In this document: piece by piece, positions 1 to 64,000 of the stretch | Layout of the letters: the number at the start of each line of letters is the position of its first letter | Position numbering within the stretch: position 1 is the stretch's first letter | NCBI GenBank assembly: GCA_001794025.1 | Contig: MGJA01000003.1 | Location: 12,909-76,908, forward strand | Direction of reading: 5' to 3' | Length of the DNA stretch: 64,000 nucleotides | Source of the DNA: Candidatus Yanofskybacteria bacterium RIFCSPHIGHO2_01_FULL_41_21 | Lineage (GTDB): Bacteria; Patescibacteriota; Minisyncoccia; 2-02-FULL-40-12; GWA2-44-9 | Translations under genes and position numbers: made by a program | Notes under the pieces: model-generated | What the model saw: only the letters and a program-made list of their open reading frames with translations | The model's database searches: none | What the model was told of the DNA's origin: nothing

Positions 1-284
1 AATCAGCCGAGTTTATTCACGCTTTTGTTTTGAGTGAACTTCCGCGGATTATCAAAGACAATCTCTACCGCGATGCTAAAAGTTTGTTTCAAGAAAAAGC
101 CCAAGAACAAGTGGGTATCACACCGAATTACGAAGTCATTCAAGAATGGGGTCCCGACCATGCTCGTCAATTTAAAGTTGGTGTCTATTTAGGCAAAGAT
201 CTTGTTGCCGATGGTGAAGGTCCTTCCAAACAAGAAGCCCAACAAAAAGCAGCCGAGATGGCGTTGAAAGCCAAAGGTTGGTAG
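1..284 (+). CDS. rnc: Ribonuclease III, C-terminal dsRNA-binding domain portion (5' end outside window)
   Basis: Translation ends ...GPDHARQFKVGVYLGKDLVADGEGPSKQEAQQKAAEMALKA, a typical RNase III dsRBD C-terminus. The ORF is open to the window edge. Confidence 0.6.
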   Translation, partial: SAEFIHAFVLSELPRIIKDNLYRDAKSLFQEKAQEQVGITPNYEVIQEWGPDHARQFKVGVYLGKDLVADGEGPSKQEAQQKAAEMALKAKGW

Positions 285-325
285 GTCTTGATTAATATAG
301 GATAATCTGATAAAATAACGAAACA

Positions 326-742
326 ATGTTAACTATGCGACTACAACGAATCGGGAAGAAAGGTCAGGCCTATTTCCGTATTATTGTTACTGAACACACC
401 AAGAAACCTCAAGGGGAGTACTTGGAGCTTTTGGGTTCGTATGACCCGCACAAGAAAGACCTCAAAGTAAAGAAAGAACGGATTGAACACTGGATGTCTA
501 AGGGGGTTCAGCTTTCACCAACCGTTAATAATCTTCTTGTGAATAATAAAATTATTGTTGCGACTAAAAAACTAAGCTGGAAACCAAAAGTTGTTGCCAA
601 ACCCGCCGTTGCCCCGACTGCTCCAAAGGCGAAAGAAGAAACCAAAGATGAATCTGTTGTTGAACCCGAACCCGAAACTCCAGTAGAAGCACCAGTTGAA
701 GAACCAAAAGAAGAAGTCCCCGCGGAAACTCCGGCAGAATAA
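326..742 (+). CDS. rpsP: 30S ribosomal protein S16 with K/E/P-rich C-terminal extension
   Basis: MRLQRIGKKGQAYFRIIV...LGSYDP matches the S16 N-terminus. Alternative start at 335. The low-complexity tail (PEPETPVEAPVEEPKEE) is an extension. Confidence 0.8.
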   Translation: MLTMRLQRIGKKGQAYFRIIVTEHTKKPQGEYLELLGSYDPHKKDLKVKKERIEHWMSKGVQLSPTVNNLLVNNKIIVATKKLSWKPKVVAKPAVAPTAPKAKEETKDESVVEPEPETPVEAPVEEPKEEVPAETPAE

Positions 743-757
743 ACCGATCACCGTAAG

Positions 758-1408
758 GTGGTCGTTTTCACTATGCGCATTATTAAGATTGATCTCAATA
801 AGGATTACTCTGAAGCAATCCGCGAAGCCATTGATATTTTAAAGATGGGCGGGACGATTGTGTATCCGACGGACACGGTTTATGGATTGGGTTGTAATGC
901 TTTAGACGAAATTGCTGTTCGGCATATTTTTGATATTAAAAACAGAAGCTCAAAACCGTTACCCATTTTAGCTCGGGACATGAAATGGGTTGAAGAGTTG
1001 GTTTTTCTCAATGACCAACAGCGAAAATTAGCCAATAAATTTTGGCCCGGAAAGTTTACACTTGTTTTGCCTAAAAAAGACATCGTTCCACCAATCGTTA
1101 CGACCGGCCTACCGACCGTTGGTATTCGTATCGCTGACCATGCCTTTACTGATAAATTGTTGGGGGCGTTTGGCTATCCGCTTGTTTCCACATCGGCTAA
1201 TGTTTCTGGTGAACCGGCGACAGGGGATATTGATAGTATTATTGCTTCACTTAGTACTCAACCCCGTCGGCCCGATTTAGTTATTGATGCCGGTGTTTTA
1301 CCGCCGTCTAATTCTTCGGTCGTAATTGATTGCTCAACCGATAAACCCAAAGTCCTTCGGGTCGGTCCATCCAAGCCCGAAGATCTTTTGAAGTTGTTGG
1401 ATATATAA
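758..1408 (+). CDS. tsaC: L-threonylcarbamoyladenylate synthase (YrdC/Sua5 family)
   Basis: YPTDTVYGLGCNA motif and YrdC-like fold signature STSANVSGEP. Alternative start at 773. Confidence 0.8.
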   Translation: MVVFTMRIIKIDLNKDYSEAIREAIDILKMGGTIVYPTDTVYGLGCNALDEIAVRHIFDIKNRSSKPLPILARDMKWVEELVFLNDQQRKLANKFWPGKFTLVLPKKDIVPPIVTTGLPTVGIRIADHAFTDKLLGAFGYPLVSTSANVSGEPATGDIDSIIASLSTQPRRPDLVIDAGVLPPSNSSVVIDCSTDKPKVLRVGPSKPEDLLKLLDI

Positions 1409-1422
1409 TGTAATCTTATAGG

Positions 1423-2178
1423 ATGACTATATTTCATGCTCTTGTTTTGGGTATTGTAGAAGGCATTACCGAATTTTTACCGATTTCTTCAACTGCTCAT
1501 CTTATTATTGCTTCTCGTCTGATGGGCCTCGCTTCGTCGGACTTTTTAAAGACGTTTGAGATTGTCGTGCAAAGCGGTGCGATACTGGCCGTACTCCTGG
1601 TCTATTACAAAAGAATTATAGGTTCGTTTAGTTTAATAAAAAATATAGCCATTGCTTTTATTCCGACGGCAATTATCGGCTTATTGTTTTATCCTTTTGT
1701 CCGTTCATTTCTTGATAATTACATACTGACAATTTGGGTAATTATTTTAGGTGGTGTTGCGATTATATTTTTTGAACGAAACAGTTCGGTTGATGGTGGA
1801 GGGGAAGTGACCCCAAAAAAGAGTTTTTTGGTTGGTTTTGCTCAAACACTCGCATTTATTCCCGGTGTTTCTCGTTCGGCAGCAACAATTATTGCCGGCC
1901 GAGCGATGGGAATTTCCAGAAAAGATATTGTTGATTTCTCATTTCTTCTGGCTATCCCGACAATGTTTGCCGCGACCGGTTACGATTTATTTAAAAATAA
2001 AGAGGCGATTTTTGTTTCCGGACACCTGGATCTTTTAATGGTTGGTCTTGTTTTCGCTTTTCTTTCCTCATTTATTGTAATTCATTGGTTTTTAAAATTC
2101 GCTCAAACAAATAAACTGACCGTTTTTGGTTGGTACCGTATTATTTTTGGTCTCGCACTGCTGATTTTTTTCAGATGA
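1423..2178 (+). CDS. uppP: Undecaprenyl-diphosphatase
   Basis: GITEFLPISSTAHL and PGVSRSAATII motifs of BacA/UppP. Multi-TM protein. Confidence 0.85.
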   Translation: MTIFHALVLGIVEGITEFLPISSTAHLIIASRLMGLASSDFLKTFEIVVQSGAILAVLLVYYKRIIGSFSLIKNIAIAFIPTAIIGLLFYPFVRSFLDNYILTIWVIILGGVAIIFFERNSSVDGGGEVTPKKSFLVGFAQTLAFIPGVSRSAATIIAGRAMGISRKDIVDFSFLLAIPTMFAATGYDLFKNKEAIFVSGHLDLLMVGLVFAFLSSFIVIHWFLKFAQTNKLTVFGWYRIIFGLALLIFFR

Positions 2179-2218
2179 TAAATCTGGTTTAGATGATGGT
2201 GCCCGAGGTGGGACTTAG

Positions 2219-2827
2219 TTAGCTTTTATTTGGTTTAACTAAATCTAAAAATTTTTGGACGTCTTTAGAGAGGCGAATATGATATTTTACCTTTTGATTC
2301 CATTTAGAATTTATCGGTGGCTTAATTGTATAAAGTTTTGGAGTAAAACCAAGGGAAGTAATAAGTTGTTTGACCTCATTAGCTAGTTGTAAATTAATAG
2401 TGCTAAAAATAACCATTTTATAACCACGATCTAAATATATTGAACCATCGGTTTCAATGAGTCCTTTCAAATAATTTATTCGGTGATCTTTATTATCAAA
2501 AATCCATTTCGGCGTAGAGACATTCTGTGTATATTTTGAACCTAACCCAACTTTCCATCCGAGGATATTTTCTAATTGATTTGAGTATACCATGACATCA
2601 GCACATGTTTTTCTATCATAAACACCGATTCTGTTTTTAGGGAGGAGAAGTTGAAGTGATCGCGATATTCTTTTTATCAGATCTGGATATTTTTTATCAC
2701 AGGTTATTCTTAGTCGGGTAGCTCGTCCATTTGGGTTAGAAAGATTACCATCACCTATAGCTAGACCGATGATATAGGCCCGAAGATTTTTATCGTCACT
2801 AATAGGTAGTGTTCGATAATAAGACAT
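2219..2827 (-). CDS. LAGLIDADG family homing endonuclease (double-motif), free-standing next to tRNA-Leu
   Basis: LAIGDGNL and LIETDGSIY motifs. The track ORF extends to 2950 only by reading through the tRNA; the ATG at 2827 (MSYYRTLP...) sits 1 nt after the tRNA 3' end. Confidence 0.7.
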   Translation of the reverse strand: MSYYRTLPISDDKNLRAYIIGLAIGDGNLSNPNGRATRLRITCDKKYPDLIKRISRSLQLLLPKNRIGVYDRKTCADVMVYSNQLENILGWKVGLGSKYTQNVSTPKWIFDNKDHRINYLKGLIETDGSIYLDRGYKMVIFSTINLQLANEVKQLITSLGFTPKLYTIKPPINSKWNQKVKYHIRLSKDVQKFLDLVKPNKS

Positions 2828-2828
2828 G

Positions 2829-2914
2829 TGCCGCTGGTGGGAGTCGAACCCACATGGCCGTGAGGCCGAACGATTTTGAGTCGTTTGCGTAAAACCAGTT
2901 CCGCCACAGCGGCA
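2829..2914 (-). tRNA. tRNA-Leu (anticodon CAA) with long variable arm
   Basis: Reverse complement gives acceptor GCCGCTG/CAGCGGC, anticodon loop CTCAAAA, variable arm CGGCCTCACGGCCATGT and T-arm GGGTTCGACTCCCAC. Confidence 0.8.
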
Positions 2915-2998
2915 ATGCTTTACTTTACCATTTTTGAGGTAAGTTTTCAACCTTTTTGAGGGTTGTTTTTAGACGAATAAATGATATGCTTTTTGTAT

Positions 2999-3763
2999 AT
3001 GGCGCGCGTAATTACAATTTGTAATGCCAAGGGTGGGGTTGGTAAGACCACTACGGCTATAAATTTGAGTGGGTATCTTGCCGCTATGGGGAAGTACGTT
3101 TTGTTGGTGGATATGGATTCACAAGCCAACGCGACAGCGGGGATAGGTATTACCACGAGCGAGCAAGATGGAAGTATTTATCATGCTCTGGTGAATGATT
3201 ACAATCCCCATCATCTCATTAAAAAGACATCCCTGTTTGGTTTTGATGTTTTGCCTGCTGCTCAAGAACTTGCGGGAGCCACGGTGGAGCTGGTAAATAT
3301 GGAGCAACGAGAATTCCGTTTAAAGAAATCCCTCAATTCAATAAGGACTAATTATGATTATATTATTATTGACTGTCCTCCGTCTTTGGGGTTACTTACA
3401 GTTAACGCTCTTGCTGCAAGCGAAAGGATAATTATACCCGTACAGTGTGAGTATTATGCCTTAGAAGGACTTACTCAGCTATTGAAAACAATTGAATTGG
3501 TTCGCCAAGGATTGAATCCGGATTTGCAGGTCTTGGGAGTATTGCTTACAATGTATGATAGACGGAACCAGTTAGCGAATCAGGTGATGAACGAAGTTCA
3601 TCGCAATTTCCCCGGCCGAGTATTTGATGCGGTGATTCCCCGAACGGTTTCCTTAGCTGAAGCGCCAAGCTTCGGAAAAACAATTCTGCAATTTGACCCG
3701 AATTCCAAAGCAGCAAGAGCATATCGCCAGTTAGCCGAAGAAGTGATTCGCTACAGTAATTAG
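2999..3763 (+). CDS. parA: Chromosome partitioning ATPase ParA/Soj
   Basis: Deviant Walker A NAKGGVGKTTTAINLS, and 'DCPPSLG'. Confidence 0.9.
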   Translation: MARVITICNAKGGVGKTTTAINLSGYLAAMGKYVLLVDMDSQANATAGIGITTSEQDGSIYHALVNDYNPHHLIKKTSLFGFDVLPAAQELAGATVELVNMEQREFRLKKSLNSIRTNYDYIIIDCPPSLGLLTVNALAASERIIIPVQCEYYALEGLTQLLKTIELVRQGLNPDLQVLGVLLTMYDRRNQLANQVMNEVHRNFPGRVFDAVIPRTVSLAEAPSFGKTILQFDPNSKAARAYRQLAEEVIRYSN

Positions 3764-3824
3764 AAATTAGCGATTAGGACTTAGAAAACAGAAACTAAAC
3801 ACTATTAACAGAAATGAGAACTAA

Positions 3825-3917
3825 CCCTTAAGCCCCAGTAGCGGAAGGGGACCCGCGTAGCGGGGGAACCGCCGGGACTGGTTCCCCGGGTCTGGGGCGA
3901 AAGGGTTAGTTCTCAAG
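3825..3917. ncRNA. GC-rich nested-hairpin element between parA and parB; function unknown. Outer 14-bp stem GAGAACTAACCCTT/AAGGGTTAGTTCTC.
   Basis: Perfect 14-bp inverted repeat enclosing CCCCAG/CTGGGG and GGGGAACC/GGTTCCCC helices. Locally ~65% GC in an AT-rich genome. The 3' arm recurs at 11297-11310 just upstream of topA. Confidence 0.4.
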
Positions 3918-3928
3918 ATCAACAAGTT

Positions 3929-4819
3929 ATGTCTATGAATAAAAAATTCTTTGGTCTAGGTAAGGGCTTAGGTTCTTTAATTCCTGAAGGGGCAAAGGCG
4001 ATGTCGCCGACTTCTCAAAAGGAGAATGTTTTTTATGTTGAGGTCTCCAAAATTGATGCCAACCCCGACCAACCCCGCCGGGACTTTGATAATGATGCGC
4101 TTAAAGAATTATCCGGCTCTATTCGTAAATATGGCGTTCTTCAACCTTTGCTGGTTTCCAAAGTAGAGACCTTGTCCGTGAAGGGGATAGATGTTTCATA
4201 TAATTTAATTGCCGGTGAACGTCGTTTGCGGGCGGCCAAGATGGCGGGTTTGCCTCATGTGCCCGTAATTATTCGCGATGATTTTAAACAGGATAAAGAA
4301 CGTCTGGAAGTGGCTTTGATTGAAAACGTTCAACGCGAAGATTTAAATCCGCTTGAAGAAGCCGAAGCGTACATGAAACTTTCCAAGGATTTTGGTCTGA
4401 CTCAAAAAGAAATCGCCGAAAAGGTTGGTAAGTCCCGCGAAGTTGTAGCCAATACGATTCGTTTGATGAATCTTCCCCAAGATATTAAGGACTCACTTCG
4501 GGCCGGAAAAATCGCTCGCGCCAGCGCTCGCGCTTTGCTCGCTTTCAGTGATCCCGCCAAGCAACGTCAGGTCTACGAAAGTATTTTGGCTGGCGGTGTC
4601 TCTTCTCGTGATGTGGAAACGGCGGCTTCGGTTAATAAGCCCGCTACAAAAAAGCCCCGTCTGACTGAAGGCAAGTTTATTGAACTGGAAAAAAATCTCG
4701 CCGACACTCTCGGTACTCATGTCTCCATTCAGGGCGCCGTCGCCTCCGGCGGAAAAATCGTCATCAAATTCGCCGATCTTCAACACCTCAACAAAATCGC
4801 AAAGAGTATTATCGATTAA
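3929..4819 (+). CDS. parB: Chromosome partitioning protein ParB/Spo0J
   Basis: IAGERRLRAAKMAGL ParB box and HTH region LTQKEIAEKVGKSREVVANTIRL. Confidence 0.9.
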   Translation: MSMNKKFFGLGKGLGSLIPEGAKAMSPTSQKENVFYVEVSKIDANPDQPRRDFDNDALKELSGSIRKYGVLQPLLVSKVETLSVKGIDVSYNLIAGERRLRAAKMAGLPHVPVIIRDDFKQDKERLEVALIENVQREDLNPLEEAEAYMKLSKDFGLTQKEIAEKVGKSREVVANTIRLMNLPQDIKDSLRAGKIARASARALLAFSDPAKQRQVYESILAGGVSSRDVETAASVNKPATKKPRLTEGKFIELEKNLADTLGTHVSIQGAVASGGKIVIKFADLQHLNKIAKSIID

Positions 4820-4826
4820 AAATAGT

Positions 4827-4998
4827 CGCTCCCTCCACCCCAACCCCCGACTCGACCGATAATAAACCTGCTCCAGCGGCAGGTTTTTATCTAGACCGCT
4901 CGGTTCCTCACCAAGCACCTCGGATTATGTCTTCCGCACCCATCGACATAATCCTAGCTTCGGAACCTCCGCGACTTCTCGCTGGGGGTTAGGGTGTT
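4827..4998 (+). repeat. MITE-like repeat copy A (172 bp), perfect inverted copy of 7072-7243. Contains an intrinsic terminator hairpin (4865-4888 + T-tract).
   Basis: Every base of 4827-4998 matches the reverse complement of 7072-7243. Element ends CCAACCCCCGAC / CTGGGGGTTAGG form short imperfect TIRs. Internal hairpins AACCTGCTCCAGCGGCAGGTTTTT and GGATTATGTC...GACATAATCC. Confidence 0.9.
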
Positions 4999-5136
4999 AG
5001 CCGCTTTTATTTGTTTCTAACCAATCATGCAGATTGAGAAAAATTCCAACAACCCCGCTTAGTTTTTACTCAACAACTCAATGGATTGAGCCGTTAGGAC
5101 GGTGTTTAATTAGTTGATTTGAATCAAAAATAATGA

Positions 5137-5970
5137 TTGACTGATTCTATGACTGGCAAACTCTTGTCTAAAATAAAAGATAAACCATATTTTACAGCAA
5201 AAGATTTTGCTTTATATCATAGCGATTCTCTTAAAATTTTAGAACAACTACCCGATAATTCGGTTGACATGATTTTTGCAGATCCCCCCTACAATCTTTC
5301 CAATGGAGGATTCACGGTTCATGCAGGGAAAATGGTGAGTGTAAATAAGGGTAGTTGGGACAAGAGTAAGGGATTTGAAGATGATTTTGCTTTCCATTTG
5401 AAATGGTTGTCGGCTTGTAGACGAGTTTTAAAACCTGAAGGCACCCTTTGGGTTAGTGGAACTTATCATTCAATTTATCAATGTGGCTATGCACTACAGT
5501 CCTTAGGATATCACATACTCAATGATATATCATGGTTTAAGCCAAATGCATCCCCAAATCTAAGTGGTAGATATTTTACAGCAAGTCACGAAACTTTAAT
5601 TTGGGCTAGAAAGGACAGGAAAGCAAAGCATACTTTTAATTATCAACTTACAAAAACAGCCGACTGGAACGGGGATTTTTTAAAAAAACCAGGTCTCCAA
5701 ATGAGATCCGTTTGGGCTATTGGAACACCAAAGCCAGATGAAAAAATTTTTGGGAAACATCCTACCCAAAAACCATTATCATTATTAAAAAGAGTGGTTT
5801 TGTCCAGTACTCAAAAGGGAGATATTATTCTTGACCCATTCACAGGTAGTTCAACAACTGGAATTGCCACAACATTGACTGGTCGCAAGTTTATTGGTAT
5901 TGATCTAGAGAAACAATACTTGGACTTATCTATTAAAAGATTTAATAAATCAAATAAACAAAATGATTAA
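5137..5970 (+). CDS. DNA methyltransferase, beta-class N6-adenine/N4-cytosine (N6_N4_Mtase family)
   Basis: Motif IV FADPPYNL precedes motif I ILDPFTGSSTTGIA, the beta permutation. Overlaps the downstream REase ORF by 8 nt. Confidence 0.85.
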   Translation: MTDSMTGKLLSKIKDKPYFTAKDFALYHSDSLKILEQLPDNSVDMIFADPPYNLSNGGFTVHAGKMVSVNKGSWDKSKGFEDDFAFHLKWLSACRRVLKPEGTLWVSGTYHSIYQCGYALQSLGYHILNDISWFKPNASPNLSGRYFTASHETLIWARKDRKAKHTFNYQLTKTADWNGDFLKKPGLQMRSVWAIGTPKPDEKIFGKHPTQKPLSLLKRVVLSSTQKGDIILDPFTGSSTTGIATTLTGRKFIGIDLEKQYLDLSIKRFNKSNKQND

Positions 5971-6493
5971 CAAAGGTATCGGTGGAGGCAATACGATTAC
6001 AGGATTAAACTTTGAAAGAGAGGGTGATATTTTAGAGCTTCTTAAAAAACAAAAAGGATATACAGTAAAAGGACATATTATTTTTTATAAAGACAAAGAA
6101 GTTGCACAAAGTTATCGGAAAAATGCCCTTTATAAATATCTAGAATCAAAAAAGGTAGATTATAAAAAATATTTATCTAAGAAGCTTCTTCCAGATGAAG
6201 CACTTTATGTAATAGTAAATAATACACTCTTTATTATTGAAATGAAATTTCAGAAAGTTGCTGGATCAGTTGATGAAAAATTGCAGACGTGCGATTTCAA
6301 GAGAAAACAGTATGCTAAATTAATGGCACCTTTGAATATAGAGGTAGAATATATTTATATTTTGAGCGAGTGGTTCAGATCTCCTGTCTACAAAGATGTT
6401 TTGGATTATATTATTTCTGTTGGGTGTCAGTACTATTTTAAATATCTGCCATTACAAAAATTAGGGCTACCGTTACCAAGTGGTCAAGGTTGA
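5963..6493 (+). CDS. Putative type II restriction endonuclease (PD-(D/E)XK)
   Basis: LLPDEALYVIVNNTLFIIEMKFQK matches a PD...ExK catalytic core. Translationally coupled to the MTase. The stop codon sits at the centre of a 15-bp-arm palindrome (6476-6508). Confidence 0.55.
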   Translation: MINKGIGGGNTITGLNFEREGDILELLKKQKGYTVKGHIIFYKDKEVAQSYRKNALYKYLESKKVDYKKYLSKKLLPDEALYVIVNNTLFIIEMKFQKVAGSVDEKLQTCDFKRKQYAKLMAPLNIEVEYIYILSEWFRSPVYKDVLDYIISVGCQYYFKYLPLQKLGLPLPSGQG

Positions 6494-6521
6494 ACCTTGA
6501 CCACTTGGTAATAATTAATTT

Positions 6522-6543
6522 AAAAGCCCCAATAGGGGCTTTT
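6522..6543. terminator. Bidirectional intrinsic terminator hairpin between the convergent REase and small ORF
   Basis: AAAAGCCCC AATA GGGGCTTTT. Confidence 0.6.
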
Positions 6544-6556
6544 AAAGAATAGAGTC

Positions 6557-6811
6557 CTAAGCCCTATTTGATGTATGCTGATTGGTGGGAAGTGGAGGCA
6601 TACGTTCAATATCGTTTGCTGTAGCTTCTAATGCTTCATCCATTGCTTTAGAAATCTCCTCTTTGGAGACGATACCCTTTGAAATAAGGATACTTTCTAA
6701 TGCTCTAAATTTAGCATCTCGGAGCATATCAAATGCCCCATTTATACCAACCTTTTTTGCCATTTTGTTAATGGCAAGCATGACATTATCAGGTTTTTGA
6801 TCTGTTATCAT
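6557..6811 (-). CDS. Hypothetical small protein (84 aa) inside the R-M unit
   Basis: ORF with a ~260-bp AT-rich upstream region (6812-7071). No motif recognised. Confidence 0.4.
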   Translation of the reverse strand: MITDQKPDNVMLAINKMAKKVGINGAFDMLRDAKFRALESILISKGIVSKEEISKAMDEALEATANDIERMPPLPTNQHTSNRA

Positions 6812-7071
6812 GAGTTATGGTCAGCTTAAGATAAATGGAATAATTTTCGACAATAACACGCGGCCACATTCAGCAAGTTCTAAATTGACTGATTTCAGGG
6901 AATGTTGTTTCAGTTATTGTTTCTCGACGTTTTATTCTAAGTATCGAAGTTTGGTTATTTAGATTTTCTGAGGCGACCAAATTCAGTAGTCCGATTACAT
7001 TATACAAAACCATAAAATTTGACGAAATAGCAATAAAATTGTCTCTGTGGATAAATCTGTTGATAACAAAC

Positions 7072-7243
7072 CACAGCGACCAACACCCTAACCCCCAGCG
7101 AGAAGTCGCGGAGGTTCCGAAGCTAGGATTATGTCGATGGGTGCGGAAGACATAATCCGAGGTGCTTGGTGAGGAACCGAGCGGTCTAGATAAAAACCTG
7201 CCGCTGGAGCAGGTTTATTATCGGTCGAGTCGGGGGTTGGGGT
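7072..7243 (-). repeat. MITE-like repeat copy B (172 bp), inverted relative to copy A
   Basis: Reverse complement is identical to 4827-4998. Confidence 0.9.
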
Positions 7244-7253
7244 GGAGGGAGCG

Positions 7254-8756
7254 CTAGGACTTTCTATTGGCTCGGGTCAAGGCCAGGTGGCTTTTGATAT
7301 GATGGCGGGCTTGGGCGGTGCGGACTATTTTTAGCCAATCAAGGGAGGGTTTTAAATCCTTGCCTTTGCCTTTGATAATTTCTACGACATCACCGTTTTT
7401 AAGATTGGTATCGATGGTCGCCATTTTGCCGTTAACTTTGGCACCGCGGATGGCGTGGCCCAGATCGCTGTGAATAGCATAAGCGAAATCAATCGGGGTG
7501 GCGCCTTCGGGTAAGTCCTCAACGTCGCCTTTGGGAGTGAAAACAAAGATGCGATTTTTAAAAAAATCTATTTTTAAAGCGGAAAAACTTTCTTCGGTTC
7601 CAACATCAGCCAGAAATTCTTTTAAGCGATTAATCCAACCGAGTTCTTGAGTATCGGCTTTGATATTTTTTTTGTCGCCCTCGCTGTAAGCCCAGTGGGA
7701 GGCGATACCATTTTCGTTATGGTTTTGCATTTCCGGCGTCCTAATTTGTATTTCCATAATTTTTCCTTTTTCGCAGAAGATTGTGGTATGGAGCGATTGA
7801 TAGCCGTTGGGTTTGGGGAGGGCAATGTAATCCTTAATTAGCCCTGGGAGAGGCGTGTAGTGGGCGTGGATGACACCCAGGGCTTCGTAGCAAGATTTTA
7901 TATCCGGAACGATAATGCGCATAGCTACGATGTCGTAGATTTTGTTCAAGTTCATGTCCTTGTGGAGCAATTTTTGATACAAACTGTACAAATGTTTGGC
8001 TCGGGAATGGATGCTTATAATCGGGATATCGGCATCGGTTAAATGTCGTTCTACAACCGGTTTGGTCCGTTCAAGATAACGCGCGAGATCTTTGTGTTTT
8101 TCTTTTATTTTTCTTTTTAGCCAAGTGTATTCTGTCGGGTAAGCATATTGAAAAGCTAAATCCTCAAGTTGACCCTTCAGATCGCCCATACCTAGCCGAG
8201 CGGCGATAGGGGCGTAGATTTCCAAGGTCTCAAAAGCTATTCGTTGACGATCAATCGGCGGAAGATATTGAACCGTTTGCATATTGTGTAACCGATCAGC
8301 CAATTTAATAAGAATTACCCGCACATCTTCGGCCATGGCAAAAAACATTTTTTTGAGTGTCTGGATGTATTCATTCTTGGATTTATCGGAAATATTAGAT
8401 TGGTAATTTATTTTTTTAAGTTTTGTGAGACCTTCAACAAGAAAAGCAATATCAGCCCCGAAATTTTTGGTTATTGTCTCATTTGTTATATCCGCATCTT
8501 CTAAGGTGTCGTGAAGCAGTGCCGTAATGATACTAGCCGAGTCAAAATTAAGATTGTACAGATACTCCGCGACGGCGATAGGGTGGGTGATAAATTCTTC
8601 CCCCGATAATCTTTTTTGCCCGGCGTGAGCTTTTTCAGCCATAACCAAAGCCCGCTTAACAAGTTCGCGTTCCGAATCCGAATATCTATTGTTATTTATA
8701 AAACTCAAATCAGCCATAAGTAATATTAGGGTACGCCTTCTCGTCAGTTGTCGCAA
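7254..8756 (-). CDS. relA/spoT: Short-form bifunctional (p)ppGpp synthetase/hydrolase (HD + RelA/SpoT synthetase + TGS; no ACT domain)
   Basis: HD motif ALLHDTLED, synthetase domain (RAKHLYSLYQKL...DIVAMRIIV) and TGS-like C-terminus. Alternative start at 8717. Confidence 0.8.
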   Translation of the reverse strand: MRQLTRRRTLILLMADLSFINNNRYSDSERELVKRALVMAEKAHAGQKRLSGEEFITHPIAVAEYLYNLNFDSASIITALLHDTLEDADITNETITKNFGADIAFLVEGLTKLKKINYQSNISDKSKNEYIQTLKKMFFAMAEDVRVILIKLADRLHNMQTVQYLPPIDRQRIAFETLEIYAPIAARLGMGDLKGQLEDLAFQYAYPTEYTWLKRKIKEKHKDLARYLERTKPVVERHLTDADIPIISIHSRAKHLYSLYQKLLHKDMNLNKIYDIVAMRIIVPDIKSCYEALGVIHAHYTPLPGLIKDYIALPKPNGYQSLHTTIFCEKGKIMEIQIRTPEMQNHNENGIASHWAYSEGDKKNIKADTQELGWINRLKEFLADVGTEESFSALKIDFFKNRIFVFTPKGDVEDLPEGATPIDFAYAIHSDLGHAIRGAKVNGKMATIDTNLKNGDVVEIIKGKGKDLKPSLDWLKIVRTAQARHHIKSHLALTRANRKS

Positions 8757-8765
8757 CCGATTCTT

Positions 8766-9014
8766 CTATACTTTCTTAGTGTTTTTGCACTGCGGGAAAC
8801 CCGAACAGGCGAGGAAGGGTCCGAATTGGCCGTTTCGTTTTAGAAGGGGCTTACCGCACTTGTCGCATAGTTGGTCTGTTTTCTCGGCGACTTGTGGCGT
8901 TTTCTTTTCTATATATTTACAGTTGGGATAATTTGAACAAGCCGTGAAGTTGCCAAATCGGCCGGTTTTTACAACCAGGTTACCACTGTGACATTCGGGA
9001 CAGGTTTTATTCAT
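8766..9014 (-). CDS. Stand-alone topoisomerase-type C4 zinc-ribbon protein (two zf-C4_Topoisom-like repeats)
   Basis: CPECHSGNLVVKTGRFGNFTACSNYPNC and CDKCGKPLLKRNGQFGPFLACSGFPQC repeats. Confidence 0.65.
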   Translation of the reverse strand: MNKTCPECHSGNLVVKTGRFGNFTACSNYPNCKYIEKKTPQVAEKTDQLCDKCGKPLLKRNGQFGPFLACSGFPQCKNTKKV

Positions 9015-9028
9015 AGGGGGTTAGCTTA

Positions 9029-11290
9029 TTAGCTTACTGGCTTATTATCTTCATCTTTCTTAGGTTTACCATATTTTTTTACCGGTTTTTGTGGTTTTTC
9101 CTTCCAAGTTTTCAGTGCCTCTTGTAGTTCGGCTTCGCTTTCGGGTTTTTTACCCATCAGGAAAGTACAATCGGGCCAACGAGAACAGGCGTAAAAAAGT
9201 TTACCTCGGCCTCGAGATTTTTTCTCAACTACTTCACCCGTAAGACAATTTGGGCATTTAAAACCGGTTTTGGTAAAGATTTTAGAAATGCCCTTACAGG
9301 TCGGGTAATCAACACAACCCAAAAAATATCCAAAACGTCCGCGTTTTACTTCCATTGGTTTACTGCAGATAGGACAGAGCTCGCCTTGGGTTTTCTCTTG
9401 AAGTTCTTTAATCTTAGCTGCTTCTTCGGGGAGGGGAAGGGAGACCTTACTTCCTGGTTCGGGACAAGCGAGGAATTTACCCATTCGGCCAAATTTCACC
9501 AGCATCATTTTACCACAATGAGGACAGGGGGTAGTGGATTCAACGATAAGCTTTTCAACACTTTCCGTTTTTTCTTTTAGGTTTTTACTGAACGGGGCAT
9601 AGAATTCTTCAACGACCGGAATCCACTTTATTTTGCCTTCGGCAATGTCGTCAAATTCTTCTTCAATGTGAGAAGTAAAGTTAATATCAATAACTTCGGG
9701 AAAATTTTCAACGAGCATGTCATTAACCGAAAAACCAATTTCGGTGGGTTTATATTTTTTATCTTCTTTTTCCACATAACCTCGGTCTTGAATAGTGGTG
9801 AGAGTGGGGGCATAAGTGGAGGGGCGACCGACACCGGCGGATTCAAGGGTTTTAATGAGGGAAGCGTCGGTATATCGGGGAGGCGGTTCGGTGAAGTGTT
9901 GGTCTTTGGCGAGGTTAATCAGATTCAGTAATTCTTTTTCAGATAATTCCGGAAGTTGACCCTCTTCGTAAGAGTCCTCTTCACTTTTTTCATCTTCTTC
10001 TTTGGTTTCGGTATAAGCCCGAATAAAGCCATCAAATTTAACGGCTTGGCCGTTGGCGCGGAAAGTATATTTTGAACCAGCTTGCCCTGAGCTTGTCGAA
10101 TAGGCACTGATATCGGCGGCGGTTTGATCAAGAATAGCGACTTGCATTTGGCAGGCGATAGTTCTTTTCCATATTAAATCATAAAGACGGAGTTGACCCG
10201 AGTCCAAATTTTTATCTAGTTGGTCAGGTAGGCGAGATAGGTCAGTCGGCCGAACGGCTTCGTGGGCTTCTTGAGCGCCTTTGGACTTATTTAAAAACGA
10301 ACGGGGTGCATCAAGACAATACTTGGCACCGAATTCTTTTTTTATAACTTCTTGGGCTTGGGCAAGGGCGATTTCGGAGATATGTAAACTGTCGGTACGC
10401 ATGTAAGTAATCATGCCCGTTTCATATAATCGCTGGGCGAGAGTCATAGTTTGTTTGGCCGAGAACCCCAGTTTTTTAGCGGCTTCTTGTTGAAGGGTGG
10501 AAGTTGTAAATGGTGCCGGCGGAGTTCGGCGGACTTCTTTTTTAACTACTTCAATAACTTTATATTCGGCGCCAGTGAGTTCATCAGTTATTTTCTGGGC
10601 GTCGGCGGAGTTTTTAATACCTAAGCGGTCAATTGATTCTTCTCCTATTTTAACAAGTCGAGCTTTAAAAGTTTTGTCCTCGTCTTTTTTGGAAAGATCA
10701 GCTTCAACGGACCAATATTCTTGGGGTGTGAATTTTTGGATTTCTCGTTCGCGTTCAACAATAAGACGGACGGCGACGCTTTGGACACGACCGGCAGAAA
10801 GTCCGGCTCGGATTTTTTTCCACAAAAATGGAGAGAGTTTGTAACCGACGAGTCGATCAATAATACGTCGGGCTTGTTGAGCGTCAACAAGATTTTGATC
10901 AAGTTCTCGTGGATTAGCGATGGCTTTTTCAATTGCCGGTTTAGTGATTTCATGAAAAACGACTCGTTCTGTTTTGTGGGCAGTTGTTTTCTTATCTAAA
11001 CCAAGAGCGTGGGCTAAATGCCAAGCGATGGCCTCGCCCTCACGGTCAGGGTCGGTTGCCAGAATAACCATATCGGCTTTTTCCGCATCTTTTTTAAGTT
11101 CGCTGACAATTTTTTTGGCTTTAGTCGGAATTATATATTCGGGCTTAAAATTGTGGGCGATATCAATACCAATGCCTTTTTTAGGTAAGTCACGGATATG
11201 ACCAAAAGACGATTTAACAATAAAATCTCCGCCGAGGAAGCGGGAAATTGTTTTAGCTTTAGTTGGCGACTCAACTATTATTAGTTGCAT
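9029..11290 (-). CDS. topA: DNA topoisomerase I
   Basis: Toprim N-terminus MQLIIVESPTKAKTI, catalytic region 'YMRTDS', and three C-terminal Zn ribbons. Confidence 0.9.
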   Translation of the reverse strand: MQLIIVESPTKAKTISRFLGGDFIVKSSFGHIRDLPKKGIGIDIAHNFKPEYIIPTKAKKIVSELKKDAEKADMVILATDPDREGEAIAWHLAHALGLDKKTTAHKTERVVFHEITKPAIEKAIANPRELDQNLVDAQQARRIIDRLVGYKLSPFLWKKIRAGLSAGRVQSVAVRLIVEREREIQKFTPQEYWSVEADLSKKDEDKTFKARLVKIGEESIDRLGIKNSADAQKITDELTGAEYKVIEVVKKEVRRTPPAPFTTSTLQQEAAKKLGFSAKQTMTLAQRLYETGMITYMRTDSLHISEIALAQAQEVIKKEFGAKYCLDAPRSFLNKSKGAQEAHEAVRPTDLSRLPDQLDKNLDSGQLRLYDLIWKRTIACQMQVAILDQTAADISAYSTSSGQAGSKYTFRANGQAVKFDGFIRAYTETKEEDEKSEEDSYEEGQLPELSEKELLNLINLAKDQHFTEPPPRYTDASLIKTLESAGVGRPSTYAPTLTTIQDRGYVEKEDKKYKPTEIGFSVNDMLVENFPEVIDINFTSHIEEEFDDIAEGKIKWIPVVEEFYAPFSKNLKEKTESVEKLIVESTTPCPHCGKMMLVKFGRMGKFLACPEPGSKVSLPLPEEAAKIKELQEKTQGELCPICSKPMEVKRGRFGYFLGCVDYPTCKGISKIFTKTGFKCPNCLTGEVVEKKSRGRGKLFYACSRWPDCTFLMGKKPESEAELQEALKTWKEKPQKPVKKYGKPKKDEDNKPVS

Positions 11291-11312
11291 ATAAAAGGGT
11301 TAGTTCTCAATT

Positions 11313-12179
11313 TTAATTTGATTTCCGGAATATTCCACCTGCCATTTGTTTGATGTGGCCTTGGATCTCCATAAGAGCCAAAGCGCCTATGATTTCCGAT
11401 GCGCCTAGATCCGCGTATTCTATAATGCTATCTATATTCAACGGTCCGTGCGCTTCCAGTATAGCAAGAATCATAGCATGGGTCGGATCTATTGTGGACA
11501 GATGGGGAGATTTTGCAAGAGGAAGCTTTGAGTAATCATCCAGTATATCATGTGATGAAGCGACGAGTTTGGCGCCGGTCCGAATGAGTTTGTGTGGGCC
11601 CATTGATTTTGATGAAAAAATATTTCCCGGAACCGAAAAGACGTCACGGTTCTGTTCGCCAGCGAGGCGGGCGGTGATGAGTGATCCGCTTTTTTCATCC
11701 GCTTCAACAACGAGAACACCTTTTGATAGTCCGCTAATAATGCGATTGCGTTCCGGGAACGAATCTTTGTAGGCGGGGTTCTTTCCGGGATGTTCGGAAA
11801 CAATGAGCCCATCATTTTTTAAGATGTCTTGTCCCAAGCGGAGATTTGTTTCGGGAGTTATCAAATTGATTCCCGAACCAAGAACGGCAATTGTCTTACC
11901 ACCACAATCAAGGGTGGCGCGGTGGGCGACTGCATCAATCCCCAAGGCCAGACCGCTTACAATCGTGAAGTGGCGGGCTAAGCCAGGAACAATTTGCTGA
12001 GTGGCTTCTCGGCCATAGGGTGTCATTGAACGGGTACCCACGACGGCGAAGCATTCGGTATTTAACAAAGATATATTGCCCCGACAATACAGCATCGCCG
12101 GCGGATCGGTAATATGTCGCAGTAGCTTGGGATAGGCCTTTAGTTTTGGGTGTAACTCAACAATCGGGTACTCTGTCAT
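11313..12179 (-). CDS. dprA: DNA processing protein DprA/Smf
   Basis: GLALGIDAVAHRATLDCGGKTIAVLGSGI Rossmann-like DprA core. Conserved dprA-topA synteny. Confidence 0.8.
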   Translation of the reverse strand: MTEYPIVELHPKLKAYPKLLRHITDPPAMLYCRGNISLLNTECFAVVGTRSMTPYGREATQQIVPGLARHFTIVSGLALGIDAVAHRATLDCGGKTIAVLGSGINLITPETNLRLGQDILKNDGLIVSEHPGKNPAYKDSFPERNRIISGLSKGVLVVEADEKSGSLITARLAGEQNRDVFSVPGNIFSSKSMGPHKLIRTGAKLVASSHDILDDYSKLPLAKSPHLSTIDPTHAMILAILEAHGPLNIDSIIEYADLGASEIIGALALMEIQGHIKQMAGGIFRKSN

Positions 12180-12221
12180 TGTTTTATATTACCTTGATAA
12201 ACTGGAAAGGCGCAAGTTAAT

Positions 12222-12974
12222 GTGCTAATGTTACACCTATATAACATGTATTTATCTGTTATTATCCCTGCTAAAAACGAAGAGAAGCATATTGGAAAAA
12301 CTGTCCAGTCGGTTTTTGATTATTTGACATCTCGCAATATTGAACATGAGATCATTGTTGTTTCTAATGGTAGTACCGATAAGACCGATGATATAACGCG
12401 TCGGTTGATGGCAACCGTGCCGACGTTGAAACTTATTGATTATAGTCATATGGCGGGTAAGGGTTATGCGGTTAAGCAAGGAATGCTGAAGGCCAGCGGG
12501 CAATTTAGAATGTTTATGGATGCCGATAATTCCACCACGATTAATCATATTGAAAAGATGATGCCGTATTTTAATCAGGGTTACGACGTAGTTATCGGGT
12601 CCATCGCTGTAAAAGGAAAAAAAGTGGCCGAGGGAAGCGAGCCATTCTGGAGAATTTTATTCGGTAAGATGGGTAATATTTTTATTCAGATAATGGCGGT
12701 ACCCGGTATTCATGATACTCAAAGGGGATTTAAAATAGTAACCGCTCAAGCGGCGGAAGATATTTTTCCGAGAATTACAATTATGCACTGGGGGTTTGAT
12801 GTTGAGATGCTGGCCCTGGCCCGTAAATTTGGTCATAAAACAAAAGAAGTGCCGGTTGATTGGCATAATGATCCAAATTCTCGGGTTGGGCTCAAGGCGT
12901 ATTTTGAGGTATTATTAGAAACGATGAAAGTGCGCTGGAATCTCATTACCGGCGTATATAACAAAAGTGCTTAA
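12222..12974 (+). CDS. Family 2 glycosyltransferase (dolichol-P-mannose synthase-like)
   Basis: LSVIIPAKNEE ... DADNST GT-A/DXD signature. Alternative start at 12246. Confidence 0.7.
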   Translation: MLMLHLYNMYLSVIIPAKNEEKHIGKTVQSVFDYLTSRNIEHEIIVVSNGSTDKTDDITRRLMATVPTLKLIDYSHMAGKGYAVKQGMLKASGQFRMFMDADNSTTINHIEKMMPYFNQGYDVVIGSIAVKGKKVAEGSEPFWRILFGKMGNIFIQIMAVPGIHDTQRGFKIVTAQAAEDIFPRITIMHWGFDVEMLALARKFGHKTKEVPVDWHNDPNSRVGLKAYFEVLLETMKVRWNLITGVYNKSA

Positions 12975-13977
12975 CGAATTTAGACAAGATCCTGTTTCCG
13001 GCGAGTGGGTTTTGTTTTCAACTGCTCGTGCCAAAAAACCCCACCCTAAAGACGGGGTTAGATTTTATCAATCAAAGGAAGAATGTTTTTTTGAGCCCGA
13101 AAAAATGGCCCAACAAGAGACCCCTGTGGCCATATACAGTCATGGGAAACTTGTAAATGACCTTTCGGCCGATTGGACGACAATAGTGGTTCCTAATAAA
13201 TATCCATCTTTGAAAAAGGGTATTTGTAACCCAGTTCATCAGGAGGGTCCATTTACGGTTGCCGACGGAACTGGTTTTCATGAACTCGTTATTACTCGTG
13301 ATCACGAAAAAAGTTTTGCTCAATTCAGTGAAGCTGAGACATCTGAAGTCATTCGGGTTTACAGGGATCGTTATACGTCTATTTCTAAAGATGGCTGTGG
13401 AGATTATATTTCTGTATTCCATAATCATGGCCGGTTGGCGGGAGCTTCCGTTTATCATAATCATTCCCAGATTGTTTCAATGCCGATGGTGCCGACGGCG
13501 ATTGCCAATCACATGGATGGAGCCCGCCGGTATTTTGAGAAGACCGGCAAAAGGATTCATGACGTTTTGGTTGAATGGGAATTGGTCGAGAATAAACGAA
13601 TTATTTATCAAAACGAACATTTTATTGCCTTATGTCCTTATGTAAGTCGGGCGCCCTACGAAGTTAAAATATTTCCCAAAAAGCCAAGTTCTGATTTTGG
13701 TGATATCTCCGATGTAGAAATTCCATTTCTCGCCGACGCGCTTAATATTATTTTAAAAAAGCTTTTTGTTGCCCTTGATGATGTTGACTATGTTTTTTTT
13801 ATGCACACGGCTCCGCCAAAAAATGAAAATCCGGCTGATTTCAGTTTTTATCAATGGCACTTGGAAATAATGCCCCGAATTTCTATTGACGCCGGCCTTG
13901 AACTGGAAACAAGCGTTCTTGTAAATAGCGTTGATCCGAATAGTGCCGCTGAACTCCTAATAAAAACCAATGTTTAG
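12967..13977 (+). CDS. GalT-like HIT-superfamily nucleotidyltransferase (galactose-1-P uridylyltransferase / ADP-glucose phosphorylase family)
   Basis: FHNHGRLAGASVYHNHSQ H-x-H-x-Q active-site pattern, and N-terminus FRQDPVSGEWVLFSTARAKKP. Confidence 0.6.
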   Translation: MLNEFRQDPVSGEWVLFSTARAKKPHPKDGVRFYQSKEECFFEPEKMAQQETPVAIYSHGKLVNDLSADWTTIVVPNKYPSLKKGICNPVHQEGPFTVADGTGFHELVITRDHEKSFAQFSEAETSEVIRVYRDRYTSISKDGCGDYISVFHNHGRLAGASVYHNHSQIVSMPMVPTAIANHMDGARRYFEKTGKRIHDVLVEWELVENKRIIYQNEHFIALCPYVSRAPYEVKIFPKKPSSDFGDISDVEIPFLADALNIILKKLFVALDDVDYVFFMHTAPPKNENPADFSFYQWHLEIMPRISIDAGLELETSVLVNSVDPNSAAELLIKTNV

Positions 13978-14599
13978 TTTTCTTTTTTCTTATGCCGAAA
14001 GTGCTATTGGTTTTTTAGATAATTTTGGATATTTTGGCGTTTTTTTATTGTCTCTTTTGGATCGTCTGACAGTATTTCTTATTCCTGCTGAGATCGTATT
14101 ACCCGCTTTTGGAATATTAATCAGTCAGGGTGATTTTTCATTTTGGTCCGTATTTATTTGGGTTACGGTCGGTAATTTTTTGGGAAATATTGCTTTATAC
14201 TGGATTTTCTCAAGTGGCGGGCGGCCGTTTTTGGAAAAATACGGAAAATATTTACTTATTTCCCATCACGATTTACATCACTTGGATAATTTATTTATAA
14301 AATATGGTGACAAATTGTTGCTTTTTGGTTATTTAATACCGACAGCGGTCAGAAGTTTAGTTCCTATACCGGCGGGACTTGCCAGAGTGAACTTAAAAAA
14401 GTTTTCCATATATACGCTTATTGGATCGTTGCCTCTTAATATTTTGTATATAATCGCCGGTATGAAGATTGGGGATAATCTCGGTCAGATTTTAAGTTAT
14501 TTTGATTCGTTGAATTATATTGTCATCACCGTCTTGGTCATTCTTATTGTTTTGTATATTTACCGACATAAGATACACAAACACCTTACTCATGACTAA
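13970..14599 (+). CDS. DedA family membrane protein
   Basis: Multi-TM; VFLIPAEIVLPAFGILISQG DedA/SNARE-associated signature. Confidence 0.6.
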   Translation: MFSFLFSYAESAIGFLDNFGYFGVFLLSLLDRLTVFLIPAEIVLPAFGILISQGDFSFWSVFIWVTVGNFLGNIALYWIFSSGGRPFLEKYGKYLLISHHDLHHLDNLFIKYGDKLLLFGYLIPTAVRSLVPIPAGLARVNLKKFSIYTLIGSLPLNILYIIAGMKIGDNLGQILSYFDSLNYIVITVLVILIVLYIYRHKIHKHLTHD

Positions 14600-15359
14600 A
14601 AAATATGTAGTCGCCAATTGGAAAATGTCGCCCACCTCTACAGCCGAAGCCGAGGATATTTTGGCTTATATTGATGAGTATTTAAAAAACAAGACAAACA
14701 ACAAAGAACATTCTTTAATTATTTGTCCGCCTTTTGTTTTTCTTGATGACGTCAGTAGAGTGTTAAATACTTCTCGTCTATCTCAACAAGCCGAACTTGG
14801 GGCTCAAGACATTGCCTTGGCTGATTCGGGTGCTTGGACGGGTGAGGTCTCCGGGCCGATGCTTAAGCGTTTAGGAGTGGAGTATGTGATTGTCGGTCAC
14901 TCTGAACGTCGCTGGAAAATAAACGAATCAAACGAAGTAGTTAATAAGAAGTTAAAAACAATTCTGGCAAACGATCTTACACCGATTGTTTGTGTTGGGG
15001 AAAAAGTAAGAGATGAAAATTTTAAAGAATTTTTAAAAAAACAAATTGAAGCCACTTTTACCGGTTTATCAGCCGATGAGATAGGGAAGTGTCTTATTGC
15101 TTATGAACCTGTCTGGGCGATTTCATCCAACCCAGACGCCCGTCCTGATACTCCTGAATCTGCTCTAGAATCTATTTCTATTATTCAGGATTGTCTGACT
15201 AAGTCCTATTCGCTAATGGCTAATCGCTATCTTTATGGCGGTTCCATCACTGCTTCTAATGTCCAGTCCTTTCTTTCCCTTGAGCAAATCGCCGGTGTTC
15301 TTGTTGGTGGTGCGAGCGTTAAAAAAGAAGAATTTGTACAAATTCTCAAAAATTTATGA
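14592..15359 (+). CDS. tpiA: Triosephosphate isomerase
   Basis: VVANWKM, IVGHSERR, AYEPVWAI(S)S motifs. The track ORF start at 14520 is an upstream extension. Confidence 0.9.
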   Translation: MTKKYVVANWKMSPTSTAEAEDILAYIDEYLKNKTNNKEHSLIICPPFVFLDDVSRVLNTSRLSQQAELGAQDIALADSGAWTGEVSGPMLKRLGVEYVIVGHSERRWKINESNEVVNKKLKTILANDLTPIVCVGEKVRDENFKEFLKKQIEATFTGLSADEIGKCLIAYEPVWAISSNPDARPDTPESALESISIIQDCLTKSYSLMANRYLYGGSITASNVQSFLSLEQIAGVLVGGASVKKEEFVQILKNL

Positions 15360-16456
15360 AGATTATCCGAGAAGTTACTGATTTAAAAGATAAAAAAGTT
15401 CTCTTGCGGGTTGATTTTGATGTGCCCCTTCGACGTGGCTCAGGGCAAGCCAGTGAGATTGAAGAACCGTTTCGAATTAAGAAACAAAAAGAAACAATTG
15501 ATTGGCTACTTGAGCGAGAAGCGAGAGTGGTGATGGTGGGACACATCTCAGATTTAAAATCTTTTTCAGATTTAGTTCCTCAGTTGCATATTCTTATCGG
15601 CCAGGAATTTGATTTTATAAAATCGGTGGCTGATATTTCAGCTTGGTTAGATGGTTTGGGTAAGATTGCATTACTGGAAAACGTTCGTCATCCGTCAGTT
15701 GCCGGAGATGGTAAGGAAGAGAAAAATGATCCGGAATTTGCGAAACAGTTGGCAGAAGGATTTGATATATATGTAAATAATGCTTTTGCGGTTTGTCATA
15801 GAGACCACGCTTCAGTATCGGCGATTACAAAAGTGTTGCCGAGTTATGCCGGCCTGTTGGTTGAACAAGAGGTGACTCAATTAAATAAAGTTATTGAAGC
15901 GCCAAAAGAGGGGAAGGTTGTCATTATGGGTGGGGCGAAAGCATCCACCAAAGTGCCGGTTATTAAAAATCTGATTGATAAAGCGGAAACAATATTGTTG
16001 GGCGGAGTCGTCGCCAACGATTTTTTGAAAGAAAAAGGTCAAGATATGGGTAGTTCGGTTGTAGATGAGAATGCCCATGATTTGTTGATGGGGTTAGATT
16101 TAAATGATTCACGATTGGTCATCCCAAAGGACTTTGTCGTGTTTGATAATAAGATTCTTGATGTTGGCGATGAAACCATGCGTCAATACATAGACATTAT
16201 TAGTAAAGCCGAGATGGTTATTTGGAACGGTCCGATAGGATTATTTGAAAATCCGATTTTTACCAAAGGTACTGACGAAATTGCCAATGCCATAATTTCT
16301 TCAAAAGCAATTTCGGTAATCGGAGGCGGGGATACTATCTCGGCGGTCGGTAAACTTGGAATTTTAGATAAATTCAACTTTGTTTCTACCGGTGGCGGAG
16401 CTATGCTCACTTTTTTGGCAGGAGATAAATTGCCGGGATTAGAGGCGTTAAAATAA
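15356..16456 (+). CDS. pgk: Phosphoglycerate kinase (short form)
   Basis: LLRVDFDVPL N-terminus and GGGA(M)L C-terminal hinge motif. Overlaps the tpiA stop. Confidence 0.85.
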   Translation: MKIIREVTDLKDKKVLLRVDFDVPLRRGSGQASEIEEPFRIKKQKETIDWLLEREARVVMVGHISDLKSFSDLVPQLHILIGQEFDFIKSVADISAWLDGLGKIALLENVRHPSVAGDGKEEKNDPEFAKQLAEGFDIYVNNAFAVCHRDHASVSAITKVLPSYAGLLVEQEVTQLNKVIEAPKEGKVVIMGGAKASTKVPVIKNLIDKAETILLGGVVANDFLKEKGQDMGSSVVDENAHDLLMGLDLNDSRLVIPKDFVVFDNKILDVGDETMRQYIDIISKAEMVIWNGPIGLFENPIFTKGTDEIANAIISSKAISVIGGGDTISAVGKLGILDKFNFVSTGGGAMLTFLAGDKLPGLEALK

Positions 16457-16464
16457 TATGTAAT

Positions 16465-17346
16465 ATGGCAGAACCGATTACAAAAAATAAAGATATCGTG
16501 GTTATGTATCATGGTAATTGCCCTGATGGATTTACGGCCGCTTGGGCAGCTTGGAAAAAATTTGGGGATGACGTTGAATATATTCCACTCCACCGTTATC
16601 TAGAAATTCCTCAAATTAAAAATAGAATCATCTATATGCTTGATTATTGTCCAAATAATAAAGCGGACTTAGACCGTCTTCAGGCCGAAAACAAAAAATT
16701 AATTGTTATAGACCACCATATTTCTGAAGCAGAATCAATTAAATCAGTACCCGAACATGTTTTTGACGTTAACCATTCCGGGGCTGTTCTCTCTTGGAAA
16801 TATTTCTGTCCAGATCAACCGATTCCAACCCTGGCTTTATATATCGAAGATCGAGATCTGTGGAATTGGAAACTCTCAAACACCAAAGAGATTTTGAACA
16901 TTACCGACCTACATGATCTAAAAGCAACAGATTTTAGTGTGTGGGATTCTATAGCTGTCGACTTGGATAATGATCTTAAAAAACAGGAATACATAAAGAA
17001 AGGTTCAGCGATTCAACAATTTAGAGAAATAGTTGTGCAGAATATTGTTGATAATCAGACCCAGTTAGTTTTGTTTGAAGGACATGAAGTATATGCCGCA
17101 AATGCTCCCAGGTATTTTGTTTCAGAGGTTGGTAACGCCCTTGCCACAAAAAAGCCGCCATTTGCGGTTGTTTGGAGTTCTACGGCAGAAAAGATTGTTA
17201 TTTCTATGAGAGCGTCTGGAGATGCTTTTGATGTCACAACAATTGCCAAAAAATATGGTGGGGGTGGTCATAAGGCCGCTGGATCATATTCAATTCCCAT
17301 TGGGACGCCGTTGCCGTGGAAAGTAATTAAAGAAGATGAAAAATAA
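16465..17346 (+). CDS. DHH/DHHA1 phosphoesterase (NrnA-like nanoRNase / pAp phosphatase)
   Basis: HGNCPDG, IDHH and GGGGHKAAG motifs. Confidence 0.75.
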   Translation: MAEPITKNKDIVVMYHGNCPDGFTAAWAAWKKFGDDVEYIPLHRYLEIPQIKNRIIYMLDYCPNNKADLDRLQAENKKLIVIDHHISEAESIKSVPEHVFDVNHSGAVLSWKYFCPDQPIPTLALYIEDRDLWNWKLSNTKEILNITDLHDLKATDFSVWDSIAVDLDNDLKKQEYIKKGSAIQQFREIVVQNIVDNQTQLVLFEGHEVYAANAPRYFVSEVGNALATKKPPFAVVWSSTAEKIVISMRASGDAFDVTTIAKKYGGGGHKAAGSYSIPIGTPLPWKVIKEDEK

Positions 17347-17770
17347 GATTAAAATTCATACTGACGGGGGAGCGAGAGGAAACCCGGGCCCGGCGGGGAT
17401 TGGGATTGTAGTTGAGGGGTTAAAAAGTGGAAAGAAGACATTCGGCGAATGTATCGGGGAGACGACTAATAACGAGGCCGAATATCGGGCTTTGATTGTG
17501 GCATTGCAAAAATTAAAAAAACTCGGCGGAAAAGAAAAATTGGAACAAGTTGATTGTTATGCCGATAGCGAATTGATGGTCAAACAATTAAACGGCGAAT
17601 ATAAAGTTAAAGACACCAATCTCCGGGGACTTTTTATGGAAGTTTTAAAACTTAAATCAGAACTCAAGGTGCCGATATTTTTCCATCACATTAAAAGGGC
17701 AAAGAATTCCGAAGCGGATGCTCTAATGAATCAAGCGTTGGATAGGGAGGCCGGCAAACTCAATCTTTAA
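17336..17770 (+). CDS. rnhA: Ribonuclease HI
   Basis: TDGGARGNPGPAG...NNEAEYRALI...DSELMVKQLNGEYKVK RNase H fold motifs. Confidence 0.8.
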   Translation: MKNKIKIHTDGGARGNPGPAGIGIVVEGLKSGKKTFGECIGETTNNEAEYRALIVALQKLKKLGGKEKLEQVDCYADSELMVKQLNGEYKVKDTNLRGLFMEVLKLKSELKVPIFFHHIKRAKNSEADALMNQALDREAGKLNL

Positions 17771-17773
17771 TCC

Positions 17774-17798
17774 AAAAGCTCCCTTGCGGGAGCTTTTG
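17774..17798. terminator. Intrinsic terminator hairpin (rnhA 3' end, abutting the rnpB 3' end)
   Basis: AAAAGCTCCCTTGCGGGAGCTTTT. Confidence 0.6.
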
Positions 17799-17800
17799 GT

Positions 17801-18171
17801 CTTGTAAACAATAAGCCGAGTTCTGTTCCGCTAGTTAGCGGAGGGTAACCATTTATCTGGTCTCGGCATTACTGCCGGACTCAAGCGATCTACTTATAAC
17901 TCACAGCCGAAGCTGTAAGCTTTGATCTTGCACCCCGATAAGTGTTTAGCCGTTTCACTCCCGATCTTTTAACCCTGATCGGAACTAAGCTGTAACCTTT
18001 GATAAATCAATGGTCTGGGTTTAGCTCGCCCTTACTTTCGCTTAGGCCGTCTCTGCTCGCAACTCTCGCGTCACCGCGGACGGGAATTACCCGCTATCGT
18101 TTCCGCCTCATCGGCAGATGGTGCTCGGACTTTCCTCTCCTTAATCCATAAGGACTAAGGAGCGATTACCT
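17801..18171 (-). ncRNA. rnpB: RNase P RNA (bacterial type)
   Basis: On the minus strand, the P4 halves GGAGAGGAAAGTCCGAGC and ACAGAACTCGGCTTAT are present. P1 is CTTGTAAAC pairing with GTTTACAAG at the termini. Length ~370 nt. Confidence 0.8.
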
Positions 18172-18275
18172 AGTTTACAAGATAATACAATTATACTCTT
18201 TTTTGATATCAAAAGCAAACTCAACAGATTGAAAAATAACATAGGACATGATAAAGTTAAATACGTCAAATGAAT

Positions 18276-18348
18276 CCCGTACGAAGTCACGCTCGTCGAG
18301 CTTAGCTCGACGAGTCCGAAGGACCTTGGCGGGGATACTTTGTACGGG
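18276..18348 (+). ncRNA. Palindrome-ended structured element (family CCCGTTAGAAGT) copy 1, abutting the ATG of the sugar-transferase gene
   Basis: Outer stem CCCGTACGAAGT/ACTTTGTACGGG, inner hairpin CGCTCGTCGAGC-TTA-GCTCGACGAG, and conserved GAGTCCGAAGGACCTTGGCGGGG. Shares architecture with covarying bases with 54417-54484. Confidence 0.5.
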
Positions 18349-19743
18349 ATGAAAAAAGCTGATTTATTTTTTAATGTTATTCGTCTCCCTATTGATTTTG
18401 GGATGCTTCTCCTTGCCGGTTTAACCGCCTATCTTTTACGTACTCAAATTTTGGCTAGTTTACGGCCTGTATATTTTGAACTCAATCTACCGCTGATTAA
18501 TTATATGTCGCTGGTGTTATTGGTGGCGCTGGTCTTTATCTGTGCTTATGCCGTATCCGGTTTATATTCAATGAAGGTTCGTATCGGTAAGGCCGAAGAA
18601 TTATTAAAAATTATTGTGGCTTCTTCGGCCGGAGTCATGTTGGTTATTATATTTATCTTTTTACGACAAGCGTTGTTTAATTCCAGATTCTTGGTTTTAG
18701 GTGCTTGGTTTTTAGCAATTATTTTTGTTGCAATCGGTCGGTTGTTAATTAGATATTTTCAACATGTAGCCGTGACTCGCTATAATTTCGGTATTCAGCG
18801 TGTAGTATTAATTGGTAACGACATAGTTGCTCAAGGATTGAAGGATCAACTTACTAAACATCCCGATACGGGTTATCGAATCATTGCCCATTGGGAAACA
18901 CCTCAACTTGAGTCCTTGGCTGAATTTGGGGATACGGTAGACGAGGTCCTATTGATTACACCCAGTTATGCCGATGTAACGGTTATTGATTTAGTTGATT
19001 TCTGTCACGAACATCATATTGTTTTTAAATTTGTTCCTAATTTGTATCAAACCCTGACTAAACATTTGGACGTTGATACAATCGGTGCGGTGCCGGTAAT
19101 TGAACTCAAACGCACCCCGCTTGATGGTTGGGGGAGAGTTTTTAAACGGGTGATTGATATTATCAGTGCCAGTGTGGGGTTAATAATTTTCTCACCCATA
19201 TTTCTTATTGTTGCGATTTTGATTAAGAGCGAAACGTCTGGGCCGGTTTTAATTAGACAGGAAAGGGTAAGTGGTAAGAATAAATTCTTTCTCCTTAAAT
19301 TTAGAAGTATGATCGCCGTGGATCCGGACGGATCGGCTGATTCATTAAAGGAAGGATTATTGGAACTCAATGAACGACAAGCCGGCCCTCTTTTTAAAAT
19401 AAAAAATGATCCAAGAGTAACAAAAATAGGAAGGTTTATCCGGCGGACGAGAATTGATGAATTACCTCAATTTTGGAATGTGTTGAAGGGCGATATTTCT
19501 CTTGTGGGGCCACGACCGCATCTTCCGAATGAAATAAATAAATACGAAAAACATCACAAAAAAGTTCTGGCCATTAAAGCCGGTGCGACGGGTCTGGCCC
19601 AGATTTCCGGCAGTTCTGACCTGGATTTTGATGAGGAAGTGACACTGGACAGCTTTTATATTGAGAACTGGTCTATGAGTATGGATTTAAAAATTATCTT
19701 TTGCACTATCTTTAAGATGTTGCATGACCACTCGGCAGTGTAG
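18349..19743 (+). CDS. Polyprenyl-phosphate sugar phosphotransferase (bacterial sugar transferase, WbaP/EpsL-like)
   Basis: C-terminal catalytic domain KFRSM...GPLFKIKNDPRVTKIGRFIRRTRIDELPQFWNVLKGDISLVGPRP with N-terminal TM helices. Confidence 0.85.
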   Translation: MKKADLFFNVIRLPIDFGMLLLAGLTAYLLRTQILASLRPVYFELNLPLINYMSLVLLVALVFICAYAVSGLYSMKVRIGKAEELLKIIVASSAGVMLVIIFIFLRQALFNSRFLVLGAWFLAIIFVAIGRLLIRYFQHVAVTRYNFGIQRVVLIGNDIVAQGLKDQLTKHPDTGYRIIAHWETPQLESLAEFGDTVDEVLLITPSYADVTVIDLVDFCHEHHIVFKFVPNLYQTLTKHLDVDTIGAVPVIELKRTPLDGWGRVFKRVIDIISASVGLIIFSPIFLIVAILIKSETSGPVLIRQERVSGKNKFFLLKFRSMIAVDPDGSADSLKEGLLELNERQAGPLFKIKNDPRVTKIGRFIRRTRIDELPQFWNVLKGDISLVGPRPHLPNEINKYEKHHKKVLAIKAGATGLAQISGSSDLDFDEEVTLDSFYIENWSMSMDLKIIFCTIFKMLHDHSAV

Positions 19744-19755
19744 TAGTGTAAGGGG

Positions 19756-20859
19756 ATGCGTATTGCCTTTGTTCATGAATATCTCAATCAATTCGGCGGG
19801 GCCGAGCGGATGCTTGCTGTTCTTGCGGAAATGTTCCCGACGGCGCCAATTTATACTCTACTTTACGACGAAAAAGCCACACGGGGATTATTTAAAGGCC
19901 GAGATATTAAGACCTCATTCCTTCAGAAATTCCCGGGGGCCGTCAGACATCACGAATGGTATCCACTTCTGATGCCTCTGGCCATTGAACAGTTTGATTT
20001 TTCTGCTTTTGATGTAGTTATTTCTATTTCTGCTTCATTTGCAAAAGGCATTATTACAAAACCAACCACTCGCCATATTTGTTATTGTCTTACACCTCCT
20101 CGGTTCCTTTGGGATAACAGCCAGAAGTTTAATAAGGATTTTGGTTTTCCTTTTTTAATTAGATTTGCCAGTCAGCCCCTCATCTCATACTTACGAATGT
20201 GGGATCGTTCGGCCTCCGATAGAATTGATGAATTTTGGCGAATATCGGATTTTGTGGGAAAAAGAATTCAAAAATATTATCATCAAACCTCCCGATTGAT
20301 ATATCCACCAGTGGATATATCAAAATTTACAATTTCTCTCCCTTCGGGAGATCTTTACGACAATTTACAGTTTGAGCCGTATTTTTTAATGGCTGGCCGG
20401 CTGGTTTCTTATAAAAAATTTGATGTGGCGATTAAAGCGTTCAATGAATTAAAATTGCCATTGAAAATTATTGGCATCGGGCCGGAGATTGCAAATTTAA
20501 AACGTTTAGCCAATAAAAATATAGAATTCCTTGGCCAAGTAGATGATAAAGAACTAGCCCGTCGTTATCGTGAAGCCAAAGCGTTAATATTTCCCCAAGA
20601 AGAGGACTTCGGTATCGTGCCGTTAGAAGCGATGGCTTCAGGGCGACCCGTGATTGCTTATCGTGGTGGTGGCGCCGGAGAAACTGTTATTGAAAACGAG
20701 ACGGGAATATTTTTTGATACTCAAACTCCCCAAGCCATTATTGAGGCGGTTAAAAAATTTGATAGTAATAAATTTTCGCCCGCCCGCTGTCGAGCACGGG
20801 CTGAAGAATTCAGCACAGAAGTTTTCCGAAAAAACATATTTAAATATTTAAATATTTAA
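19756..20859 (+). CDS. GT4 family glycosyltransferase
   Basis: EDFGIVPLEAMASGRPVIA E-x7-E motif. Confidence 0.75.
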   Translation: MRIAFVHEYLNQFGGAERMLAVLAEMFPTAPIYTLLYDEKATRGLFKGRDIKTSFLQKFPGAVRHHEWYPLLMPLAIEQFDFSAFDVVISISASFAKGIITKPTTRHICYCLTPPRFLWDNSQKFNKDFGFPFLIRFASQPLISYLRMWDRSASDRIDEFWRISDFVGKRIQKYYHQTSRLIYPPVDISKFTISLPSGDLYDNLQFEPYFLMAGRLVSYKKFDVAIKAFNELKLPLKIIGIGPEIANLKRLANKNIEFLGQVDDKELARRYREAKALIFPQEEDFGIVPLEAMASGRPVIAYRGGGAGETVIENETGIFFDTQTPQAIIEAVKKFDSNKFSPARCRARAEEFSTEVFRKNIFKYLNI

Positions 20860-20870
20860 ACTTTTATTCT

Positions 20871-21998
20871 ATGATTATCGGCGTTGATATTCGTCCCATG
20901 GTTGGCCTAAAGACCGGTATTCAAGAATATACCGAGCAGATTTTGGCTCACATGATTCATCTTGCGCCGGAACATCAATTTAAATTATTTTATTCTTCTT
21001 TTCGCGGTTCAATACCGGAACGATCTTGGATGCATGCGCCAAATGTTCAATTAATTAAATATCGGATTCCTAATAATTTACTATTCTTTACGGGAAGTGT
21101 TTTTGGATATCCGTTTCTGGATAATCTTATCGGCGGAGCGGATGTATTTTTTTCTCCCCATTTTTTTCAGGCACCATTGTCAAAAAAATGTCGGCGGGTA
21201 ACAACATTTCATGATCTTTCCTATCTTCGTTTTCCCGAATTTTTTACTTGGCGTAAATATTGGTGGCACACCGTTGAAATGAATCCGGCCTATCAAGCCC
21301 ATTTTTCAAATCAAATCATTGCCGTTTCCGAGTCAACCAAAAATGACTTGGTTGATTATTATCACATTGACCCTGCTAATATTTTTACAATTCATTCCGG
21401 GACTACTATGTCTCGGCCAACAAAAGAGATGCTTTCTCAATTCAAAAAAGACCATAATCTTCCGGATCGTTTTATATTACATGTCGGTACGCTTGAGCCA
21501 AGAAAAAATATCATCGGGTTAATTAGGGCTTTTAATATTTTAAAAGACCAAAATAAATATGAAGATGTTGAGTTGATACTTATCGGGAAAGAGGGTTGGC
21601 AATTTCAGGATATTTTAAAAGAAATTAAAAATTCTTCTCATAAGTCGCAAATTCGACATCTCGGTCATTTAACTGATGATTTGGCTTCTTATTATGGTCT
21701 AGCAACGATGTGCATTTGCCCTTCTTTTTTTGAAGGTTTTGGATTTCCGGCTCTTGAAGCTATGGCTTGTGGCACTCCGGTCATCGCTTCAGCCAACTCC
21801 TCGTTACCGGAAGTTGTGGGTGATGCCGGTCTTTTCATAAACCCATACAATATTTCTGAAATTTCTGAAGCGATGGAGATTGTGTTGTCCGAACCGATGG
21901 TTCGTAACCGAATGATTAAAAATGGTCTTGTGCGGGCTACAAAATTTACATGGGAAGATACCGCTCGTCAAACACTTGGTATTCTTACTCGGGAGTAG
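20871..21998 (+). CDS. GT4 family glycosyltransferase
   Basis: EGFGFPALEAMACGTPVIAS motif. Confidence 0.75.
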   Translation: MIIGVDIRPMVGLKTGIQEYTEQILAHMIHLAPEHQFKLFYSSFRGSIPERSWMHAPNVQLIKYRIPNNLLFFTGSVFGYPFLDNLIGGADVFFSPHFFQAPLSKKCRRVTTFHDLSYLRFPEFFTWRKYWWHTVEMNPAYQAHFSNQIIAVSESTKNDLVDYYHIDPANIFTIHSGTTMSRPTKEMLSQFKKDHNLPDRFILHVGTLEPRKNIIGLIRAFNILKDQNKYEDVELILIGKEGWQFQDILKEIKNSSHKSQIRHLGHLTDDLASYYGLATMCICPSFFEGFGFPALEAMACGTPVIASANSSLPEVVGDAGLFINPYNISEISEAMEIVLSEPMVRNRMIKNGLVRATKFTWEDTARQTLGILTRE

Positions 21999-22046
21999 AT
22001 AATTCATCCACAGATACTCACGGGTCTTTTGGGGTATAATTAAGTT

Positions 22047-24686
22047 ATGTCAGGTAGTGAAAATAAAGGGGTTGGGCAAGCAATGTTTGATGTGAAACCG
22101 GTCAATGAATCCGGTTCTCTTGATGTTCAGAAAATTGACGCCGTTCAACCAGTTGTTAACCTGACTTCTTTTAGGCCCAAAAAACCAAAATTTGGCCAAG
22201 GGAATCAGTCCAAACGACAAAATATTGAAGCTCCGGCCAAAGCGTTAGATGAAAGAAAATTAATTCCACCGCCCACACCATTAGAGGAAATATTGCCACC
22301 GGTGATTGGTTTGCCGTCTCATCAAGAGATTAAAGAACAGTTTGATGAGCTTATGAACCATGATTTGGATCTTAATATTGAGCTGACACAAGCGGGTATA
22401 ATAAAATTATCTGAATCTTCTGGAGAAAAACTTAGGCAGGCGAGACCTCGTTATAGGGTTATCAAAAATCGTAATTTGTCAGCTGTTGAGTCAGAACCCG
22501 ATTCGTATGCTCCTCTCATTTCCGCTATTCATGCATCTGCGACGGCGATTGCCCATGAGGAATATGTTCCACAAGTGCAGACGGAAAATTTTGATACTGA
22601 ATTTGAACCCGGGTCTGTTTTTGGATCAAATGAACTTTCTCAATCGGCCGAGATTGATGTGCGATCACTTTTTTCCGGTTCATCTATTCAACTTGCTTCA
22701 AAAAAATCTTATCCGAAAACGCCACGAGTTTGGAAATGGCCAAGATTTAGAATTAATAAAATCTATGTTTTTATTGCCGTCGTCGTTATCGTTGGGATTA
22801 TAATTATCGTGAGATATGGTATTAGTGTTAAGCGCCAAGTGGTTGAGCAAAGTTCGGCGGCGGTGACCAACCTTCAAACGGCCCAAGACGATTTAAAGAC
22901 CCTGAATTTTAAAAATGCTTCGCAAGATTTTTTTTCAGCTTATGCTAATTTTTCCAAAGCCGGGAATAGTTTGAATTTTTTGGGGGCAGGTGTGGCTGAC
23001 ATTCTTTCAGCTCTCCCCGGTGGCAGTACTCTTAAGTCGGCCAAAAACCTTGTTCAAGTCGGGCAGTTGCTTTCCGGCGCCGGAACTTCAATGACCACTG
23101 CTCTGGATACGGTTTCTAAAACAGGAGCACTTACAGACCCAATGAATTCCCAAGTACCGATTGGCCCAATAGTCAGTGCTTTAAAAAAGGCCTTACTCGC
23201 TTCTCAACAACAAGTTACCAAAGCCAGCGCCCTTATGGTTGATATTGATAGCAGTATCATTCCAGATGATAAACAGGAGAGTTTTAACGATTTAAAATCA
23301 AAACTGCCCGAACTTGAGGCGGGGATGAATATGAGCGTTGATTATGCTAAGTTTTTTGAAAACCTTATCAATAATGGTAAAGCCAAATATCTTGTGATGT
23401 TTCAGAATGCTTCCGAGTTACGACCGACGGGTGGATTCCCCGGGACATATGGCGTTGTATCGTTTGTGAATGGAAAGATGGAGAATCTTTTTGTTGATGA
23501 TGTTTATAATCTTGACGGTCAAATCAAAGAAAATATTATTCCACCGCTTCAAATGCAACACATTACTCCGACGTGGGGGATGCGTGATGCCAATTGGTAT
23601 GTTGATTTTCCGACTTCAGCCCGCAATATTGAAAAGTTTTACAAAAAGGAATCGGGACAAAGCGTTGATGGCGTGATTGTTATCAATCCGGAAATAATTC
23701 AGAAAATTCTTGAGATTGTCGGACCAATTGATATGCCGGATTATAAACTTACCCTTGATTCTAAAAATATTTTAACGACCGTCCAGAGCCAAGTTGAATA
23801 TGGGCCAAATCGGACTCAACCGAAGCAGATTCTCAAGGATTTCGCGCCATTGTTAATGAACAAGATTTATAATGCCGATTCGGATAAATGGCTCGCAATT
23901 TTTAATACTTTGGTTTTAAGCATGAACCAAAAAGATGTATTGATGAGTTTTGATAATTTATCGCTTGAAAGTTTTGTAACTGAGAAAGGTTTTGGTGGTC
24001 AAGTCCATCAGGGTGATACGGATTATCTAATGGCGACGATTACTAATATTAAGGGTTCCAAGACCGATGCGGTGACGGATACTTCAATGGTAGTAAATAC
24101 TAAATTTGAAAATGATGATGCCGTTCATACGCTAACCATTACGCGTAAACATAATGGTGGGGGAGAAAAATATGGATTTTATAATAAACAAAACCCCGCC
24201 TATGTCCGTGTCCTCGTGCCTGATGGCGCAGAGCTGATTTCTATTATTGGTAATGATAAACCAAATTTCACCCCACTTATAAATTATTCCAAAGATAAAA
24301 GTTTCGTTCGCGATGATAATTTGGTTAAGTTTGAAACCCCGCCCCAATCAGGGGCGGGGCAAGCGAGCTTGGCAAAATCTCAAGGCGTTGATTTGTACTC
24401 TGAATCAGGCAAGACCGAATTTGGTTTTTGGCTTATTACCGATGCCGGTAAATCAAAGACGGTCACGGTTCAGTATCGTGTACCAAAAGCTTTAACCGGC
24501 AAAAACTACTCGCTCTATATTCAGAAACAGCCCGCCTTGAAAATAAAGAACTTTAGTTTTTCAATGCAGAAACCCGCCAATCTTACTCCCGAGGCCTCGG
24601 CTCCGCTTCTAACCCAAGATGACTCCACTTACAGTTATTCGGCTCCGCTTGAGAATGATTTACCGATAAAAGTTAATTTTAAATAG
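22047..24686 (+). CDS. Large membrane-anchored extracellular protein (879 aa), possibly DUF4012-like, downstream of the EPS genes
   Basis: Single TM (IYVFIAVVVIVGIIIIV) after a ~230-aa cytoplasmic region. Motif NASELRPTGGFPGTYG. Family assignment is tentative. Confidence 0.5.
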   Translation: MSGSENKGVGQAMFDVKPVNESGSLDVQKIDAVQPVVNLTSFRPKKPKFGQGNQSKRQNIEAPAKALDERKLIPPPTPLEEILPPVIGLPSHQEIKEQFDELMNHDLDLNIELTQAGIIKLSESSGEKLRQARPRYRVIKNRNLSAVESEPDSYAPLISAIHASATAIAHEEYVPQVQTENFDTEFEPGSVFGSNELSQSAEIDVRSLFSGSSIQLASKKSYPKTPRVWKWPRFRINKIYVFIAVVVIVGIIIIVRYGISVKRQVVEQSSAAVTNLQTAQDDLKTLNFKNASQDFFSAYANFSKAGNSLNFLGAGVADILSALPGGSTLKSAKNLVQVGQLLSGAGTSMTTALDTVSKTGALTDPMNSQVPIGPIVSALKKALLASQQQVTKASALMVDIDSSIIPDDKQESFNDLKSKLPELEAGMNMSVDYAKFFENLINNGKAKYLVMFQNASELRPTGGFPGTYGVVSFVNGKMENLFVDDVYNLDGQIKENIIPPLQMQHITPTWGMRDANWYVDFPTSARNIEKFYKKESGQSVDGVIVINPEIIQKILEIVGPIDMPDYKLTLDSKNILTTVQSQVEYGPNRTQPKQILKDFAPLLMNKIYNADSDKWLAIFNTLVLSMNQKDVLMSFDNLSLESFVTEKGFGGQVHQGDTDYLMATITNIKGSKTDAVTDTSMVVNTKFENDDAVHTLTITRKHNGGGEKYGFYNKQNPAYVRVLVPDGAELISIIGNDKPNFTPLINYSKDKSFVRDDNLVKFETPPQSGAGQASLAKSQGVDLYSESGKTEFGFWLITDAGKSKTVTVQYRVPKALTGKNYSLYIQKQPALKIKNFSFSMQKPANLTPEASAPLLTQDDSTYSYSAPLENDLPIKVNFK

Positions 24687-24689
24687 GTC

Positions 24690-25582
24690 GCTCGACTCTG
24701 ACATTTCCCTTGCTGTTCTCTCCGCCTGTCTCGCAACCTCGACCTCGTCACTGATGCCGAACAAAAAGGCCACCTGATTTACGCTTCGCTACAAACATCC
24801 TTTTTGTTACCGGCATAGTTTCCTCGGTCTTTGGGCGAGAAGACGGCGTCGTTCAACGCTCGGAAATGCCCGAGCCGAGCTTATTTTTGTGGTTTTTGGC
24901 CCCTATTTTCAATCTTGACTTTTATATGAAATAAGAGTATAATTAAAATATGATTCAATGAGCAGTTCCTTTCAAGGAGGTTGGTAGTGCCGACAGCAAC
25001 AGCAGTTGAAATCCCTTCTCGTGGTTACGCCGACGTTTTCGATCTTCGGATCGAGGGCGACGGAAAGACTCACGGCGTCGGTGCTGGTTCTCAGTACATC
25101 GGCGGTTACTCCGGCATGGGCTGGTACGAGTACTTCATCGACAGGAATACCGGCGAGAAGTACAAGGTCCACTGCTCGGATGGAGTGAACGGTGGCAAGG
25201 ACGCCCACACCGACAAGGATTGCAAGTGGCGACACGATTGCTACTTGGCAATCATCGAGCGAACTCACGCCGAGACCAAGACCGGCCAGACGGTCGTCTA
25301 CATCTCGCGCAACGAATGGGTCATCATGCAGGGGTTCGACCACGGTAAGTGGTTGGAGACCGCCGAGGGCCTGCGCGACGGCGAGCAGAGCAAGGAGAAC
25401 GTTATCGAAGGTGGATTCATTGGCATGTGCCGAGGCATCCCCGTCGTCTGCGATCTCAAGCGTGTGGACAAACTCCCGCCTCGGGAGTAGCCGAAGCACC
25501 ACAGCATAGGCGGAGGGTTGATCCCTCCGCCGAGCCCGACCAACCCTCGGGTTTTTTCATACAAAAAATTGAGGAGCGAAGC
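24690..25582. other. GC-rich (~60%) foreign island in an otherwise AT-rich chromosome
   Basis: Abrupt composition shift. Both strands are open because of the GC bias. Bounded downstream by MITE-like copy C. Confidence 0.7.
24987..25490 (+). CDS. Hypothetical protein encoded in the GC-rich island
   Basis: AAGGAGG RBS at 24974-24980, 6 nt before a GTG (TTG at 24981 also possible). 168-aa ORF; no motif recognised. The antisense ORF 24972-25502 is regarded as a GC artefact. Confidence 0.45.
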   Translation: MPTATAVEIPSRGYADVFDLRIEGDGKTHGVGAGSQYIGGYSGMGWYEYFIDRNTGEKYKVHCSDGVNGGKDAHTDKDCKWRHDCYLAIIERTHAETKTGQTVVYISRNEWVIMQGFDHGKWLETAEGLRDGEQSKENVIEGGFIGMCRGIPVVCDLKRVDKLPPRE

Positions 25583-25738
25583 CCCTAACCCCCAGCGAGA
25601 AGTTGCGCAGGTCAATTTGCTTTAGCCAATTGACGAACCCCCGAAGCTTGGTGCTTGGTGAGGGGGCGAGCGTCTAGATAGCGCCGAGTCGCTGGAACGA
25701 GGTGACTATCGGTCGAGTCGGGGGTTGGGGGCGGAGCT
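25583..25738 (-). repeat. MITE-like repeat copy C (diverged; same family as 4827-4998 / 7072-7243)
   Basis: Shares ends CCCTAACCCCCAGCGAGAAGT... and ...TATCGGTCGAGTCGGGGGTTGGGG with copy B. The centre is diverged. Confidence 0.7.
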
Positions 25739-25767
25739 TTTGAAAACGAATAAATCAAGATATACTG

Positions 25768-27096
25768 ATGATAATGTTTAAATCCAAAATATTTAGGGCG
25801 AGTGTATTGTTGGGGTTTTTTACTATTGTCGGCAAATTGATTGGTCTCTTGCGAGATCGGATTTTGGTCGGACAATTTGGCGCTTCAACTGAATTGGACG
25901 TGTATTATGCCGCGTTCCGGATTCCGGATCTTGTTTTTAATCTTTTGATTCTTGGTGCGACCTCGTCGGCGATTGTGCCGATTTTTATTGAATACTATCA
26001 GCGGGATAAGGCGGGAGCTTGGCGTGTTGCCCAGAATTTCTTGAACGTCATGGTGGCGGGAGTGGCAGTCCTGTCAATATTAGTTTTTGTCTTTGCTGAA
26101 CCGATAGCGTATTTGATTGGGCCTGGTTTTGGTCCGGCAGAAATAAAAATTCTTGCCAATTTGATGCGTATCATGCTTTTAAGTACCCTGATATTTGCGG
26201 TCAGCACTATTTTAGGATCAATTCTCCATGCTCTTCAGCGATTTTTGGTCTATGCTCTGGCACCGGTGTTTTATAATCTCGGTATTATCGCGGGTGTGGT
26301 GTTTTTTGTCCCGTTGTTTGAACGATGGGGATATAACGGGATTTATGGTCTTGGATTTGGTGTCGTGTTGGGCGCTTTGCTCCACTTGCTTATTCAATTA
26401 CCCGTAGCGTTGCGTGAAGGATTCCGTTTCGGGAAATTATTTGATATATCCGATCATACATTTAGACGAATGATTACGCTTATGATTCCTCGGACATTGG
26501 CGTTGGGTGCTTACAATATTGGTTTAACAATTATCACAAGCATTGCTTCGTTATTAGGGAGCGGGAGTATTACTATTATCAATCTGGCGACCAATCTTCA
26601 GTTTGTTCCGGTTTCCGTTATTGGCATTTCGTTGGCTACGGCGGTGTTTCCACAATTATCTTCTCATGCCGTTACCCAAGATATACCTGAATTCAAGAGA
26701 AAACTTAATCATGCTCTAAGAGTGACGTTTATATTGACCGGCATCATTGCGGTATTCATGTTTGTTTTTAGGCAATTGATTATTGATATTATTTTTCAGG
26801 TTGGAACTTTCAAAGAAACCGATCGGGCGTTAACAGCATCGGTACTTGGTATTTTTATGTTTAGCGTTATAGCCCAGAGTTTAATGCACGTTATTACGCG
26901 GGCCTATTATGCTTTTCAAAACACAAAAACCCCGTTTCTGGTAGCGATATCGTCTATTGTGCTTAATGTTCTGTTGAGTTATATATTGGGATTACAATTA
27001 GGGATGGGTGTTAAAGGAATTGCCATCGCTACTGTTATTGCTTACAACATTAATTTTATGTTTCTCTATATTCTATTCAGGCGTCGGTATTTTTAA
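25768..27096 (+). CDS. murJ: Lipid II flippase MurJ/MviN
   Basis: N-terminus SVLLGFFTIVGKLIGLLRDRILVGQFGASTELDVYYAAFRIPD typical of MurJ. ~12 TM helices. Confidence 0.8.
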   Translation: MIMFKSKIFRASVLLGFFTIVGKLIGLLRDRILVGQFGASTELDVYYAAFRIPDLVFNLLILGATSSAIVPIFIEYYQRDKAGAWRVAQNFLNVMVAGVAVLSILVFVFAEPIAYLIGPGFGPAEIKILANLMRIMLLSTLIFAVSTILGSILHALQRFLVYALAPVFYNLGIIAGVVFFVPLFERWGYNGIYGLGFGVVLGALLHLLIQLPVALREGFRFGKLFDISDHTFRRMITLMIPRTLALGAYNIGLTIITSIASLLGSGSITIINLATNLQFVPVSVIGISLATAVFPQLSSHAVTQDIPEFKRKLNHALRVTFILTGIIAVFMFVFRQLIIDIIFQVGTFKETDRALTASVLGIFMFSVIAQSLMHVITRAYYAFQNTKTPFLVAISSIVLNVLLSYILGLQLGMGVKGIAIATVIAYNINFMFLYILFRRRYF

Positions 27097-27156
27097 TTGT
27101 GTCTTTTAAAAGGTTATTTTCTGTGTTAGGATAAAGCCATTAAGGAGTCAAAATAT

Positions 27157-27411
27157 ATGGCAAGAGCCGAACATTTACCCGAAGAATTAATAGAAAATGA
27201 ACTTTTTGATGGGCTTCACCTTAACCCTGCTACTTTAGATCGTGAGTGGGTCCATGGTCGGCTTCAGCTTGAAGATTCTAAACGTTCTCGGTTGGTCAGG
27301 AGTCATCTAGGGATGTGCAAGACCTGTCGGGAGTGTGAGCAGAAAATTCTCCAAAAAGATCGTGATGAGGACTGGAAGCTGGCCCAGCTTCCTGAAAGCG
27401 ACCGCGACTAA
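27157..27411 (+). CDS. Hypothetical small protein (84 aa) with CxxC pair
   Basis: ORF with upstream GGAG. CKTCRECEQ motif. Followed by hairpin 27431-27448. Confidence 0.4.
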   Translation: MARAEHLPEELIENELFDGLHLNPATLDREWVHGRLQLEDSKRSRLVRSHLGMCKTCRECEQKILQKDRDEDWKLAQLPESDRD

Positions 27412-27453
27412 TCACTCGGGGCCCCGCCGGTGCGGGGCTCATTATTATTAAGA

Positions 27454-29406
27454 ATGAATATTAGAAATTTTTGTATCATCGCTCACGTGGATCATGGAAA
27501 ATCGACCCTCGCGGATCGGTTTTTAGAATTGACGGGAACCGTGGAAAAAAGAAAGATGCACGAACAATATTTGGATACGATGGATTTGGAACGCGAACGA
27601 GGTATTACCATTAAACTTCAACCGGTGCGCATGCGTTACCGCATGCCAAATCCTAAGCACGAAATCCTAAATTCTAAAAAAAATAAAAGTTCAGAAATTC
27701 AAAATAGTTTAGAAATTAGAAATTCGGATTTAGAAATTTCAAGTTCAGTTGAATACCAACTGAACTTGATAGACACTCCCGGGCATGTGGATTTTACCTA
27801 TGAAGTATCACGTTCATTGGCAGCTGTTGAGGGCGCTGTTTTGCTCGTTGATGCATCCAAAGGTGTTCAAGCCCAAACGTTGGCAAATTTGCATCTCGCC
27901 CAACAACAGAAATTGGTTATTATTCCGGTTTTAAATAAAATTGACTTGCCGAATGCCCGTACGGCGCAAATCAAAGAAGAACTTTCGTATTTACTTGGTA
28001 TTGAACCAGAAGAGATTTTGGAAATATCCGCCAAGAACGGTTTGGGAGTGGAAGAAGTTCTTCAGAGGATAATTGAAAAAGTACCCAGTCCGAAATCAGG
28101 AATTAGGAATCAGGAATTAGGGCAAGCGGAAACACTGAAGGCCCTTATTTTTGATTCCTCATTTGATACATATAAAGGAGTTATCGCCTATGTTCGTGTT
28201 TTTAGTGGCTCCCTGAAACAGACAATGCCGATTGTGGCTTATGCTTCCAGGGCTAAGGCAGATGTCTTGGAAGTTGGTTATTTTTCTCCTGGATTGGTTG
28301 AGTCAAAGTTTTTAGAATCGGGTGAGATTGGCTATATCGCGACTGGATTGAAAGACCCTGGTCTTATTCGGGTCGGTGATACCATAACTAATTATCCAAT
28401 TACGAATTACGAATTACGAATTAAAACAGAAAATCCGCAATCCGCAATCCGCAATTCAAAATTTGTCCCGCTTGAAGGTTACAAAGAACCCCGACCGATG
28501 GTGTTTGCTAGTTTTTTTCCGGTTGAAGGGGAGGATTACGATATGCTTAAAGATGCATTATCCAAACTCAAACTCACTGATGCTTCGCTTATTTATGAGC
28601 CGGAGTCATCAGCTGGATTAGGTCGGGGATTTAGGGTTGGATTTTTGGGGATGCTTCATGTGGAAATTATTTCTGAACGATTACATCGGGAATTCAATCT
28701 TGATTTGATTATTTCAACACCATCGGTGGAGTATTCAGTCAAACTTAAAAATGGCGAGGAAATGTTGATTCGTTCAGCGGCGATGTTGCCCGACCCATCA
28801 CGCGTGGAAGCGGTTTCCGAACCGATTGTTTCCCTAGAAATTTTGACGCCAATTTCGTATTTGGGCGGAGTGATGGAGTTAATCGCGACTTATCGCAACA
28901 CTTATCAGGCAACAGAATATATTGGTAAAGAAACGGCCTTACTTAGATATGATATTCCACTTTCCGAAATCGTGACTGATTTCTATGACCGTCTAAAGAG
29001 TGTTTCTTCGGGTTATGCTTCAATGAGTTACGAACCGAAGGGCTTAGTCAAAAATGATTTGATTCGGTTGGATATTCTTATTGCGGGTGATTTGGTGGAA
29101 CCGTTTTCGCGGATTGTCCCGCGGGAGAAGGCCTATCTGGAAGGTCGGGCTATGGTCACGAAGCTTAAAGAAGTTGTGCCGACACAAATGTTTGATGTCT
29201 CGCTCCAAGCTGCCATCGGCGGGAAAATTATCGCCAGCGAATCAATTCGCGGTCACCGCAAAGACGTTACCCAACATATGTATGGTGGCGACATTACCCG
29301 ACGTCAAAAACTCTGGAAAAAACAAAAAGAAGGCAAAGCCCGCATGAAAGAAACCGGCCGAGTGAACCTTCCTCAAGAGGTTTTCCTGAAGATGTTAAAA
29401 AGGTAG
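27454..29406 (+). CDS. lepA: Elongation factor 4 (LepA) with two in-frame low-complexity insertions
   Basis: NFCIIAHVDHGKSTL, DTPGHVDF, NKIDL and the C-terminal LepA domain. Inserts lie at ~27660-27765 and ~28385-28450. The track ORF start at 27430 is an upstream extension. Confidence 0.9.
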   Translation: MNIRNFCIIAHVDHGKSTLADRFLELTGTVEKRKMHEQYLDTMDLERERGITIKLQPVRMRYRMPNPKHEILNSKKNKSSEIQNSLEIRNSDLEISSSVEYQLNLIDTPGHVDFTYEVSRSLAAVEGAVLLVDASKGVQAQTLANLHLAQQQKLVIIPVLNKIDLPNARTAQIKEELSYLLGIEPEEILEISAKNGLGVEEVLQRIIEKVPSPKSGIRNQELGQAETLKALIFDSSFDTYKGVIAYVRVFSGSLKQTMPIVAYASRAKADVLEVGYFSPGLVESKFLESGEIGYIATGLKDPGLIRVGDTITNYPITNYELRIKTENPQSAIRNSKFVPLEGYKEPRPMVFASFFPVEGEDYDMLKDALSKLKLTDASLIYEPESSAGLGRGFRVGFLGMLHVEIISERLHREFNLDLIISTPSVEYSVKLKNGEEMLIRSAAMLPDPSRVEAVSEPIVSLEILTPISYLGGVMELIATYRNTYQATEYIGKETALLRYDIPLSEIVTDFYDRLKSVSSGYASMSYEPKGLVKNDLIRLDILIAGDLVEPFSRIVPREKAYLEGRAMVTKLKEVVPTQMFDVSLQAAIGGKIIASESIRGHRKDVTQHMYGGDITRRQKLWKKQKEGKARMKETGRVNLPQEVFLKMLKR

Positions 29407-29408
29407 AA

Positions 29409-29498
29409 TTAAAATAGGGGAGCGGCGAGCATGCCCATCATGCCGAGAATAACAATGACGGCGACGGCCATCCAGAAGTATTTAATGAAACGATGATT
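29409..29498 (-). CDS. Possible small hydrophobic peptide (MWMNHRFIKYFWMAVAVIVILGMMGMLAAPLF)
   Basis: Unannotated 31-codon ORF with one predicted TM helix. Confidence 0.25.
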   Translation of the reverse strand, partial: NHRFIKYFWMAVAVIVILGMMGMLAAPLF

Positions 29499-29543
29499 CA
29501 TCCACATATGGTTATATTATAGCAGATTTAATCCTTAATTTCT

Positions 29544-29915
29544 ATGGCCGTTCTGCAACGTAAAATTCTCACCGTCGGTCTCCTGATGCTTTTGGTGTGG
29601 TTGGGCTATAAGAGTTGGCAGATTAGAATTCAGCGTCTAGATATGAAGGTTCAATTAACCGACTTGGAATCCCGAACGGATGATCTTGAACGTAATAATC
29701 AATTTTTGGCGAGCTCGTCGGCCTATTTTGCCAGCGACGCTTATCTTGAAAGACAAGCCCGACTTAAGTTAAACTACAAACTATCGGATGAACAGGTGGC
29801 CTTTGTTTATAAAGACACGAGCGTTAAAATTGCTTCGCCATCTGAAGAATTTGAAGCCAAACTTGCCGAGATGCCGAATTGGGAAAAGTGGTGGTATTAT
29901 CTAAGAGGTTATTAA
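29544..29915 (+). CDS. Septum formation initiator (FtsB/DivIC/FtsL-like)
   Basis: N-terminal TM plus coiled-coil (QLTDLESRTDDLERNNQFL) and 'septum formation initiator'-like C-terminus. Confidence 0.55.
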   Translation: MAVLQRKILTVGLLMLLVWLGYKSWQIRIQRLDMKVQLTDLESRTDDLERNNQFLASSSAYFASDAYLERQARLKLNYKLSDEQVAFVYKDTSVKIASPSEEFEAKLAEMPNWEKWWYYLRGY

Positions 29916-29957
29916 AATGCGGAATTCGTATAGTGGTAATACGCGACCTTCCCAAGG

Positions 29958-30338
29958 TTGAGACACGAGTCCGATTCTCGTATTCCGCTCATGAGAAAAT
30001 TTGCCGTACAATTCGTGGTGGTAATTCACACCTTGTTCTTCTTGGCAATTTTGGCATGTTTGCCGATTGCTATTATTTACCCATCATCTCATAAGGCAAT
30101 TCTTTGGTTTGTCGGTATCGTGCTGGTTTCACAGATTCCATATCGGGCATGTGTTCTAACGAGGGTTGAACAGGCACTACGTGGCGACCATGCTTATCAC
30201 GGCACATTTCTTTCCCATTATTTGGAGCACTTATTTAATGTTGAAGTATCGGATCGGGTTGTTAATATTTTTACCGCCATTTATTTTATTACTACCATTC
30301 TCATTGCCGTTTTTTATCGGCTCAATCAGGCCTTCTAG
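29958..30338 (+). CDS. Hypothetical membrane protein
   Basis: 3-4 TM helices. Alternative start MRKFAVQF at 29991. Confidence 0.45.
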   Translation: MRHESDSRIPLMRKFAVQFVVVIHTLFFLAILACLPIAIIYPSSHKAILWFVGIVLVSQIPYRACVLTRVEQALRGDHAYHGTFLSHYLEHLFNVEVSDRVVNIFTAIYFITTILIAVFYRLNQAF

Positions 30339-30403
30339 GTTTTTTATTTATTTAAAAATTAATTTACTAATCATCAAAATCTGGTAGAATAAAGCCCAGT
30401 CCT

Positions 30404-30477
30404 GCCACCTTAGCTCAGCTAGCCAGAGCAGCGCATTCGTAATGCGAAGGTCCCCAGTGCAAATCTGGGAGGTGGCT
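30404..30477 (+). tRNA. tRNA-Thr (anticodon CGU)
   Basis: Acceptor GCCACCT/AGGTGGC, D-stem GCTC/GAGC, anticodon loop TTCGTAA, T-stem CCCAG/CTGGG. Confidence 0.75.
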
Positions 30478-30589
30478 CATTGAAACTAATCTTAGAATTA
30501 GGTAAACTTAATGGGCCAGGTAGTAGAACCTCTATCTGCAACCTGGCGGTTGCACAGACCAAATTAATAGAGGTTCACATACCTGGTAA

Positions 30590-31327
30590 ATGTTGGAATA
30601 CGAGAACAATAAGGCTCTTTTATATATCTATTCTGGGGCCGGTGGCGTGGATGCTCAGGACTGGGCGTCCATGTTGCTTACAATGTATCGCAAATACTCG
30701 GCCGATAAAGGTTGGGGTTTTGTGATATTGAGTCAGACATTTGGCGAACAGGAAGGTACCAAGAATGCCGTTATAGAAATAACGGGACCGAATTGTTATG
30801 AAATGCTTCGTCGGGAATCCGGTGTTCATCGTCTAGTTCGTATCTCGCCGTATTCTTCAAAGGATTTGCGTCATACTTCGTTCGCGTTGGTGGAATTTAT
30901 GCCCGAGATTATTGCGAAGAATTTTCAAATCAATCCTAACGATTTGCGGATTGATACGTATCGGTCATCAGGGCCTGGCGGGCAGAATGTTAATAAACTG
31001 GAAACGGCAGTCCGGGTTACTCACGTGCCGACGGGCTTAGCAGTCGCGGTTCAGTCCGAACGGTCTCAAGCCCAAAATAAAGAAAAAGCGATGCAGGTAT
31101 TGAATTCACGTCTTGCCGCAAAAATGGAAGCCGAGAAGACACAAGAACTTTCCCAGTTAAAGCCCCAAGTCGCAATTGAGTGGGGCAGTCAAATCAGGTC
31201 CTATGTCTTGAATCCGTATCAGATGGTGAAAGATCATCGGACAGGCGTAAAATCAAGCCAGCCGGACAAAGTACTCAATGGCGATTTAGATAAATTTATA
31301 GAAGCAGAACAATCTCTAGCTTATTAA
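30590..31327 (+). CDS. prfB: Peptide chain release factor 2 homolog lacking N-terminal domain 1 (245 aa)
   Basis: YSGAGGVDAQDWASMLLTMYRKY (RF2-specific), SPY(F)...RHTSF, and GGQ (SSGPGGQNVNK). An in-frame TAA lies immediately upstream of the ATG. No CTT TGA C frameshift site is present. Confidence 0.75.
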   Translation: MLEYENNKALLYIYSGAGGVDAQDWASMLLTMYRKYSADKGWGFVILSQTFGEQEGTKNAVIEITGPNCYEMLRRESGVHRLVRISPYSSKDLRHTSFALVEFMPEIIAKNFQINPNDLRIDTYRSSGPGGQNVNKLETAVRVTHVPTGLAVAVQSERSQAQNKEKAMQVLNSRLAAKMEAEKTQELSQLKPQVAIEWGSQIRSYVLNPYQMVKDHRTGVKSSQPDKVLNGDLDKFIEAEQSLAY

Positions 31328-31387
31328 CTTATTAGCTTATTAGGAAAAACCTAAAAAGCTAGAAAGCTGATAAGCTAGTAAGCTAAA

Positions 31388-32068
31388 GTGATTGAATTAA
31401 AAGATGTTTCTACAATTTATGAGGATTTTTTAGCGCTGGATGGCGTTAATTTAGAAATTAAAGATGGCGAATTTGTTTCGCTTGTCGGCCCGTCGGGCGC
31501 CGGTAAGTCCACACTCTTACGTCTGATGACCCGCGAATTGAAACCCAGTCAAGGTGAGATATCCATTGACGGTATCAATATCGCCGAACTTACCAATAAA
31601 GAAATACCGTTGCTTCGTCGTAAGATTGGAACGATATTTCAGGATTTTAAATTATTGTCCCGCAAAAATTCTTTTGAAAATGTTGCCTTTGCCCTTGAGG
31701 TCTCCGGCGCCGAAGCCGAAGAAATTAACGAAGATGTCCCTAAGGTTTTAAATATTGTCGGTCTAACCGATAAAGCCAAGAATTTTCCTCATCAGATGTC
31801 GGGTGGCGAAAGACAACGCTTGGCTATTGCTCGGGCTTTAATTCATCGTCCCCGCATTCTTTTGGCCGATGAACCGACCGGTAATCTGGATATGCTCAAT
31901 GGTTATGATGTGGTAAAATTATTAATGAAAATCAACGAATTCGGCACGACCGTTATTCTGGCGACGCATAACCGCGAAATTGTAAATATTGTCGGTCGAC
32001 GTGTTATCAGTATGGAAAAAGGCAAAGTGGTTCGCGACCAAATTGAGCAAGGGAAATATATAATATGA
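31388..32068 (+). CDS. ftsE: Cell division ATP-binding protein FtsE (GTG start)
   Basis: Walker A GPSGAGKST, ABC signature LSGGERQR, Walker B ILLADEPT. Confidence 0.85.
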   Translation: MIELKDVSTIYEDFLALDGVNLEIKDGEFVSLVGPSGAGKSTLLRLMTRELKPSQGEISIDGINIAELTNKEIPLLRRKIGTIFQDFKLLSRKNSFENVAFALEVSGAEAEEINEDVPKVLNIVGLTDKAKNFPHQMSGGERQRLAIARALIHRPRILLADEPTGNLDMLNGYDVVKLLMKINEFGTTVILATHNREIVNIVGRRVISMEKGKVVRDQIEQGKYII

Positions 32069-32973
32069 AGAAAGCATTTAAAAGAATTTTTAGAACCGGG
32101 TGGCTTAATTTTAAACGTAATAGTTATCTTTCTTTTGGCACGACCGGCGTGATGGCTTTGGTTTTGCTTTTATTTTCCGGTTTGATGGTTTTAAATTATA
32201 TTTCGGGACAAATCGTAACCGGCCTGGAAGACAAAGTTGACGTTAGTGTTTATTTTAAAAATGATGCCTCGGAAGATCAGGTGATATCGGTAAAGCAAGA
32301 TCTTGAATCCCAACCGGCCGTGGCTCGAGTAACCTATATTTCCAAAGACCAGGCCTTGACTGATTTCAAAGCCAAACATGCCGGTGATGCTTTAATTCAA
32401 CAATCACTGGCCGAATTAACCGATAACCCCTTACAATCGTCGCTCAACATTAAAGCCAAGGAGTCCACTCAATACGCTTCTATCGTTACTTTTCTGGAAG
32501 GCAACAAATTGCGGCCCGTCATTGATAAGATTAATTTTTATGAAAACGAAGCCATCATTAATCGCGTCCAGGGTATTTCTCGCGGGGTCGGCAATTGGGG
32601 TCTGGTGGCGACACTTATTCTGGCTTTCATTGCCGTTCTAGTAACCTTTAACACGATTCGTTTGACCATCTACAATCAAAAAAATGAGATTGAAATTATG
32701 CGTTTGGTCGGCGGTTCCAATTGGCACATCAAAGCCCCGTATCTTATTGAAGGGGGATTGTATGGCGTCTTTGCATCTTTAATAACTATCGCCGTCTTTT
32801 ATCCAACCCTCTGGTTTATATCTTCAAAAATTGGCATTCTTATTCCCGATGTTTCCCTTATCGGTTATTTTGTGGCCAATGTTTTTCAATTTATTCCCAT
32901 TATTTTTGCACTGGGGATTGCGTTGGGGGTTTTGTCCAGCTATATAGCGATAAGAAGGTTTTTGAGAGTGTGA
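32065..32973 (+). CDS. ftsX: Cell division permease FtsX
   Basis: 4-TM FtsX topology. Overlaps the ftsE stop. Confidence 0.8.
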   Translation: MKKAFKRIFRTGWLNFKRNSYLSFGTTGVMALVLLLFSGLMVLNYISGQIVTGLEDKVDVSVYFKNDASEDQVISVKQDLESQPAVARVTYISKDQALTDFKAKHAGDALIQQSLAELTDNPLQSSLNIKAKESTQYASIVTFLEGNKLRPVIDKINFYENEAIINRVQGISRGVGNWGLVATLILAFIAVLVTFNTIRLTIYNQKNEIEIMRLVGGSNWHIKAPYLIEGGLYGVFASLITIAVFYPTLWFISSKIGILIPDVSLIGYFVANVFQFIPIIFALGIALGVLSSYIAIRRFLRV

Positions 32974-33062
32974 GATAGTGATTAGCGAGTAGCCAATAGC
33001 GAATAGTGTCATCAAAAAAGCCATTGTAAAAATGGCTTTTTTGATGTATAGTAATTTTAATT

Positions 33063-33133
33063 TGCGGGATAGTGTAATGGTAGCACGCATGACTCTGAAT
33101 CATGAAATCCAGGTCCGACCCCTGGTCCCGCAG
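33063..33133 (+). tRNA. tRNA-Gln (anticodon CUG)
   Basis: Acceptor TGCGGGA/TCCCGCA, U8, D-stem GTGT/GCAC, anticodon loop CTCTGAA, T-stem CCAGG/CCTGG. Confidence 0.75.
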
Positions 33134-33137
33134 CTAC

Positions 33138-33150
33138 GTTGAGATAGGTT
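33138..33150 (+). repeat. 13-bp direct repeat GTTGAGATAGGTT (copy 1), 4 nt after tRNA-Gln
   Basis: Identical copy at 35197-35209; related CCAGCCAAGGTTGGAG at 33976-33992. Confidence 0.7.
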
Positions 33151-33187
33151 CGGCTTCCGAGGTGCCTTATAAACTAATTAATAATTT

Positions 33188-33529
33188 ATGGAGAATATAA
33201 ATGTATGGCTAGTTATTTTGGGAGTCAGTTTAGCTTGGGGATTATTACATCATAAGGCAGGATATTATGCAGATATGAATAAACATAATGAGGCCTTTAA
33301 ATTTTTGGAATTTTGGCGTTGTTGTCTTAACTACTTTATAGCATTAGTTGTCGCATATTACTTTGTTTCAATAAGATGGGGGTATATTAATCAGGGGGGT
33401 AATCTTTATATAGGAGATTTTATCTTGGGAACCATTTTTCTTATTGGTATTTTCGGTTGGCTACCTTATTTTATTAAAAATATTACTGAGGGGATAAGTG
33501 CAATTTTCACTAAATTATTTACTAAATAG
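33188..33529 (+). CDS. Hypothetical small membrane protein
   Basis: 3 TM helices; first gene of the accessory array. Confidence 0.5.
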   Translation: MENINVWLVILGVSLAWGLLHHKAGYYADMNKHNEAFKFLEFWRCCLNYFIALVVAYYFVSIRWGYINQGGNLYIGDFILGTIFLIGIFGWLPYFIKNITEGISAIFTKLFTK

Positions 33530-33543
33530 ACCCACTACAAACC

Positions 33544-33960
33544 ATGATGACACCAAATGAAGCAGAAAAAATTATAAACAATTACGGAGCGGCATTAGGC
33601 GTCGGCACAAATGGTACTGCTCGTCTGATCTCTTTGCTCCCAGCTTCCAAAGCAAAGATTAGGTATGCTTTTTATGTTTACATTGCTGAGCTGGTAAAAA
33701 ACAGTCAACTTACTAAGGAGATAGGTAATAATCTAGTTGGTGCTTATATAGGATTAAGATCATTTATTGATGACAAAAAGGCTGATAAGTTTAATAAAAT
33801 TCACAGACAAATAGAAGAAGAAGTAAAGACAAAAAATAATTCAGATATCGACACAGAGGAAAAGAAAGAATATATGGATTTTATTAAAGAAGTGTATGGA
33901 ATCATGGCCGATATGGCCGAAATTAATGACTATATACGAGAGTGCCAGGAAGATATATAA
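33544..33960 (+). CDS. Hypothetical protein (138 aa)
   Basis: ORF 14 nt after the previous gene. No motif recognised. Confidence 0.45.
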   Translation: MMTPNEAEKIINNYGAALGVGTNGTARLISLLPASKAKIRYAFYVYIAELVKNSQLTKEIGNNLVGAYIGLRSFIDDKKADKFNKIHRQIEEEVKTKNNSDIDTEEKKEYMDFIKEVYGIMADMAEINDYIRECQEDI

Positions 33961-34098
33961 ATAACTAGTCCAAGGTGTCCAGCCAAGGTTGGAGGTATCG
34001 TGGATGACCAGAAAGCGAGATTTTGCTACAATTTTTACAACGAGTATAATGACCTAATCTAATTGATAAAGAACTTGATGGTTTATTGAAATAAAACT

Positions 34099-35166
34099 AT
34101 GGCACTAATAATTTCACAAAAAGGTAAAAGAACTCAAAAGATAGACAAGTCTGATTTTGAAAAGGAAGGAAACCTTCAGAGCTATATCCATGAAAATCCG
34201 GAATCTATTCCGGTGTATGAGATAGAAGAAAGCAAGCGGCTTTTTGTCGTAGCAAGGGAGTTTAAAACCGAATCAGGTCCGATTGATGCTTTAGCTATAG
34301 ATAAAGATGGCGATATTTATGTCGTTGAAACCAAGCTATATAAGAATCCGGATAAGCGAACCGTAGTGGCGCAGGCACTTGATTATGGTGCATCTCTTTG
34401 GCGTCATAGCGATTATAGTGAATTTATAAAGCTAATTAACGAAGAGATAAATAAAAGATTTAAAATCAGTTTTGAGGAAAAAGTTAGAAATTTCTTTGAT
34501 ATAGATGAAGAACAGACAGGGGCATTATTAGAAGCGATCAGAACGAACCTTCAACAAGGAAATATTAAATTTGTAATTTTAATGGATGACGTTAGCGACC
34601 GGCTAAAAGATCTGATTGTCTATATCAATCAAAACAGCCAGTTTGATATTTATGCAGTTCAGATGGAATATTACAAGTTTGAAAGTTATGAAATAATGAT
34701 CCCCAAATTATTCGGTGTTGAAGTTAAAAAAAGCATGACGAGCAACTCCGCTGGCAGTCCGAGGAGAAAGTGGGATGAGCAAGGTTTTTTTGAAGAAGTA
34801 AAGAAAGTGTTTTCAAAATCCGATTTTGAGTTAATTTTAAAGTTCTACACTTTTTCCAAAGAGTCAGCCGATGAAATTCATTGGGGTACTGGTGTTAACC
34901 AAAGTTCTTTTTCTGCTGGGTTTAATAAGTTAGGGAATAGGCCCTTGTTCGTTCTCCTTTCTGACGGAAGAATGAAAATTTCAACCGAATACCCAAAACG
35001 AGGAGCAACTAAAGAGCAAATTTCCAATCTAGATCATCTTAATTTAGAGCTTAAGAAAATAGGATTGGAAGTGAACCCAAAATCCGAGAGAACTGTTTTT
35101 ACTCTACCTGAGTGGTCATCTAAACTAGATGTTATGATAAAAACTATTAAGAAATCAATAGATTGA
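34099..35166 (+). CDS. NucS/DUF4263-superfamily PD-(D/E)XK nuclease-domain protein (nuclease domain N-terminal)
   Basis: GPIDALAIDKDGDIYVVETK...VVAQALDYGASLW matches the G-x-ID-x-LA-x-D...VV-E-x-K...Q-L-x-Y core of NucS-like nucleases. Confidence 0.55.
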   Translation: MALIISQKGKRTQKIDKSDFEKEGNLQSYIHENPESIPVYEIEESKRLFVVAREFKTESGPIDALAIDKDGDIYVVETKLYKNPDKRTVVAQALDYGASLWRHSDYSEFIKLINEEINKRFKISFEEKVRNFFDIDEEQTGALLEAIRTNLQQGNIKFVILMDDVSDRLKDLIVYINQNSQFDIYAVQMEYYKFESYEIMIPKLFGVEVKKSMTSNSAGSPRRKWDEQGFFEEVKKVFSKSDFELILKFYTFSKESADEIHWGTGVNQSSFSAGFNKLGNRPLFVLLSDGRMKISTEYPKRGATKEQISNLDHLNLELKKIGLEVNPKSERTVFTLPEWSSKLDVMIKTIKKSID

Positions 35167-35196
35167 ATTCTAACATCGAACCAAATTACCAGCCAA

Positions 35197-35209
35197 GTTG
35201 AGATAGGTT
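35197..35209 (+). repeat. 13-bp direct repeat GTTGAGATAGGTT (copy 2)
   Basis: Identical to 33138-33150. Downstream CCCGAGACGCATCGTGGCCTT resembles 33151-33170. Confidence 0.7.
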
Positions 35210-35285
35210 ATTTTGCCCGAGACGCATCGTGGCCTTACTTCTATTCCTATCCCGTAAAAGCATATCGACTGAGTGCCGTATTCAA

Positions 35286-35320
35286 GAACATAAAACCGCC
35301 AATATAGCGGTTTTATGTTC
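35286..35320. terminator. Strong palindromic hairpin (14-bp arms) in a long AT-rich leader
   Basis: GAACATAAAACCGC CAATATA GCGGTTTTATGTTC. Confidence 0.5.
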
Positions 35321-35580
35321 TTTCGCGGATGAGTGAAACAGTCCTTGTGGATAAGTTTGATCAAGGGGCAAAAGTTAGTAGTATATAGTTACTATTTTAA
35401 AAATATTTTTTGTAAAAATTATGAAAGAAAACTCTTATAAAATAAGGGTTACTTCAATTAGGATGTAATACATCTTTACATAAAAACCGATAATTACCGA
35501 TATAAACAGATGAAACTCTTGATATTATATACCATTAAGTTATAATTGTTTTTATGAGTATAGATTATTAACTAAAAATT

Positions 35581-35964
35581 ATGAGCAACACCGACCCACT
35601 TCAAAAATTAGTTGTCAGTGAATCGCAGGCAGTTGATAGACAGGCCCTTGCAGATCTATTGTCACCATATCTATCAATAAATAAAGAAACTCAGTCTTTT
35701 GATTTTTCGGGAGCCTTCCTGGAATTGACAAGTGCGGATAGGATTCTAATTCTTCTTTCTGCCGCGAAAGCCAGGAATCTGATCCTTGGTTTAGATGAAA
35801 AAATTAGACCATTGGAAATAATAAAGATGGAGATTGCGCCTGAGGGGACTATTAAAAATACGCTGAAGAAGCTTCTCGCATCTAAAGACATCAAGGCAGA
35901 CGAGGGTAAATATTACCTGCCGAACTATAAGCTCTCCCAAGTTATAGCCCGATTCAAAAAATAA
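35581..35964 (+). CDS. Hypothetical protein A (127 aa) of a tightly linked three-gene unit
   Basis: Preceded by a 414-bp AT-rich leader. 10-nt gap to the next gene. Confidence 0.5.
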   Translation: MSNTDPLQKLVVSESQAVDRQALADLLSPYLSINKETQSFDFSGAFLELTSADRILILLSAAKARNLILGLDEKIRPLEIIKMEIAPEGTIKNTLKKLLASKDIKADEGKYYLPNYKLSQVIARFKK

Positions 35965-35974
35965 TTAAAATAAT

Positions 35975-36388
35975 ATGGACAACACTAATTTTGAGCAGAA
36001 AATATTGGAGCGTATGTCGGCACTTGAACAGAGGGTTGATAAACTTGAGAATGGCGGAAGTAAAACCGTTAATGCTCATGGTGTCGCAAAAAAGTTATCA
36101 ATCAAAGAGTTTATTATGACTAAAAAACTTGATGACGATGTTAAACGTACTTTGGCGATCGCGTACTTTATTGAACACATGGAAAATACAAAGCCATTTA
36201 ATACCGAAGATCTTAAAAAGGCCTTTCGTCTCGCAAAGATTTCGTTGCCATTGAATATTAATGACAAGATTAACATGAATATTCGTGTCGGCAGGATAAT
36301 GGAAGCAGAAGAAAAAAAGGATTCCAAGAAGGCCTGGGAACTTACAGCAACTGGGGAGACTTTCGTGGAGAACGAACTTAATAAATAG
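35975..36388 (+). CDS. Hypothetical protein B (137 aa; coiled-coil N-terminus)
   Basis: ILERMSALEQRVDKLENG heptad pattern. Confidence 0.5.
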   Translation: MDNTNFEQKILERMSALEQRVDKLENGGSKTVNAHGVAKKLSIKEFIMTKKLDDDVKRTLAIAYFIEHMENTKPFNTEDLKKAFRLAKISLPLNINDKINMNIRVGRIMEAEEKKDSKKAWELTATGETFVENELNK

Positions 36389-36400
36389 TTGATATTCCAA

Positions 36401-37069
36401 ATGAAAGAAAAAAGGTCTGCAAAAAATTCTACTGATGCCCTAATTATTCTTTGGGAAGAAGGATTCTTTAAGAAATATCAGAACTTTAAAAGTGTCTGTG
36501 AAAATCTATCGAGCCGAGGTAATAATTTTCCCTACTCAAGTTTAGCTATAGCTCTTAGGCAAGCTAAATTTTTAACGCGGAGAGGTAAACGGGGATTTTT
36601 TGAGTATATTCAAAAACACAAAGCTGATTCGGAAGTAATAAAAGCCATTGCTCCAGGTTTATTCTCTGATGAGTTATTAAAATCGCTTCAAAAAGATTTC
36701 AAGATAGAGCTAGAAGATCTCAAATACAATTATGGTAAGAGTGGCAACTGCACAGCATTTTTATTACGGAAGATTTTAGAAAAATTAATTTATATTACTT
36801 TTGCAAAGCACAATCTCATTTCAAAACTAGAAGATAAATCTCAAACTGGTCGGTTTGTTGGACTTGAAGCGATGATTAGATTAGCTTCTTCAGAAAAAAT
36901 AGAGGGAGTTCCTTTTCTCATATCAAAAACTGCAAATGAAATTCAGAGCATTAAATTTTTAGGGGACACATCTGCCCACAATCATTTGGTGGAGGTCGAT
37001 ATGAAAACTATAGTCCCACAAATGCCCTACATAATTACTGCGTATAAGGAATTAGTTAAAAAATTATAA
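36401..37069 (+). CDS. Hypothetical protein C (~222 aa)
   Basis: ATG 12 nt after the gene B stop (TTG at 36389 also in frame). No motif recognised. Confidence 0.5.
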   Translation: MKEKRSAKNSTDALIILWEEGFFKKYQNFKSVCENLSSRGNNFPYSSLAIALRQAKFLTRRGKRGFFEYIQKHKADSEVIKAIAPGLFSDELLKSLQKDFKIELEDLKYNYGKSGNCTAFLLRKILEKLIYITFAKHNLISKLEDKSQTGRFVGLEAMIRLASSEKIEGVPFLISKTANEIQSIKFLGDTSAHNHLVEVDMKTIVPQMPYIITAYKELVKKL

Positions 37070-37298
37070 TATGAACAAACCACAAAAATTGTTTGTAGAA
37101 CGCTTATTTAGATGGTAGGTATGGTGTGAAAAAATCACATACTACGAAACCACTCGTGACGACTGGTACTCAGGCAAATGCGATTAAGAAAGCAGAGAAT
37201 GTGGATCCTAATGAGTTGTTAGTTGAGTGTGTTAGAGATACAAAAGTTGGAGGGCGAGATGGGTGGTGTAAACCCTAATAAACTGCTAATATTTCATT

Positions 37299-38483
37299 AT
37301 GGAAAAAGAAAAAATACTCCGACAGTTCCAAGACTTCTTGGTTAGCTATAATGCCGTCCAAAAAGACGAGATCTGGCAAAAGCAGTCCAATATCTTTAGG
37401 ACTTTTTGGAACCAAAGAGTCCTAAATGATCAGGTCAAAGAACTTGATGATTTTGAAATCGATAACGTAATTCGACTGATCGACTATAATTCTAAGGGCA
37501 AAAAAGCTGGCGATGAGGCGGTTGCCAAGGTTATGATCCCGCAAGGTGTTTGGCGAAAAATGTTCAATCAGTTTAAAACGGATAAGAAACTCGCCCAACT
37601 TGTCGATCAAATAATGGGAACATTTGAGCAAGATAAACGCATAAAGCTAATTGACGAACTTTATAAATATAACGAACCGTACCGCAACAGTTTAACTGGC
37701 CAAAGTGGTAATGCTGTTAATTCTTTTATATTTTTATGGGCACCATTAAAAAACATCAGTATCATTTCTTTAAAAGATAGGCAGAAATTAATTCAATTCC
37801 TAGATGTCCAGAATGGACCAAACTTCGAGAATGATTCTACTGCCAAGAAGATTGTTGAATCTAACGATTCTCTGGCCTCAAGCTTTGCTAAAATATTTGG
37901 CAGTCAATATTCTCCTAGAACAATATGCTCCTTCTTTTACAGCCCTCTGATTAAGAATGAATGGCGGTCTGAGGATATTGGAGAAGAAACTGTCCCTTGG
38001 GGTGGTTGGAAAAAATCACCAGAAGAAGATTTTGCACCAATTATAGCCGAATCATCTATGCTGGGCGACCCAGCCCTTTTCTATATGGAAAGTCAGCTCG
38101 AAGATTTTCTGATAGAAAATTGGGACAAAACAGAACTTGGTCAGAAGTACGATTTAATTGAAGAAGAAGGCGAAGTAGTTAGCCAACAATATAGAACAGG
38201 AGTGGGTCTAATAGATATTCTCGCCCGAGACAAGAAAACCAAACAACTTGTTGTTATTGAATTAAAAAAGAATCAAACAAGTGATGATACTGTGGGTCAA
38301 CTCGCTAGATATATGGGATGGCTCGAAGAAAATAAAACTAATGGTAAGCTAACCAAGGGTATTATCATAGCCGCCCAATATGATCAAAGATTGTACTATG
38401 CTCTAAAGAAAATGCAGGACGCAGAGGTTTATTTATATCGAGTGGATTTTAAACTTACAGAGTTCAAAGATGGCTCAAAATAA
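37299..38483 (+). CDS. NucS/Shedu(DUF4263)-like protein with C-terminal PD-(D/E)XK nuclease domain
   Basis: C-terminus GVGLIDILARDKKTKQLVVIELKKNQTSDDTVGQLARYMGWL matches the NucS-like/DUF4263 catalytic core. The N-terminal ~300 aa are unassigned. Confidence 0.55.
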   Translation: MEKEKILRQFQDFLVSYNAVQKDEIWQKQSNIFRTFWNQRVLNDQVKELDDFEIDNVIRLIDYNSKGKKAGDEAVAKVMIPQGVWRKMFNQFKTDKKLAQLVDQIMGTFEQDKRIKLIDELYKYNEPYRNSLTGQSGNAVNSFIFLWAPLKNISIISLKDRQKLIQFLDVQNGPNFENDSTAKKIVESNDSLASSFAKIFGSQYSPRTICSFFYSPLIKNEWRSEDIGEETVPWGGWKKSPEEDFAPIIAESSMLGDPALFYMESQLEDFLIENWDKTELGQKYDLIEEEGEVVSQQYRTGVGLIDILARDKKTKQLVVIELKKNQTSDDTVGQLARYMGWLEENKTNGKLTKGIIIAAQYDQRLYYALKKMQDAEVYLYRVDFKLTEFKDGSK

Positions 38484-38600
38484 GCGGATTAGCTAAAAAA
38501 GTGACACTCTCAAGTAGTGTCCATTTTATCCCTTTTTAGCCTGCCTGAGACGCTTCGTTTGTGATAAGATTTGGATAATTAACCTTTCAATAAAAACTCA

Positions 38601-38963
38601 ATGAAAAAGATTTACTACAATAAACTTATACGCGATAAGATACCCGAAAAGATTAAACGGAACGGCGGGGACTACAAGATAAATAAGCTTAATCAGAAGC
38701 TTTTTGAGGTAGAACTCTTAAAAAAAGTCGGAGAAGAGGCGAGTGGGCTTTTATCTTCTAAGACAAAAGAAGAAGTTACCTCTGAACTTGCCGATATTAT
38801 TGCTGTGATAGAGGAGATAAAAAAATTAAAACATATTACATCAAAACAAATTTCAGAAGCATTGAAAATAAATTTTGATAAAAAGGGAGGATTCAATAAG
38901 AAACTATTTTTAGTATGGTCTTCCGATACCGGATATAAGACCAATGAAAAGAGGAACAAATAG
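38601..38963 (+). CDS. MazG-like / PRA-PH-like nucleoside triphosphate pyrophosphohydrolase
   Basis: YNKLIRDKIPEKI...EEASGLL...ELADIIAVIEEI pattern typical of small all-alpha NTP-PPase proteins. Confidence 0.5.
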   Translation: MKKIYYNKLIRDKIPEKIKRNGGDYKINKLNQKLFEVELLKKVGEEASGLLSSKTKEEVTSELADIIAVIEEIKKLKHITSKQISEALKINFDKKGGFNKKLFLVWSSDTGYKTNEKRNK

Positions 38964-39066
38964 TTTAGAGATTTTAACCGAATCAAGGAGAGAGAAAAAG
39001 GGGTCAGGTCCCTTTTCTTCTGCTCGAGGCCCATCGTTATGATAAGATAAATAATAAGTTAATTTT

Positions 39067-39462
39067 ATGAGTGAACAAATATCAACGCCGGAAAAAGTAT
39101 CTAGAGAGCAAGCTCTCGCTATGTATAGAAAATTTGTAGAGCGTGGAATTACCAGTCCCGATGCTTTAGATTTGAATGATCCCGAAGTTATTGAAGCGAA
39201 TAAACTATTTGAAAAATGGGACGCGCAAGAGAGTGTAAAAGGAGATTTTGAAAGGCATAATTTTGAAAAGACCAAGTTTTATGTTGATGCTGGATTTACC
39301 GACTCTAATTATCTTGGGGATGTTCTAGGATGGCTCTTTCAAGATGCGGGAGATATAGAAAAGCAACCAGATAATCCCACTCGAGTTCAATTGCGAAGCG
39401 ACTACGCAAAAGAGATAAAAAAGATCAGGGACTTATTGGGCTTGGCCACCGGTGGGAATTGA
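39067..39462 (+). CDS. Hypothetical protein (131 aa)
   Basis: ORF preceded by intergenic modules M1/M2. No motif recognised. Confidence 0.45.
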   Translation: MSEQISTPEKVSREQALAMYRKFVERGITSPDALDLNDPEVIEANKLFEKWDAQESVKGDFERHNFEKTKFYVDAGFTDSNYLGDVLGWLFQDAGDIEKQPDNPTRVQLRSDYAKEIKKIRDLLGLATGGN

Positions 39463-39492
39463 GCCGACAGTCGGCTCAATTCCCACCATTTG
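39455..39492. repeat. 38-bp perfect palindrome GGTGGGAATTGAGCCGACAGTCGGCTCAATTCCCACC (copy 1); identical copy at 42567-42603
   Basis: Exact duplicate 3.1 kb away. Followed in both cases by TTTGAGCCGAT... and CCGAGACACGTTGCTA modules. Confidence 0.8.
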
Positions 39493-39577
39493 AGCCGATG
39501 CTGTTATTGATCAAGGTGGTGTTCAGCTAAGGTTAGACGGGTTATTCCGCCTGAGACACGTTGCTAGTTTAAAATTT

Positions 39578-40798
39578 ATGAAAAATATTCCATTTACAGA
39601 AAAACAAATTAGAGATTTTGTAAAAGATCATCCAACGCCATTTTATGTTTATGATGAAGATGGAATTCGCCATTCTGCCCGGAAACTTATCGATAGTTTT
39701 TCGTGGAATTCTAGTTTTAAAGAATTTTTTGCGGTTAAGGCAACTCCAAATCCAAGTATCTTAACTATTCTAAAAGAAGAAGGTTGTGGCGCTGATTGTA
39801 GCTCGTTTCCAGAATTGCTTCTTGCTGAACGTGTAGGAATACGAGGAGAAGATATTATGTTTACCTCAAATGATACGCCAGCTGAAGAATTCAGAAAAGC
39901 TAGTGAACTTGGTGCGATCATTAATCTAGATGATCTTTCCCATCTTGATTATTTGGAAAAAGAAGTTGGCTTACCAGAATTAATCAGTTTTCGCTATAAT
40001 CCCGGATCTTTAACGGGTAATGTTATTATCGGGACACCAAAAGAGGCAAAATTTGGGATTACAAAGGAACAATTACTTGAAGCATACCGGATCGCAAAAG
40101 AAAAAGGAGTGAAACGTTTTGGTCTCCATACGATGATTGCTTCCAATGAGCTTAATCCACAACATTTTATAAATACAGCGGAGATGATTTTCGATATTGC
40201 CTTAGAACTGAAAGAAAAAATTGGAATCAAAGTGGAGTTTATTAACCTGGGTGGTGGGTTTGGAATTCCTTACAAACCTGAGCAAGAAGAGCTTGATCTT
40301 TCCGTTGTGTCGGAGGGAGTCCAGAAACTCTATGAAAAAATGGATATGGCACCAATAAGGTTATTTTTTGAGAGTGGTCGATACATTACTGGTCCGCATG
40401 GTTATCTTATTTCCCGTGTACGCCATATAAAGAACACCTACAAAAAATACATTGGCCTTGATGCTTCAATGGCAGATCTTATGAGACCTGGAATGTACGG
40501 TGCATATCATCACATCACCGTTCTCGGTAAAGAAAAAATGCCATACGATGTAACCTGTGATGTGACAGGTTCATTGTGTGAAAATAATGACAAGTTTGCT
40601 GTCGACCGCAAGTTACCTGAAATAAACACTGGAGACATAGTCATCATTTATGATGTCGGGGCCCATGGCCACTCGATGGGGTTTAATTATAACGGTAAAC
40701 TTAGATCTTCAGAATTTCTACTCGGATCAAATGGTAAAATGAAAATAATACGTAGAGCAGAAACTATAAATGATTATTTTGCAACCTTAAATTTTTAG
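39578..40798 (+). CDS. Fold-type III PLP-dependent decarboxylase (DAP / ornithine / carboxynorspermidine decarboxylase family)
   Basis: TPFYVYDE ... FFAVKATPNPSILTIL ... GGGFGIPY motifs of the Orn/DAP/Arg decarboxylase family. Confidence 0.65.
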   Translation: MKNIPFTEKQIRDFVKDHPTPFYVYDEDGIRHSARKLIDSFSWNSSFKEFFAVKATPNPSILTILKEEGCGADCSSFPELLLAERVGIRGEDIMFTSNDTPAEEFRKASELGAIINLDDLSHLDYLEKEVGLPELISFRYNPGSLTGNVIIGTPKEAKFGITKEQLLEAYRIAKEKGVKRFGLHTMIASNELNPQHFINTAEMIFDIALELKEKIGIKVEFINLGGGFGIPYKPEQEELDLSVVSEGVQKLYEKMDMAPIRLFFESGRYITGPHGYLISRVRHIKNTYKKYIGLDASMADLMRPGMYGAYHHITVLGKEKMPYDVTCDVTGSLCENNDKFAVDRKLPEINTGDIVIIYDVGAHGHSMGFNYNGKLRSSEFLLGSNGKMKIIRRAETINDYFATLNF

Positions 40799-40902
40799 CT
40801 CCGTCCGAAACGTGTAGTTTATGATAAGATTTGGATAGCTACTAATTGCCTTGCGGGGCTTGACCGTTTGACGGTTCCAGCTCGAAGTGATTCAGTATAA
40901 TT

Positions 40903-41463
40903 GTGTCATCCATGAATTCTTCTATTTATCAGATTAAAATTACTCTCAAAGACTCAAAACCACTAATTTGGCGAAGATTTTTAGTTTTTTCAGATATTTC
41001 TTTATATAAGTTGCACAAAGCCATCCAAATTATTATGGGATGGGAGGATTATCATCTGCATCATTTTGAAGTAGGAAGAAATTTTTATGGAATTCCAGAC
41101 CCAGATTTTGATGATGGTACTATAAATGGAAAAGGGATCCTATTGAAAGATATTGTTCCGAAAATTCCGTCTCAGTTTTTGTATGAGTATGATTTCGGAG
41201 ATAGTTGGGACCATATTATATTGGTAGAGAAAGTTATGAATTCAGAGTTGAAAATGAAGCATCCAATTTGTATTGACGGTAAAAGAGCTTGCCCTCCAGA
41301 GGATGTTGGAGGTATTTGGGGGTACCAGCATTTTTTAAAGGTTCTTGGAAACCCTAAACACAAAGAATATCGGGATTTAAAAGAGTGGATAGGTGGCAAA
41401 TTTAACCCAGAACACTTTAATAAAGAATTAGTTAATGAAATTTTAAAAAAGATTAAGTATTAG
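40903..41463 (+). CDS. pRiA4b ORF-3-like family protein (PF07929-like)
   Basis: LYEYDFGDSWDHIILVEK and 'IKITLKDSKPLIWRRFLV' motifs. Confidence 0.55.
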   Translation: MSSMNSSIYQIKITLKDSKPLIWRRFLVFSDISLYKLHKAIQIIMGWEDYHLHHFEVGRNFYGIPDPDFDDGTINGKGILLKDIVPKIPSQFLYEYDFGDSWDHIILVEKVMNSELKMKHPICIDGKRACPPEDVGGIWGYQHFLKVLGNPKHKEYRDLKEWIGGKFNPEHFNKELVNEILKKIKY

Positions 41464-41477
41464 TGTTAAAATATAGT

Positions 41478-41521
41478 CATAACCGTGAAAATACAACAAT
41501 TATCAGCGTTTTTCACGGTTA
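41478..41521. promoter_or_regulatory. 15-bp-arm inverted repeat (CATAACCGTGAAAAA ... TTTTTCACGGTTATG) followed by a TTGACA -35-like hexamer upstream of fic
   Basis: Perfect inverted repeat with an ~18-nt spacer. TTGACA at 41524-41529. Confidence 0.4.
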
Positions 41522-41560
41522 TGTTGACAGAGTCGTGAAAAAAGAGTAAGATTACAGTAT

Positions 41561-42448
41561 ATGGTAAAAGTACTCAACGCCTTCAATAAAGTGAGTTTTC
41601 TTCGTGAGAGATACTATAAAGCATCAATAGGTAAGGATGCGCTTATTACGCTTATATCTGAAACTGAAGTTGTCGACCAGGTTTACAACTCTAATGCTAT
41701 TGAGAATAGCACTCTCACTCTTGAAGAAACCGAAAAGATACTTCTTCAAATTGATTTAGATAGATTCATCTCCGAACGAGAAATTTTTGAAGCAAAAAAT
41801 TTGGCGCGAGTTGTATCGTACATAGACAAAAAAGCTAAGGAACAAGAACTTACTCTTGAGGTGATTTTATCACTTCATAAAATGTTGATTTCAAATATTC
41901 GCGACGATGTTGCGGGGAGGTTTAGAAAGGATGATGAACATGTTCGTGTGGGGAATCATATTGCTCCTAATCCAAAAGAAGTAATGAGTCGTCTTGAAAA
42001 AATGCTGACTGAGTACAATGCAACGAGTCATGAAAACATAATTAAACGTATTGCCAGATTACATCTCGCTTTTGAACACACCCATCCATTTGTCGATGGT
42101 AATGGACGTATTGGACGTGTTATTAATAACTATTTACTGATTAGAGAAGGATTTGTGCCAATAAACATAAAATTTATTGATAGAAAAAAATATTATGAAG
42201 CTTTTAAAGAATTTGATGAAAAGGGCGTCGTTACTATTATGGAAGAAATAGTAGGCAGGGCGCTTACCAATAGCTATCATAAAAGATTGGCCTATTTAGA
42301 AGGTAAAAAAATTATCACTCTCATTGATTATGCAAAAAATAACAAACTTTCTCATTCTAATTTGATCAATAAAGCTAATCGACAAACCATCGAAGCTTTT
42401 TTAGAAAAGAATATTTGGAAAATCGGAGTGGATGATGTAATTAAATAA
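41561..42448 (+). CDS. Fic/Doc family protein (adenylyltransferase-like)
   Basis: Canonical Fic motif HPFVDGNGRIGR. Confidence 0.85.
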   Translation: MVKVLNAFNKVSFLRERYYKASIGKDALITLISETEVVDQVYNSNAIENSTLTLEETEKILLQIDLDRFISEREIFEAKNLARVVSYIDKKAKEQELTLEVILSLHKMLISNIRDDVAGRFRKDDEHVRVGNHIAPNPKEVMSRLEKMLTEYNATSHENIIKRIARLHLAFEHTHPFVDGNGRIGRVINNYLLIREGFVPINIKFIDRKKYYEAFKEFDEKGVVTIMEEIVGRALTNSYHKRLAYLEGKKIITLIDYAKNNKLSHSNLINKANRQTIEAFLEKNIWKIGVDDVIK

Positions 42449-42566
42449 TAAATAAAAATAACTTATAAATTCTGCTCGAGGCCTGTCATTTATGATAAGA
42501 TTTGAATAGTTAACCCTTCGATAAAAACTCAGGGTAATAAACACTCTGTAGGGCCTGTCGCTGGTG

Positions 42567-42603
42567 GGAATTGAGCCGACAGTCGGCTCAATTCCCACCA
42601 TTT
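42567..42603. repeat. 38-bp perfect palindrome (copy 2)
   Basis: Identical to 39455-39492. Confidence 0.8.
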
Positions 42604-42646
42604 GAGCCGATACCGTTCTGGTCTGGTCCGAGACACGTTGCTAAAT

Positions 42647-43255
42647 ATGGATTTAAAATCAACATATAATTATATAGCTGAAGATTGGACCAAAGACCAT
42701 GAGAACGATACTTGGTGGATTGCTGGTACAGACAAATTTGCTTCGTATTTAAAGCAAGGCAGGAGTGTCTTAGATGTTGGTTGTGCCAGTGGAATGAAAT
42801 CGGAATATCTTGCTAAGAAAGGTTTTGTTGTAACGGGAGTTGATTTCTCAGGCAAGATGATTGAGTTAGCACAAAAAAGAATGCCCTCCCGATTCTTTTT
42901 TGTGAGAGATATAAACGAACCCTTAAATTTAAAATCAAAATTTGATGGAATATTTGCTCAAGCTGTTTTACTTCATGTTCCAAAAAATAATATCAAAAAA
43001 GTTCTAGGCAATTTGCTTGAACTATTAAAATCGAATGGGTATATTTACATCGCTGTTAAGAAAGTAAACGAGGGACAGATTGAAGAACAAGTTATAAAAG
43101 AAAACGATTATGGCTATGAGTATGAGAGGTTTTTCAGCTTTTATACTTTAGATGAGATGAGAGGATATCTTGAAGAATTTGGATTAAAGATTGTATATAG
43201 CGACGTCATTTCAACTGGTAAAACTGAGTGGATCCAAGTTATTGCTCAAAAATAA
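42647..43255 (+). CDS. Class I SAM-dependent methyltransferase
   Basis: Motif I LDVGCASGMKSEYLAKKG. The ATG follows the CCGAGACACGTTGCTAAAT module, as at 39578. Confidence 0.7.
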   Translation: MDLKSTYNYIAEDWTKDHENDTWWIAGTDKFASYLKQGRSVLDVGCASGMKSEYLAKKGFVVTGVDFSGKMIELAQKRMPSRFFFVRDINEPLNLKSKFDGIFAQAVLLHVPKNNIKKVLGNLLELLKSNGYIYIAVKKVNEGQIEEQVIKENDYGYEYERFFSFYTLDEMRGYLEEFGLKIVYSDVISTGKTEWIQVIAQK

Positions 43256-43316
43256 CTCTACTTGAGCCGACACTGTTCTTGTTCGAGGTGGTCAACAAAA
43301 AACTTTAAATAATTTT

Positions 43317-43604
43317 ATGAAGTCGTTAATAAAAAAACCCAGCGCTTGGATTCCAATAATAATTCCACTTATCTTTTTTGCGTATCTGGTTATTTATATT
43401 TCTATCTTTGGTATTGTCCGAGAGGAGGATGAAGGGACGGGCGCGCATCTTTTTCAGTTATGGTTGGCCCTGGAACCGCTGATGGTCGGATTTTTCGCCA
43501 TCAAATGGCTACCGCGTGCACCAAAACAGGCAATATTCATTCTGGCGCTCCAAATTGTTGCCGCCCTCTTGCCGATATCCGTTGTCTTCTATTTTAGATT
43601 ATAA
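43317..43604 (+). CDS. Hypothetical membrane protein (95 aa)
   Basis: 3 TM helices. Confidence 0.45.
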   Translation: MKSLIKKPSAWIPIIIPLIFFAYLVIYISIFGIVREEDEGTGAHLFQLWLALEPLMVGFFAIKWLPRAPKQAIFILALQIVAALLPISVVFYFRL

Positions 43605-43607
43605 TTT

Positions 43608-44246
43608 ATGGAAAACATTAAGGAGCAAAAAGAACGTCAAGAGCGAATTCGGGAATTAACCCAGGTTTTGATTGATTTTCTTAGTGAAAGCATTGTGGAC
43701 GAAGAATTGCCTGTTGTGGATGCTATTTTTGTTTTTGGACATTATGATTCTCGGCCAGCGATACAGGCAGCAAAACTTTGGAAGATGGGGAAAGCACCAA
43801 AAGTTATCATATCAGGTAAAGGACGCGATAAAATTCCAAGCGGGTTTGAGACCGAGGCAGATTTCTACGCATCCTTGATTCAAAAAGAAGGCGTTCCAAT
43901 GTCGGCTCTCATTTTAGAAAAACAATCTACAAACACACTTGAGAATGTGCGCTTTGGCGTTAGTGAAGCTAGTGATTTGCATCCTACATCTTTTATTCTC
44001 TGTGCTTTACCACCCCTCCTTCGACGTTCAATTGCAACATTTAAAAAACAGTTTCCCCATGTTTCGGTTTGTGGTAGTGCATTTGAGATGTCCACTGATG
44101 AGTTTCTCGCGCCTGTTCGTCTCCAGCGTATTATCAGTGAATTTGAACGTCTGCATGATTACGCCCAAAAAGGTGATATCGTATCTGTAGAAATTACCGA
44201 TTCAGTACAGAATGCTCTGGAAGAATTAAAAAAACTGCTTTCCTAA
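43608..44246 (+). CDS. DUF218/YdcF-ElyC family protein
   Basis: DAIFVFGHYDSRPAIQAAKLWKMGKAPKVIISGKG matches the DUF218 core. Confidence 0.55.
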   Translation: MENIKEQKERQERIRELTQVLIDFLSESIVDEELPVVDAIFVFGHYDSRPAIQAAKLWKMGKAPKVIISGKGRDKIPSGFETEADFYASLIQKEGVPMSALILEKQSTNTLENVRFGVSEASDLHPTSFILCALPPLLRRSIATFKKQFPHVSVCGSAFEMSTDEFLAPVRLQRIISEFERLHDYAQKGDIVSVEITDSVQNALEELKKLLS

Positions 44247-44378
44247 TTATTTAAACCAAGGTGCTTCAGTTAACTGCTGGCTAAAGCTCTCAAAAACCCT
44301 TAGAATACCCCTAATGGTCTCGTACTAGACATACGAGTCCAGCCAAATAGTGATACCAAATACGGTAAGATTAACAAT

Positions 44379-45419
44379 ATGTTTTTAACGTCAAATTCAC
44401 AATATAAAGTATATTTGTTACTTGCTTCAAGTATAGTTTTTATTATCGGTATATTTGTATATTACAACTTCATTGATAAAAATGATGGAGGTGAGGATAT
44501 TAACAAAGAAGATGGTATTGTTTTTAACGAGGGTGGTCCGGAATTTGATTTAGTATCATTGCCGGCATTGATGGAAAAAGAATTTAATGGGAGAGATTTA
44601 AAGCTTGGTCAGATTCAAGATGGTAATTCTGATTATACTAGGTATCATATTACTTACAAAAGCGGGGACTTAACTATATCCGGGATAATGAATATTCCTA
44701 AAGGAATTCCGCCTGAAGATGGTTGGCCGGTTTTATTCTTAAATCATGGCCATATTGATACTTCTGTCTACACCAATGGCCGTGGCTTGCGTCGCGAACA
44801 GGATTATCTGGCTCGGCAGGGTTTTGCGGTTCTTCATTCGGACTACCGCAATCATACTCAATCGGACAAGGACCCAAACACTGAAACAGATGTTCGTTTG
44901 GGGTATGTAGAAGATGTAATTAATGCCGTGATGGCAGTTAAAAATTCAGATATCTCATCATTAAGCAAAGAAAGGTTTGGTATGCTCGGCCATTCTATGG
45001 GCGGGGGTATTTCTCAAGCAGTGATGGTTGTTAGGCCTGATCTAGTTGATGCAATTGTTCTTTATGCTCCTGTTTCAAGTGATGTTGTTGATAGTTATAA
45101 TCGATGGACTTTGCGTAATTCTTCCAATGCCGAAAAAATAAGATCAGCTCATGGTTCACCGGAAGAAAATCCTGAATTTTGGAAGAATATGTCTCCAAGA
45201 ACTTTTTTTGACCGAGTTAAGACACCGATTATAATATTTCACGGTACTGCCGATGAAAGTTGTGATATTGAATGGTCGCGTGAAACAAGAGAACTGCTTC
45301 TCGCTGCCGGAAAACGGGTTGAGCTAGTAGAGTATCCGGGACAGTATCATGAATTTGGTGCTACCTTTGATGATTTTATGAAGCGGTCTTCTGATTTTTT
45401 CAAAAACAATTTAAAATAA
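44379..45419 (+). CDS. Alpha/beta hydrolase (dienelactone hydrolase / S9 peptidase-like) with N-terminal TM anchor
   Basis: Nucleophile elbow GHSMGGG; candidate His in YHEF. Confidence 0.6.
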   Translation: MFLTSNSQYKVYLLLASSIVFIIGIFVYYNFIDKNDGGEDINKEDGIVFNEGGPEFDLVSLPALMEKEFNGRDLKLGQIQDGNSDYTRYHITYKSGDLTISGIMNIPKGIPPEDGWPVLFLNHGHIDTSVYTNGRGLRREQDYLARQGFAVLHSDYRNHTQSDKDPNTETDVRLGYVEDVINAVMAVKNSDISSLSKERFGMLGHSMGGGISQAVMVVRPDLVDAIVLYAPVSSDVVDSYNRWTLRNSSNAEKIRSAHGSPEENPEFWKNMSPRTFFDRVKTPIIIFHGTADESCDIEWSRETRELLLAAGKRVELVEYPGQYHEFGATFDDFMKRSSDFFKNNLK

Positions 45420-45495
45420 ATCCATTGCTAGTATTCAGGAAAGGTTTGTGTAAGCTTTTTGTTTATTATTCCATAAAATGAGGTAATATAGGGAT

Positions 45496-46053
45496 ATGGA
45501 TGACCATAAGAAGAATTTCTTATTGCAGGACTTTGCCATAATTGTCCTAAGCGTTTTAGTGGCGGTTACTTTAGTTAGGACCGAGGTTTTGGTCAAATTA
45601 TTAACATCCACGAAAGAATTGGAGATATTGGGCAGTTTTATAGCTGGGATGTTTTTTACCTCTATTTTTACCACCGCGCCGGCAATCATTACTCTTGGGG
45701 AGATTGCTAATGCAAATTCGGTCTTGCTAGTGGCCTTTTTTGGAGGTCTAGGTGCGATTGTCGGTGATCTTATTATTTTCCGTTTTGTCCGTGACAGATT
45801 GGCGGAGCATCTTCTGGAATTGGTTAAACACCAAGGAACTGGAAAACGATTCAGGGTTTTATTAAGAATGAAATATTTTAGATGGTTTACGTTTTTATTA
45901 GGAGGCCTGATAATCGCCTCACCATTTCCCGACGAATTGGGGATCGGCTTGATGGGTTTTACTAAACTTCGCTTGTCATGGTTTATTCCTCTATCATTCA
46001 CCTTCAATTTCATCGGCATCTTAATAATCGGACTGGTCGCCAAGGCCTTCTAA
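45496..46053 (+). CDS. Hypothetical membrane protein (185 aa)
   Basis: Multi-TM. Preferred over the K/R-rich antisense ORF 45435-46043. Confidence 0.45.
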   Translation: MDDHKKNFLLQDFAIIVLSVLVAVTLVRTEVLVKLLTSTKELEILGSFIAGMFFTSIFTTAPAIITLGEIANANSVLLVAFFGGLGAIVGDLIIFRFVRDRLAEHLLELVKHQGTGKRFRVLLRMKYFRWFTFLLGGLIIASPFPDELGIGLMGFTKLRLSWFIPLSFTFNFIGILIIGLVAKAF

Positions 46054-46071
46054 TCTAAACAATCTAATCCA

Positions 46072-46860
46072 ATGAATAACTTACTGATTGGGGTTTTTGA
46101 TTCTGGGGTGGGGGGATTGAGTATTTTGAAAGAACTTCAAAATCGTTTGTCTGATGAGAGTTTTTTGTTTTTTGCGGACCAGAAAAATGTGCCTTATGGC
46201 GGAAAGAGCAAAGAAGAATTGGTGACTTTAACTTCAAAAATAATGGAATTTTTGACGGCCCGTAAAATAAAAATGGTGGTTATTGCCTGTAACACCGCCA
46301 CCTGTTATGCACTTGAAGAATTACGAAATAATTTTCCTTTGCCTATCGTCGGTGTTGTGCCAGCCATAAAGCCGGCTGTTGAACAGACCAAGGTCGGCAA
46401 GATTGCCCTTATATCCACGCCAGCAACGGCCCAAAGCCAATACGTGACAGATTTAATAAATAAATACGCAAACAACGTAGAGGTTTTAAGAATTGGTTGC
46501 GCGGGTTTGGAAGATGTTGTGGAGACGGGTAAATTGCACGGACCAAAGACATCCGAATTGCTCAATAAATATGTCGCCCCGCTAAAAAAAGAGGGAATAG
46601 ATCAACTTGTATTGGGATGCACCCATTATCCTTTTCTTAAAGAAGAAATCGTCAGTATTCTTGGGCCGACGGTTACTCTTGTTGATTCCGGTCGGGCTGT
46701 GGCTAATCGGGTGGAGCATCTGTTAGATGAGAACAACCTTAGAAACACCTCCGGAAAACAAACAAACAGGTTCTTTACAAACAAAGATGCCGATGATTTT
46801 TCCAGAGTGGCCTCTGAATTACTTGGCTATAAAGTTGAGGCACAATACGCCTCGGTCTAG
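46072..46860 (+). CDS. murI: Glutamate racemase
   Basis: VFDSGVGGLSIL, IACNTA, LGCTHYP motifs. Confidence 0.9.
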   Translation: MNNLLIGVFDSGVGGLSILKELQNRLSDESFLFFADQKNVPYGGKSKEELVTLTSKIMEFLTARKIKMVVIACNTATCYALEELRNNFPLPIVGVVPAIKPAVEQTKVGKIALISTPATAQSQYVTDLINKYANNVEVLRIGCAGLEDVVETGKLHGPKTSELLNKYVAPLKKEGIDQLVLGCTHYPFLKEEIVSILGPTVTLVDSGRAVANRVEHLLDENNLRNTSGKQTNRFFTNKDADDFSRVASELLGYKVEAQYASV

Positions 46861-46872
46861 TGGCGAATTTGG

Positions 46873-47562
46873 TTATTGATAGTCAGGCGAGTTGCGATAG
46901 ACGAATTTTTTAAATTTAGACCAAGTGGTCTTTGGTTTTTTGATGACTTGAATAACCTTGCCGTTGACGAGGTAGTTATCCATGTCATCGCGGTGAATGA
47001 AGATGGGGGAGAAACTGGCGCTGGATTCGGAAAGAAGGATAATACGTTTATTGTCGGTGTCTTTAAAATAGCGTTTAATGTTGGCCATGCCATCAATGAT
47101 AGACAGAACATAGTCGCCATTTTTTATAACCGTACAGGTCGGGTCTACAAGAACATAGTCGCCATCTTCAACCGAAAGACCGTTAATGTTGGCCTTATTC
47201 ATGGAATGGCCGGAGGCCTTGATGGCGAAGATGCCTTTTTTCTTGCTTAGTAGTTTACCTGAAACTCGGAGATAACCTTCGGCTTCTTGGTCGGCATACG
47301 CTGTGGCCGGGCCGCAATTGGCGGTGCCCAAGATTGGTATGGCGAGGAGGGAGCTTTTGGCGGTGAGGCCGGGGCGGGTCTTGACCATGACTTTGGTGAG
47401 GCGATCCAATTGAATGAGACCATTTTTCTCAAGCTGAAGGATGTGGTGTTTGATTTTCTGGGGTGATGTTTCATTGATGTATTTTCCTATTTCCCGCAAA
47501 CTCATGTCGGCGATATTTTCCTTTCCGGCTAACGCTAATATTTTTTCTTGTAAGATGTGCAT
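46873..47562 (-). CDS. lexA: LexA repressor (wHTH + S24 peptidase)
   Basis: N-terminal wHTH, cleavage-site region AIPILGTANCGPA, and catalytic S/K (GHSM...K). Confidence 0.8.
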   Translation of the reverse strand: MHILQEKILALAGKENIADMSLREIGKYINETSPQKIKHHILQLEKNGLIQLDRLTKVMVKTRPGLTAKSSLLAIPILGTANCGPATAYADQEAEGYLRVSGKLLSKKKGIFAIKASGHSMNKANINGLSVEDGDYVLVDPTCTVIKNGDYVLSIIDGMANIKRYFKDTDNKRIILLSESSASFSPIFIHRDDMDNYLVNGKVIQVIKKPKTTWSKFKKFVYRNSPDYQ

Positions 47563-47581
47563 CAGGTAGTAGAGATTCGAC

Positions 47582-47794
47582 TTACCGCAATAGGTAATCC
47601 CGTAACCTCCGTTTAATCAATCTCGAACCTTGATTTGTTTTTAAATACTCTTCTCTGCGCTGTGCATCATTAAATTTTAGACACGCTTCACAATAAATAA
47701 TGTGCCACGGTCTACCAGATTTAGTTGACCTATTGCGGCCTTGATTATGTTCCGATAATCTTCTCTCTAGATTAACAGTGTATCCGATATACAA
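47582..47794 (-). CDS. GIY-YIG nuclease-family small protein (YhbQ-like); likely extends upstream to ~47839 with a non-canonical start
   Basis: Annotated from TTG. The in-frame upstream sequence encodes FHYVYILENKDRELYIGYT (complete GIY-YIG motif) back to a TGA, with no ATG/GTG/TTG; only ATT/ATA are available. Confidence 0.55.
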   Translation of the reverse strand: MYIGYTVNLERRLSEHNQGRNRSTKSGRPWHIIYCEACLKFNDAQRREEYLKTNQGSRLIKRRLRDYLLR

Positions 47795-48033
47795 TTCTCT
47801 ATCTTTGTTTTCTAAGATATAAACGTAGTGGAATATAATCTTGTCGAATCTTCACTACCTGACTATGTGTCAAGTATATCATTTTGAGTTGTCCACAGTC
47901 AAATGGACACTCTTGACAGGTTGTTCACTTTGATAAAATTAAGATCCTTCCCTGTAACAATTTCTGAGGTCTTGCGTCTTAACTGTAAAGCAATTTAATT
48001 AAGACGAGGTCTGTACTTGTCCCTATAATATAT

Positions 48034-48186
48034 ATGGGAGACGGTAACAACGATGGTGGGACGAACACAATATTGATAGTGATAGTAATTTTAGCAGTAG
48101 TTGGTTTTGGTGTTTGGTGGATTACTACTAATAATGCTAAGCCAAGTGGAGCTGATATCAATATAACTCTACCAACCAGTAATTAA
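48034..48186 (+). CDS. Possible small TM peptide (50 aa: MGDGNNDGGTNTILIVIVILAVVGFGVWW...)
   Basis: Unannotated ORF with TATAAT directly upstream (leaderless?); one hydrophobic helix. Confidence 0.25.
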   Translation: MGDGNNDGGTNTILIVIVILAVVGFGVWWITTNNAKPSGADINITLPTSN

Positions 48187-48276
48187 AGTAGACAGATAAA
48201 CAAGACCCCGGAATATATATTCCGGGGTCTTGTTTTAGTTAGGTCTTCTTTTGAAAAGGCGGTATAATGAGGAGGT

Positions 48277-50622
48277 ATGGCTGACGTGGAAAATATTAAA
48301 AAATATGTGCGGGCGGCGAATTATATTTCGGCCGTTCAGATTTATTTGCGAGACAATTTTTTGTTGGAAAATAAACTTTCGTCGGATGATATAAAACCCC
48401 GACTGCTTGGTCACTGGGGGACTTGTCCCGGGATTAATTTTTTATACGCTAATCTTAATTATTTAATCAAGAAGCATGGCATTGATATGATGTTTGTGTT
48501 GGGTCCCGGTCATGGTTTTCCTGCTTTACAAGCCAATTTGTATTTGGAGGGTACGTTGCAGAAATTTTATCCTAATGCGACGTCAAGCCAAGACGGTCTG
48601 GGATATTTGGCGAGTAATTTCAGTTGGCCTTATGGTTTTCCTAGTCATTCCAATCCCGGCGCGCCGGGGGTGATTCTGGAAGGCGGGGAACTGGGATATT
48701 CGCTTTCAACTTCATATGGTGCGGTGCTTGATAACCCCGACCTGATTGTGACTTGTCTGATTGGCGACGGCGAAGCCGAAACGGGTCCGACGGGGACGGC
48801 TTGGCATTTAAATAAATTTGTTGACTCGGCCGGAAATGGCGCGGTTTTGCCGGTGTTGCATTTGAATGGCTACAAAATTTCCGGACCGACGGTATTTGGT
48901 CGGATGTCCAACCGTGAGTTAAAATCGTTATTCTACGGTTATGGTTACGAACCATTCATTGTTGAAGGCACCGACAAGGTTATTTATGAAAAGATGGTTG
49001 CGACTTTAGAAACGGCCTATCAAAAAATACGGTCCATCCAAACCCAAGCTCGAAGCGGTCAGGCAGTGGTATCGCCTCGTTTGCCGATGATTATTCTGCG
49101 AACGCCCAAGGGCTGGACGGGAATTAAAAAATTAAAAGGCGAAAAAATAGAAGGCAACGCCTTGTCGCATCAGGTGGTGGCGCCTTTGGCTAAAACCGAT
49201 AAATCCGAATTAAAGGCCGTAGAAAAATGGCTTCGTTCATACAAATTTGAAGAATTATTCAGTTCCGGTGATGGTTTCAATGATGAAATTAAATCCCTTA
49301 TTCCCGATGAAGGATTTAAAATGGGTTCAAACAAGCACGCTTTCGGGGGAGAGGTTACGAAGGACTTGATTCTGCCGAAAGTTGAAGAATTTATGGAAGA
49401 CGCTTCTGTTCCCGGAACAATTGGTTCAAGTAGTATGGTTCGGACGGGATTGTATCTAAATGAAGTTTTTAAACTCAATAAAGACCAGGCAAACTTTCGG
49501 TTGTTTTCACCAGACGAAACGTATTCCAATAAGCTCCACACCGTTTTTCAGACCACGGCACGGGCCTTTACTTGGCCGATAAAAGAATGGGACAAAGATA
49601 TGACGCCATCGGGACGGGTGATTGAAATGTTGAGCGAACATTCCTTGCAAGGATTGATGCAGGGCTACGCCCTGACGGGCCGATACGGCATCTTTGCGAC
49701 CTATGAGGCCTTCGTCCAAATTGTCTCAAGTATGATAGACCAGTACGCGAAATTTTTAAAACAAGCCCGAGAGTTCCCGTGGCGAGGGGATGTGCCATCC
49801 GTTAATTATATTTTGACGGCTTCCGGTTGGCGTCAAGAACATAATGGTTTTTCTCATCAGAATCCGGGATTTATTGACGATGTTCTCCAAAAAAATGGTT
49901 GTTACACCCATGTTTACTTTCCGCCCGATGGGAATACGACCTTAGCCGTGCTGGAGCGATGTCTAACTTCAAAAAACGGAATCAATGTCATCGTGGCTGG
50001 TAAGACGCTTGAGCCCCGCTGGTTAACGCCCGAGTTGGCTCAACGACAATTGGAACAGGGAATGATGATTTGGGATTTCGCTAGCGAGGATAATCCCGAT
50101 ATCGTCTTTAGCTCTGCTGGCGAATATTTAACCAAGGAAGCCCTAGCGGCGATTGATGATATTAAATTACATACTCCGGAAGTGCGGATTCGTTTTGTAA
50201 GTATTCTTGAACTGACCTCAATCGGCATAGGCAATGCTGAATGCAGAATTCCATTGAATTTTGACGAATTCTTTACTCATGATAAACCCGTGATATTTAA
50301 TTTTCACGGTTACCCGCAAACATTAAAACAAATCCTTTTTGACACAGGAGAAAAAAGTGAACGTTTTTCGGTGCATGGCTACATTGAAAATGGTTCAACG
50401 ACGACACCGTTTGACATGCATATCCGCAATGAGACGAGTCGCTATCATTTAGTAATTGACGCCTATGAAAAATTAGCGAAAAATGGTGTTGTAGAACAAA
50501 GTAAGGCCGACGATATTATTGCCCAATACAAAACAAAAATTAAACAACACGGCGAGTTTATCCGCCAGAACGGTGTTGACCCCGAAGAAATAGAACAATG
50601 GCAATGGACAAAAAAATCTTAG
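48277..50622 (+). CDS. xfp: Xylulose-5-P/fructose-6-P phosphoketolase
   Basis: GHWGTCPG and EGGELGY signatures of XFP. Confidence 0.9.
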   Translation: MADVENIKKYVRAANYISAVQIYLRDNFLLENKLSSDDIKPRLLGHWGTCPGINFLYANLNYLIKKHGIDMMFVLGPGHGFPALQANLYLEGTLQKFYPNATSSQDGLGYLASNFSWPYGFPSHSNPGAPGVILEGGELGYSLSTSYGAVLDNPDLIVTCLIGDGEAETGPTGTAWHLNKFVDSAGNGAVLPVLHLNGYKISGPTVFGRMSNRELKSLFYGYGYEPFIVEGTDKVIYEKMVATLETAYQKIRSIQTQARSGQAVVSPRLPMIILRTPKGWTGIKKLKGEKIEGNALSHQVVAPLAKTDKSELKAVEKWLRSYKFEELFSSGDGFNDEIKSLIPDEGFKMGSNKHAFGGEVTKDLILPKVEEFMEDASVPGTIGSSSMVRTGLYLNEVFKLNKDQANFRLFSPDETYSNKLHTVFQTTARAFTWPIKEWDKDMTPSGRVIEMLSEHSLQGLMQGYALTGRYGIFATYEAFVQIVSSMIDQYAKFLKQAREFPWRGDVPSVNYILTASGWRQEHNGFSHQNPGFIDDVLQKNGCYTHVYFPPDGNTTLAVLERCLTSKNGINVIVAGKTLEPRWLTPELAQRQLEQGMMIWDFASEDNPDIVFSSAGEYLTKEALAAIDDIKLHTPEVRIRFVSILELTSIGIGNAECRIPLNFDEFFTHDKPVIFNFHGYPQTLKQILFDTGEKSERFSVHGYIENGSTTTPFDMHIRNETSRYHLVIDAYEKLAKNGVVEQSKADDIIAQYKTKIKQHGEFIRQNGVDPEEIEQWQWTKKS

Positions 50623-51722
50623 TTATTAATATCGGGAGTGCTTCCAAGAAATGCGGGCTCTATAGCGAGTCCGAACTTTGTAGTGTTCATATGGAAAAAA
50701 CCAGCGATGGTTATATCGGGACAATTAAAGTAGGTGACAATAAAGAGGATGTCCAGATTATCCAAACCGATTATGATGATGTGGGCGCTTATTTAATGCG
50801 GGTAGCTGGAGAAAAAAATATCGCCCAAATAAGTGACGTCAATAAAATTGGTCTGCGAGTTGTCGCGCCGGGTGCATTTTTCCAGGAAGATAAAATTATT
50901 GATGATAATTATATTCAAGCTCTAACTCTCGCCCAAGAGATGGCCCCATTGCATATTACGCCGGTTCTTGAAGAATTAAATAAAATAAAGATGTGGTCCG
51001 ATGATATTTCGCTCCTAGGAATCTCCGATAGTGTTTTTTATAAAGATATGCCGACCGAAGCCAAACTTTATGGTTTACCAAAAGAGTTGGCCGAAGAACA
51101 TGGAATTTATCGTTATGGTTATCACGGTATTTCCATGAGTTCGGTTTTGGACAAGATCAAAGAATTAAAAGGGGATGTTCCTGAAAAAATTATTATCTGT
51201 CATCTTGGAAGCGGTTCAACTGTTACGGCTTTGAAAAATGGTCAGCCCGTTGATACTTCCATGGGCTTTACGCCTCTGGAAGGTGTGCCCATGGGTTCGC
51301 GGGTGGGCAATATTGATGCCGGAGCGGTGTTATATCTTTTAAAAAAAGGTGGCCTGGACGCGAGCACGCTTGAAGAAATGTTATACAAAAAATCGGGCTT
51401 ACTGGGCTTGAGTGGTAAGACGCCATTCGTTAAAGAACTTATTGATTTAGAAAAAGCGGGGGATATTGGCGCCGGGGAAGCCCTGACTGTCTTTACACGA
51501 GCTGTCAAAAAATATATCGGCGCCTATTCCGCTATTCTTGGCGGTCTTGATTTGCTTGTTTTTACGGCCACCATTGGTGAACGTTCCGAATATATCCGTG
51601 CCAAGATTTGTTCCGGTCTAGAACATCTTAATATCTCTTTGGATAGTCCCAAGGTAGTCGTCATCCCCACTAACGAAATGGCTGAGATGGCTAAACGGGC
51701 TATATACACTTCGGGGAATTAG
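50598..51722 (+). CDS. ackA: Acetate kinase
   Basis: ILVINIGSAS (N-terminal ATP site), YGYHGIS, VICHLGSG(S) motifs. Overlaps the xfp end. Confidence 0.85.
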   Translation: MAMDKKILVINIGSASKKCGLYSESELCSVHMEKTSDGYIGTIKVGDNKEDVQIIQTDYDDVGAYLMRVAGEKNIAQISDVNKIGLRVVAPGAFFQEDKIIDDNYIQALTLAQEMAPLHITPVLEELNKIKMWSDDISLLGISDSVFYKDMPTEAKLYGLPKELAEEHGIYRYGYHGISMSSVLDKIKELKGDVPEKIIICHLGSGSTVTALKNGQPVDTSMGFTPLEGVPMGSRVGNIDAGAVLYLLKKGGLDASTLEEMLYKKSGLLGLSGKTPFVKELIDLEKAGDIGAGEALTVFTRAVKKYIGAYSAILGGLDLLVFTATIGERSEYIRAKICSGLEHLNISLDSPKVVVIPTNEMAEMAKRAIYTSGN

Positions 51723-51821
51723 TGTTATACTTAATTCAAGCAAAATACTTATTTCTAAAGAAGAATAGTCGAACTTCCTCAATAGTTAAATTTGCGAATT
51801 CAACTATTAACGTACACATCT

Positions 51822-52049
51822 ATGCAAAATGGAACTATCAAGCGACTTGTCATGGAAAAGGGATTTGGTTTCATCACCCCTGATGACAAATCAATCTTGC
51901 CAGCAGGTAAAGAAGATTTGTTCTTCCACAACTCAGGAGTTGTTGAAGGCACCATCGATGCTCTCAAAGAAGGCCAGCGCGTATCTTTTGAGGTCGATAA
52001 TTCAGACCCGGTCAAAGGCATAAAAGCCGTCAGCGTAAAGGGCGAGTAA
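51822..52049 (+). CDS. csp: Cold-shock domain protein
   Basis: KGFGFITPDD RNP1-like motif, FFH (RNP2), EGQRVSFEV. The track ORF start at 51792 is an upstream extension. Confidence 0.7.
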   Translation: MQNGTIKRLVMEKGFGFITPDDKSILPAGKEDLFFHNSGVVEGTIDALKEGQRVSFEVDNSDPVKGIKAVSVKGE

Positions 52050-52059
52050 GAAAAATTAA

Positions 52060-52089
52060 AAACCGTCCGCCTCTGGTGGGCGGTTTTTA
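52060..52089. terminator. Intrinsic terminator after csp
   Basis: AAACCGTCCGCC TCTGGTG GGCGGTTTTT. Confidence 0.55.
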
Positions 52090-52157
52090 GTTTTTGTTGA
52101 TAACAATAGTTGCGCCAATTTGTTGAAGTTATATTATTAAAGTAATAAGTATCCACC

Positions 52158-52853
52158 ATGGTTCAACATGGAATCAATCAACGTAAAAATTTGGCTATGT
52201 CCCTGCGGAGGGGCGGATATTCTTATTCAGAAATTCAAAAATTTGTCTCTGTGCCCAAGGCGACATTGTCTTATTGGTTTAAAGACATAAAATTATCGGA
52301 GGCGCAGTTAGTTCGGCTTCAAAAAAAACGAAATGATGCCATTCAGGAGGGAGCCCAAATTCGTTCTAAACGGGTCAACGAAGCCATTGAAAAAATTGAG
52401 AGGACTTCAGCCAAAGATATCAAAGATATTTCCAAAAGAGAGTTATGGTTGATGGGCGTCATGCTTTATTGGCGGGAAAGGGTTAGTGATAGAGATGTCA
52501 AAAAGGGTGTTAAATTTACTAGCTCGGACCCGCATCTGATTAGATTATTTTTGAAGTGGCTGATGGAGGTTGGTCAGCTCGGGGAGGCCGATGTTTTGTG
52601 TGATATTTTAATTGAGGGTGACAAAGACCTGCCTGCCGGCAGGCAGGAAAAAGCCATCAGTTATTGGTCGGAGGTGACGAGTTTTCCACAGACAGTATTT
52701 ACCCGAGTATACGTCCAAAAGACCAAGAAAAAAAGGAAAAAACGAGAGACAAAAAAGGCCGAGTTTGGTCTCTTGAGAATTAGGGTAAAAGCCAGTTCAA
52801 TGTTGGCTCGGCAATTATCCGGTTGGATCATGGCTATCCAGAATAAAATTTAG
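52158..52853 (+). CDS. Hypothetical HTH-domain protein (231 aa) carrying an in-frame 20-bp palindrome insertion (LPAGRQ)
   Basis: HTH-like GYSYSEIQKFVSVPKATLSYWF. K/R-rich C-terminus. Palindrome CCTGCCTGCCGGCAGGCAGG at 52628-52647. Confidence 0.5.
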   Translation: MVQHGINQRKNLAMSLRRGGYSYSEIQKFVSVPKATLSYWFKDIKLSEAQLVRLQKKRNDAIQEGAQIRSKRVNEAIEKIERTSAKDIKDISKRELWLMGVMLYWRERVSDRDVKKGVKFTSSDPHLIRLFLKWLMEVGQLGEADVLCDILIEGDKDLPAGRQEKAISYWSEVTSFPQTVFTRVYVQKTKKKRKKRETKKAEFGLLRIRVKASSMLARQLSGWIMAIQNKI

Positions 52854-53088
52854 TAAACATTACTAAGATTATATTAACCATTAGTAATGTTTATAAAGAA
52901 GCGTTGTGTTGCCTTGATTCATTAACTTAAGAAGAATATAATCTATTTATACATGAGAAAAACACTTATCTTTTTAGTCGTTGTAGTCATAGTCATTGTG
53001 ACTGTGGTTTTGGTTATGACTAGGTATGCTACGGCGCCAGGGAATACACCCGTTTTAACGTCACCATCAGTCCAACAATAACAATAAT

Positions 53089-53193
53089 CCCGTTAGAAAT
53101 TAACCCTATGGGAATACCACATAAATCTTTAATCAAACTACTTGCCAGTTCCACAGTGCAAAGTGGTGGATGGTTTGTAGAATTTCTAACGGG
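53089..53193 (+). repeat. Palindrome-ended element copy 2 (CCCGTTAGAAATT...AATTTCTAACGGG), abutting the ATG at 53194
   Basis: 13-bp terminal inverted repeats. Interior differs from copies 1 and 3. Confidence 0.6.
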
Positions 53194-53778
53194 ATGAAAT
53201 TATCCATGCCCCACATTCCTAAACTTTTTATTCCGCTCGCTTTTGTTATGGCCATGTCTATGGGATTGGTTTATGTTGTTGTCCAGCAAAATTTTAGAGC
53301 GAATGCGAATGACCCCCAGATTCAATTGGTTGAAGATTTAGTGGAACAACTATCAGCCGGTCGAACCGTGGAGTCCATTAATACAAGCGCTGGGGTTGAT
53401 ATGGCCCAGAGCTTGTCCCTCTTTCTTTTTATTTATGATGAGACCGGTAAAATGGTTGTCGGTACAGGTAAGCTTGATGGTCAGTATCCAACCTTACCGG
53501 ATGGTGTTTTGGAACGTGCCAAAGAGGTCGGTGAGAACAGAATTACCTGGGAACCTCAATCCGGTTTACGATTTGCGTTGGTTATTATTCCGTTTAGTGG
53601 GGATCAATCAGGATTCGTTGCTATTGGACGTTCCCTTCGAGAAGTTGAACAACGGATAGACATGCTTGGTCTCCAAGTGTTGGTTGTCTGGCTTATCGGT
53701 CTTCTCGGGTTATTTATTCTGATGGTTGGTGGAAAAATTATTTTTTCCAGATACTTTTCCAGTAAACAAATCGTATAA
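53170..53778 (+). CDS. Hypothetical membrane/secreted protein
   Basis: N-terminal TM and C-terminal TM. Alternative start ATG 53194 immediately after the element 3' arm, as for the other copies. Confidence 0.5.
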   Translation: MVCRISNGMKLSMPHIPKLFIPLAFVMAMSMGLVYVVVQQNFRANANDPQIQLVEDLVEQLSAGRTVESINTSAGVDMAQSLSLFLFIYDETGKMVVGTGKLDGQYPTLPDGVLERAKEVGENRITWEPQSGLRFALVIIPFSGDQSGFVAIGRSLREVEQRIDMLGLQVLVVWLIGLLGLFILMVGGKIIFSRYFSSKQIV

Positions 53779-53933
53779 TTCTCCCCATGATCAGGTAGTG
53801 AAAATCCGACAGGGTTACATCTAGCGCCTGTCGTATAATTTACTATTCTGGTAATGTTTGACCTATTTAAATTAATTCGTACTCTGCGTATTCAGGTGCA
53901 ACCTGAGGCGCATGTCGGATTTCTACTACCTGG

Positions 53934-54368
53934 ATGATTACCATTGATGATTTTAAAAAGATAGAACTTAAAGTTGGTCGTGTTTTAAACGCTGAACCAA
54001 TTGAAGGTTCGGAAAAATTGTTAAAGTTGCAAGTTGATTTAGGAGAGCCAAACCTGCCTGCCGGCAGGCAGGTTTTAGCGGGCATTGCTAAACATTATCA
54101 ACCGAGTGAACTTGTCGGTCGCCAAATTGTGATTATCGCTAATCTTGAACCTCGGATTTTCAATATTAATATAAAGAATGATGGTCCCGTTAGAAGTAAG
54201 ACGCCAGAGGCGTCTGCCGACCATGCCTCCGATGCAGGTCGGACTTCTAACGGGATGGAATCTAACGGTATGGTTTTGGCAGCATCGGGTCCGGCAACTG
54301 CCGGAGGTGAGCTCGTTTCCATACTTATGCCCGACAAAGAGTTACCTCCCGGATCAAGTGTTCGATAG
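53934..54368 (+). CDS. CsaA/Trbp111-like tRNA-binding domain protein, interrupted in frame by two palindromic insertions
   Basis: IDDFKKIELKVGRVLNAEPIEGSEKLLKLQVDLGE...VIIANLEPR...MESNGMVLAAS tRNA-binding fold. 26-bp palindrome at 54050-54075. Element copy at 54186-54254 adds PVRSKTPEASADHASDAGRTSNG. Confidence 0.65.
   Translation: MITIDDFKKIELKVGRVLNAEPIEGSEKLLKLQVDLGEPNLPAGRQVLAGIAKHYQPSELVGRQIVIIANLEPRIFNINIKNDGPVRSKTPEASADHASDAGRTSNGMESNGMVLAASGPATAGGELVSILMPDKELPPGSSVR
54186..54254 (+). repeat. Palindrome-ended element copy 4 (CCCGTTAGAAGT...ACTTCTAACGGG) inserted in frame inside a CDS
   Basis: 12-bp perfect TIRs. 69 nt = 23 codons; the reading frame is maintained. Confidence 0.7.
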
Positions 54369-54416
54369 TGGTTGTTTTTATTTAAATTTGTTATATTAGG
54401 ACTAAGATTTACGTAT

Positions 54417-54484
54417 CCCGTTAGAAGTCCCGCTCGCGACCTAGTCGCGAGTCCGGAGGACCTTGGCGGGGCTACTTCTAACGG
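54417..54484 (+). ncRNA. Palindrome-ended structured element copy 3, abutting the ATG at 54486
   Basis: CCCGTTAGAAGT/ACTTCTAACGG outer stem, CGCTCGCGAC-CTA-GTCGCGAG hairpin, and GAGTCCGGAGGACCTTGGCGGGG. Covaries with copy 1. Confidence 0.5.
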
Positions 54485-54485
54485 T

Positions 54486-55433
54486 ATGGATACTAATTCA
54501 CAAATAAGTCGTTCTACGCCAAGAGATGTGTTTCTATATTTGTTGGGTTTGATTACACTTGTGATGAGTGCCGGCAGTTTTGGAATGCTTATTTATCAGT
54601 ATATTGATATTATATTTCCCGATGTTCTGCAGTACAACTATAGCACTCCAAGCGCAAACTATAGTTTAATTAGAACTGCGTTGGCAGTTCTCGTGGTTGT
54701 CTTCCCTGTATTTTTCTGGGTCAGTAGAACTTTACACAAAGATGTTGTATCCGAACCATCCAAACGTGATCTTCGTGTTCGTCGCTGGTTATTATCTTTT
54801 ACAATTTTAGTCGCCGGTCTAGTTATCATAGGTGATTTAATCACTTTGATCCAAAACTACTTGAATGGTGATTTAACCACAGCATTTATTTTGAAAGTTA
54901 TCACAGTGTTCTTTATCGCCGGTTCAACATTATTCTATTACCTCTCGGAATTACGTGATAGAACCTACCCTCGCAAGGCCTTTCAAATAGTTATTGTTGG
55001 TGTCGTTGTTTTATCCCTTGGCTACGGATTTTATCTTGCGGGTTCTCCAAAAAGTCAGCGTCTGGTTAGATTTGACGAGCAAAAAGTAAACGATCTCCAA
55101 ATGATCCAGAGTTACTTGGTTTCTAATTGGTGGCAAGTAAAGGGGTCACTTCCCAAAACACTTGACCTATTGAATGATCCAATATCCGGTTTCAGTGTCC
55201 CTGTTGATCCACAAAGCCAAGAATCATACGAATATATTTTGATTGGCGCTCGTGAATTTAAATTATGTGCAACGTTTAATCTTGATACGGTTAATCCCAA
55301 AGAGTCCGTTCCGGCGATATATCCGTACTATAATTGGCAACATGGCGCCGGCCGAGTTTGTTTTGATAGAACCATTGACCCGACGTTATATCCGGTAAAC
55401 CCAAAAGGTGAGCCAGTTCCGTTAAAATATTAA
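54486..55433 (+). CDS. Hypothetical membrane protein (4-5 TM)
   Basis: ATG right after the element. The track ORF start at 54372 is a TTG-initiated upstream extension that would include the element. Confidence 0.55.
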   Translation: MDTNSQISRSTPRDVFLYLLGLITLVMSAGSFGMLIYQYIDIIFPDVLQYNYSTPSANYSLIRTALAVLVVVFPVFFWVSRTLHKDVVSEPSKRDLRVRRWLLSFTILVAGLVIIGDLITLIQNYLNGDLTTAFILKVITVFFIAGSTLFYYLSELRDRTYPRKAFQIVIVGVVVLSLGYGFYLAGSPKSQRLVRFDEQKVNDLQMIQSYLVSNWWQVKGSLPKTLDLLNDPISGFSVPVDPQSQESYEYILIGAREFKLCATFNLDTVNPKESVPAIYPYYNWQHGAGRVCFDRTIDPTLYPVNPKGEPVPLKY

Positions 55434-55451
55434 AAAATAATATAAACAAAC

Positions 55452-55979
55452 ATGAAAAATATTCTTATGTACATTATAGTGATAGCAATTGTGGCGGTTG
55501 GAGTGTGGTTGTTTATGCGCAAGGGGAGTGACGGTGGCGGTTATGATATTGCTTTATTGCCTTCAGGTTCAGCAATTGTAGATTCTTCGGCGAGTGTTTC
55601 ACCGGTAGTTTCTGCGACACCTGCCGGCGAAGTCATTAAGACAGCCAGTGGTCTTCAGTATCAAGATCAAGTAATTGGAACCGGAGCCGTTGCTAAAGCT
55701 GGTCAGACCGTATCCGTCCAATATACGGGCACTCTTGCTGATGGTAAGAAATTTGATAGTTCATATGATCACGGTACCGAACCGTTTAGTTTTCAACTTG
55801 GCGCCGGTCAAGTTATTAAGGGTTGGGATGAAGGTGTCGCCGGTATGAAAGTCGGCGGTAAGCGCGTTCTTGTTATTCCTCCATCTCTTGGATATGGTTC
55901 CCAAGATGTTGGCAACGGTCTTATCCCGCCAAATTCAACTCTTATCTTTGAAGTGGAATTGGTTGGAGTAAAGAAGTAG
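55452..55979 (+). CDS. FKBP-type peptidyl-prolyl cis-trans isomerase with N-terminal TM anchor
   Basis: [38 protein letters not shown]...[17 protein letters not shown] signature. Confidence 0.85.
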
Positions 55980-56006
55980 GACACTACTATCAAATATCAA
56001 GAAATA

Positions 56007-56035
56007 AAAACCCGCCTTACCGGCGGGTTTTTATT
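56007..56035. terminator. Intrinsic terminator after the FKBP gene
   Basis: AAAACCCGCC TTAC CGGCGGGTTTTTATTT. Confidence 0.65.
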
Positions 56036-56130
56036 TCAAATTATATTCCGTATCTGTCTGTATTTACACGAGCATTAATAAACCTTAATAGGGCTGTGGA
56101 TAACTTTTTTTTGGGATGGGGCAGGGGAGT

Positions 56131-56163
56131 CACAAGTTTAACTGGCTACCAGTTAAACTTGTG
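56131..56163. promoter_or_regulatory. Perfect 15-bp-arm palindrome (CACAAGTTTAACTGG-CTA-CCAGTTAAACTTGTG), a candidate operator upstream of the 56309 regulator
   Basis: Exact inverted repeat in an AT-rich promoter region ~150 nt upstream of a wHTH protein gene. Confidence 0.45.
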
Positions 56164-56308
56164 AATTTCTAAGTACCCTAAGTACTAATTTCTAAAATTT
56201 TTGATTTTATTAGTGTTTAGTAATTAGATAATTAGAAATTTTTAAATCCCCCACTCCCCCATTGTTATTTTTTTATTTTTTAGGTACAAAGAACTCATTC
56301 ATATCTAA

Positions 56309-56926
56309 ATGACCAAAGAATACCAAAAGCTATTTATCCGAATGATGACTTCCCTATTTCAGACCCAACAATCTGTGATTGATTTGTTTTTTAAAAATCG
56401 GCTAAATGAGGATACTGAACATTTAATAAGTGGACACATTCAATACCAGGTTGATCTATCAGAAGAATCCCGTCGGGATTTTATCAGAACCTTGAAGGAC
56501 TTGAATAAAACCTTACAGGAAATTATTTATCTAGAAAAAGGTGATATTATTCAACTTTCTATTACCCAAGAACAAGTTCTTAGATATTTATTGAGTTTTA
56601 TTCAAGGGATTCAAATTAAAAAAGAAATTTCAAATAAAGTTGAAGTTGTGACTGAACCAACTGAACCAACTGAACCAACCCCTTTAATTACTGCTTCATC
56701 ACCAGTAGTTTGGAAAACCAAACAAGGCAAAGGAAAATTAACCAAAACCCAAGAGCAGATTTTAGAATTCGTTCGGAAAGAACCGGATTGCAGAACCAAA
56801 GATGTTATGAACCAATTTAGTGTTCTATCCCAACGAACTGTAAAACGTGGCCTGAAGGAATTAAACGAAGAAGGAAAGATTGCAAAAAGAATTGAACGTG
56901 GGGCGGTTTACTATTCAGCCAAATAA
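56309..56926 (+). CDS. Hypothetical regulator with C-terminal winged-HTH and TEPTEPTEP repeat linker
   Basis: C-terminus ILEFVRKEPDCRTKDVMNQFSVLSQRTVKRGLKELNEEGKI is wHTH-like. (ACTGAACCA)x3 tandem repeat at 56654-56680. Confidence 0.45.
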   Translation: MTKEYQKLFIRMMTSLFQTQQSVIDLFFKNRLNEDTEHLISGHIQYQVDLSEESRRDFIRTLKDLNKTLQEIIYLEKGDIIQLSITQEQVLRYLLSFIQGIQIKKEISNKVEVVTEPTEPTEPTPLITASSPVVWKTKQGKGKLTKTQEQILEFVRKEPDCRTKDVMNQFSVLSQRTVKRGLKELNEEGKIAKRIERGAVYYSAK

Positions 56927-57060
56927 TAAAGTTTGAGATTTGAGGCCTGTCATGAATTGGGTTGCGTGATCATTATCCCTTCTTGATTAACATATCCTAT
57001 TTAATAAAAGTATAAAATCTTTTATTATGAATCATGGCAGGCCTGAAACCTTAACTCATC

Positions 57061-58047
57061 ATGAACGATTTTCGGAACAGGTTGATATTTGTGGGGTCTT
57101 TGGGGGTAGTTTTTATTTTTACTCTTATCTTTAGTTATGGCCCAGGATATGGCGGTCGCCTCTCGGCATTTTTAGGTAATAATGTCACCAATTCTCCAAA
57201 AATGTCACCTAGTGACATGGTGACACCGATGGTGACACAAAAAAAGATGGTGACATTACAAAATGTCACCAATGTCACCACCGTGTCACCAACTCTGTCA
57301 CCATCCCTTTATAATGACAGCCAGTATTACTCTGTGTCACCATCGGTGACACCATTGTCATCTGATGTCACCACCGTGTCACCAACTTTGTCACCACAGA
57401 CAAGTGTGTCACCATCTCTTTCTACTACTCCACGTTCGACAACATCAACACCTCAACCATCGGAAACACCGAGTCCGACTCCATCGCCTACCCAAACACC
57501 GACACCAACTTCTGTGACAATTGATGTCGGTTCAGTGGTTATTAATGAAATTGCCTGGATGGGGACAGGAGGGACAGCAAAATTATCAAATGATGAATGG
57601 ATAGAGCTTTATAATACGACTAGCCGAACAATTGATTTGACCGGCTGGATTCTGAAATCACTTACTGGTACTTCTCCAGATCCTCAAATTGCTTTATCTA
57701 ATTCAATTCAACCTTTCGGGTTCTACCTTCTTGAAAGAACTGATGATACAACTGTGTCTAATATTTTAGCCGGCCAGGTTTATACTGGTTCGCTGTTGGA
57801 TACCGGCGAAAATTTAGAACTTGTAGCTCCATCAGGTTTATTGATTGATGCGGTTCGTAGTGAAGGGTTATGGTATGCAGGCAATAAAGAAGGCAGATTT
57901 TCAATGGAACGCATAGATTCTAGTAAATTTGGGGATATTAGTAATAATTGGGGTACGAACAACGGCTTAATAGTAAATGGTTTAAATAGTGATGATGGCC
58001 CGATTAACGGCACACCGGGTGCGCCCAATAGTGTTACTACTCCATAA
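57061..58047 (+). CDS. Membrane-anchored lamin-tail-domain (LTD) protein with S/T/P-rich linker
   Basis: VVINEIAWMGT...NDEWIELYNTTSRTIDLTGWIL LTD signature; N-terminal TM. The linker DNA is full of GTGACA/TGTCAC repeats. Confidence 0.6.
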   Translation: MNDFRNRLIFVGSLGVVFIFTLIFSYGPGYGGRLSAFLGNNVTNSPKMSPSDMVTPMVTQKKMVTLQNVTNVTTVSPTLSPSLYNDSQYYSVSPSVTPLSSDVTTVSPTLSPQTSVSPSLSTTPRSTTSTPQPSETPSPTPSPTQTPTPTSVTIDVGSVVINEIAWMGTGGTAKLSNDEWIELYNTTSRTIDLTGWILKSLTGTSPDPQIALSNSIQPFGFYLLERTDDTTVSNILAGQVYTGSLLDTGENLELVAPSGLLIDAVRSEGLWYAGNKEGRFSMERIDSSKFGDISNNWGTNNGLIVNGLNSDDGPINGTPGAPNSVTTP

Positions 58048-58666
58048 TGCTTTATCCACAATTCAGCTCTTGCTTGCTTTTTTAAACAAGATACAATTAG
58101 TTTCAAGAGTTATATTGGGACGGGTCCCAGCTGGGGTTAGAACCAGCAAATATCCAGAGATATATTGACTTCTATAGTTGGTTACGCTAGTATTAACAGG
58201 CATCGGATAAGGCAATAATAAGCAAGCAAAACAGCCAAAATCTATGTAACATTTCCCATAAATTTACTGTATATAACCATTGTCGGTTATTTTTGGGTTG
58301 AATGAGCTTCCTACCCCTGTAAACTAGAAACTGTAAACTAGTTCCCAGAGGTAGAAAGCCCAGGAGAGGACATTGAAAATCAGGTCAAAAGAAATGATTG
58401 TTCTAGAATAGAAAGTTGTTAAATTTCCACTTTAAGATTGTGTTTAGTTTTAGATTGAGTTGGGAGTGAGAATTTCTTGGTTGCTTGGTCGAGCAAAAGC
58501 ATAAGAAGTTTTTACGACAAGAATAGTGACGGTTGTTTTCGTATAGTAATTAAAATTCTGTTCTACGTTTCATAAGGTACCCTCGTATTAACCTTCCGAA
58601 GCTTTATGCGGAGGAGGTCGCGATCGGCACTGGAACCGTAAAATAGAAATAAATAGTAAAAATAAA

Positions 58667-61600
58667 ATGTCTAATCCTTTAAACGGAACTCGTCCGGTTT
58701 TTGTAAAAACCGTGTCAGTTCTCACTTCGGTAGCGACCATGTTGTCGTTATCGGGAGCGGCCTACCTTGCGCCTTTAACAGCGGTGGCGGCTGTTCCGTC
58801 CGATTATGGCCTTACAGAAGGCAACACGATTAGCGCTTCAGGAACAAATGATCCTGATGTCTATATCGTAAACGAACTTGGATACAAGAGATTGTTCTTG
58901 AATCCAGTTATCTTTGGTTTCTATGGTCACCTTGGCGGTTTCGCTAATGTGAAGAGTGTTACTGCAGCTGCCCGCGACGCTTTCCCGACTTCTGGTTTGT
59001 TCCGCAATTGCGAAACGAATGCTCAACAGGTCTGGGCCGTTGAAGTAACTGCTGAAGATACCGGTGTCTTCCATAAAGTTGTAATGTCAGGCGACCAAGC
59101 TGTTGCCGAAGATGCCAACTTTTTCAAGAAGGTGTTCTGTATCAATAACAACGAACAGAATTGGTATCCAAAAAGTTCAGTTGATTACACTTCATTAAGT
59201 CAGGTTCCGGTTTACGCTCGTGTCCCGGGTGCAACCCCAACCCCAAGCTATGGAGCGTTGTCAGTCGGTTTAGCATCATCTAATCCTGCTTCCGGCACGA
59301 TTGTTGATGGTCAAGCCAGATATAACTTGGCCGAGTTTACATTTACTGGTGGCGGAACCGTTAATTCTGTTAAATTAAAAAGAATTGGTGTTTCTGCTGA
59401 TGCTTCATTAACAAATGTTTATTTGTATGATGGCACCAGGAGATTAACTGATTCAGCCACTGTTTCCAGTAGTGAAATATACTTCAACGATGCTGGTGGT
59501 TTATTCACTGTAGCCGGCGCCAAGACCATATCAGTTATGGCTGATGTTGACGGCTCTTCAGGTGAAACAATCGGTGTCCAGCTTATTGCTTGGAACGGAA
59601 ACACTGTAAGTATTTCCGGCAACTTGCATAATATTGCTACCGCCACATTGGCGACAGTTGCTTTAGCTGCGCTTACTGCCCCAGCCGATGCTACCAACGA
59701 TGGTGTTGATGAAACCGGTGTTGCTCAAGAACCGGCAAATGATGTTGTCGTTTGGAATGATACCGTTACTGTTGGTCAGAGGTATGTTTGGTTGAAATCG
59801 GTTCAACTCAGAGTTGTTGGTTCAGCAGGAGTTGATGATGTTCAAAACTTCCGACTTATGGTTGATGGTGTCTATGTTGGCTCTGCTATCGCTCGACGTG
59901 ATGCTGTTAGTGGATACATAGTATTTGACTTGACCGGCGCCCCAGTTAAATTAGAAACCGGCGGTCGTATTATAAAAGTGGTCGCAGATGTTGTCGGTGG
60001 TTCCAGTAAGGATTTCCATCTCTCCTTGAGACAGAAGTCCGATATTTGGGCCGTTGATTCCCAGTACTCTGCTGCCGTATTGGCAACAGGTACATTCCCA
60101 ATTGGAGATGTTGACAACGAATTAGAAATTTCAGCCGGTACTTTGACCGTTACCAAGACGACTGATTCGCCTTCCGGTGATGTTGTTAAAGATGCTTCCG
60201 GTGTTGTCTTAGCTCGATTTGAGCTCAAGGCCGCCGGTGAAAGGATGAAGATTGAAAACCTTCGCATCAACAATACCAGCGATGTTGCATCATTATCATT
60301 TAGAAATGCTGCCTTATTCGCTAATGATGGTATGGGTGGTGGTATGGTTCAGGTTGGTTCAACCACAACTCTTTGGGACGATGAGACCGTAACCGCGTCA
60401 AACAGTACCAAGTATGCGGAAGTTTCCTTGGGATCTTCATTGATTGTTGATCCGGGCAAACCACGTCTATTGGAAATTAGAGCAGATATCTTTGATTCTA
60501 CTGGTACCAACAACGTTGCGGCTAACCAAACATTTGCCGCGCAAATCGCAGTCGGTTCGTCCAACGTCCAACGCTTGACGACACTGGACTACGTTAATGG
60601 TCCAAGTTCTGTTAAGACCGGTACGACATTGACGATTAAGACAGGTTCATTATCAGCCGGTAAATACACCGGTTATGCTAACCAGTCGGTTGTTGATCCG
60701 AAGAATAATGTCAAAGTTGGTCACTTCACAATAACGGCTGCTTCTTCTGAAGACGTTAATATCAGCTCAGTTGATATAATGCCTCAGTTGGTAAGTGGTA
60801 CCAGTTTTGATGGTGGCGAACTTGATGATTCGTATGTCGTAATCAAGAATGATCTTGGTGCGACGATTTACACTTCACCGATCAAGGCCGCTATGTCCGA
60901 GAGTGCCAGTTCAAGCTTCTCAACGAACTTCACATTGCCCAAGAACAAGACCTATCAAGTTGAGGTTTGGGCAAATGTTGATTCCGGTATTACCGCGACT
61001 GACGCAGTCCGACTCGTATTCAGCGCCACTGGAACAACGGCTGGTTCAAGTACATCCAGCACTTCAGATGTCGTAGTTGGTCAGACGATAACTTCTCAAA
61101 CAGGTTCATTGTCTAAAGCCAATGGTTCCTTGCCGGCTGCCCGCTTGATAAATGGTGGTACTACAGTAACTGGTTACCAATTCACTTTGACACCAACCTA
61201 TGATGACTTCTATCTTGACGAGGTCTATGTTGACCTTTCAAGTACAACAGCATCATCTACAGGTGCAGTGTCAAATCTTATCTTGAAGAATGGTGGTACA
61301 ACCCTTGCTTCAGCGACAGTAAGTTCAACCACCGGCTCGGCTTCATTCACTGGTCTTAATTTGTTGATGAGCCAAGCAGGCGGAACTCAGACCTTTACTG
61401 TTGATGTAGTGTTGGCTAATGTCGGTGTCGGAGCAAACGATACCGCCGGTGTTGTCACCGTCCGCTTGGATGGCTTGAAATACCGAGATAGTGCCGGATC
61501 AATCACCACTGAAAATGGTTTTGCTCCTGGAACTTATGGCGGTAATGCTAACAACGTGGTCAAAGGTTATCCGACCTTTACTAATGCCTCGTTACCTACA

Positions 61601-62110
61601 ACCACTTTAAGCGCCGGTTCAATGGTCTTGTTTAAGACCGTCGTCAGTGCCACGGGTGGCCAAGTAGCATGGAATAACATTACCTTCACGGTGGCATCAA
61701 ATTCTGGTCTTATCACCATCGCCACCAGTTCTTATCAGATTTGGGAGAATGGTGTTGATATCACTGCCGATTCCGTCGGTGCTACGGCCAGCGACAGTTA
61801 CAGTGGTAGTAACGACCGAATAGAGTTCAGCTTCGCTACAGAGCGTGCTATCTCTGTTGGTAGTCCGTCTACCATTGAATTGAGAGCGACCGTTGGTGGC
61901 ACTATTTCAGCCGGTAACTCGGTTAGTGTCCAGGTTGCCAATCCAAAAGGAACAACTGTATCCGTTGATGATTCTACAAATCAACAGGATTCCGGTGCTT
62001 CCTTCGTCTGGTCTGATCAATCATCTCCATCTCATGCCACTACTACGGATGACTGGTTCACTGATGGTCTAGTCAAGACATTGGCCGCTACTCAAACGGT
62101 TACGAAGTAA
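58667..62110 (+). CDS. Large secreted cell-surface protein (1147 aa; beta-rich repeats) with N-terminal conserved ~150-aa domain
   Basis: Signal/TM at the N-terminus. S/T/G/V-rich repetitive beta-strand composition. The N-terminal domain is shared with the C-terminus of the next protein. Confidence 0.6.
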   Translation: MSNPLNGTRPVFVKTVSVLTSVATMLSLSGAAYLAPLTAVAAVPSDYGLTEGNTISASGTNDPDVYIVNELGYKRLFLNPVIFGFYGHLGGFANVKSVTAAARDAFPTSGLFRNCETNAQQVWAVEVTAEDTGVFHKVVMSGDQAVAEDANFFKKVFCINNNEQNWYPKSSVDYTSLSQVPVYARVPGATPTPSYGALSVGLASSNPASGTIVDGQARYNLAEFTFTGGGTVNSVKLKRIGVSADASLTNVYLYDGTRRLTDSATVSSSEIYFNDAGGLFTVAGAKTISVMADVDGSSGETIGVQLIAWNGNTVSISGNLHNIATATLATVALAALTAPADATNDGVDETGVAQEPANDVVVWNDTVTVGQRYVWLKSVQLRVVGSAGVDDVQNFRLMVDGVYVGSAIARRDAVSGYIVFDLTGAPVKLETGGRIIKVVADVVGGSSKDFHLSLRQKSDIWAVDSQYSAAVLATGTFPIGDVDNELEISAGTLTVTKTTDSPSGDVVKDASGVVLARFELKAAGERMKIENLRINNTSDVASLSFRNAALFANDGMGGGMVQVGSTTTLWDDETVTASNSTKYAEVSLGSSLIVDPGKPRLLEIRADIFDSTGTNNVAANQTFAAQIAVGSSNVQRLTTLDYVNGPSSVKTGTTLTIKTGSLSAGKYTGYANQSVVDPKNNVKVGHFTITAASSEDVNISSVDIMPQLVSGTSFDGGELDDSYVVIKNDLGATIYTSPIKAAMSESASSSFSTNFTLPKNKTYQVEVWANVDSGITATDAVRLVFSATGTTAGSSTSSTSDVVVGQTITSQTGSLSKANGSLPAARLINGGTTVTGYQFTLTPTYDDFYLDEVYVDLSSTTASSTGAVSNLILKNGGTTLASATVSSTTGSASFTGLNLLMSQAGGTQTFTVDVVLANVGVGANDTAGVVTVRLDGLKYRDSAGSITTENGFAPGTYGGNANNVVKGYPTFTNASLPTTTLSAGSMVLFKTVVSATGGQVAWNNITFTVASNSGLITIATSSYQIWENGVDITADSVGATASDSYSGSNDRIEFSFATERAISVGSPSTIELRATVGGTISAGNSVSVQVANPKGTTVSVDDSTNQQDSGASFVWSDQSSPSHATTTDDWFTDGLVKTLAATQTVTK

Positions 62111-62233
62111 CCTAGTTAACATCGGGATTCGTGCGATGACGTTTCTCGTAACCAACCCCTCCGAGCTTAGCTCGGCGGGGTTTTGGTTTGGGTTGTGCAC
62201 AGTCACTACATATTTTTTTGATACAATTAATAC

Positions 62234-63310
62234 ATGTATAAATACACGATTATAGTTATATTGTTGATCAGCTCTCTATCTGGATTGTTTTGGCGTGCAT
62301 CTGCCGAAGAAGGACCAACACTAACGGCTACTTTGGATGGTCAAACACCAATAACGAAAAGTATACCAGCCGATTCCCAATATGTTGATGTGGCCCGAAT
62401 CACTTTAACCGCCTCCGTCGGCGACGTGTATCTGAAAGGTATTTATTTAGGGACAGATATAGCAGGTGGTTTGAGTAATTTTACCAACATTTATATATAC
62501 GACACGTACGATTCTGCTTTGGTTGGCACTTATCCTAATCTAAGTGAAAATCCTAATTTGGTAGAGTTTGGATCAGCAATTGTTATAGGAAATGGTAATA
62601 CTCCTAAGACGTATTTAGTGAAGGCGAGCTTATCATCTTCGGCTACCGGCAATGTGCGGGTTGGTTTCAGTGGATTCACTTTTTCAACTCTGGCTACACC
62701 AACTTTGGTTGGTGTTCCAATCTATGGCAATGTAATGACTTTACCGGGAACCGTGGTTACCCCAACACCCACGCCTTCACCAGATACTCCGGTGAGCACG
62801 GCAACCCCAACACCAACTACTACACCCCAACCAACAGCTAGTCCATCTTTGATGGTCACTCCGACCTCACTTGGTTTTACTAGCTTATCTGCTCTGGGTT
62901 TAAGTGAAGGTAATACTATTAGTGCTATTAATTCAGATGACCCTGATATTTATATTGTTAATGATTGGGGATACAAGAGATTATTTCTAAATCCCGCTAT
63001 TTTCAATTTCTACGGTCATTTAGGTGGGTTTGCCAAAGTTAAAAATATCCCATCATCAACAAAGGCCGTCTTAGTAACTTCGGGTTTATTCAGAAATTGT
63101 GAGACAGATGATTCTAAGGTTTATGGTCTAGAGACAACCGGTGAAGATACAGGCATGTTGCATTGGATCAATACTTCGGGTACTCAAGCCGTGGCTGATA
63201 ATCCCGATTTCTTTAAAAAGGTATTCTGTGTCAACACTAAAGAATTTAACTGGTATTCCAAAGGTTCGGATTATACTTCAGTTAGTCAGGTGCCGGACTA
63301 TTCTCGGTAG
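62234..63310 (+). CDS. Secreted surface protein (358 aa) ending in the same ~150-aa conserved domain
   Basis: Signal peptide, T/P-rich linker TPTPTPSPDTPVSTATPTPTTTPQPT, and C-terminal EGNTISA...YKRLFLNP...GLFRNCET...FFKKVFC domain. Confidence 0.6.
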   Translation: MYKYTIIVILLISSLSGLFWRASAEEGPTLTATLDGQTPITKSIPADSQYVDVARITLTASVGDVYLKGIYLGTDIAGGLSNFTNIYIYDTYDSALVGTYPNLSENPNLVEFGSAIVIGNGNTPKTYLVKASLSSSATGNVRVGFSGFTFSTLATPTLVGVPIYGNVMTLPGTVVTPTPTPSPDTPVSTATPTPTTTPQPTASPSLMVTPTSLGFTSLSALGLSEGNTISAINSDDPDIYIVNDWGYKRLFLNPAIFNFYGHLGGFAKVKNIPSSTKAVLVTSGLFRNCETDDSKVYGLETTGEDTGMLHWINTSGTQAVADNPDFFKKVFCVNTKEFNWYSKGSDYTSVSQVPDYSR

Positions 63311-63413
63311 AGGAATGATGGCCAAAAAGGTTATTTGCCCTTGACAACGTAGTATTTAGTTATCAACAGTATTAATTATTGACGGTTAGTAGGGTGGTGT
63401 ATAATTGTTTTAT

Positions 63414-64000
63414 ATGAAAAACTACATAAAAACTATCTCTTCGGGGTTGGTTTTCGGTTTAGTGGTCGTTCTCGCTTTGGTTATTTATCCCAATAACGCA
63501 AAAGCAGCTGACGATGGTGAGTTTGTATATTTCAGGATTGATACGGAACTAGATGTTTTAAATGACAAGGGGGTAACTGTGGAATGGTCTTGTAGTGGTA
63601 CGGCTTCTGGTTCTATCACTGAGACCGCCGGTGGCATTGCTTCTGAAAGCACCCAGTTGATAGACGGTATTGTTAAAGTTGCTTCTGCTTCCAAGGAAAT
63701 GACGGATGCAACCTGTATTTTTGGTACTAGTGACACTATACAGGCAAAAGTTTCTATTGATGGCTGGGTGACCAGGAGATGGTCTATAGCTCTTCCGGCT
63801 TCAACTAGTTCAGTTTTTAGTACATATGCTAGTCAGGATTATAATCTTATAGTGGGGCTTATTAAAGATGAACTTGGAGGAGCACTGGTGGTGGACGGCA
63901 CAACTGCTTCGGCTTCTTACGGTGGCACAACGGCTTCGTCGTCATATAGTGGTGGTTACAAATATATCGCTGCTACTGCCGATGGTACTTTAACCGGTGG
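63414..64000 (+). CDS. Secreted protein, 5' portion (runs off the window end)
   Basis: ATG at 63414, signal peptide SSGLVFGLVVVLALVIYPNNAKA, open to the window end. Confidence 0.5.
   Translation, partial: MKNYIKTISSGLVFGLVVVLALVIYPNNAKAADDGEFVYFRIDTELDVLNDKGVTVEWSCSGTASGSITETAGGIASESTQLIDGIVKVASASKEMTDATCIFGTSDTIQAKVSIDGWVTRRWSIALPASTSSVFSTYASQDYNLIVGLIKDELGGALVVDGTTASASYGGTTASSSYSGGYKYIAATADGTLTG

Follow-up and report, generated by a model that had tools for sequence, protein, structure and literature searches.

Two genes lying 2.1 kb apart in a Candidatus Yanofskybacteria MAG encode one nuclease fold in two domain orders, a relationship well beyond chance. The DNA studied, referred to here as the window, is a 64,000-nt stretch of contig MGJA01000003.1 (GCA_001794025.1), and all coordinates are window positions of features on the + strand. 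ORF1 (34099 to 35166, 355 aa) carries a NucS-like PD-(D/E)xK nuclease at its N-terminus followed by a fast-evolving basic C-terminal domain, and ORF2 (37299 to 38483, 394 aa) consists of a helical N-domain, an acidic disordered linker and a C-terminal NucS-like nuclease. Both are identical to GenBank entries from a Candidatus Yanofskybacteria MAG, A2735_00275 and A2735_00295, respectively. We favor, as somewhat better than an even bet, an explanation in which the two are independent mobile single-gene nucleases, with ORF2 acting in type IV-like restriction and ORF1 as an exclusion or defense nuclease. Should ORF2 indeed restrict DNA in a type IV-like manner, its specificity domain is a new one.

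ORF1 and ORF2 share a NucS-type catalytic core

The original prediction had described the reading frames at 34099 and 37299 as PD-(D/E)xK proteins of the NucS/Shedu superfamily with opposite domain order. Both frames exist, the peptides quoted from them are present in the translations, and invariant residues, NucS alignment and Foldseek bear out the NucS-like assignment for the pair. In ORF1 the core spans 34141 to 34743 (aa ~15-215) with a helical insert at aa 86-152. Its catalytic codons, with positions checked, are D63 (34285-34287), E77 (34327-34329), K79 (34333-34335) and Q92 (34372-34374), and all four residues are invariant across 56 homologues in the family alignment. The nuclease domain of ORF2 occupies 38070 to 38483 (aa 258-394), and its checked codons, D306 (38214-38216), E321 (38259-38261), K323 (38265-38267) and Q334 (38298-38300), likewise specify residues invariant across 56 homologues in its family alignment. 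Aligning the D/E/K residues, as had been suggested, places both D63/E77/K79/Q92 of ORF1 and D306/E321/K323/Q334 of ORF2 opposite D160/E174/K176/Q187 of P. abyssi NucS. The top Foldseek PDB match for ORF1 is NucS 2vld (probability 1.00, E 0.011), and for ORF2 the top matches are EndoMS and NucS. Profile searches gave a split result: Pfam NucS_C matched ORF2 at aa 282-362 (49.9 bits against a cut-off of 24, E 3.9e-13), whereas ORF1 stayed below that cut-off (18.4 bits, E 0.0023), and no Cap4 model matched either protein. ORF2 also scored 33.6 bits against Pfam YhcG_C (cut-off 32.5). When the ORF1-family and ORF2-family profiles were compared, they aligned across the nuclease core (hhalign E 1.1e-4). 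The catalytic residues and fold matches therefore make these one nuclease fold, ORF1 being a real NucS-type PD-(D/E)xK nuclease with an N-terminal catalytic core and ORF2 one with a C-terminal core.

The two proteins are also alike in charge: in each, a basic non-catalytic domain (pI 9.0 in ORF2, 9.3 in ORF1) is paired with an acidic nuclease domain (pI 5.0). The C-terminal domain of ORF1 (34771 to 35163, aa 225-355, modeled with pLDDT >90) has no family match and no solved-structure match, and little of it is conserved except a WGTG motif. ORF1 matches the PADLOC candidate family PDC-S11 with its nuclease half (aa 9-237, E 6.6e-19) and, like that family, is a single gene found in the company of R-M and mobile-element genes, but the model leaves the C-terminal 120 aa uncovered. 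We speculate that this basic, rapidly diverging domain probably sets the target by binding DNA, and that exclusion or defense is most likely the role of ORF1 as well. What speaks for a defense role of ORF1 is its genomic context and nothing beyond it, and a role in the biology of a carrier element is equally compatible with the data.

ORF2 couples a helical N-domain to a putative type IV-style cleavage module

The nuclease domain of ORF2 (aa 250-390) shares 59-68% identity with the C-terminal half of proteins of ~305 aa from Pelagibacter, Prochlorococcus, SAR86, SAR324, Parcubacteria, Actinobacteria and several archaea. In 10 of the 10 relatives tested, NucS_C is preceded by MrcB_N (PF12102; 32-48 bits, cut-off 25), the domain with which E. 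coli McrB binds 5-methylcytosine (PMC11090510). This fusion family, which lies behind the PADLOC candidate family PDC-S02, is the nearest relative of ORF2 by sequence, and ORF2 matches only positions 165-306 of the 308-position PDC-S02 model, which is the nuclease half. Judged by sequence, the cleavage module of ORF2 appears to belong with that of type IV-style enzymes. The MrcB_N fusions further resemble ORF2 in forming a two-module single gene without a methyltransferase and in their R-M-rich neighborhood, but ORF2 has an all-helical domain of ~225 aa in the reader's place. The nearest tested relative is END-Mag, in which a NucS-like PD-DExK nuclease is joined to an iEndoIII sensor. It restricted phages carrying modified G, and its sensor is also found fused to a McrB-like GTPase (PMC12191111). 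In a heterologous test in E. coli B, four candidate systems protected against T7, T5 or T4, and the single PDC-S02 representative included was not one of them (PMC12881386). That representative may or may not share the ORF2 architecture, and these phages may lack the mark relevant to it. Conservation of the ORF2-type nuclease module is unusually high, with identities of about 60-68% even between domains of life, and would not be expected of a gene in an arms race.

The N-domain of ORF2 (37299 to 37973, aa 1-225) is all-helical and basic (pI ~9), and it matches nothing in Pfam or the PDB. When aa 1-230 served as the query of an exhaustive phmmer search, the domain turned up in 238 cluster representatives, proteins of about 100-976 aa in which it is nearly always N-terminal. 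Pfam domains were counted in 78 of the representatives: AAA_5 (19), NucS_C (14), HNH (8), HNH_2 (5), NOV_C (5), HNH_5 (2), MrcB_N (2), GmrSD_N (2), and one each of Mrr_N/Mrr_cat, FokI_cleav_dom and EVE. Domain positions bear out the order of N-domain followed by effector, and W26, W37, W85, N125, R161 and W222 are nearly invariant in all architectures. The PADLOC models matching N-domain proteins are PDC-S02, REase_II, mREase_IV, HNH and PD-T4-1. McrC (PF10117) comes immediately after two of the AAA_5 proteins, structures of McrB from E. coli and T. gammatolerans were matched by the shared profile (about 1e-19 to 5e-20), and one McrB N-domain is 41.6% identical to that of ORF2 over 250 aa (E 1.6e-55). 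From these domain exchanges, restriction enzymes appear to use the N-domain as an interchangeable specificity module. In three proteins, however, the N-domain shares the chain with a domain already known as a reader or as DNA-binding (MrcB_N, EVE or Mrr_N), so it may not be a DNA reader and may serve as an accessory, regulatory or protein-sensing module. The well-known modified-base readers PUA/EVE/SRA and MrcB_N are beta-rich, and the all-helical build of the N-domain, unlike theirs, counts against a reader role.

E. coli McrB joins an MrcB_N/DUF3578 reader to an AAA+ GTPase, with McrC as the nuclease. In bona fide McrB proteins with McrC behind them, the N-domain takes the specificity-domain position, but ORF2 has neither the GTPase motor nor McrC; cleavage by ORF2 would thus be translocation-independent, because its nuclease is fused directly. 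Our hypothesis for ORF2 is that it most likely restricts DNA in the manner of type IV enzymes, as a single-chain endonuclease with no methyltransferase partner. It would respond to a modification of the DNA or to some other sign that the DNA is foreign. The basic helical N-domain would bind and recognize the target, the acidic flexible linker (37974 to 38069, aa 226-257, variable in length, pLDDT below 50) would couple it to the nuclease, and the NucS-type domain with D306/E321/K323 would cut the DNA.

The two families are mobile and independent

Both genes lie in an accessory island (33188 to 39462) of nine genes between a tRNA-Gln (CTG) at 33063 to 33134, which marks the left edge of the low-G+C stretch, and a lysA-like decarboxylase gene. 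The G+C content of the island is 0.356, against 0.416 for the remaining window. Besides ORF1 and ORF2 it holds six hypothetical proteins and a MazG-like NTP pyrophosphatase (38601-38963), and six of these seven genes, when looked up, fell into tiny 90% clusters (1-4 members). Three orphans form a tightly packed operon between ORF1 and ORF2 (35581 to 37069; 127, 137 and 226 aa), without linkage to either family in other loci. The island is present in 22/22 contigs having an identical ftsX and is thus fixed, an observation that was counted against the defense reading.

The variable-island setting proposed at the outset is supported by this low-G+C stretch and by the company that relatives keep among R-M, Shedu, Abi and mobile-element genes. 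Around 29 full-length ORF2-family loci we found ResIII (6), N6_N4_Mtase (4), N6_Mtase (3), SWI2_SNF2 (3), Eco57I (3), SduA_C (2) and AbiTii, and an Acinetobacter plasmid homologue lies within a type I R-M operon, adjoining an Abi gene. No partner cluster occurs in more than 3 of the 29 loci, and no methyltransferase family recurs beside ORF2 homologues. The full-length family, at 38-70% identity, extends over CPR bacteria, Nitrospinota, Acidobacteriota, Bacillota, Bacteroidetes, Gammaproteobacteria, Woesearchaeota and Micrarchaeota, and homologues 80-89% identical have entirely different contexts. Neighbors of the ORF1 family include N6_N4_Mtase (11), serine recombinase (6), small-terminase-like genes (5), SduA_C (2) and RVT (2); relatives of ORF1 are cargo on prophage-like integrative elements and also occur beside R-M systems. 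The presence of two nucleases in one locus had suggested a link, but none of 165 loci fetched via a homologue of one holds the other. ORF1 and ORF2 are not a pair, the two families being independent, and they would be horizontally mobile single-gene modules that share an island downstream of tRNA-Gln by happenstance.

Alternative explanations

The original prediction took ORF2 for a Shedu (DUF4263) protein, and in single-gene form, N-terminal non-catalytic domain, C-terminal PD-(D/E)xK, length near 400 aa and defense-island-like context the two are alike, whereas the domain order of ORF1 is the reverse. The nuclease family is nevertheless a different one: neither PF14082 nor the PADLOC Shedu models matched ORF1 or ORF2 at E<=0.1, hhalign of the ORF2 family against true SduA gave 0.75% probability, and the top 50 Foldseek matches of ORF2, headed by EndoMS/NucS, do not include SduA. 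The fold matches of ORF1 likewise show no leaning toward SduA. These profile tests refute Shedu membership. True SduA_C genes adjoin ORF2 homologues as separate genes, and the partners of the N-domain are McrB, Mrr, GmrSD, HNH and FokI modules rather than Shedu nucleases, so that we regard even a Shedu-like autoinhibited oligomeric nuclease, with an N-domain sensing free ends or some other structural feature of incoming DNA, as improbable. Far less credible still is that one or both proteins are housekeeping NucS/EndoMS mismatch or repair endonucleases, an outcome that would have undone the prediction. NucS shares the catalytic fold and D-E-K-Q residues, is the closest solved structure for both and supplies the sole Pfam domain, yet there are no matches beyond the nuclease core. 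The NCBIfam NucS equivalog scores are 55 and 23 bits for the two proteins against cut-offs of 216-252, alignment to the full-length NCBIfam NucS models is confined to aa 282-371 of ORF2 and aa 21-82 of ORF1, and the helical N-terminus of ORF2 is unrelated to NucS. Both genes are mobile, low in G+C and set in an island of orphan genes, with a patchy spread over phyla and domains, variable contexts and no conserved synteny.

That the genes, mainly ORF1, serve their carrier elements in packaging, recombination, host DNA degradation or competition is unlikely but carries some weight. ORF1 homologues recur by or between serine recombinase, large- and small-terminase-like and ParB-MTase genes, the family occurs in nine IMG/VR loci, and structural similarity to Gp54 of Bacillus phage G is significant (E 5e-8). 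However, in loci whose layout was read, the homologue is usually on the opposite strand from the terminase and recombinase genes, as cargo with its own expression would be, other loci adjoin type I/III R-M, RadC or Fic genes without phage genes, both families are rare among 2.9 million viral contigs, and no recombinase or terminase was found within the 64-kb window. We also doubt that ORF2 is a sequence-specific type II-like endonuclease whose N-domain reads sequence and whose host is protected by an unlinked methyltransferase. Fusion of the N-domain to a FokI cleavage domain and the REase_II matches fit a type IIS/LlaJI-like logic, and methyltransferases are frequent within three genes (<=3) of homologues, but they come from no recurrent family and none adjoins ORF2 in the window. 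The sister architecture bears MrcB_N, a methylcytosine reader, and the commonest partner of the N-domain is McrB, with McrC as the next gene.

ORF1 and ORF2 are NucS-like nucleases with opposite domain orders

ORF1 (34099-35166, + strand, 355 aa) and ORF2 (37299-38483, + strand, 394 aa) are identical to proteins A2735_00275 and A2735_00295 of a Candidatus Yanofskybacteria (CPR/Patescibacteria) MAG. The Pfam NucS_C model matches ORF2 at 49.9 bits over aa 282-362 (cut-off 24) and ORF1 at 18.4 bits, under the cut-off. In separate 56-sequence family alignments, D306/E321/K323/Q334 of ORF2 and D63/E77/K79/Q92 of ORF1 are invariant, and both sets align with D160/E174/K176/Q187 of P. abyssi NucS, so that both proteins have the D-E-K catalytic residues in common with NucS/EndoMS. 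Using AlphaFold2 models (mean pLDDT of 80.9 for ORF2 and 76.1 for ORF1), the top PDB matches were EndoMS (5gke, E 1.3e-4) and NucS (2vld, E 2.9e-4) for ORF2, and NucS for ORF1 (probability 1.00, E 0.011). The nuclease cores of the two family profiles can also be aligned with each other (hhalign E 1.1e-4). As the original prediction had it, these are two NucS-like nucleases of the same fold, in opposite domain orders and 2.1 kb apart; the peptides it quoted are present, and its catalytic D/E/K residues are borne out by those matched to NucS D160/E174/K176 in both families.

The best family matches of both proteins are candidate defence families of PADLOC, PDC-S11 for ORF1 and PDC-S02 for the nuclease half of ORF2. 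Residues 9-237 of ORF1 align with positions 11-217 of the 358-position PDC-S11 profile PDLC04916 (6.6e-19), and four further PDC-S11 models match as well, with the C-terminal domain of ORF1 outside the coverage. The match of ORF2 to PDC-S02 (PDLC04824, 1.4e-47) covers profile positions 165-306 of 308 only. In PDC-S02-type relatives of ~305 aa, MrcB_N (PF12102) forms the N-terminal half and is followed by NucS_C (10/10 scanned), and ORF2 is without MrcB_N. The candidates found to protect E. coli B from T7, T5 and T4 did not include the one PDC-S02 representative tested (PMC12881386).

Comparison with Shedu, repair NucS, Cap4 and YhcG

A nuclease placed C-terminally behind a variable domain, the arrangement that had led to the reading of ORF2 as Shedu-like, is found in ORF2 (aa 258-394) and not in ORF1 (aa ~15-215). 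This order is common to many nuclease families besides Shedu, which is an oligomeric nuclease triggered by free DNA ends. Profile, hhalign and fold tests of ORF2 as Shedu were all negative. PF14082 (DUF4263/SduA_C) gave no match to ORF1 or ORF2 at E<=0.1, none of the PADLOC Shedu models matched either protein, the ORF2 family profile aligned with a true SduA at 0.75% probability (hhalign, locus L001), and SduA structures are absent from the top 50 fold matches of ORF2. Among the fold matches of ORF1, SduA 8ps5 ranks 33 (E 0.59). True SduA_C genes of 408-409 aa occur at 10334-11563 of L001 and 6747-7973 of L086, two related loci with ORF2 homologues (70% and 80% identical, respectively), in each case 1-2 kb from the homologue. 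As these are separate genes beside ORF2 homologues, the families share islands yet are distinct, and the label Shedu should be dropped.

A housekeeping NucS orthologue in conserved synteny would be the other reading of such a nuclease core. With the NCBIfam NucS equivalog models, whose cut-offs are 216 and 252 bits, ORF2 reaches 55.0 and 36.6 bits and ORF1 23.3 and 17 bits, and in both proteins the alignment is confined to the nuclease core. We found no housekeeping NucS synteny or vertical inheritance, with homologues (38-89% identity) lying in unrelated contexts and phyla. A repair orthologue is rejected on these profile results, and the unrelated contexts also speak against it. Cap4 is rejected too: no PADLOC Cap4 or CBASS model matches ORF1, ORF2 or their neighbours, and the PADLOC matches are PDC-S02, PDC-S11 and PDC-S18, with weak Cas4 matches besides. 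ORF2 scores 33.6 bits with YhcG_C, marginally over the cut-off of 32.5 and overlapped by the stronger NucS_C match, and DUF1016_N has no match in ORF2.

ORF2 as a candidate type IV-like restriction nuclease

The ORF2 model divides into an all-helical N-domain (aa 1-225, pI ~9), an acidic, disordered linker (aa 226-257) and the nuclease (aa 258-394, pI 5). Over its nuclease module, ORF2 shares 59-68% identity with the C-terminal halves of the ~305-aa relatives, whose hosts are Pelagibacter, Prochlorococcus, SAR86, SAR324, Parcubacteria, Actinobacteria and several archaea (loci L035-L081, e.g. L043, L044, L068 and L081). In those proteins the nuclease is preceded by MrcB_N/DUF3578, the domain through which E. 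coli McrB reads 5-methylcytosine (PMC11090510). The N-domain of ORF2 has no match in our local Pfam copy or the PDB. With the N-domain alone as query, an exhaustive phmmer search retrieved 238 representatives of 50%-identity clusters, both bacterial and archaeal; these are proteins of ~100-976 aa in which the domain is nearly always N-terminal. Among 78 of the 238 the Pfam partners are AAA_5 (19), HNH families (~15), NucS_C (14) and NOV_C (5), with rarer MrcB_N (2), GmrSD_N (2), Mrr_N/Mrr_cat (1), a FokI cleavage domain (1) and EVE (1). McrC directly follows two of the AAA_5 proteins, the fusion partners match solved McrB structures at ~1e-19 to 5e-20, and the N-domain of one McrB is 41.6% identical to that of ORF2. 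PADLOC labels on N-domain proteins include PDC-S02, REase_II, mREase_IV, HNH and PD-T4-1.

Two independent lines thus link ORF2 to type IV restriction: its nuclease is found behind MrcB_N, and its N-domain on many restriction effectors, so that both halves are interchangeable parts of restriction enzymes lacking a methyltransferase partner. ORF2 joins a nuclease to a separate, putative specificity domain that other type IV enzymes also carry, and has no cognate methyltransferase: there is no DNA methyltransferase within the island, and all-vs-all clustering (~150 neighbour proteins per family) found no recurrent partner gene at 29 ORF2-family loci. Our lead reading from these sequence comparisons is that ORF2 would be a type IV-like restriction nuclease in minimal form, whose specificity domain is unannotated and widely reused, and we predict modification-dependent cleavage. 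A related design has experimental support: phages with modified guanine are restricted by a fusion of a NucS-like nuclease and an iEndoIII sensor, a sensor also found on a McrB-like GTPase (PMC12191111). We speculate, as a tentative proposal with the odds somewhat against it, that the N-domain belongs to a new class of domains that read foreign DNA, probably by way of a modified base, and that it is swapped among restriction effectors of at least seven types (McrB-McrC, Mrr, GmrSD_N-containing, HNH, FokI-type, NOV_C and NucS-like nucleases), with ORF2 as the minimal reader-plus-cutter form. The N-domain sometimes lies beside MrcB_N, EVE or Mrr_N within one protein, and may therefore be an accessory or regulatory module instead of a reader; in being helical, it is also unlike the classical modified-base readers. 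The conservation of the nuclease module (59-68% between streamlined marine genomes or archaea and a groundwater CPR protein) is unusually high across domains of life, which is unusual for a putative defence or restriction gene.

The surroundings of the family agree with the type IV-like reading, as the neighbours of 29 full-length ORF2 homologues are rich in R-M components and also include Shedu and AbiTii. The ORF2 family spans many bacterial phyla and DPANN archaea at 38-70% identity, indicating frequent horizontal transfer. Reagents for mapping DNA modifications can be drawn from modular type IV restriction enzymes, which also influence the range of phages and plasmids able to enter a cell. 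If the type IV-like reading is true, ORF2 marks a widespread specificity domain ahead of many restriction effectors that is unannotated in the local Pfam and without likeness to a solved structure. The 394-aa form would be the easiest version of the N-domain to express and test. Tiny CPR/Patescibacteria genomes do carry such single-gene nucleases.

Several further observations concern these domains. On the Acinetobacter pittii plasmid pAP2044-1 (L181, NZ_CP087717.1 270229-272321), a 311-aa "endonuclease NucS domain-containing protein", with a nuclease domain 47% identical to that of ORF2, is encoded in a type I R-M operon, where its gene and an Abi family gene are inserted between hsdS and hsdR. 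DUF8426 (PF28530), an entry our local Pfam copy is without, was considered as a name for the N-domain and rejected, since by BLAST its two carriers share a separate middle region that is absent from an N-domain protein without a DUF8426 hit. From this comparison, DUF8426 is probably a middle domain, distinct from the N-domain, on two McrB-type proteins. Three McrB-type proteins carrying the N-domain (P0260, P0274 and P0291) have a common middle domain of ~145 aa (aa 425-568 in P0260), which probably corresponds to this newer Pfam family. An EF-hand-like loop is encoded at 37416-37535, with DxNxKG (aa 62-73) at 37482-37517 and ILDRNGKGNTxxxE in the family consensus. We rejected an EF-hand at aa 40-80, as the calmodulin matches are non-significant (E 0.1-0.8), and model confidence in this stretch is low.

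ORF1 homologues lie beside prophage-like modules and R-M systems

In ORF1, the nuclease core (aa ~15-215) contains a helical insert and is followed by a basic, confidently modelled C-terminal domain (aa 225-355, pI 9.3), which, save for its WGTG motif, is poorly conserved and matches no family or structure. Homologues 88-89% identical to ORF1 occur in two settings. In the first, the neighbours are a ParB-N6_N4 methyltransferase, terminase-like genes (small and large) and a serine recombinase, after which comes a type III R-M system; in the second, they are RadC, Fic and type I R-M genes. Across 29 ORF1-family loci, the genes most often found nearby encode N6_N4_Mtase (11), serine recombinase (6) and small-terminase-like proteins (5), with SduA_C, reverse transcriptase, Schlafen/AlbA_2 and ResIII also present; by clustering, the only recurrent genes are those of mobile elements. 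In our reading, ORF1 is a nuclease carried as cargo by prophage-like elements and R-M islands, and its role is probably that of an exclusion or defence nuclease. In several loci the family gene sits on the opposite strand in a cargo slot beside the prophage-like module, often between recombinase and terminase; the family is rare in viral contigs (9 loci). Alternatively, ORF1 may serve the biology of its carrier element. In BFVD, Gp54 of Bacillus phage G, an uncharacterised protein of 296 aa, gives a significant structural match across nearly the whole ORF1 model (E 5e-8, 287 alignment columns).

The module itself, made up of a serine recombinase, a large terminase-like gene, a small terminase-like HTH_Tnp_1_2 gene and a ParB-N6_N4 methyltransferase, recurs on CPR-type contigs (L146, L150, L137, L110, L111, L102, L112 and L082-L084). 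The ORF1 model also has weak, non-significant matches to T4 MotA-family proteins (E ~0.3).

The co-location of ORF1 and ORF2 is incidental

We searched 81 ORF2-family loci from the genome collection and 84 ORF1-family loci, with 85 further loci searched in all. By tblastn, the other nuclease is absent from the flanks of all 81 and all 84 loci, which rules out a functional pair. With 13 genes from 33188-43255 as queries, the genes of the island (33188-39462) have no homologue at any locus, and the only matches, both weak, are to the downstream genes at 41561 and 42602. The suggestion that the two nucleases belong together in one locus is not supported, as they do not co-occur at these loci; their co-location is incidental, and no special meaning attaches to the pairing.

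Upstream of the island are lepA, ftsB, prfB, ftsE, ftsX and tRNA-Gln (33063-33134). Nine + strand genes then occupy 33188-39462 at a G+C of 0.356, against 0.416 elsewhere in the window, and are followed by a lysA-like decarboxylase gene, PRiA4_ORF3, Fic and a small-molecule-type methyltransferase. As for the variable island originally suggested, a low-G+C island is there, and no strain-level variability was seen at the depth of contigs with identical ftsX, all 22 of which carry the same island genes. Seven island genes are not nucleases, six of them hypothetical and one MazG-like (38601-38963), and the six of the seven that were looked up fall in tiny 90% clusters of 1-4 members. Pfam, NCBIfam, PADLOC and PHROG gave nothing significant for the small island genes, the three orphan genes between the nucleases included, the exception being the 120-aa gene at 38601 with its weak MazG-like matches. 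Between ORF1 and ORF2 lies a tightly packed operon of three orphan genes (35581-37069; 127, 137 and 226 aa), which has no homologue at 166 related loci (L001-L166) and is preceded by a 414-nt gap with a perfect 16-bp hairpin at 35284-35322. A tblastn search with recombinase, terminase and ParB-MTase proteins from related loci had no match near the island, where neither a recombinase nor a terminase is present, and an integrase or terminase element in the window was therefore rejected.

Repeated elements in and around the island

A motif, TGCYYGAGRC-N~8-TTTRTGATAAGATWTGGATA, is located at 38542-38581, 39021-39050, 40800-40841 and 42473-42512, upstream of the genes at 38601, 39067, 40903 and 42602, and its core is also found at 35214 and 39548. 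The core occurs 6 times against 1.27 expected, and five of these lie within 35.2-42.5 kb on the + strand; TGATAAGAT occurs 5 times against 0.94 expected. The motif looks like a common promoter or operator of accessory genes.

CAGCYAAG(G)TTGAGAYAGGTT occurs four times in the window, overlapping the tRNA-Gln 3′ end (33131-33150), upstream of ORF1 (33980-34002), 24 nt past the ORF1 stop (35190-35209) and upstream of the lysA-like gene (39524-39543), and three of the four regions are alignable over ~60 nt. These sites could be att-like scars around inserted modules or part of a promoter-linked motif. Two copies of a 55-nt element, 96% identical, lie at 39451-39505 and 42563-42617 and flank the lysA-PRiA4_ORF3-Fic block. 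Within the element is a perfect palindrome of 18-19 bp (GGTGGGAATTGAGCCGAC-A-GTCGGCTCAATTCCCACC), where chance would lead one to expect none, and the element may be of terminator or REP type. Locus L085 encodes a 729-aa protein whose N-terminal ~150 aa match the window at 58781-59239 and 62888-63307 (57-61% identity), inside a 1147-aa ORF (58667-62110) and a 358-aa ORF (62234-63310), which suggests a domain repeated across large neighbouring proteins at 58667-63310.

Follow-up and report, generated by a model that had tools for sequence, protein, structure and literature searches.

The window analysed here is a stretch of 64,000 nt of a contig from Candidatus Yanofskybacteria (CPR/Patescibacteria). 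It contains three closely spaced genes on the forward strand, which we designated A, B, and C (Table 1). The coordinates verified here agree with a preliminary description of this DNA, which had reported three open reading frames of 127, 137, and ~222 aa separated by 10 nt (A to B) and 12 nt (B to C) and preceded by a leader of 414 nt. An in-frame TTG at position 36389 is an alternative start for C that adds four codons and gives a protein of 226 aa. The ATG is preferred because it agrees with both the public annotation and the N-termini of the homologues. Each of the three proteins has dozens to hundreds of homologues in other phyla, with identities of 45–83%, and we therefore regard them as genuine genes rather than chance reading frames. 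The tight spacing is kept in the relatives: the median gap is 3 nt between A and B (51 pairs, from the C-seeded and B-seeded sets of loci described below and the window) and 2 nt between B and the next gene.

Table 1. Features of the three-gene locus, in positions of the window.
Feature	Position	Strand	Description
Upstream gene	34099–35166		PD-(D/E)xK-type
Leader	35167–35580		between the upstream gene and A
Hairpin	35284–35322 (arms 35284–35299 and 35307–35322)	none	perfect 16-nt arms, 7-nt loop
Promoter-like site	35519–35546	+	sigma-70-type, TTGATA-16-TATAAT, 11/12 matches; ends 34 nt before the start codon of A
Gene A	35581–35964	+	127 aa
Gene B	35975–36388	+	137 aa; locus tag A2735_00285, annotated as hypothetical
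Gene C	36401–37069	+	222 aa from ATG; locus tag A2735_00290, annotated as hypothetical; predicted effector
C, winged-helix domain	36428–36613	+	residues 10–71; from the secondary structure of the model
C, HEPN-fold helical domain	36668–37060	+	residues 90–220; remotely DUF4145-like
C, codon of R123	36767–36769	+	HEPN domain, invariant helix LLRKILEK
C, predicted active-site loop	36953–36982	+	K185-F-L-G-D-T-S-A-H193-N194; from motif comparison
Downstream gene	37299–38483		PD-(D/E)xK-type

The leader contains a hairpin and a promoter-like site. The hairpin folds with a dG of −26.9 kcal/mol (z −7.3) and occurs only once in the window, 118 nt past the stop codon of the upstream gene and 258 nt ahead of A. 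The palindrome had previously been noted with arms of 14 bp; it is present, but its arms are 16 nt long. Its position and its uniqueness in the window indicate that it most probably serves the PDC-S11-like gene upstream as a terminator, which would mark the 5′ limit of the trio transcription unit. On the same grounds, its interpretation as an operator of the trio was dropped. An Rfam scan of the leader gave sub-threshold matches only, all of them to the hairpin, and thus the leader holds no known RNA element. Promoter-like sites with at least 10 of 12 matches were also found within 150 nt upstream of A homologues at 27 of 40 loci, compared with control rates of 5% in random windows and 9% in shuffles. 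The trio is therefore predicted to have its own promoter, which appears to be usually kept even in those relatives that are nested in restriction-modification (R-M) operons.

The trio lies in a low-GC stretch (0.34–0.37, versus 0.40–0.45) that begins at a tRNA-Gln gene. The upstream gene, earlier designated as NucS-like, matches the PADLOC model PDC-S11 (E = 7e-19); its match to NucS_C is only weak (E = 0.002). The downstream gene, which had been called DUF4263/Shedu-like, shows no DUF4263 match in Pfam at E ≤ 1. Instead, it matches PDC-S02 (E = 1e-47), along with NucS_C (E = 4e-13) and YhcG_C, and its PADLOC matches are limited to PDC and Cas4 models; the label "Shedu-like" therefore lacks support. 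The trio is thus situated in an accessory island beside candidate defence nucleases, and no R-M system is adjacent to it. As for the cassette array proposed in the preliminary description, repeated intergenic elements do exist in the window (between 33.1 and 42.6 kb), but a scan of 10 mid-size open reading frames of the window detected no integrase or recombinase. Integron cassettes are usually promoterless, and the trio carries its own strong promoter-like site.

Domain architecture and the predicted active site of C

When scanned against Pfam, NCBIfam, PHROG, and PADLOC models, A, B, and C gave chance-level matches only. In PADLOC-DB v2, A and B had no match and C had a single chance-level match to RT_UG4 (E = 0.0026). 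These scans (Pfam, NCBIfam, PHROG, and PADLOC) also gave no nucleotidyltransferase match for A or B. The idea that the three proteins are paralogues of one another was discarded, as pairwise hhalign comparisons show no relation. The AlphaFold2 model of B consists of a long N-terminal helix (residues 4–30) and a winged helix (residues 43–133). The former is in line with the coiled-coil N-terminus noted earlier for this protein and, in the model, is a probable coiled-coil dimeriser. Protein A, for which 52 homologues were found, has a conserved N-terminal segment (DPL..L.VSESQ) and a winged-helix-like pattern in its C-terminal half (residues ~50–127), and the annotation of its relatives in haloarchaea reads "helix-turn-helix domain-containing protein". 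Judging from these sequence features, A is probably also a winged-helix protein.

The model of C was calculated with AlphaFold2 on an alignment of 79 sequences (pLDDT 86). It has an N-terminal winged helix and a C-terminal helical domain with the up-down arrangement of four to five helices that characterises the HEPN fold. The earlier statement that no motif can be placed in any of the three proteins therefore does not stand, neither for C nor for B with its coiled helix and winged helix. In a Foldseek search of the PDB, C matched nothing but winged-helix proteins, all weakly and none at E ≤ 1e-3, and its HEPN domain was left unmatched; a PDB sequence search with the profiles of C and A returned nothing. 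Pfam DUF4145 (PF13643) does not match the window C at E ≤ 1, and sub-threshold DUF4145 matches occur in 31 of the 79 C homologues (best E = 0.0012). The relationship between C and DUF4145 is one of remote homology, which rests on motif and fold.

Just 279 hits at E ≤ 1e-3 were obtained when 1.84 billion cluster representatives were searched exhaustively with an HMM, indicating that the C family is compact. Among the 83 hits that cover the active-site motif, His193 is invariant (83/83) and residue 185 is Lys in 79, Arg in three, and Gln in one. Arg123 is present in every family sequence that covers its position. The canonical HEPN motif Rx4-6H is not found in C, which reads K-x7-H. The family-wide form of the loop is KFLGDx[SA]AH[ND], and it is located where DUF4145 has R..GN..aH. 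The three Arg-bearing members, which are the most divergent ones, read RF[LI]GNxxAH, identical to the canonical DUF4145 signature. Because these members carry that signature, Lys185 can be placed at the position of the catalytic Arg of DUF4145, and K..GD co-varies with R..GN. DUF4145 is a branch of the HEPN superfamily (PMC3710099), and in RAZR, a DUF4145 RNase that has been shown to act against phages, the catalytic residues R146 and H154 have the same x7 spacing (PMC13017515). The K-x7-H of C is thus a variant site rather than an absent one, since its Lys occupies the position of the Arg in DUF4145 and in the R-x7-H of RAZR.

RNase activity of C is nevertheless not assured, as the canonical HEPN Arg is Lys in about 95% of the members, and this change is the main ground for caution. 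The fold, the motif equivalence, and the interchangeability of C with canonical HEPN and PLD-like domains (described below) together make a predicted HEPN RNase effector the best-supported reading of this protein.

Conservation of the A–B pair and exchange of the terminal gene

Two sets of loci were collected to examine the conservation of the unit. For the C-seeded set, one genome per species was scanned with the active-site motif as a pattern, giving 64 loci, all but three of which are labelled metagenome-assembled genomes (MAGs). The bacterial hosts comprise CPR phyla, Omnitrophota, Acidobacteriota, Bacteroidota, and MAGs labelled Proteobacteria and Spirochaetia, and the archaeal hosts belong to DPANN, Thermoplasmata, and Hadarchaeia. 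In these loci the HEPN gene is always the final member of a same-strand run with one to five small genes. The order A-B-C of the window is found in 10 of the 59 loci with room upstream, and in 31 of the 59 small proteins of ~70–130 aa, present in one to four copies, take the place of A-B. The main families of these small proteins are homologous to the N-terminal winged helix of C, as judged by hhalign: two stand-alone families reach probabilities of 98.5–99.9%, and a third, at 53%, connects better via a family of ~116 aa (92.5%). In about 28 loci the N-terminal domain of C is still this winged helix but has diverged further (84% against the ~116-aa family).

The B-seeded set, obtained by a metagenome scan, comprises 80 loci. 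B is immediately preceded by A in 47 of the 66 loci with room, and by a weak relative of A (family F7) in four further loci. A K-type HEPN gene follows B in only seven of the 52 loci with room downstream. In the remaining B-seeded loci, the terminal genes after A-B, which encode 220–260 aa, were classed into several types. The largest class (about 21 loci) combines a winged helix with a PLD-like domain (PADLOC PDC-S05, E = 5e-12; weak Pfam PLDc_2). About 12 loci have a protein with an R-x6-H motif, assigned by motif only, and a C-terminal segment that looks winged-helix-like by eye. A G.RNSCAH protein with a weak DUF4145 match occurs in 4–5 loci, and a Hypoth_Ymh HEPN protein, with Pfam matches above threshold (E = 2e-21 to 6e-33), in six; in five of these six the HEPN domain is fused to a C-type winged helix. 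The terminal position is thus shared by four HEPN types, two confirmed and two recognised by motif only, and by the PLD-like, PDC-S05-like protein. PDB sequence searches with these sister effectors gave nothing useful.

Because A-B is conserved, the effector is exchangeable, and the winged helix of C has stand-alone paralogues, the trio of the window is best described as one combination in a modular family. With respect to the linked three-gene unit of the preliminary description, the pairing of A and B is borne out, but an obligate trio is not, as at least five different terminal genes follow A-B. Independent occurrence of the genes, which had been named there as evidence against the proposal, was partly observed, in that C mostly accompanies other small winged-helix genes. 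Such modularity is typical of conflict systems and is not evidence against one; conserved adaptors combined with swappable nucleases are typically how these systems look.

Among 144 immediate neighbours of the modules, the commonest Pfam families are DNA methylases, Type I specificity subunits, and restriction enzymes. The flanks, which are often short, contain an R-M methyltransferase or a Type I subunit at 33 of 139 loci. In six loci (L001, L006, L009, L069, L084, and L140) the module is located between hsdM and hsdS on the same strand, and in four (L001, L006, L009, and L065) C and hsdS overlap, with the stop codon of the former on the start of the latter. Nearly all loci come from MAGs or raw metagenome contigs, in which binning and context are imperfect.

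Mobile-element collections contain few relatives. No relatives of C were found in PLSDB plasmids, INPHARED phages, or IMG/VR, none of B in the plasmid and phage collections, and none of A in phages. The search with A matched two plasmids of haloarchaea, pSTJ003 of Halobacterium hubeiense and one from Haloarcula. Both have, besides an A-like and a B-like gene (HMM E about 1e-18 for the latter), another A-like gene and one coding for 270–330 aa, in a module convergent with a DUF87 ATPase gene; on one of the plasmids orc1/cdc6 and polB are close by. The terminal protein of these copies does not look like a nuclease, and a PDB sequence search with it gave nothing useful. Apart from these two plasmids, a phage or plasmid origin of the module is unsupported, given the lack of matches in the mobile-element collections.

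Interpretation and comparison with known systems

We consider, with moderate confidence, that the trio is a self-promoted conflict module, either of the abortive-infection or of the toxin–antitoxin-like kind, in which a HEPN RNase effector is accompanied by two winged-helix regulators or neutralisers. An uncharacterised defence or addiction module, as suggested in the preliminary description, is still the best reading. The conserved operon, its own predicted promoter, its location in an island beside candidate defence nucleases, and the repeated nesting of relatives in R-M operons speak for it; the notion of an obligate trio has to be given up.

In such a module, the winged helix of C would recognise a target or a partner, and its HEPN domain, of the DUF4145 branch, would dimerise and cut RNA, resulting in a growth stop of the infected or plasmid-invaded cell. 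A and B would be translated immediately before C on a shared message, with B probably dimerising through its N-terminal helix. The two proteins are the conserved core of a broader module family with an exchangeable last gene. They would most likely repress the operon at the leader, or keep the effector inactive until an invader provides a cue, or do both. Where the module is nested in an R-M operon, the cue could come from the breakdown of this system, as it does for PrrC. A genomic logic in which a HEPN RNase is held latent by, or backs up, an R-M system was proposed by Anantharaman et al. in 2013 (PMC3710099). Together with the analogy to PrrC and the Type I R-M nesting found here, this proposal suggests a second line of defence that is coupled to restriction. 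That C is a toxic RNase, that A and B neutralise or regulate, that A folds as a winged helix, and what the trigger is are predictions of this scheme; the folds of B and C are computed, and the equivalence to the DUF4145 motif, the conservation of A-B, the swapping of effectors, the R-M nesting, and the promoter-like site were observed in the present analysis.

The conflict-module reading has its own difficulties. It is mechanistically awkward for one antitoxin pair to neutralise unrelated effectors, and the haloarchaeal plasmid copies, with their non-nuclease-looking last gene near replication genes, fit plasmid maintenance as well as defence. The Lys at the position of the HEPN Arg, the sub-threshold relation to DUF4145, the lack of PADLOC matches for A, B, and C, the scarcity of relatives in the mobile-element collections, and the absence of an R-M system beside the window copy also count against it. 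The trio might accordingly be a plain three-component toxin–antitoxin or addiction module, with a regulator, an antitoxin, and a toxin as in omega-epsilon-zeta, that stabilises an island or a plasmid and has no dedicated anti-phage role. Small DNA-binding genes ahead of a nuclease-type gene, in frames that overlap or nearly do so, are what such a module would look like. The unit's own promoter, the A-B relatives on the haloarchaeal plasmids, in one of them near orc1/cdc6 and polB, and the position of the window copy in an accessory island after a tRNA gene are likewise consistent with it. We nevertheless regard it as rather unlikely, because accompanying unrelated effector folds is unusual for a direct protein antitoxin, the repeated hsdM-hsdS nesting and the start/stop overlap with hsdS point to a coupling with immunity, and sequenced plasmids and phages hardly contain the module.

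Another explanation takes the winged helices at face value. A, B, and C could form a transcription-control complex that times the neighbouring R-M or nuclease genes, similar to R-M controller (C) proteins or BrxR/CapW, with the HEPN domain of C serving as a non-catalytic ligand-binding or dimerisation domain. Winged-helix folds are seen in the models of B and C and predicted for A, the catalytic Arg of C is replaced by Lys, several operons have the module upstream of hsdS or hsdR, and non-catalytic HEPN domains are known (Anantharaman 2013, PMC3710099). This explanation is improbable in our judgement. His193, Asp189, Arg123, and the entire loop are near-invariant across bacteria and archaea, which is beyond the needs of a scaffold; the terminal genes of the sister modules hold HEPN domains with intact RNxxxH or R-x4-H motifs as well as a PLD-like domain; and the window offers no R-M system to be regulated. 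A complex for segregation or maintenance of the DNA of a mobile element, consisting of centromere-binding winged-helix proteins of the TubR or AspA type and an adaptor, appears very improbable. A partition NTPase is absent from the module and its surroundings in the window and in most loci, most copies are chromosomal and many lie inside R-M operons, and the terminal genes are of the nuclease type. The winged-helix similarity that would suggest this complex is generic, with dozens of families at a similar Z.

Returning to the conflict module, a more specific version can be put forward tentatively, and we hold it to be possible but doubtful. A-B may be the sensing and regulating core of an undescribed modular immune family present in CPR bacteria, DPANN and other archaea, Acidobacteriota, and Omnitrophota. 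Its interchangeable effectors, from four HEPN-type families and a PLD-like nuclease, would be plugged into Type I R-M operons and would fire when restriction is evaded, so that the family would act as a PrrC-like "guard of R-M" working through winged-helix adaptors instead of an ATPase. The K/D site of C might then have re-evolved the function of the HEPN R/N site.

The genomes of CPR bacteria and DPANN archaea are tiny, and few defence systems have been recognised in them; most of the known systems came from cultured Proteobacteria and Firmicutes. The module described here is nearly confined to uncultured lineages and escapes the PADLOC, Pfam, and PHROG models; its main value lies in being an undetected type of system in CPR and DPANN lineages. 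If the conflict-module reading is true, the module would extend the known immunity of these lineages by a multi-gene HEPN system, provide a clear case of an adaptor pair with swappable effectors, and offer a natural, testable Lys-for-Arg variant of the HEPN active site. If the trio is merely an addiction module, it would be an ordinary one. The two haloarchaeal plasmid copies constitute a genetically tractable entry point.

That HEPN proteins act as defence effectors and that DUF4145 genes occur in R-M operons is already known in outline. Three aspects were not found in the literature searched or in PADLOC v2: the K/D variant of the active site, the fusion of HEPN to a winged helix that has stand-alone paralogues, and a conserved A-B pair with swappable effectors. 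The ROQ/HEPN region of Roquin (4txa, 4qik) resembles C in fold only, with 8% identity. Roquin is eukaryotic, its ROQ winged helix is inserted between two halves of the HEPN domain, and its HEPN domain is non-catalytic. HEPN-MNT toxin–antitoxin systems of type II/VII differ in that their antitoxins are minimal nucleotidyltransferases, whereas the partners of C are winged-helix proteins; in addition, C lacks Rx4-6H and has an extra N-terminal domain.

The relatives of the module that are inserted between hsdM and hsdS resemble PrrC, RloC, and the DUF4145 genes found in R-M operons (PMC3710099). Unlike PrrC and RloC, C has no ABC-ATPase domain and comprises only a winged helix and a HEPN domain within 222 aa, it is accompanied by winged-helix partners, and the window copy lies outside an R-M operon. 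RAZR (PD-T7-4) is a single gene that combines a Cys4 zinc ribbon with a DUF4145 HEPN RNase (R146/H154) (PMC13017515). C has a winged helix in place of the Cys4 zinc finger at its N-terminus, carries K185/H193, is accompanied by two or more small winged-helix partner genes, and shows no PADLOC match above chance level. BxaP and Ishtar1 differ from the trio in being single genes with a HEAT-like or beta-rich C-terminal domain and without a pair of winged-helix partners. Like C, they have HEPN domains of the DUF4145 type and are located beside other defence systems, and their anti-phage or anti-plasmid effect has been shown experimentally (PMC10799925, bioRxiv 2026.07.06.735840).

The low-GC island around the trio

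The trio and both flanking nuclease genes, the PDC-S11-like and the PDC-S02-like, lie within an accessory island of low GC content (window ~32900-43000; 0.32-0.38 vs 0.40-0.45 upstream). The island starts at a tRNA-Gln gene and also holds MazG-like, PRiA4_ORF3 and Fic protein genes, with a PLP-dependent decarboxylase gene in its middle. A test of 10 ORFs turned up no integrase.

Coordinates of features (window positions unless an accession is given)
Feature	Position	Remarks
RNase P RNA, bacterial class A	17797-18181	- strand; Rfam, 133.9 bits
GT4 glycosyltransferase pair	19756-21998	
tRNA-Gln	33063-33134	
MazG-like gene	38601-38963	
PLP-dependent decarboxylase	39578-40798	
PRiA4_ORF3	40903-41463	
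Fic protein	41561-42448	
~45-nt element, copies	33131-33175, 35189-35235, 39523-39570	
~45-nt element, partial copies	near 38541, 39018, 40800, 42470	
37-nt hairpin, copies	39451-39505, 42563-42617	96% identical
37-nt hairpin, half-motif	~43262	akin to the copies
L145	NZ_LN831305.1 73488-75663	haloarchaeal plasmid
L146	NZ_CP119795.1 1941-3914	haloarchaeal plasmid

Repeated elements and other window features

An intergenic element of ~45 nt, CAGC(T/C)AAG(G)TT(G/A)GA..GGTTATT..GCC(C/T)GAGAC..., is repeated in the window, and its first copy adjoins the 3' end of the tRNA-Gln gene. Between several of the gene 'cassettes' the 3' half of the element is present again, fused there to TATGATAAGAT(T), a sequence similar to an extended -10 box. 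It may act as a site of recombination or as a promoter module, or be a REP-like element. A perfect 37-nt hairpin, GGTGGGAATTGAGCCGACAGTCGGCTCAATTCCCACC, followed by ATTTGAGCCGAT, occurs in two copies.

The RNase P RNA is an ordinary housekeeping feature. The two adjacent GT4 glycosyltransferases, whose main Pfam match is Glycos_transf_1 with a lesser match to GT4-conflict beneath it (E 2e-6 and 1e-12), are probably ordinary cell-envelope enzymes.

Relatives of the module

Some modules in metagenome loci (L084, L090, L108 and L110) carry a second, divergent B-like gene, which aligns to B with an hhalign probability of 93%, and place up to five or six small genes ahead of the effector; the module is therefore variable in size.

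Searches of two annotated collections, PLSDB for plasmids and INPHARED for phages, gave L145 and L146 as the only relatives from cultured organisms. Both comprise an A-like, a B-like and a second A-like gene and a gene of 270-330 aa, annotated as 'AAA-associated domain' on one of the two plasmids. These genes overlap one another and are convergent with a gene for a DUF87/HerA-like ATPase; in one plasmid, polB and orc1/cdc6 are divergent from them.

Follow-up and report, generated by a model that had tools for sequence, protein, structure and literature searches.

Two in-frame copies of a 20-bp palindrome in a Candidatus Yanofskybacteria genome: solitary, decaying copies of a putative ultra-short mobile element with a GIY-YIG nuclease cassette as its home

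Introduction

Two genes in the window (the whole 64,000-nt stretch of DNA analysed) carry the same perfect 20-bp palindrome, CCTGCCTGCCGGCAGGCAGG (PAL here), exact in both, spaced 1425 nt apart and read in frame as LPAGRQ within long plus-strand ORFs. How did the same 20 bp come to lie in both genes, and do the genes keep it or did it enter them? A sequence-only reading had pointed out this pair, correctly as to copies and translation, and had considered a miniature inserted element, a gene-conversion footprint or a protein-binding site kept in coding DNA.

Results

Two palindromes within open reading frames

52158-52853, plus strand: host gene 1, 231 aa; conserved protein of Patescibacteria, family unknown, HTH-like at its N-terminus
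52628-52647, no strand: PAL copy 1, solitary; exact match, read as DLPAGRQ within a loop predicted for the host protein
52648-52648, plus strand: extra A beside copy 1, giving a net insertion of 21 nt (7 codons); its place in the flanking A-run is ambiguous
53934-54368, plus strand: host gene 2; tRNA-binding domain protein of the CsaA / MetRS beta-chain type
54047-54052, plus strand: GCCAAA, left over from the earlier Arg-Gln codons (CGC CAA A), by comparison of filled with empty orthologous DNA
54053-54072, no strand: PAL copy 2, solitary and older; exact match, its AGG CAG now forming the family's conserved RQ

Locus tags A2735_00375 and A2735_00385 (Candidatus Yanofskybacteria RIFCSPHIGHO2_01_FULL) belong to this window. 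The ORF of gene 1 matched no family in Pfam or NCBIfam, and its own family is well conserved in Patescibacteria (523 homologs). That of gene 2 matched tRNA_bind (PF01588, CsaA/EMAP-type, E = 5e-22), which agrees with its earlier description as CsaA-like. In the structure model of the gene 1 protein (mean pLDDT 70), the residues of copy 1 (157-163) are a coil between strand 146-153 and helix 162-174; in that of gene 2, which is weak overall (mean pLDDT 53.7; N-terminal half block, 66-81), residues 41-44 of copy 2 are predicted to be a loop before strand 45-49.

PAL has G or C at 16 of its 20 positions, compared to 35-48% GC in the window (2-kb steps). Shuffles gave an expectation of 0.01 copies, and no further copy with up to three mismatches was found in the window. 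As had been noticed, AAA/TTT around copy 2 extend it to a 26-bp palindrome, which forms an 11-bp DNA hairpin (-11.7 kcal/mol, z = -4.75). A role as terminator was rejected, since only the minus strand of copy 1 matches a loose terminator pattern and both copies lie within ORFs. The proposed echo of PAL in the hairpin of a 172/189-bp MITE-like repeat did not hold up: that hairpin is more than four edits from PAL and has only the 8-bp AAACCTGC stem in common with it, and kinship with the 189-bp inverted repeat (4827-5015 / 7065-7253) was rejected, again at more than four edits.

Empty sites, exact insertion and decay

We then compared the filled genes with their orthologs. For copy 1, the closest orthologs (L121-L124) have the empty site GACAAA/AAGAAAGCC (slash, junction), the DNA alignment of the window with L121 has a 21-nt gap (the 20-mer plus one A), and the orthologous proteins are 224 aa long compared to 231 aa in the window. 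For copy 2, four orthologs (L125, L129, L132 and L133) are empty at CGCCAAA/TTTTAGCGGGC; relative to this DNA, the window has gained 20 nt and lost 8 nt (net +12), and GCCAAA is now out of frame, reading Pro-Asn after the 8-nt compensating deletion upstream. Copy 2 has one substitution in L121-L124 and three in L131. A third, independent insertion lies 9 nt upstream in another lineage (L128), with a matching empty site in L132, and has gained one A inside PAL (net +21). The presence or absence of PAL thus varies among orthologs that are 84-93% identical.

Loci in which a partial tRNA copy lies together with an intact one (L037, L106, L118, L206-L225) allow a direct comparison, and the difference is a clean +20 with no duplication. 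These alignments show that PAL enters DNA as exactly 20 bp, with target bases neither duplicated nor lost. An insert of 20 bp shifts the reading frame, 20 not being divisible by 3, and genic copies survive only if a small indel compensates. Such an indel is seen in each case: one extra A next to copy 1, one extra A within the L128 copy, and a loss of 8 nt next to copy 2. The genic insert would then be translated, usually as LPAGRQ, in predicted loops.

One of the six palindrome codons has changed, compared to 21 of the 63 synonymous codons that flank it (p = 0.66), no DNA-level selection was detected on the solitary window copy, and decayed variants (LPNGRQ, LPTARQ, DLPAGNAG) retain the reading frame. 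By this measure, solitary copies decay about as fast as synonymous codons change. In summary, the ortholog comparisons indicate that the window carries two solitary copies, now decaying, of an ultra-short mobile palindrome, which is an inserted element and not a conserved coding feature. Of the explanations first considered, the miniature inserted element is strongly supported by the empty sites in orthologs, by insertions that arose independently and by the hundreds of further copies outside the window. Gene conversion may account for the non-nested pattern between strains, though not for where the sequence came from.

Distribution across genomes and phages

At least 120 genome stretches, belonging to Patescibacteria, Bacteroidota, Omnitrophota, Planctomycetota and others, carry the exact 20-mer, with at least 127 copies against about 0.5 expected by chance in 596 Gb. 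Among the matches listed, which may give a biased taxonomic picture, PAL is unchanged in about ten named bacterial groups as well as in phages. Viral contigs hold 41 copies compared to none of two composition-matched control palindromes, and a dimer query of cultured phages and plasmids (9.6 Gb) returned no exact copy. The carriers include cultured isolates of Winogradskyella, Flagellimonas, Longitalea, Flavivirga and Aquiflexum, and one carrying stretch (L104) has 31-33% GC. There are one to six copies per contig, in ORFs, pseudo-tRNAs, hairpin tips and phage genes, and the sequences flanking different copies are unrelated. Checks set beforehand found that orthologs do not universally read LPAGRQ, that the 20-mer has many other occurrences and that the genes verified as carrying PAL favour the LPAGRQ frame. 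No family in Rfam matched PAL, and the literature searched contained neither its exact sequence nor a description of such an element, apparently undescribed until now.

Target sites

A stem of at least 6 bp surrounds the junction in 9.0% of copies compared to 2.0% of controls (p = 5e-6), PAL adjoins a stem strand in 52% compared to 28% (p = 0.008), and a tRNA gene lies within 100 nt in 28.6% compared to 6.0%. In five loci (L018, L042, L021, L166 and L184), PAL is nested in PAL. Hence, PAL is enriched at the D-, anticodon- and variable-loop positions of tRNAs, at other hairpin tips and at its own centre; about 80% of the copies have no flanking stem. No strong target consensus was found, A being weakly preferred and T avoided at position -1, and the flanks of 71 of 125 copies share no base. 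Abutting direct repeats of 7-14 bp occur in 4% of the copies, in odd arrays of short words (tandem-word contexts), which spread by a GIY-YIG nuclease does not explain. A composite element was rejected, as PAL pairs in the same locus do not bracket a common gene.

A small GIY-YIG nuclease gene beside tRNA genes

The loci show that PAL has a regular, conserved home in a tiny selfish cassette, made up of a 78-aa GIY-YIG nuclease gene and a tRNA gene beside it. The cassette gene abuts an intact tRNA-Leu, -Lys, -Gly or -Arg gene, one partial copy of the tRNA is duplicated, and PAL interrupts this partial copy. The GIY-YIG genes near PAL match Pfam PF01541, and the cassette nucleases (77-79 aa) consist of the catalytic domain only, without a separate DNA-binding domain, their nearest relatives being UPF0213 and SLX1. 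PAL is found on one side of the nuclease gene, not at both ends, and tandem cassettes occur in L218-L223. Of 26 over-long gene calls, about 11 include PAL in their translation.

In an all-against-all comparison of the ORFs of palindrome loci, GIY-YIG was the sole cluster with a median distance of about 0 in at least five loci; no other family, and no transposase family, was concentrated near PAL. The distance to PAL is 19-47 nt for five full GIY-YIG domains (uniform placement, P at most 0.017 each). When lineages of the family were sampled regardless of PAL, six out of six, from few clades and mostly Bacteroidota tRNA-Leu cassettes, had the exact palindrome or a one-mismatch variant in the partial tRNA copy; an unbiased GIY-YIG sample from viral contigs comprised nine distant loci only and was left out. 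In an alignment of seven cassettes with a mean identity of 63%, no stretch but PAL has 20 invariant columns in a row, and the palindrome stays invariant in cassettes while its surroundings diverge.

About 90% of the copies have no GIY-YIG or tRNA gene in the 8-kb stretch around them. The window itself contains a member of the same nuclease family:

47585-47851, minus strand: GIY-YIG ORF of the same small-nuclease family as in the cassettes (family HMM, E = 5e-25)

It lies in the loop of a leader hairpin with 20-bp stems (47562-47581 and 47843-47862), 5 kb from the palindromes, with no PAL beside it; the GIY-YIG genes of the relatives L138, L146 and L150 also lack PAL. Two candidate origins of the palindrome were dropped after inspection by eye, namely the C-terminal SG.GRQ motif of the nuclease, at which codon usage differs between cassettes, and tRNA or 5S rRNA, to which there was no convincing match. 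In the literature searched, no description of GIY-YIG together with a palindrome, tRNA, CPR, Bacteroidetes or UPF0213 matched this arrangement.

Discussion

Overall, the observations are probably best explained by solitary, decaying copies of a palindrome that has its home in the cassette and spreads in connection with the GIY-YIG gene. That the nuclease is itself what spreads PAL we infer tentatively, at somewhat less than even chances. The nuclease would nick or cut structured DNA at stem-loop junctions, and the palindrome would either be ligated in as an excised hairpin (peel-and-paste), strand transfer or ligation being to our knowledge no known activity of GIY-YIG nucleases, or be copied from the cassette during break repair, in which case a hairpin in the nascent strand could limit the copied tract to 20 nt. 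Cassettes and phages may carry PAL between hosts. Once in a gene, it could spread among strains through ordinary recombination, which would explain the non-nested pattern in the relatives of the window. There is a precedent in SegB, a GIY-YIG enzyme that cuts inside tRNA genes, with tandem tRNA+seg repeats as the result of break repair (PMC13096335); the tandem cassettes in L218-L223 match this. Recognition conserved at 20 of 20 positions would be remarkable, since the cassette nucleases are only about 45% identical to each other.

A bolder proposal, which we regard as rather doubtful, is that PAL and the 78-aa GIY-YIG gene form a minimal pair of non-autonomous and autonomous mobile elements of a new mechanistic class, in which a structure-specific nuclease excises or copies the 20-nt hairpin and inserts it where a stem meets its loop (hairpin transposition). 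If this were true, PAL would be the shortest mobile DNA known, and the requirements of the nuclease would keep it identical in about ten named bacterial groups as well as in the phages of these bacteria. Essential proteins, FtsK and GatB among them, would keep acquiring new loop peptides (LPAGRQ) from it.

Alternatively, PAL could be moved by another, unlinked enzyme, for instance by a Y1/HUH transposase of the kind associated with REPs or by a repair pathway of the host, and merely accumulate in the neutral, hairpin-rich partial tRNA copies. Most copies are indeed far from any GIY-YIG gene, some GIY-YIG genes have no PAL, and duplication-free insertion into or beside hairpins resembles that of IS200/IS605 and REP elements. 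However, among the ORFs of the palindrome loci no family but GIY-YIG is concentrated at PAL, all six sampled cassette lineages carry the palindrome, and its invariance amid diverging non-coding parts of the cassette is not what neutral accumulation predicts, so that we consider this alternative unlikely.

Selection everywhere on a protein-binding or regulatory site (parS- or CIRCE-like), the two window genes included, is very improbable. A perfect palindrome suits a dimeric binder, parS is a binding site identical across phyla, PAL is constrained inside the cassettes, and two copies adjoin parB-like genes (L001 and L048). An operator or partition site would nevertheless have a fixed position conserved among orthologs, and for the window copies the idea of a binding site kept in coding DNA finds no support, since close relatives differ in having them and their decay is roughly as fast as synonymous change; in addition, the contexts of PAL are unrelated and no consistent regulon adjoins it. 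For solitary copies, the empty orthologous sites have largely refuted the binding-site explanation.

It is scarcely credible that PAL is removed post-transcriptionally or skipped in translation (mini-intron or bypass element), with the frame irrelevant. Its hairpin is strong, some tRNA-like sequences contain it, and yeast mitochondria have bypass elements of the byp-like kind, but the genic cases with an empty orthologous site all have a net length that is a multiple of 3 (+21, +21 and +12), reached through extra indels that would be needed only if the insert is translated, whereas the length of an intron, intein or bypass element is free of triplet constraint; decayed copies also stay in frame, and Rfam gives no match. 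Chance recurrence or an assembly or library artefact, suggested by the many carriers that are metagenome-assembled genomes, is refuted by the evolutionary pattern, as the same insertion recurs with substitutions and frame-restoring indels in independent ENA, JGI and NCBI assemblies, PAL occurs in cultured isolates, and its copy number far exceeds both the chance expectation and the absent control palindromes.

If the home of PAL in the cassette and its GIY-YIG-linked spread are confirmed, PAL would be a widespread and apparently undescribed genome-shaping agent. One 20-bp sequence across very distant bacteria and phages would then mark a family of tiny nuclease cassettes that invade tRNA genes, and it would write short in-frame peptides into conserved proteins. 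The nuclease would also be a testable candidate enzyme for the long-open movement of short GC-rich palindromes (mitochondrial GC clusters, REPs), and cultured hosts exist, including Zunongwangia pacifica and other Flavobacteriaceae and Chitinophagaceae. In practice, the 20-mer could serve as a simple marker of cassettes and recent insertions in metagenomes, and it may account for a group of puzzling annotations in Patescibacteria and Bacteroidota, namely indels of 4-7 residues and gene calls that are over-long (PACRQAG, CLPAGR, LPAGRQ).

Comparison with known systems

MITEs have target-site duplications of fixed length and terminal inverted repeats in common with a transposase-encoding IS; PAL has neither, the gain being a clean +20 wherever an empty or intact counterpart exists. 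Rickettsia palindromic elements (RPE) are multi-copy in one genus and about 100-150 bp long, whereas PAL has 20 bp, needs a compensating indel to keep the frame, is low-copy per genome and crosses phyla.

PAL resembles REP/BIME elements with their RAYT (Y1/HUH) and the peel-and-paste IS200/IS605 elements in being a hairpin unit of about 20-40 nt with no target duplication and hairpin-related targets. The palindrome of a REP is imperfect and has a conserved 5' tetranucleotide (GTAG-like), and REPs lie outside genes, are species-specific and number in the hundreds, whereas PAL is perfect and has genic in-frame copies; its linked gene is GIY-YIG, and no Y1 (HUH) transposase was seen near it within the 8-kb stretches.

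Like free-standing GIY-YIG homing endonucleases (T-even Seg, above all SegB), whose genes lie beside or within tRNA genes, the cassette, to which this likeness is confined, has its GIY-YIG gene beside a presumed target gene. Seg and I-TevI enzymes have DNA-binding domains larger than 200 aa, in contrast to the bare catalytic domain of the cassette nuclease with its UPF0213/SLX1 affinity, and we know of no palindrome component in Seg elements.

PAL also resembles the palindromic GC clusters of fungal mitochondria, such as yeast GC42, whose mechanism is unknown and for which intron-encoded endonucleases have been proposed as mobilisers (PMC4478555). Like PAL, these are short GC-rich palindromes that proliferate in AT-richer genomes, with units that nest and merge and are occasionally genic (PMC4478555). 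GC42 differs in its 42 nt, its loops, its AG target duplication (AG/TAG in such clusters) and its restriction to related mitochondria (PMC4478555), whereas PAL is a loop-less perfect 20-mer that inserts without any duplication, has the same sequence in different bacterial phyla and in phages, and is physically linked to a specific nuclease gene.

Orthologous empty sites indicate insertion of both window copies

The 20-bp perfect palindrome CCTGCCTGCCGGCAGGCAGG (PAL) occurs in the window as two exact copies, with no further copies at up to three mismatches (0.01 expected from shuffles):

52628–52647, + strand ORF 52158–52853 (gene 1): PAL copy 1, exact, in frame, read as LPAGRQ
54053–54072, + strand ORF 53934–54368 (gene 2): PAL copy 2, exact, in frame, read as LPAGRQ

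These exact matches confirm the sequence-only reading that an identical 20-mer lies in two genes and is read as LPAGRQ in both. The AAA/TTT flanks that it described at the second copy are also present, and the palindrome so extended folds as an 11-bp DNA hairpin (-11.7 kcal/mol). The gene 1 product is a conserved Patescibacteria protein with a homolog family and matched no Pfam or NCBIfam family; the gene 2 product is a tRNA_bind (PF01588) protein. AlphaFold models place both inserts in coil between secondary-structure elements (gene 1, mean pLDDT 70; gene 2, weak overall with a mean pLDDT of 53.7, the block pLDDT of its insert-bearing N-terminal half being 66–81).

Orthologs without the extra codons were found for both genes, in agreement with the earlier suggestion of a miniature inserted element, and judged by these orthologous sequences both copies are evidently insertions. 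In the closest orthologs of gene 1 (loci L121–L124 of related genomes, 93% identical), the empty site reads GACAAA/AAGAAAGCC, where the slash marks the insertion point, and the window has 21 nt extra, namely the 20-mer and one A within an A-run. The relative L125 shares this insertion, with one base substituted. A further relative, L128, carries an independent PAL insertion (GTTGA[CCTGCCTGCCGGCAaGGCAGG]TGACAAC) 9 nt upstream of the window's gene 1 site, which, unlike the window's copy, has an extra frame-restoring base inside the palindrome; L132 keeps the matching empty site, and decayed forms of this older L128-type event (DLPAGNAG, DDLPSGRS) are present in further lineages. For gene 2, the empty orthologs read CGC CAA A/TT TTA GCG GGC (R Q I L A G) and the window reads GAG CCA AA[20-mer]TT TTA GCG GGC, a gain of 20 nt with a loss of 8 nt upstream, and the AGG CAG of PAL now provides the conserved Arg-Gln of the family. 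This site 2 insertion is shared by L121–L124 (one synonymous change) and L131 (three changes). The two insertions do not follow a nested pattern: L125 has only the one at site 1, L121 only the one at site 2, and the window has both, which implies strain recombination or recurrent insertion. At site 2, the change in PAL codons (1/6) was indistinguishable from the flanking synonymous change (21/63, p = 0.66), and no DNA-level constraint on this solitary copy was detected.

The shared frame is also preferred outside the window: LPAGRQ is read in six of the seven verified genes with an exact copy (binomial P ~0.007), and in four of five (P ~0.045) when the window's two copies, with which the finding began, are left out. 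The Pfam-verified genes in this frame encode FtsK, a sugar dehydratase (its copy nested in an older one), GatB, a PMT-family glycosyltransferase and the window's tRNA_bind protein; gene 1 was counted as a real gene through its conserved homolog family, although it is without a Pfam family. Only one verified gene departs from this, an HsdS gene in which PAL is read as PACRQAG. The two other frames of PAL contain Cys, and hence peptide-level selection is a sufficient explanation for the preference.

PAL is a widespread discrete unit

When 596 Gb of genomes, one per species, were scanned, exact PAL was found in at least 120 genome stretches, compared to ~0.5 chance matches computed from the collection size and 4^20. 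PAL is a widespread discrete unit, and the sequences flanking it are unrelated from copy to copy. The carriers among the matches listed, grouped by record title, comprise 36 Patescibacteria, 39 Bacteroidota (with cultured Winogradskyella, Flagellimonas, Longitalea, Flavivirga, Aquiflexum, Agriterribacter and Aestuariivivens among them), 10 Omnitrophota, 8 Planctomycetota/PVC, 12 uncultured Gammaproteobacteria/Pseudomonadota and a few Bdellovibrionales, Thermodesulfovibrionales, Elusimicrobia and Chloroflexi; these listed matches include no Bacillota, Actinomycetota or Cyanobacteria. Viral contigs hold 41 PAL copies in 35 stretches, six of them on one 29.5-kb contig, and no copy of two control palindromes of identical composition; the cultured-phage and plasmid collections (9.6 Gb) contain no PAL copy. 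L195, a GC-rich viral contig, carries a swarm of copies: one is exact, five or more are decayed (20 or 21 nt long) and lie in frame within ORFs, and a 21-nt variant (CCATGCCTACCGGCAGGCAGG) forms a tandem array of 11 units at 3915–4142 that reaches the contig end. PAL frames vary on this contig. The tandem array can be read as a heptapeptide repeat.

The conserved residence of PAL is a GIY-YIG/tRNA cassette

Among the ORF families common to PAL loci, only a small GIY-YIG protein (PF01541) directly adjoins the palindrome, with five full domains 19–47 nt from PAL (each P <=0.017 under uniform placement in the locus). The cassette consists of a 5′ tRNA part interrupted by PAL, followed by the ~78-aa GIY-YIG gene and an intact tRNA gene. 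When the nuclease family (at least 4,996 members) was sampled regardless of PAL, the partial tRNA copy bore PAL or a variant in all six lineages examined: the exact 20-mer in three tRNA-Leu(GAG) lineages, the variant CCTGCCTaCCGGCAGGCAGG in two tRNA-Leu(TAA) lineages, and an exact copy plus an older one-mismatch copy, in a mirrored layout, at a Leeuwenhoekiella tRNA-Arg locus. The entire unit is repeated as tandem cassettes in loci L218–L223, and of 26 over-long gene calls for this nuclease family, ~11 include PAL or a decayed copy in the translated product. In an alignment of seven cassettes with four tRNA types (63% mean column identity), 20 consecutive columns are invariant only at PAL, which is therefore constrained or continually renewed in cassettes, unlike the solitary copies. 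In a cassette variant at two loci (L216, L217), PAL and ~22 nt from the start of the partial tRNA copy have been deleted upstream of the GIY-YIG gene, the rest being intact.

The cassette nuclease is a bare catalytic domain; among solved structures it is closest to UPF0213 proteins and, weakly, to SLX1, a structure-specific endonuclease. A precedent for the behaviour of the cassette, but not for the palindrome, is the phage GIY-YIG enzyme SegB, which cuts within tRNA genes, break repair then leading to tandem tRNA+seg repeats (PMC13096335). In the compared locus L060 (3700–4250), an HsdS gene (type I restriction specificity) contains, in frame, a GIY-YIG domain preceded by PAL, and this gene has a second, decayed 21-nt PAL copy 130 nt upstream. 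The window has its own GIY-YIG gene:

47585–47851, minus strand: GIY-YIG ORF

No PAL lies beside this gene or those of some relatives. The frame of the window's gene begins straight after an in-frame TAG TGA, and no ATG, GTG or TTG precedes its conserved VY motif, so that translation may start at a non-canonical codon or the gene may be a pseudogene.

Insertion is precise and favours structured DNA

In loci that allow a partial and an intact tRNA copy to be compared, the two differ by exactly the 20 nt of PAL, nothing being duplicated or lost. Position -1 shows a weak preference (A 42%, T 10%; 250 half-flanks). Hairpins with a stem of at least 6 bp are found at 9.0% of PAL copies compared to 2.0% of random positions in the same loci (p = 5e-6) and, where a stem is present, PAL abuts a stem strand in 52% compared to 28% (p = 0.008). 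An intact tRNA gene lies within 100 nt of PAL in 28.6% compared to 6.0%, and within tRNA-like sequences PAL occupies D-loop, anticodon-loop and variable-loop positions. Copies cluster, with two or more in ten loci, and are nested at the centre of older copies in L018, L042 and L021. About 4% abut 7–14 bp direct repeats, within arrays of degenerate short words. Intergenic copies often lie in such arrays of 7–8-nt words on both sides (e.g., gagtgatcgagtgacagagtgatt[PAL]gagtgacagag; loci L002, L035, L050, L058, L065, L101, L164, L170 and L185), which appear as direct repeats of 7–14 bp. At 2239–2330 of L186, ARAGORN calls a 92-nt tRNA-Met with PAL at the variable-loop position, resembling an extra arm; this could be a functional tRNA that tolerates the insert.

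Other repeats in the window

Beside PAL, the window holds a second family of structured inserts and further repeats:

54187–54253 and 54418–54484: 67-nt structured units bounded by inverted repeats CCGTTAGAAGT...ACTTCTAACGG, with GC-rich hairpins inside
about 53089–53192: longer relative of the 67-nt units, upstream of ORF 53170–53778
53791–53810 with 53914–53933, and 47562–47581 with 47843–47862: 20-bp stem pair TCAGGTAGTGAAAATCCGAC / GTCGGATTTCTACTACCTGG
4827–5015 and 7065–7253: inverted repeat of 189 nt, its two copies 97% complementary; a third copy, at 25576–25730, is partial
39451–39505 and 42563–42617: 55-nt unit, 96% identical, containing a 38-nt near-perfect palindrome GGTGGGAATTGAGCCGACAGTCGGCTCAATTCCCACC
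57181–57396: cluster of short direct and inverted repeats with GTCACC/GGTGAC words (families D12, D18, I12)

One 67-nt unit forms an in-frame part of the tRNA_bind ORF, in a ~34-aa extra block that the L121 ortholog lacks and the homologous proteins P0002 and P0003 share; the other is at the 5′ end of a DUF5671 ORF. The motif TTCTAACGGNATG of this family has 7 matches against 0.34 expected, and the inserts have no Rfam match. The first stem pair closes a ~100-nt leader ending exactly at the tRNA_bind start codon, and the second, directly adjoined by the start of a LexA-like HTH ORF, encloses the GIY-YIG ORF; the pair is conserved and also found in L121, L124 and L132. The 55-nt units sit in a low-GC stretch (34–44 kb) with other repeated intergenic blocks. 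The 189-nt repeat, the MITE-like repeat of the earlier reading whose hairpin the ends of the palindrome were said to echo, proved unrelated to PAL.

Origin of the copies and comparison with known systems

In summary, these data show that PAL is a mobile palindrome with the GIY-YIG/tRNA cassette as its conserved residence, and that both of its copies in the window are solitary. We infer that the GIY-YIG nuclease drives the spread of PAL, which might occur by pasting of the excised hairpin or by copying from the cassette while breaks at structured DNA are repaired. Most PAL copies have no GIY-YIG gene in their analysed stretch, some GIY-YIG genes are without PAL and no GIY-YIG enzyme is known to join DNA, all of which count against this role; mobilisation by another enzyme was also considered. 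A conserved binding site, proposed earlier as a protein-binding site kept in coding DNA, is contradicted by the empty orthologous sites and the decay of copies. Removal of PAL at the RNA level is contradicted by the triplet-restoring indels, since the net length changes are all multiples of three (+21, +21 and +12), each reached through an extra indel, and the insert is therefore translated rather than removed. Recovery from independent assemblies and cultured isolates contradicts an artefact.

No description of the PAL sequence or of its pairing with the cassette was found in the searchable literature, which leaves out most subscription journals; a categorically new mechanism seems rather unlikely to us. 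PAL differs from MITEs, having neither duplication nor transposase, lacks the defining features of introns and bypass elements, and departs from REPs in being a perfect palindrome with genic copies and a low copy number. It behaves like the mitochondrial palindromic GC clusters (PMC4478555) and resembles the Rickettsia palindromic elements in being translated in frame, and we rate it as belonging to a known kind, the short mobile palindromes.
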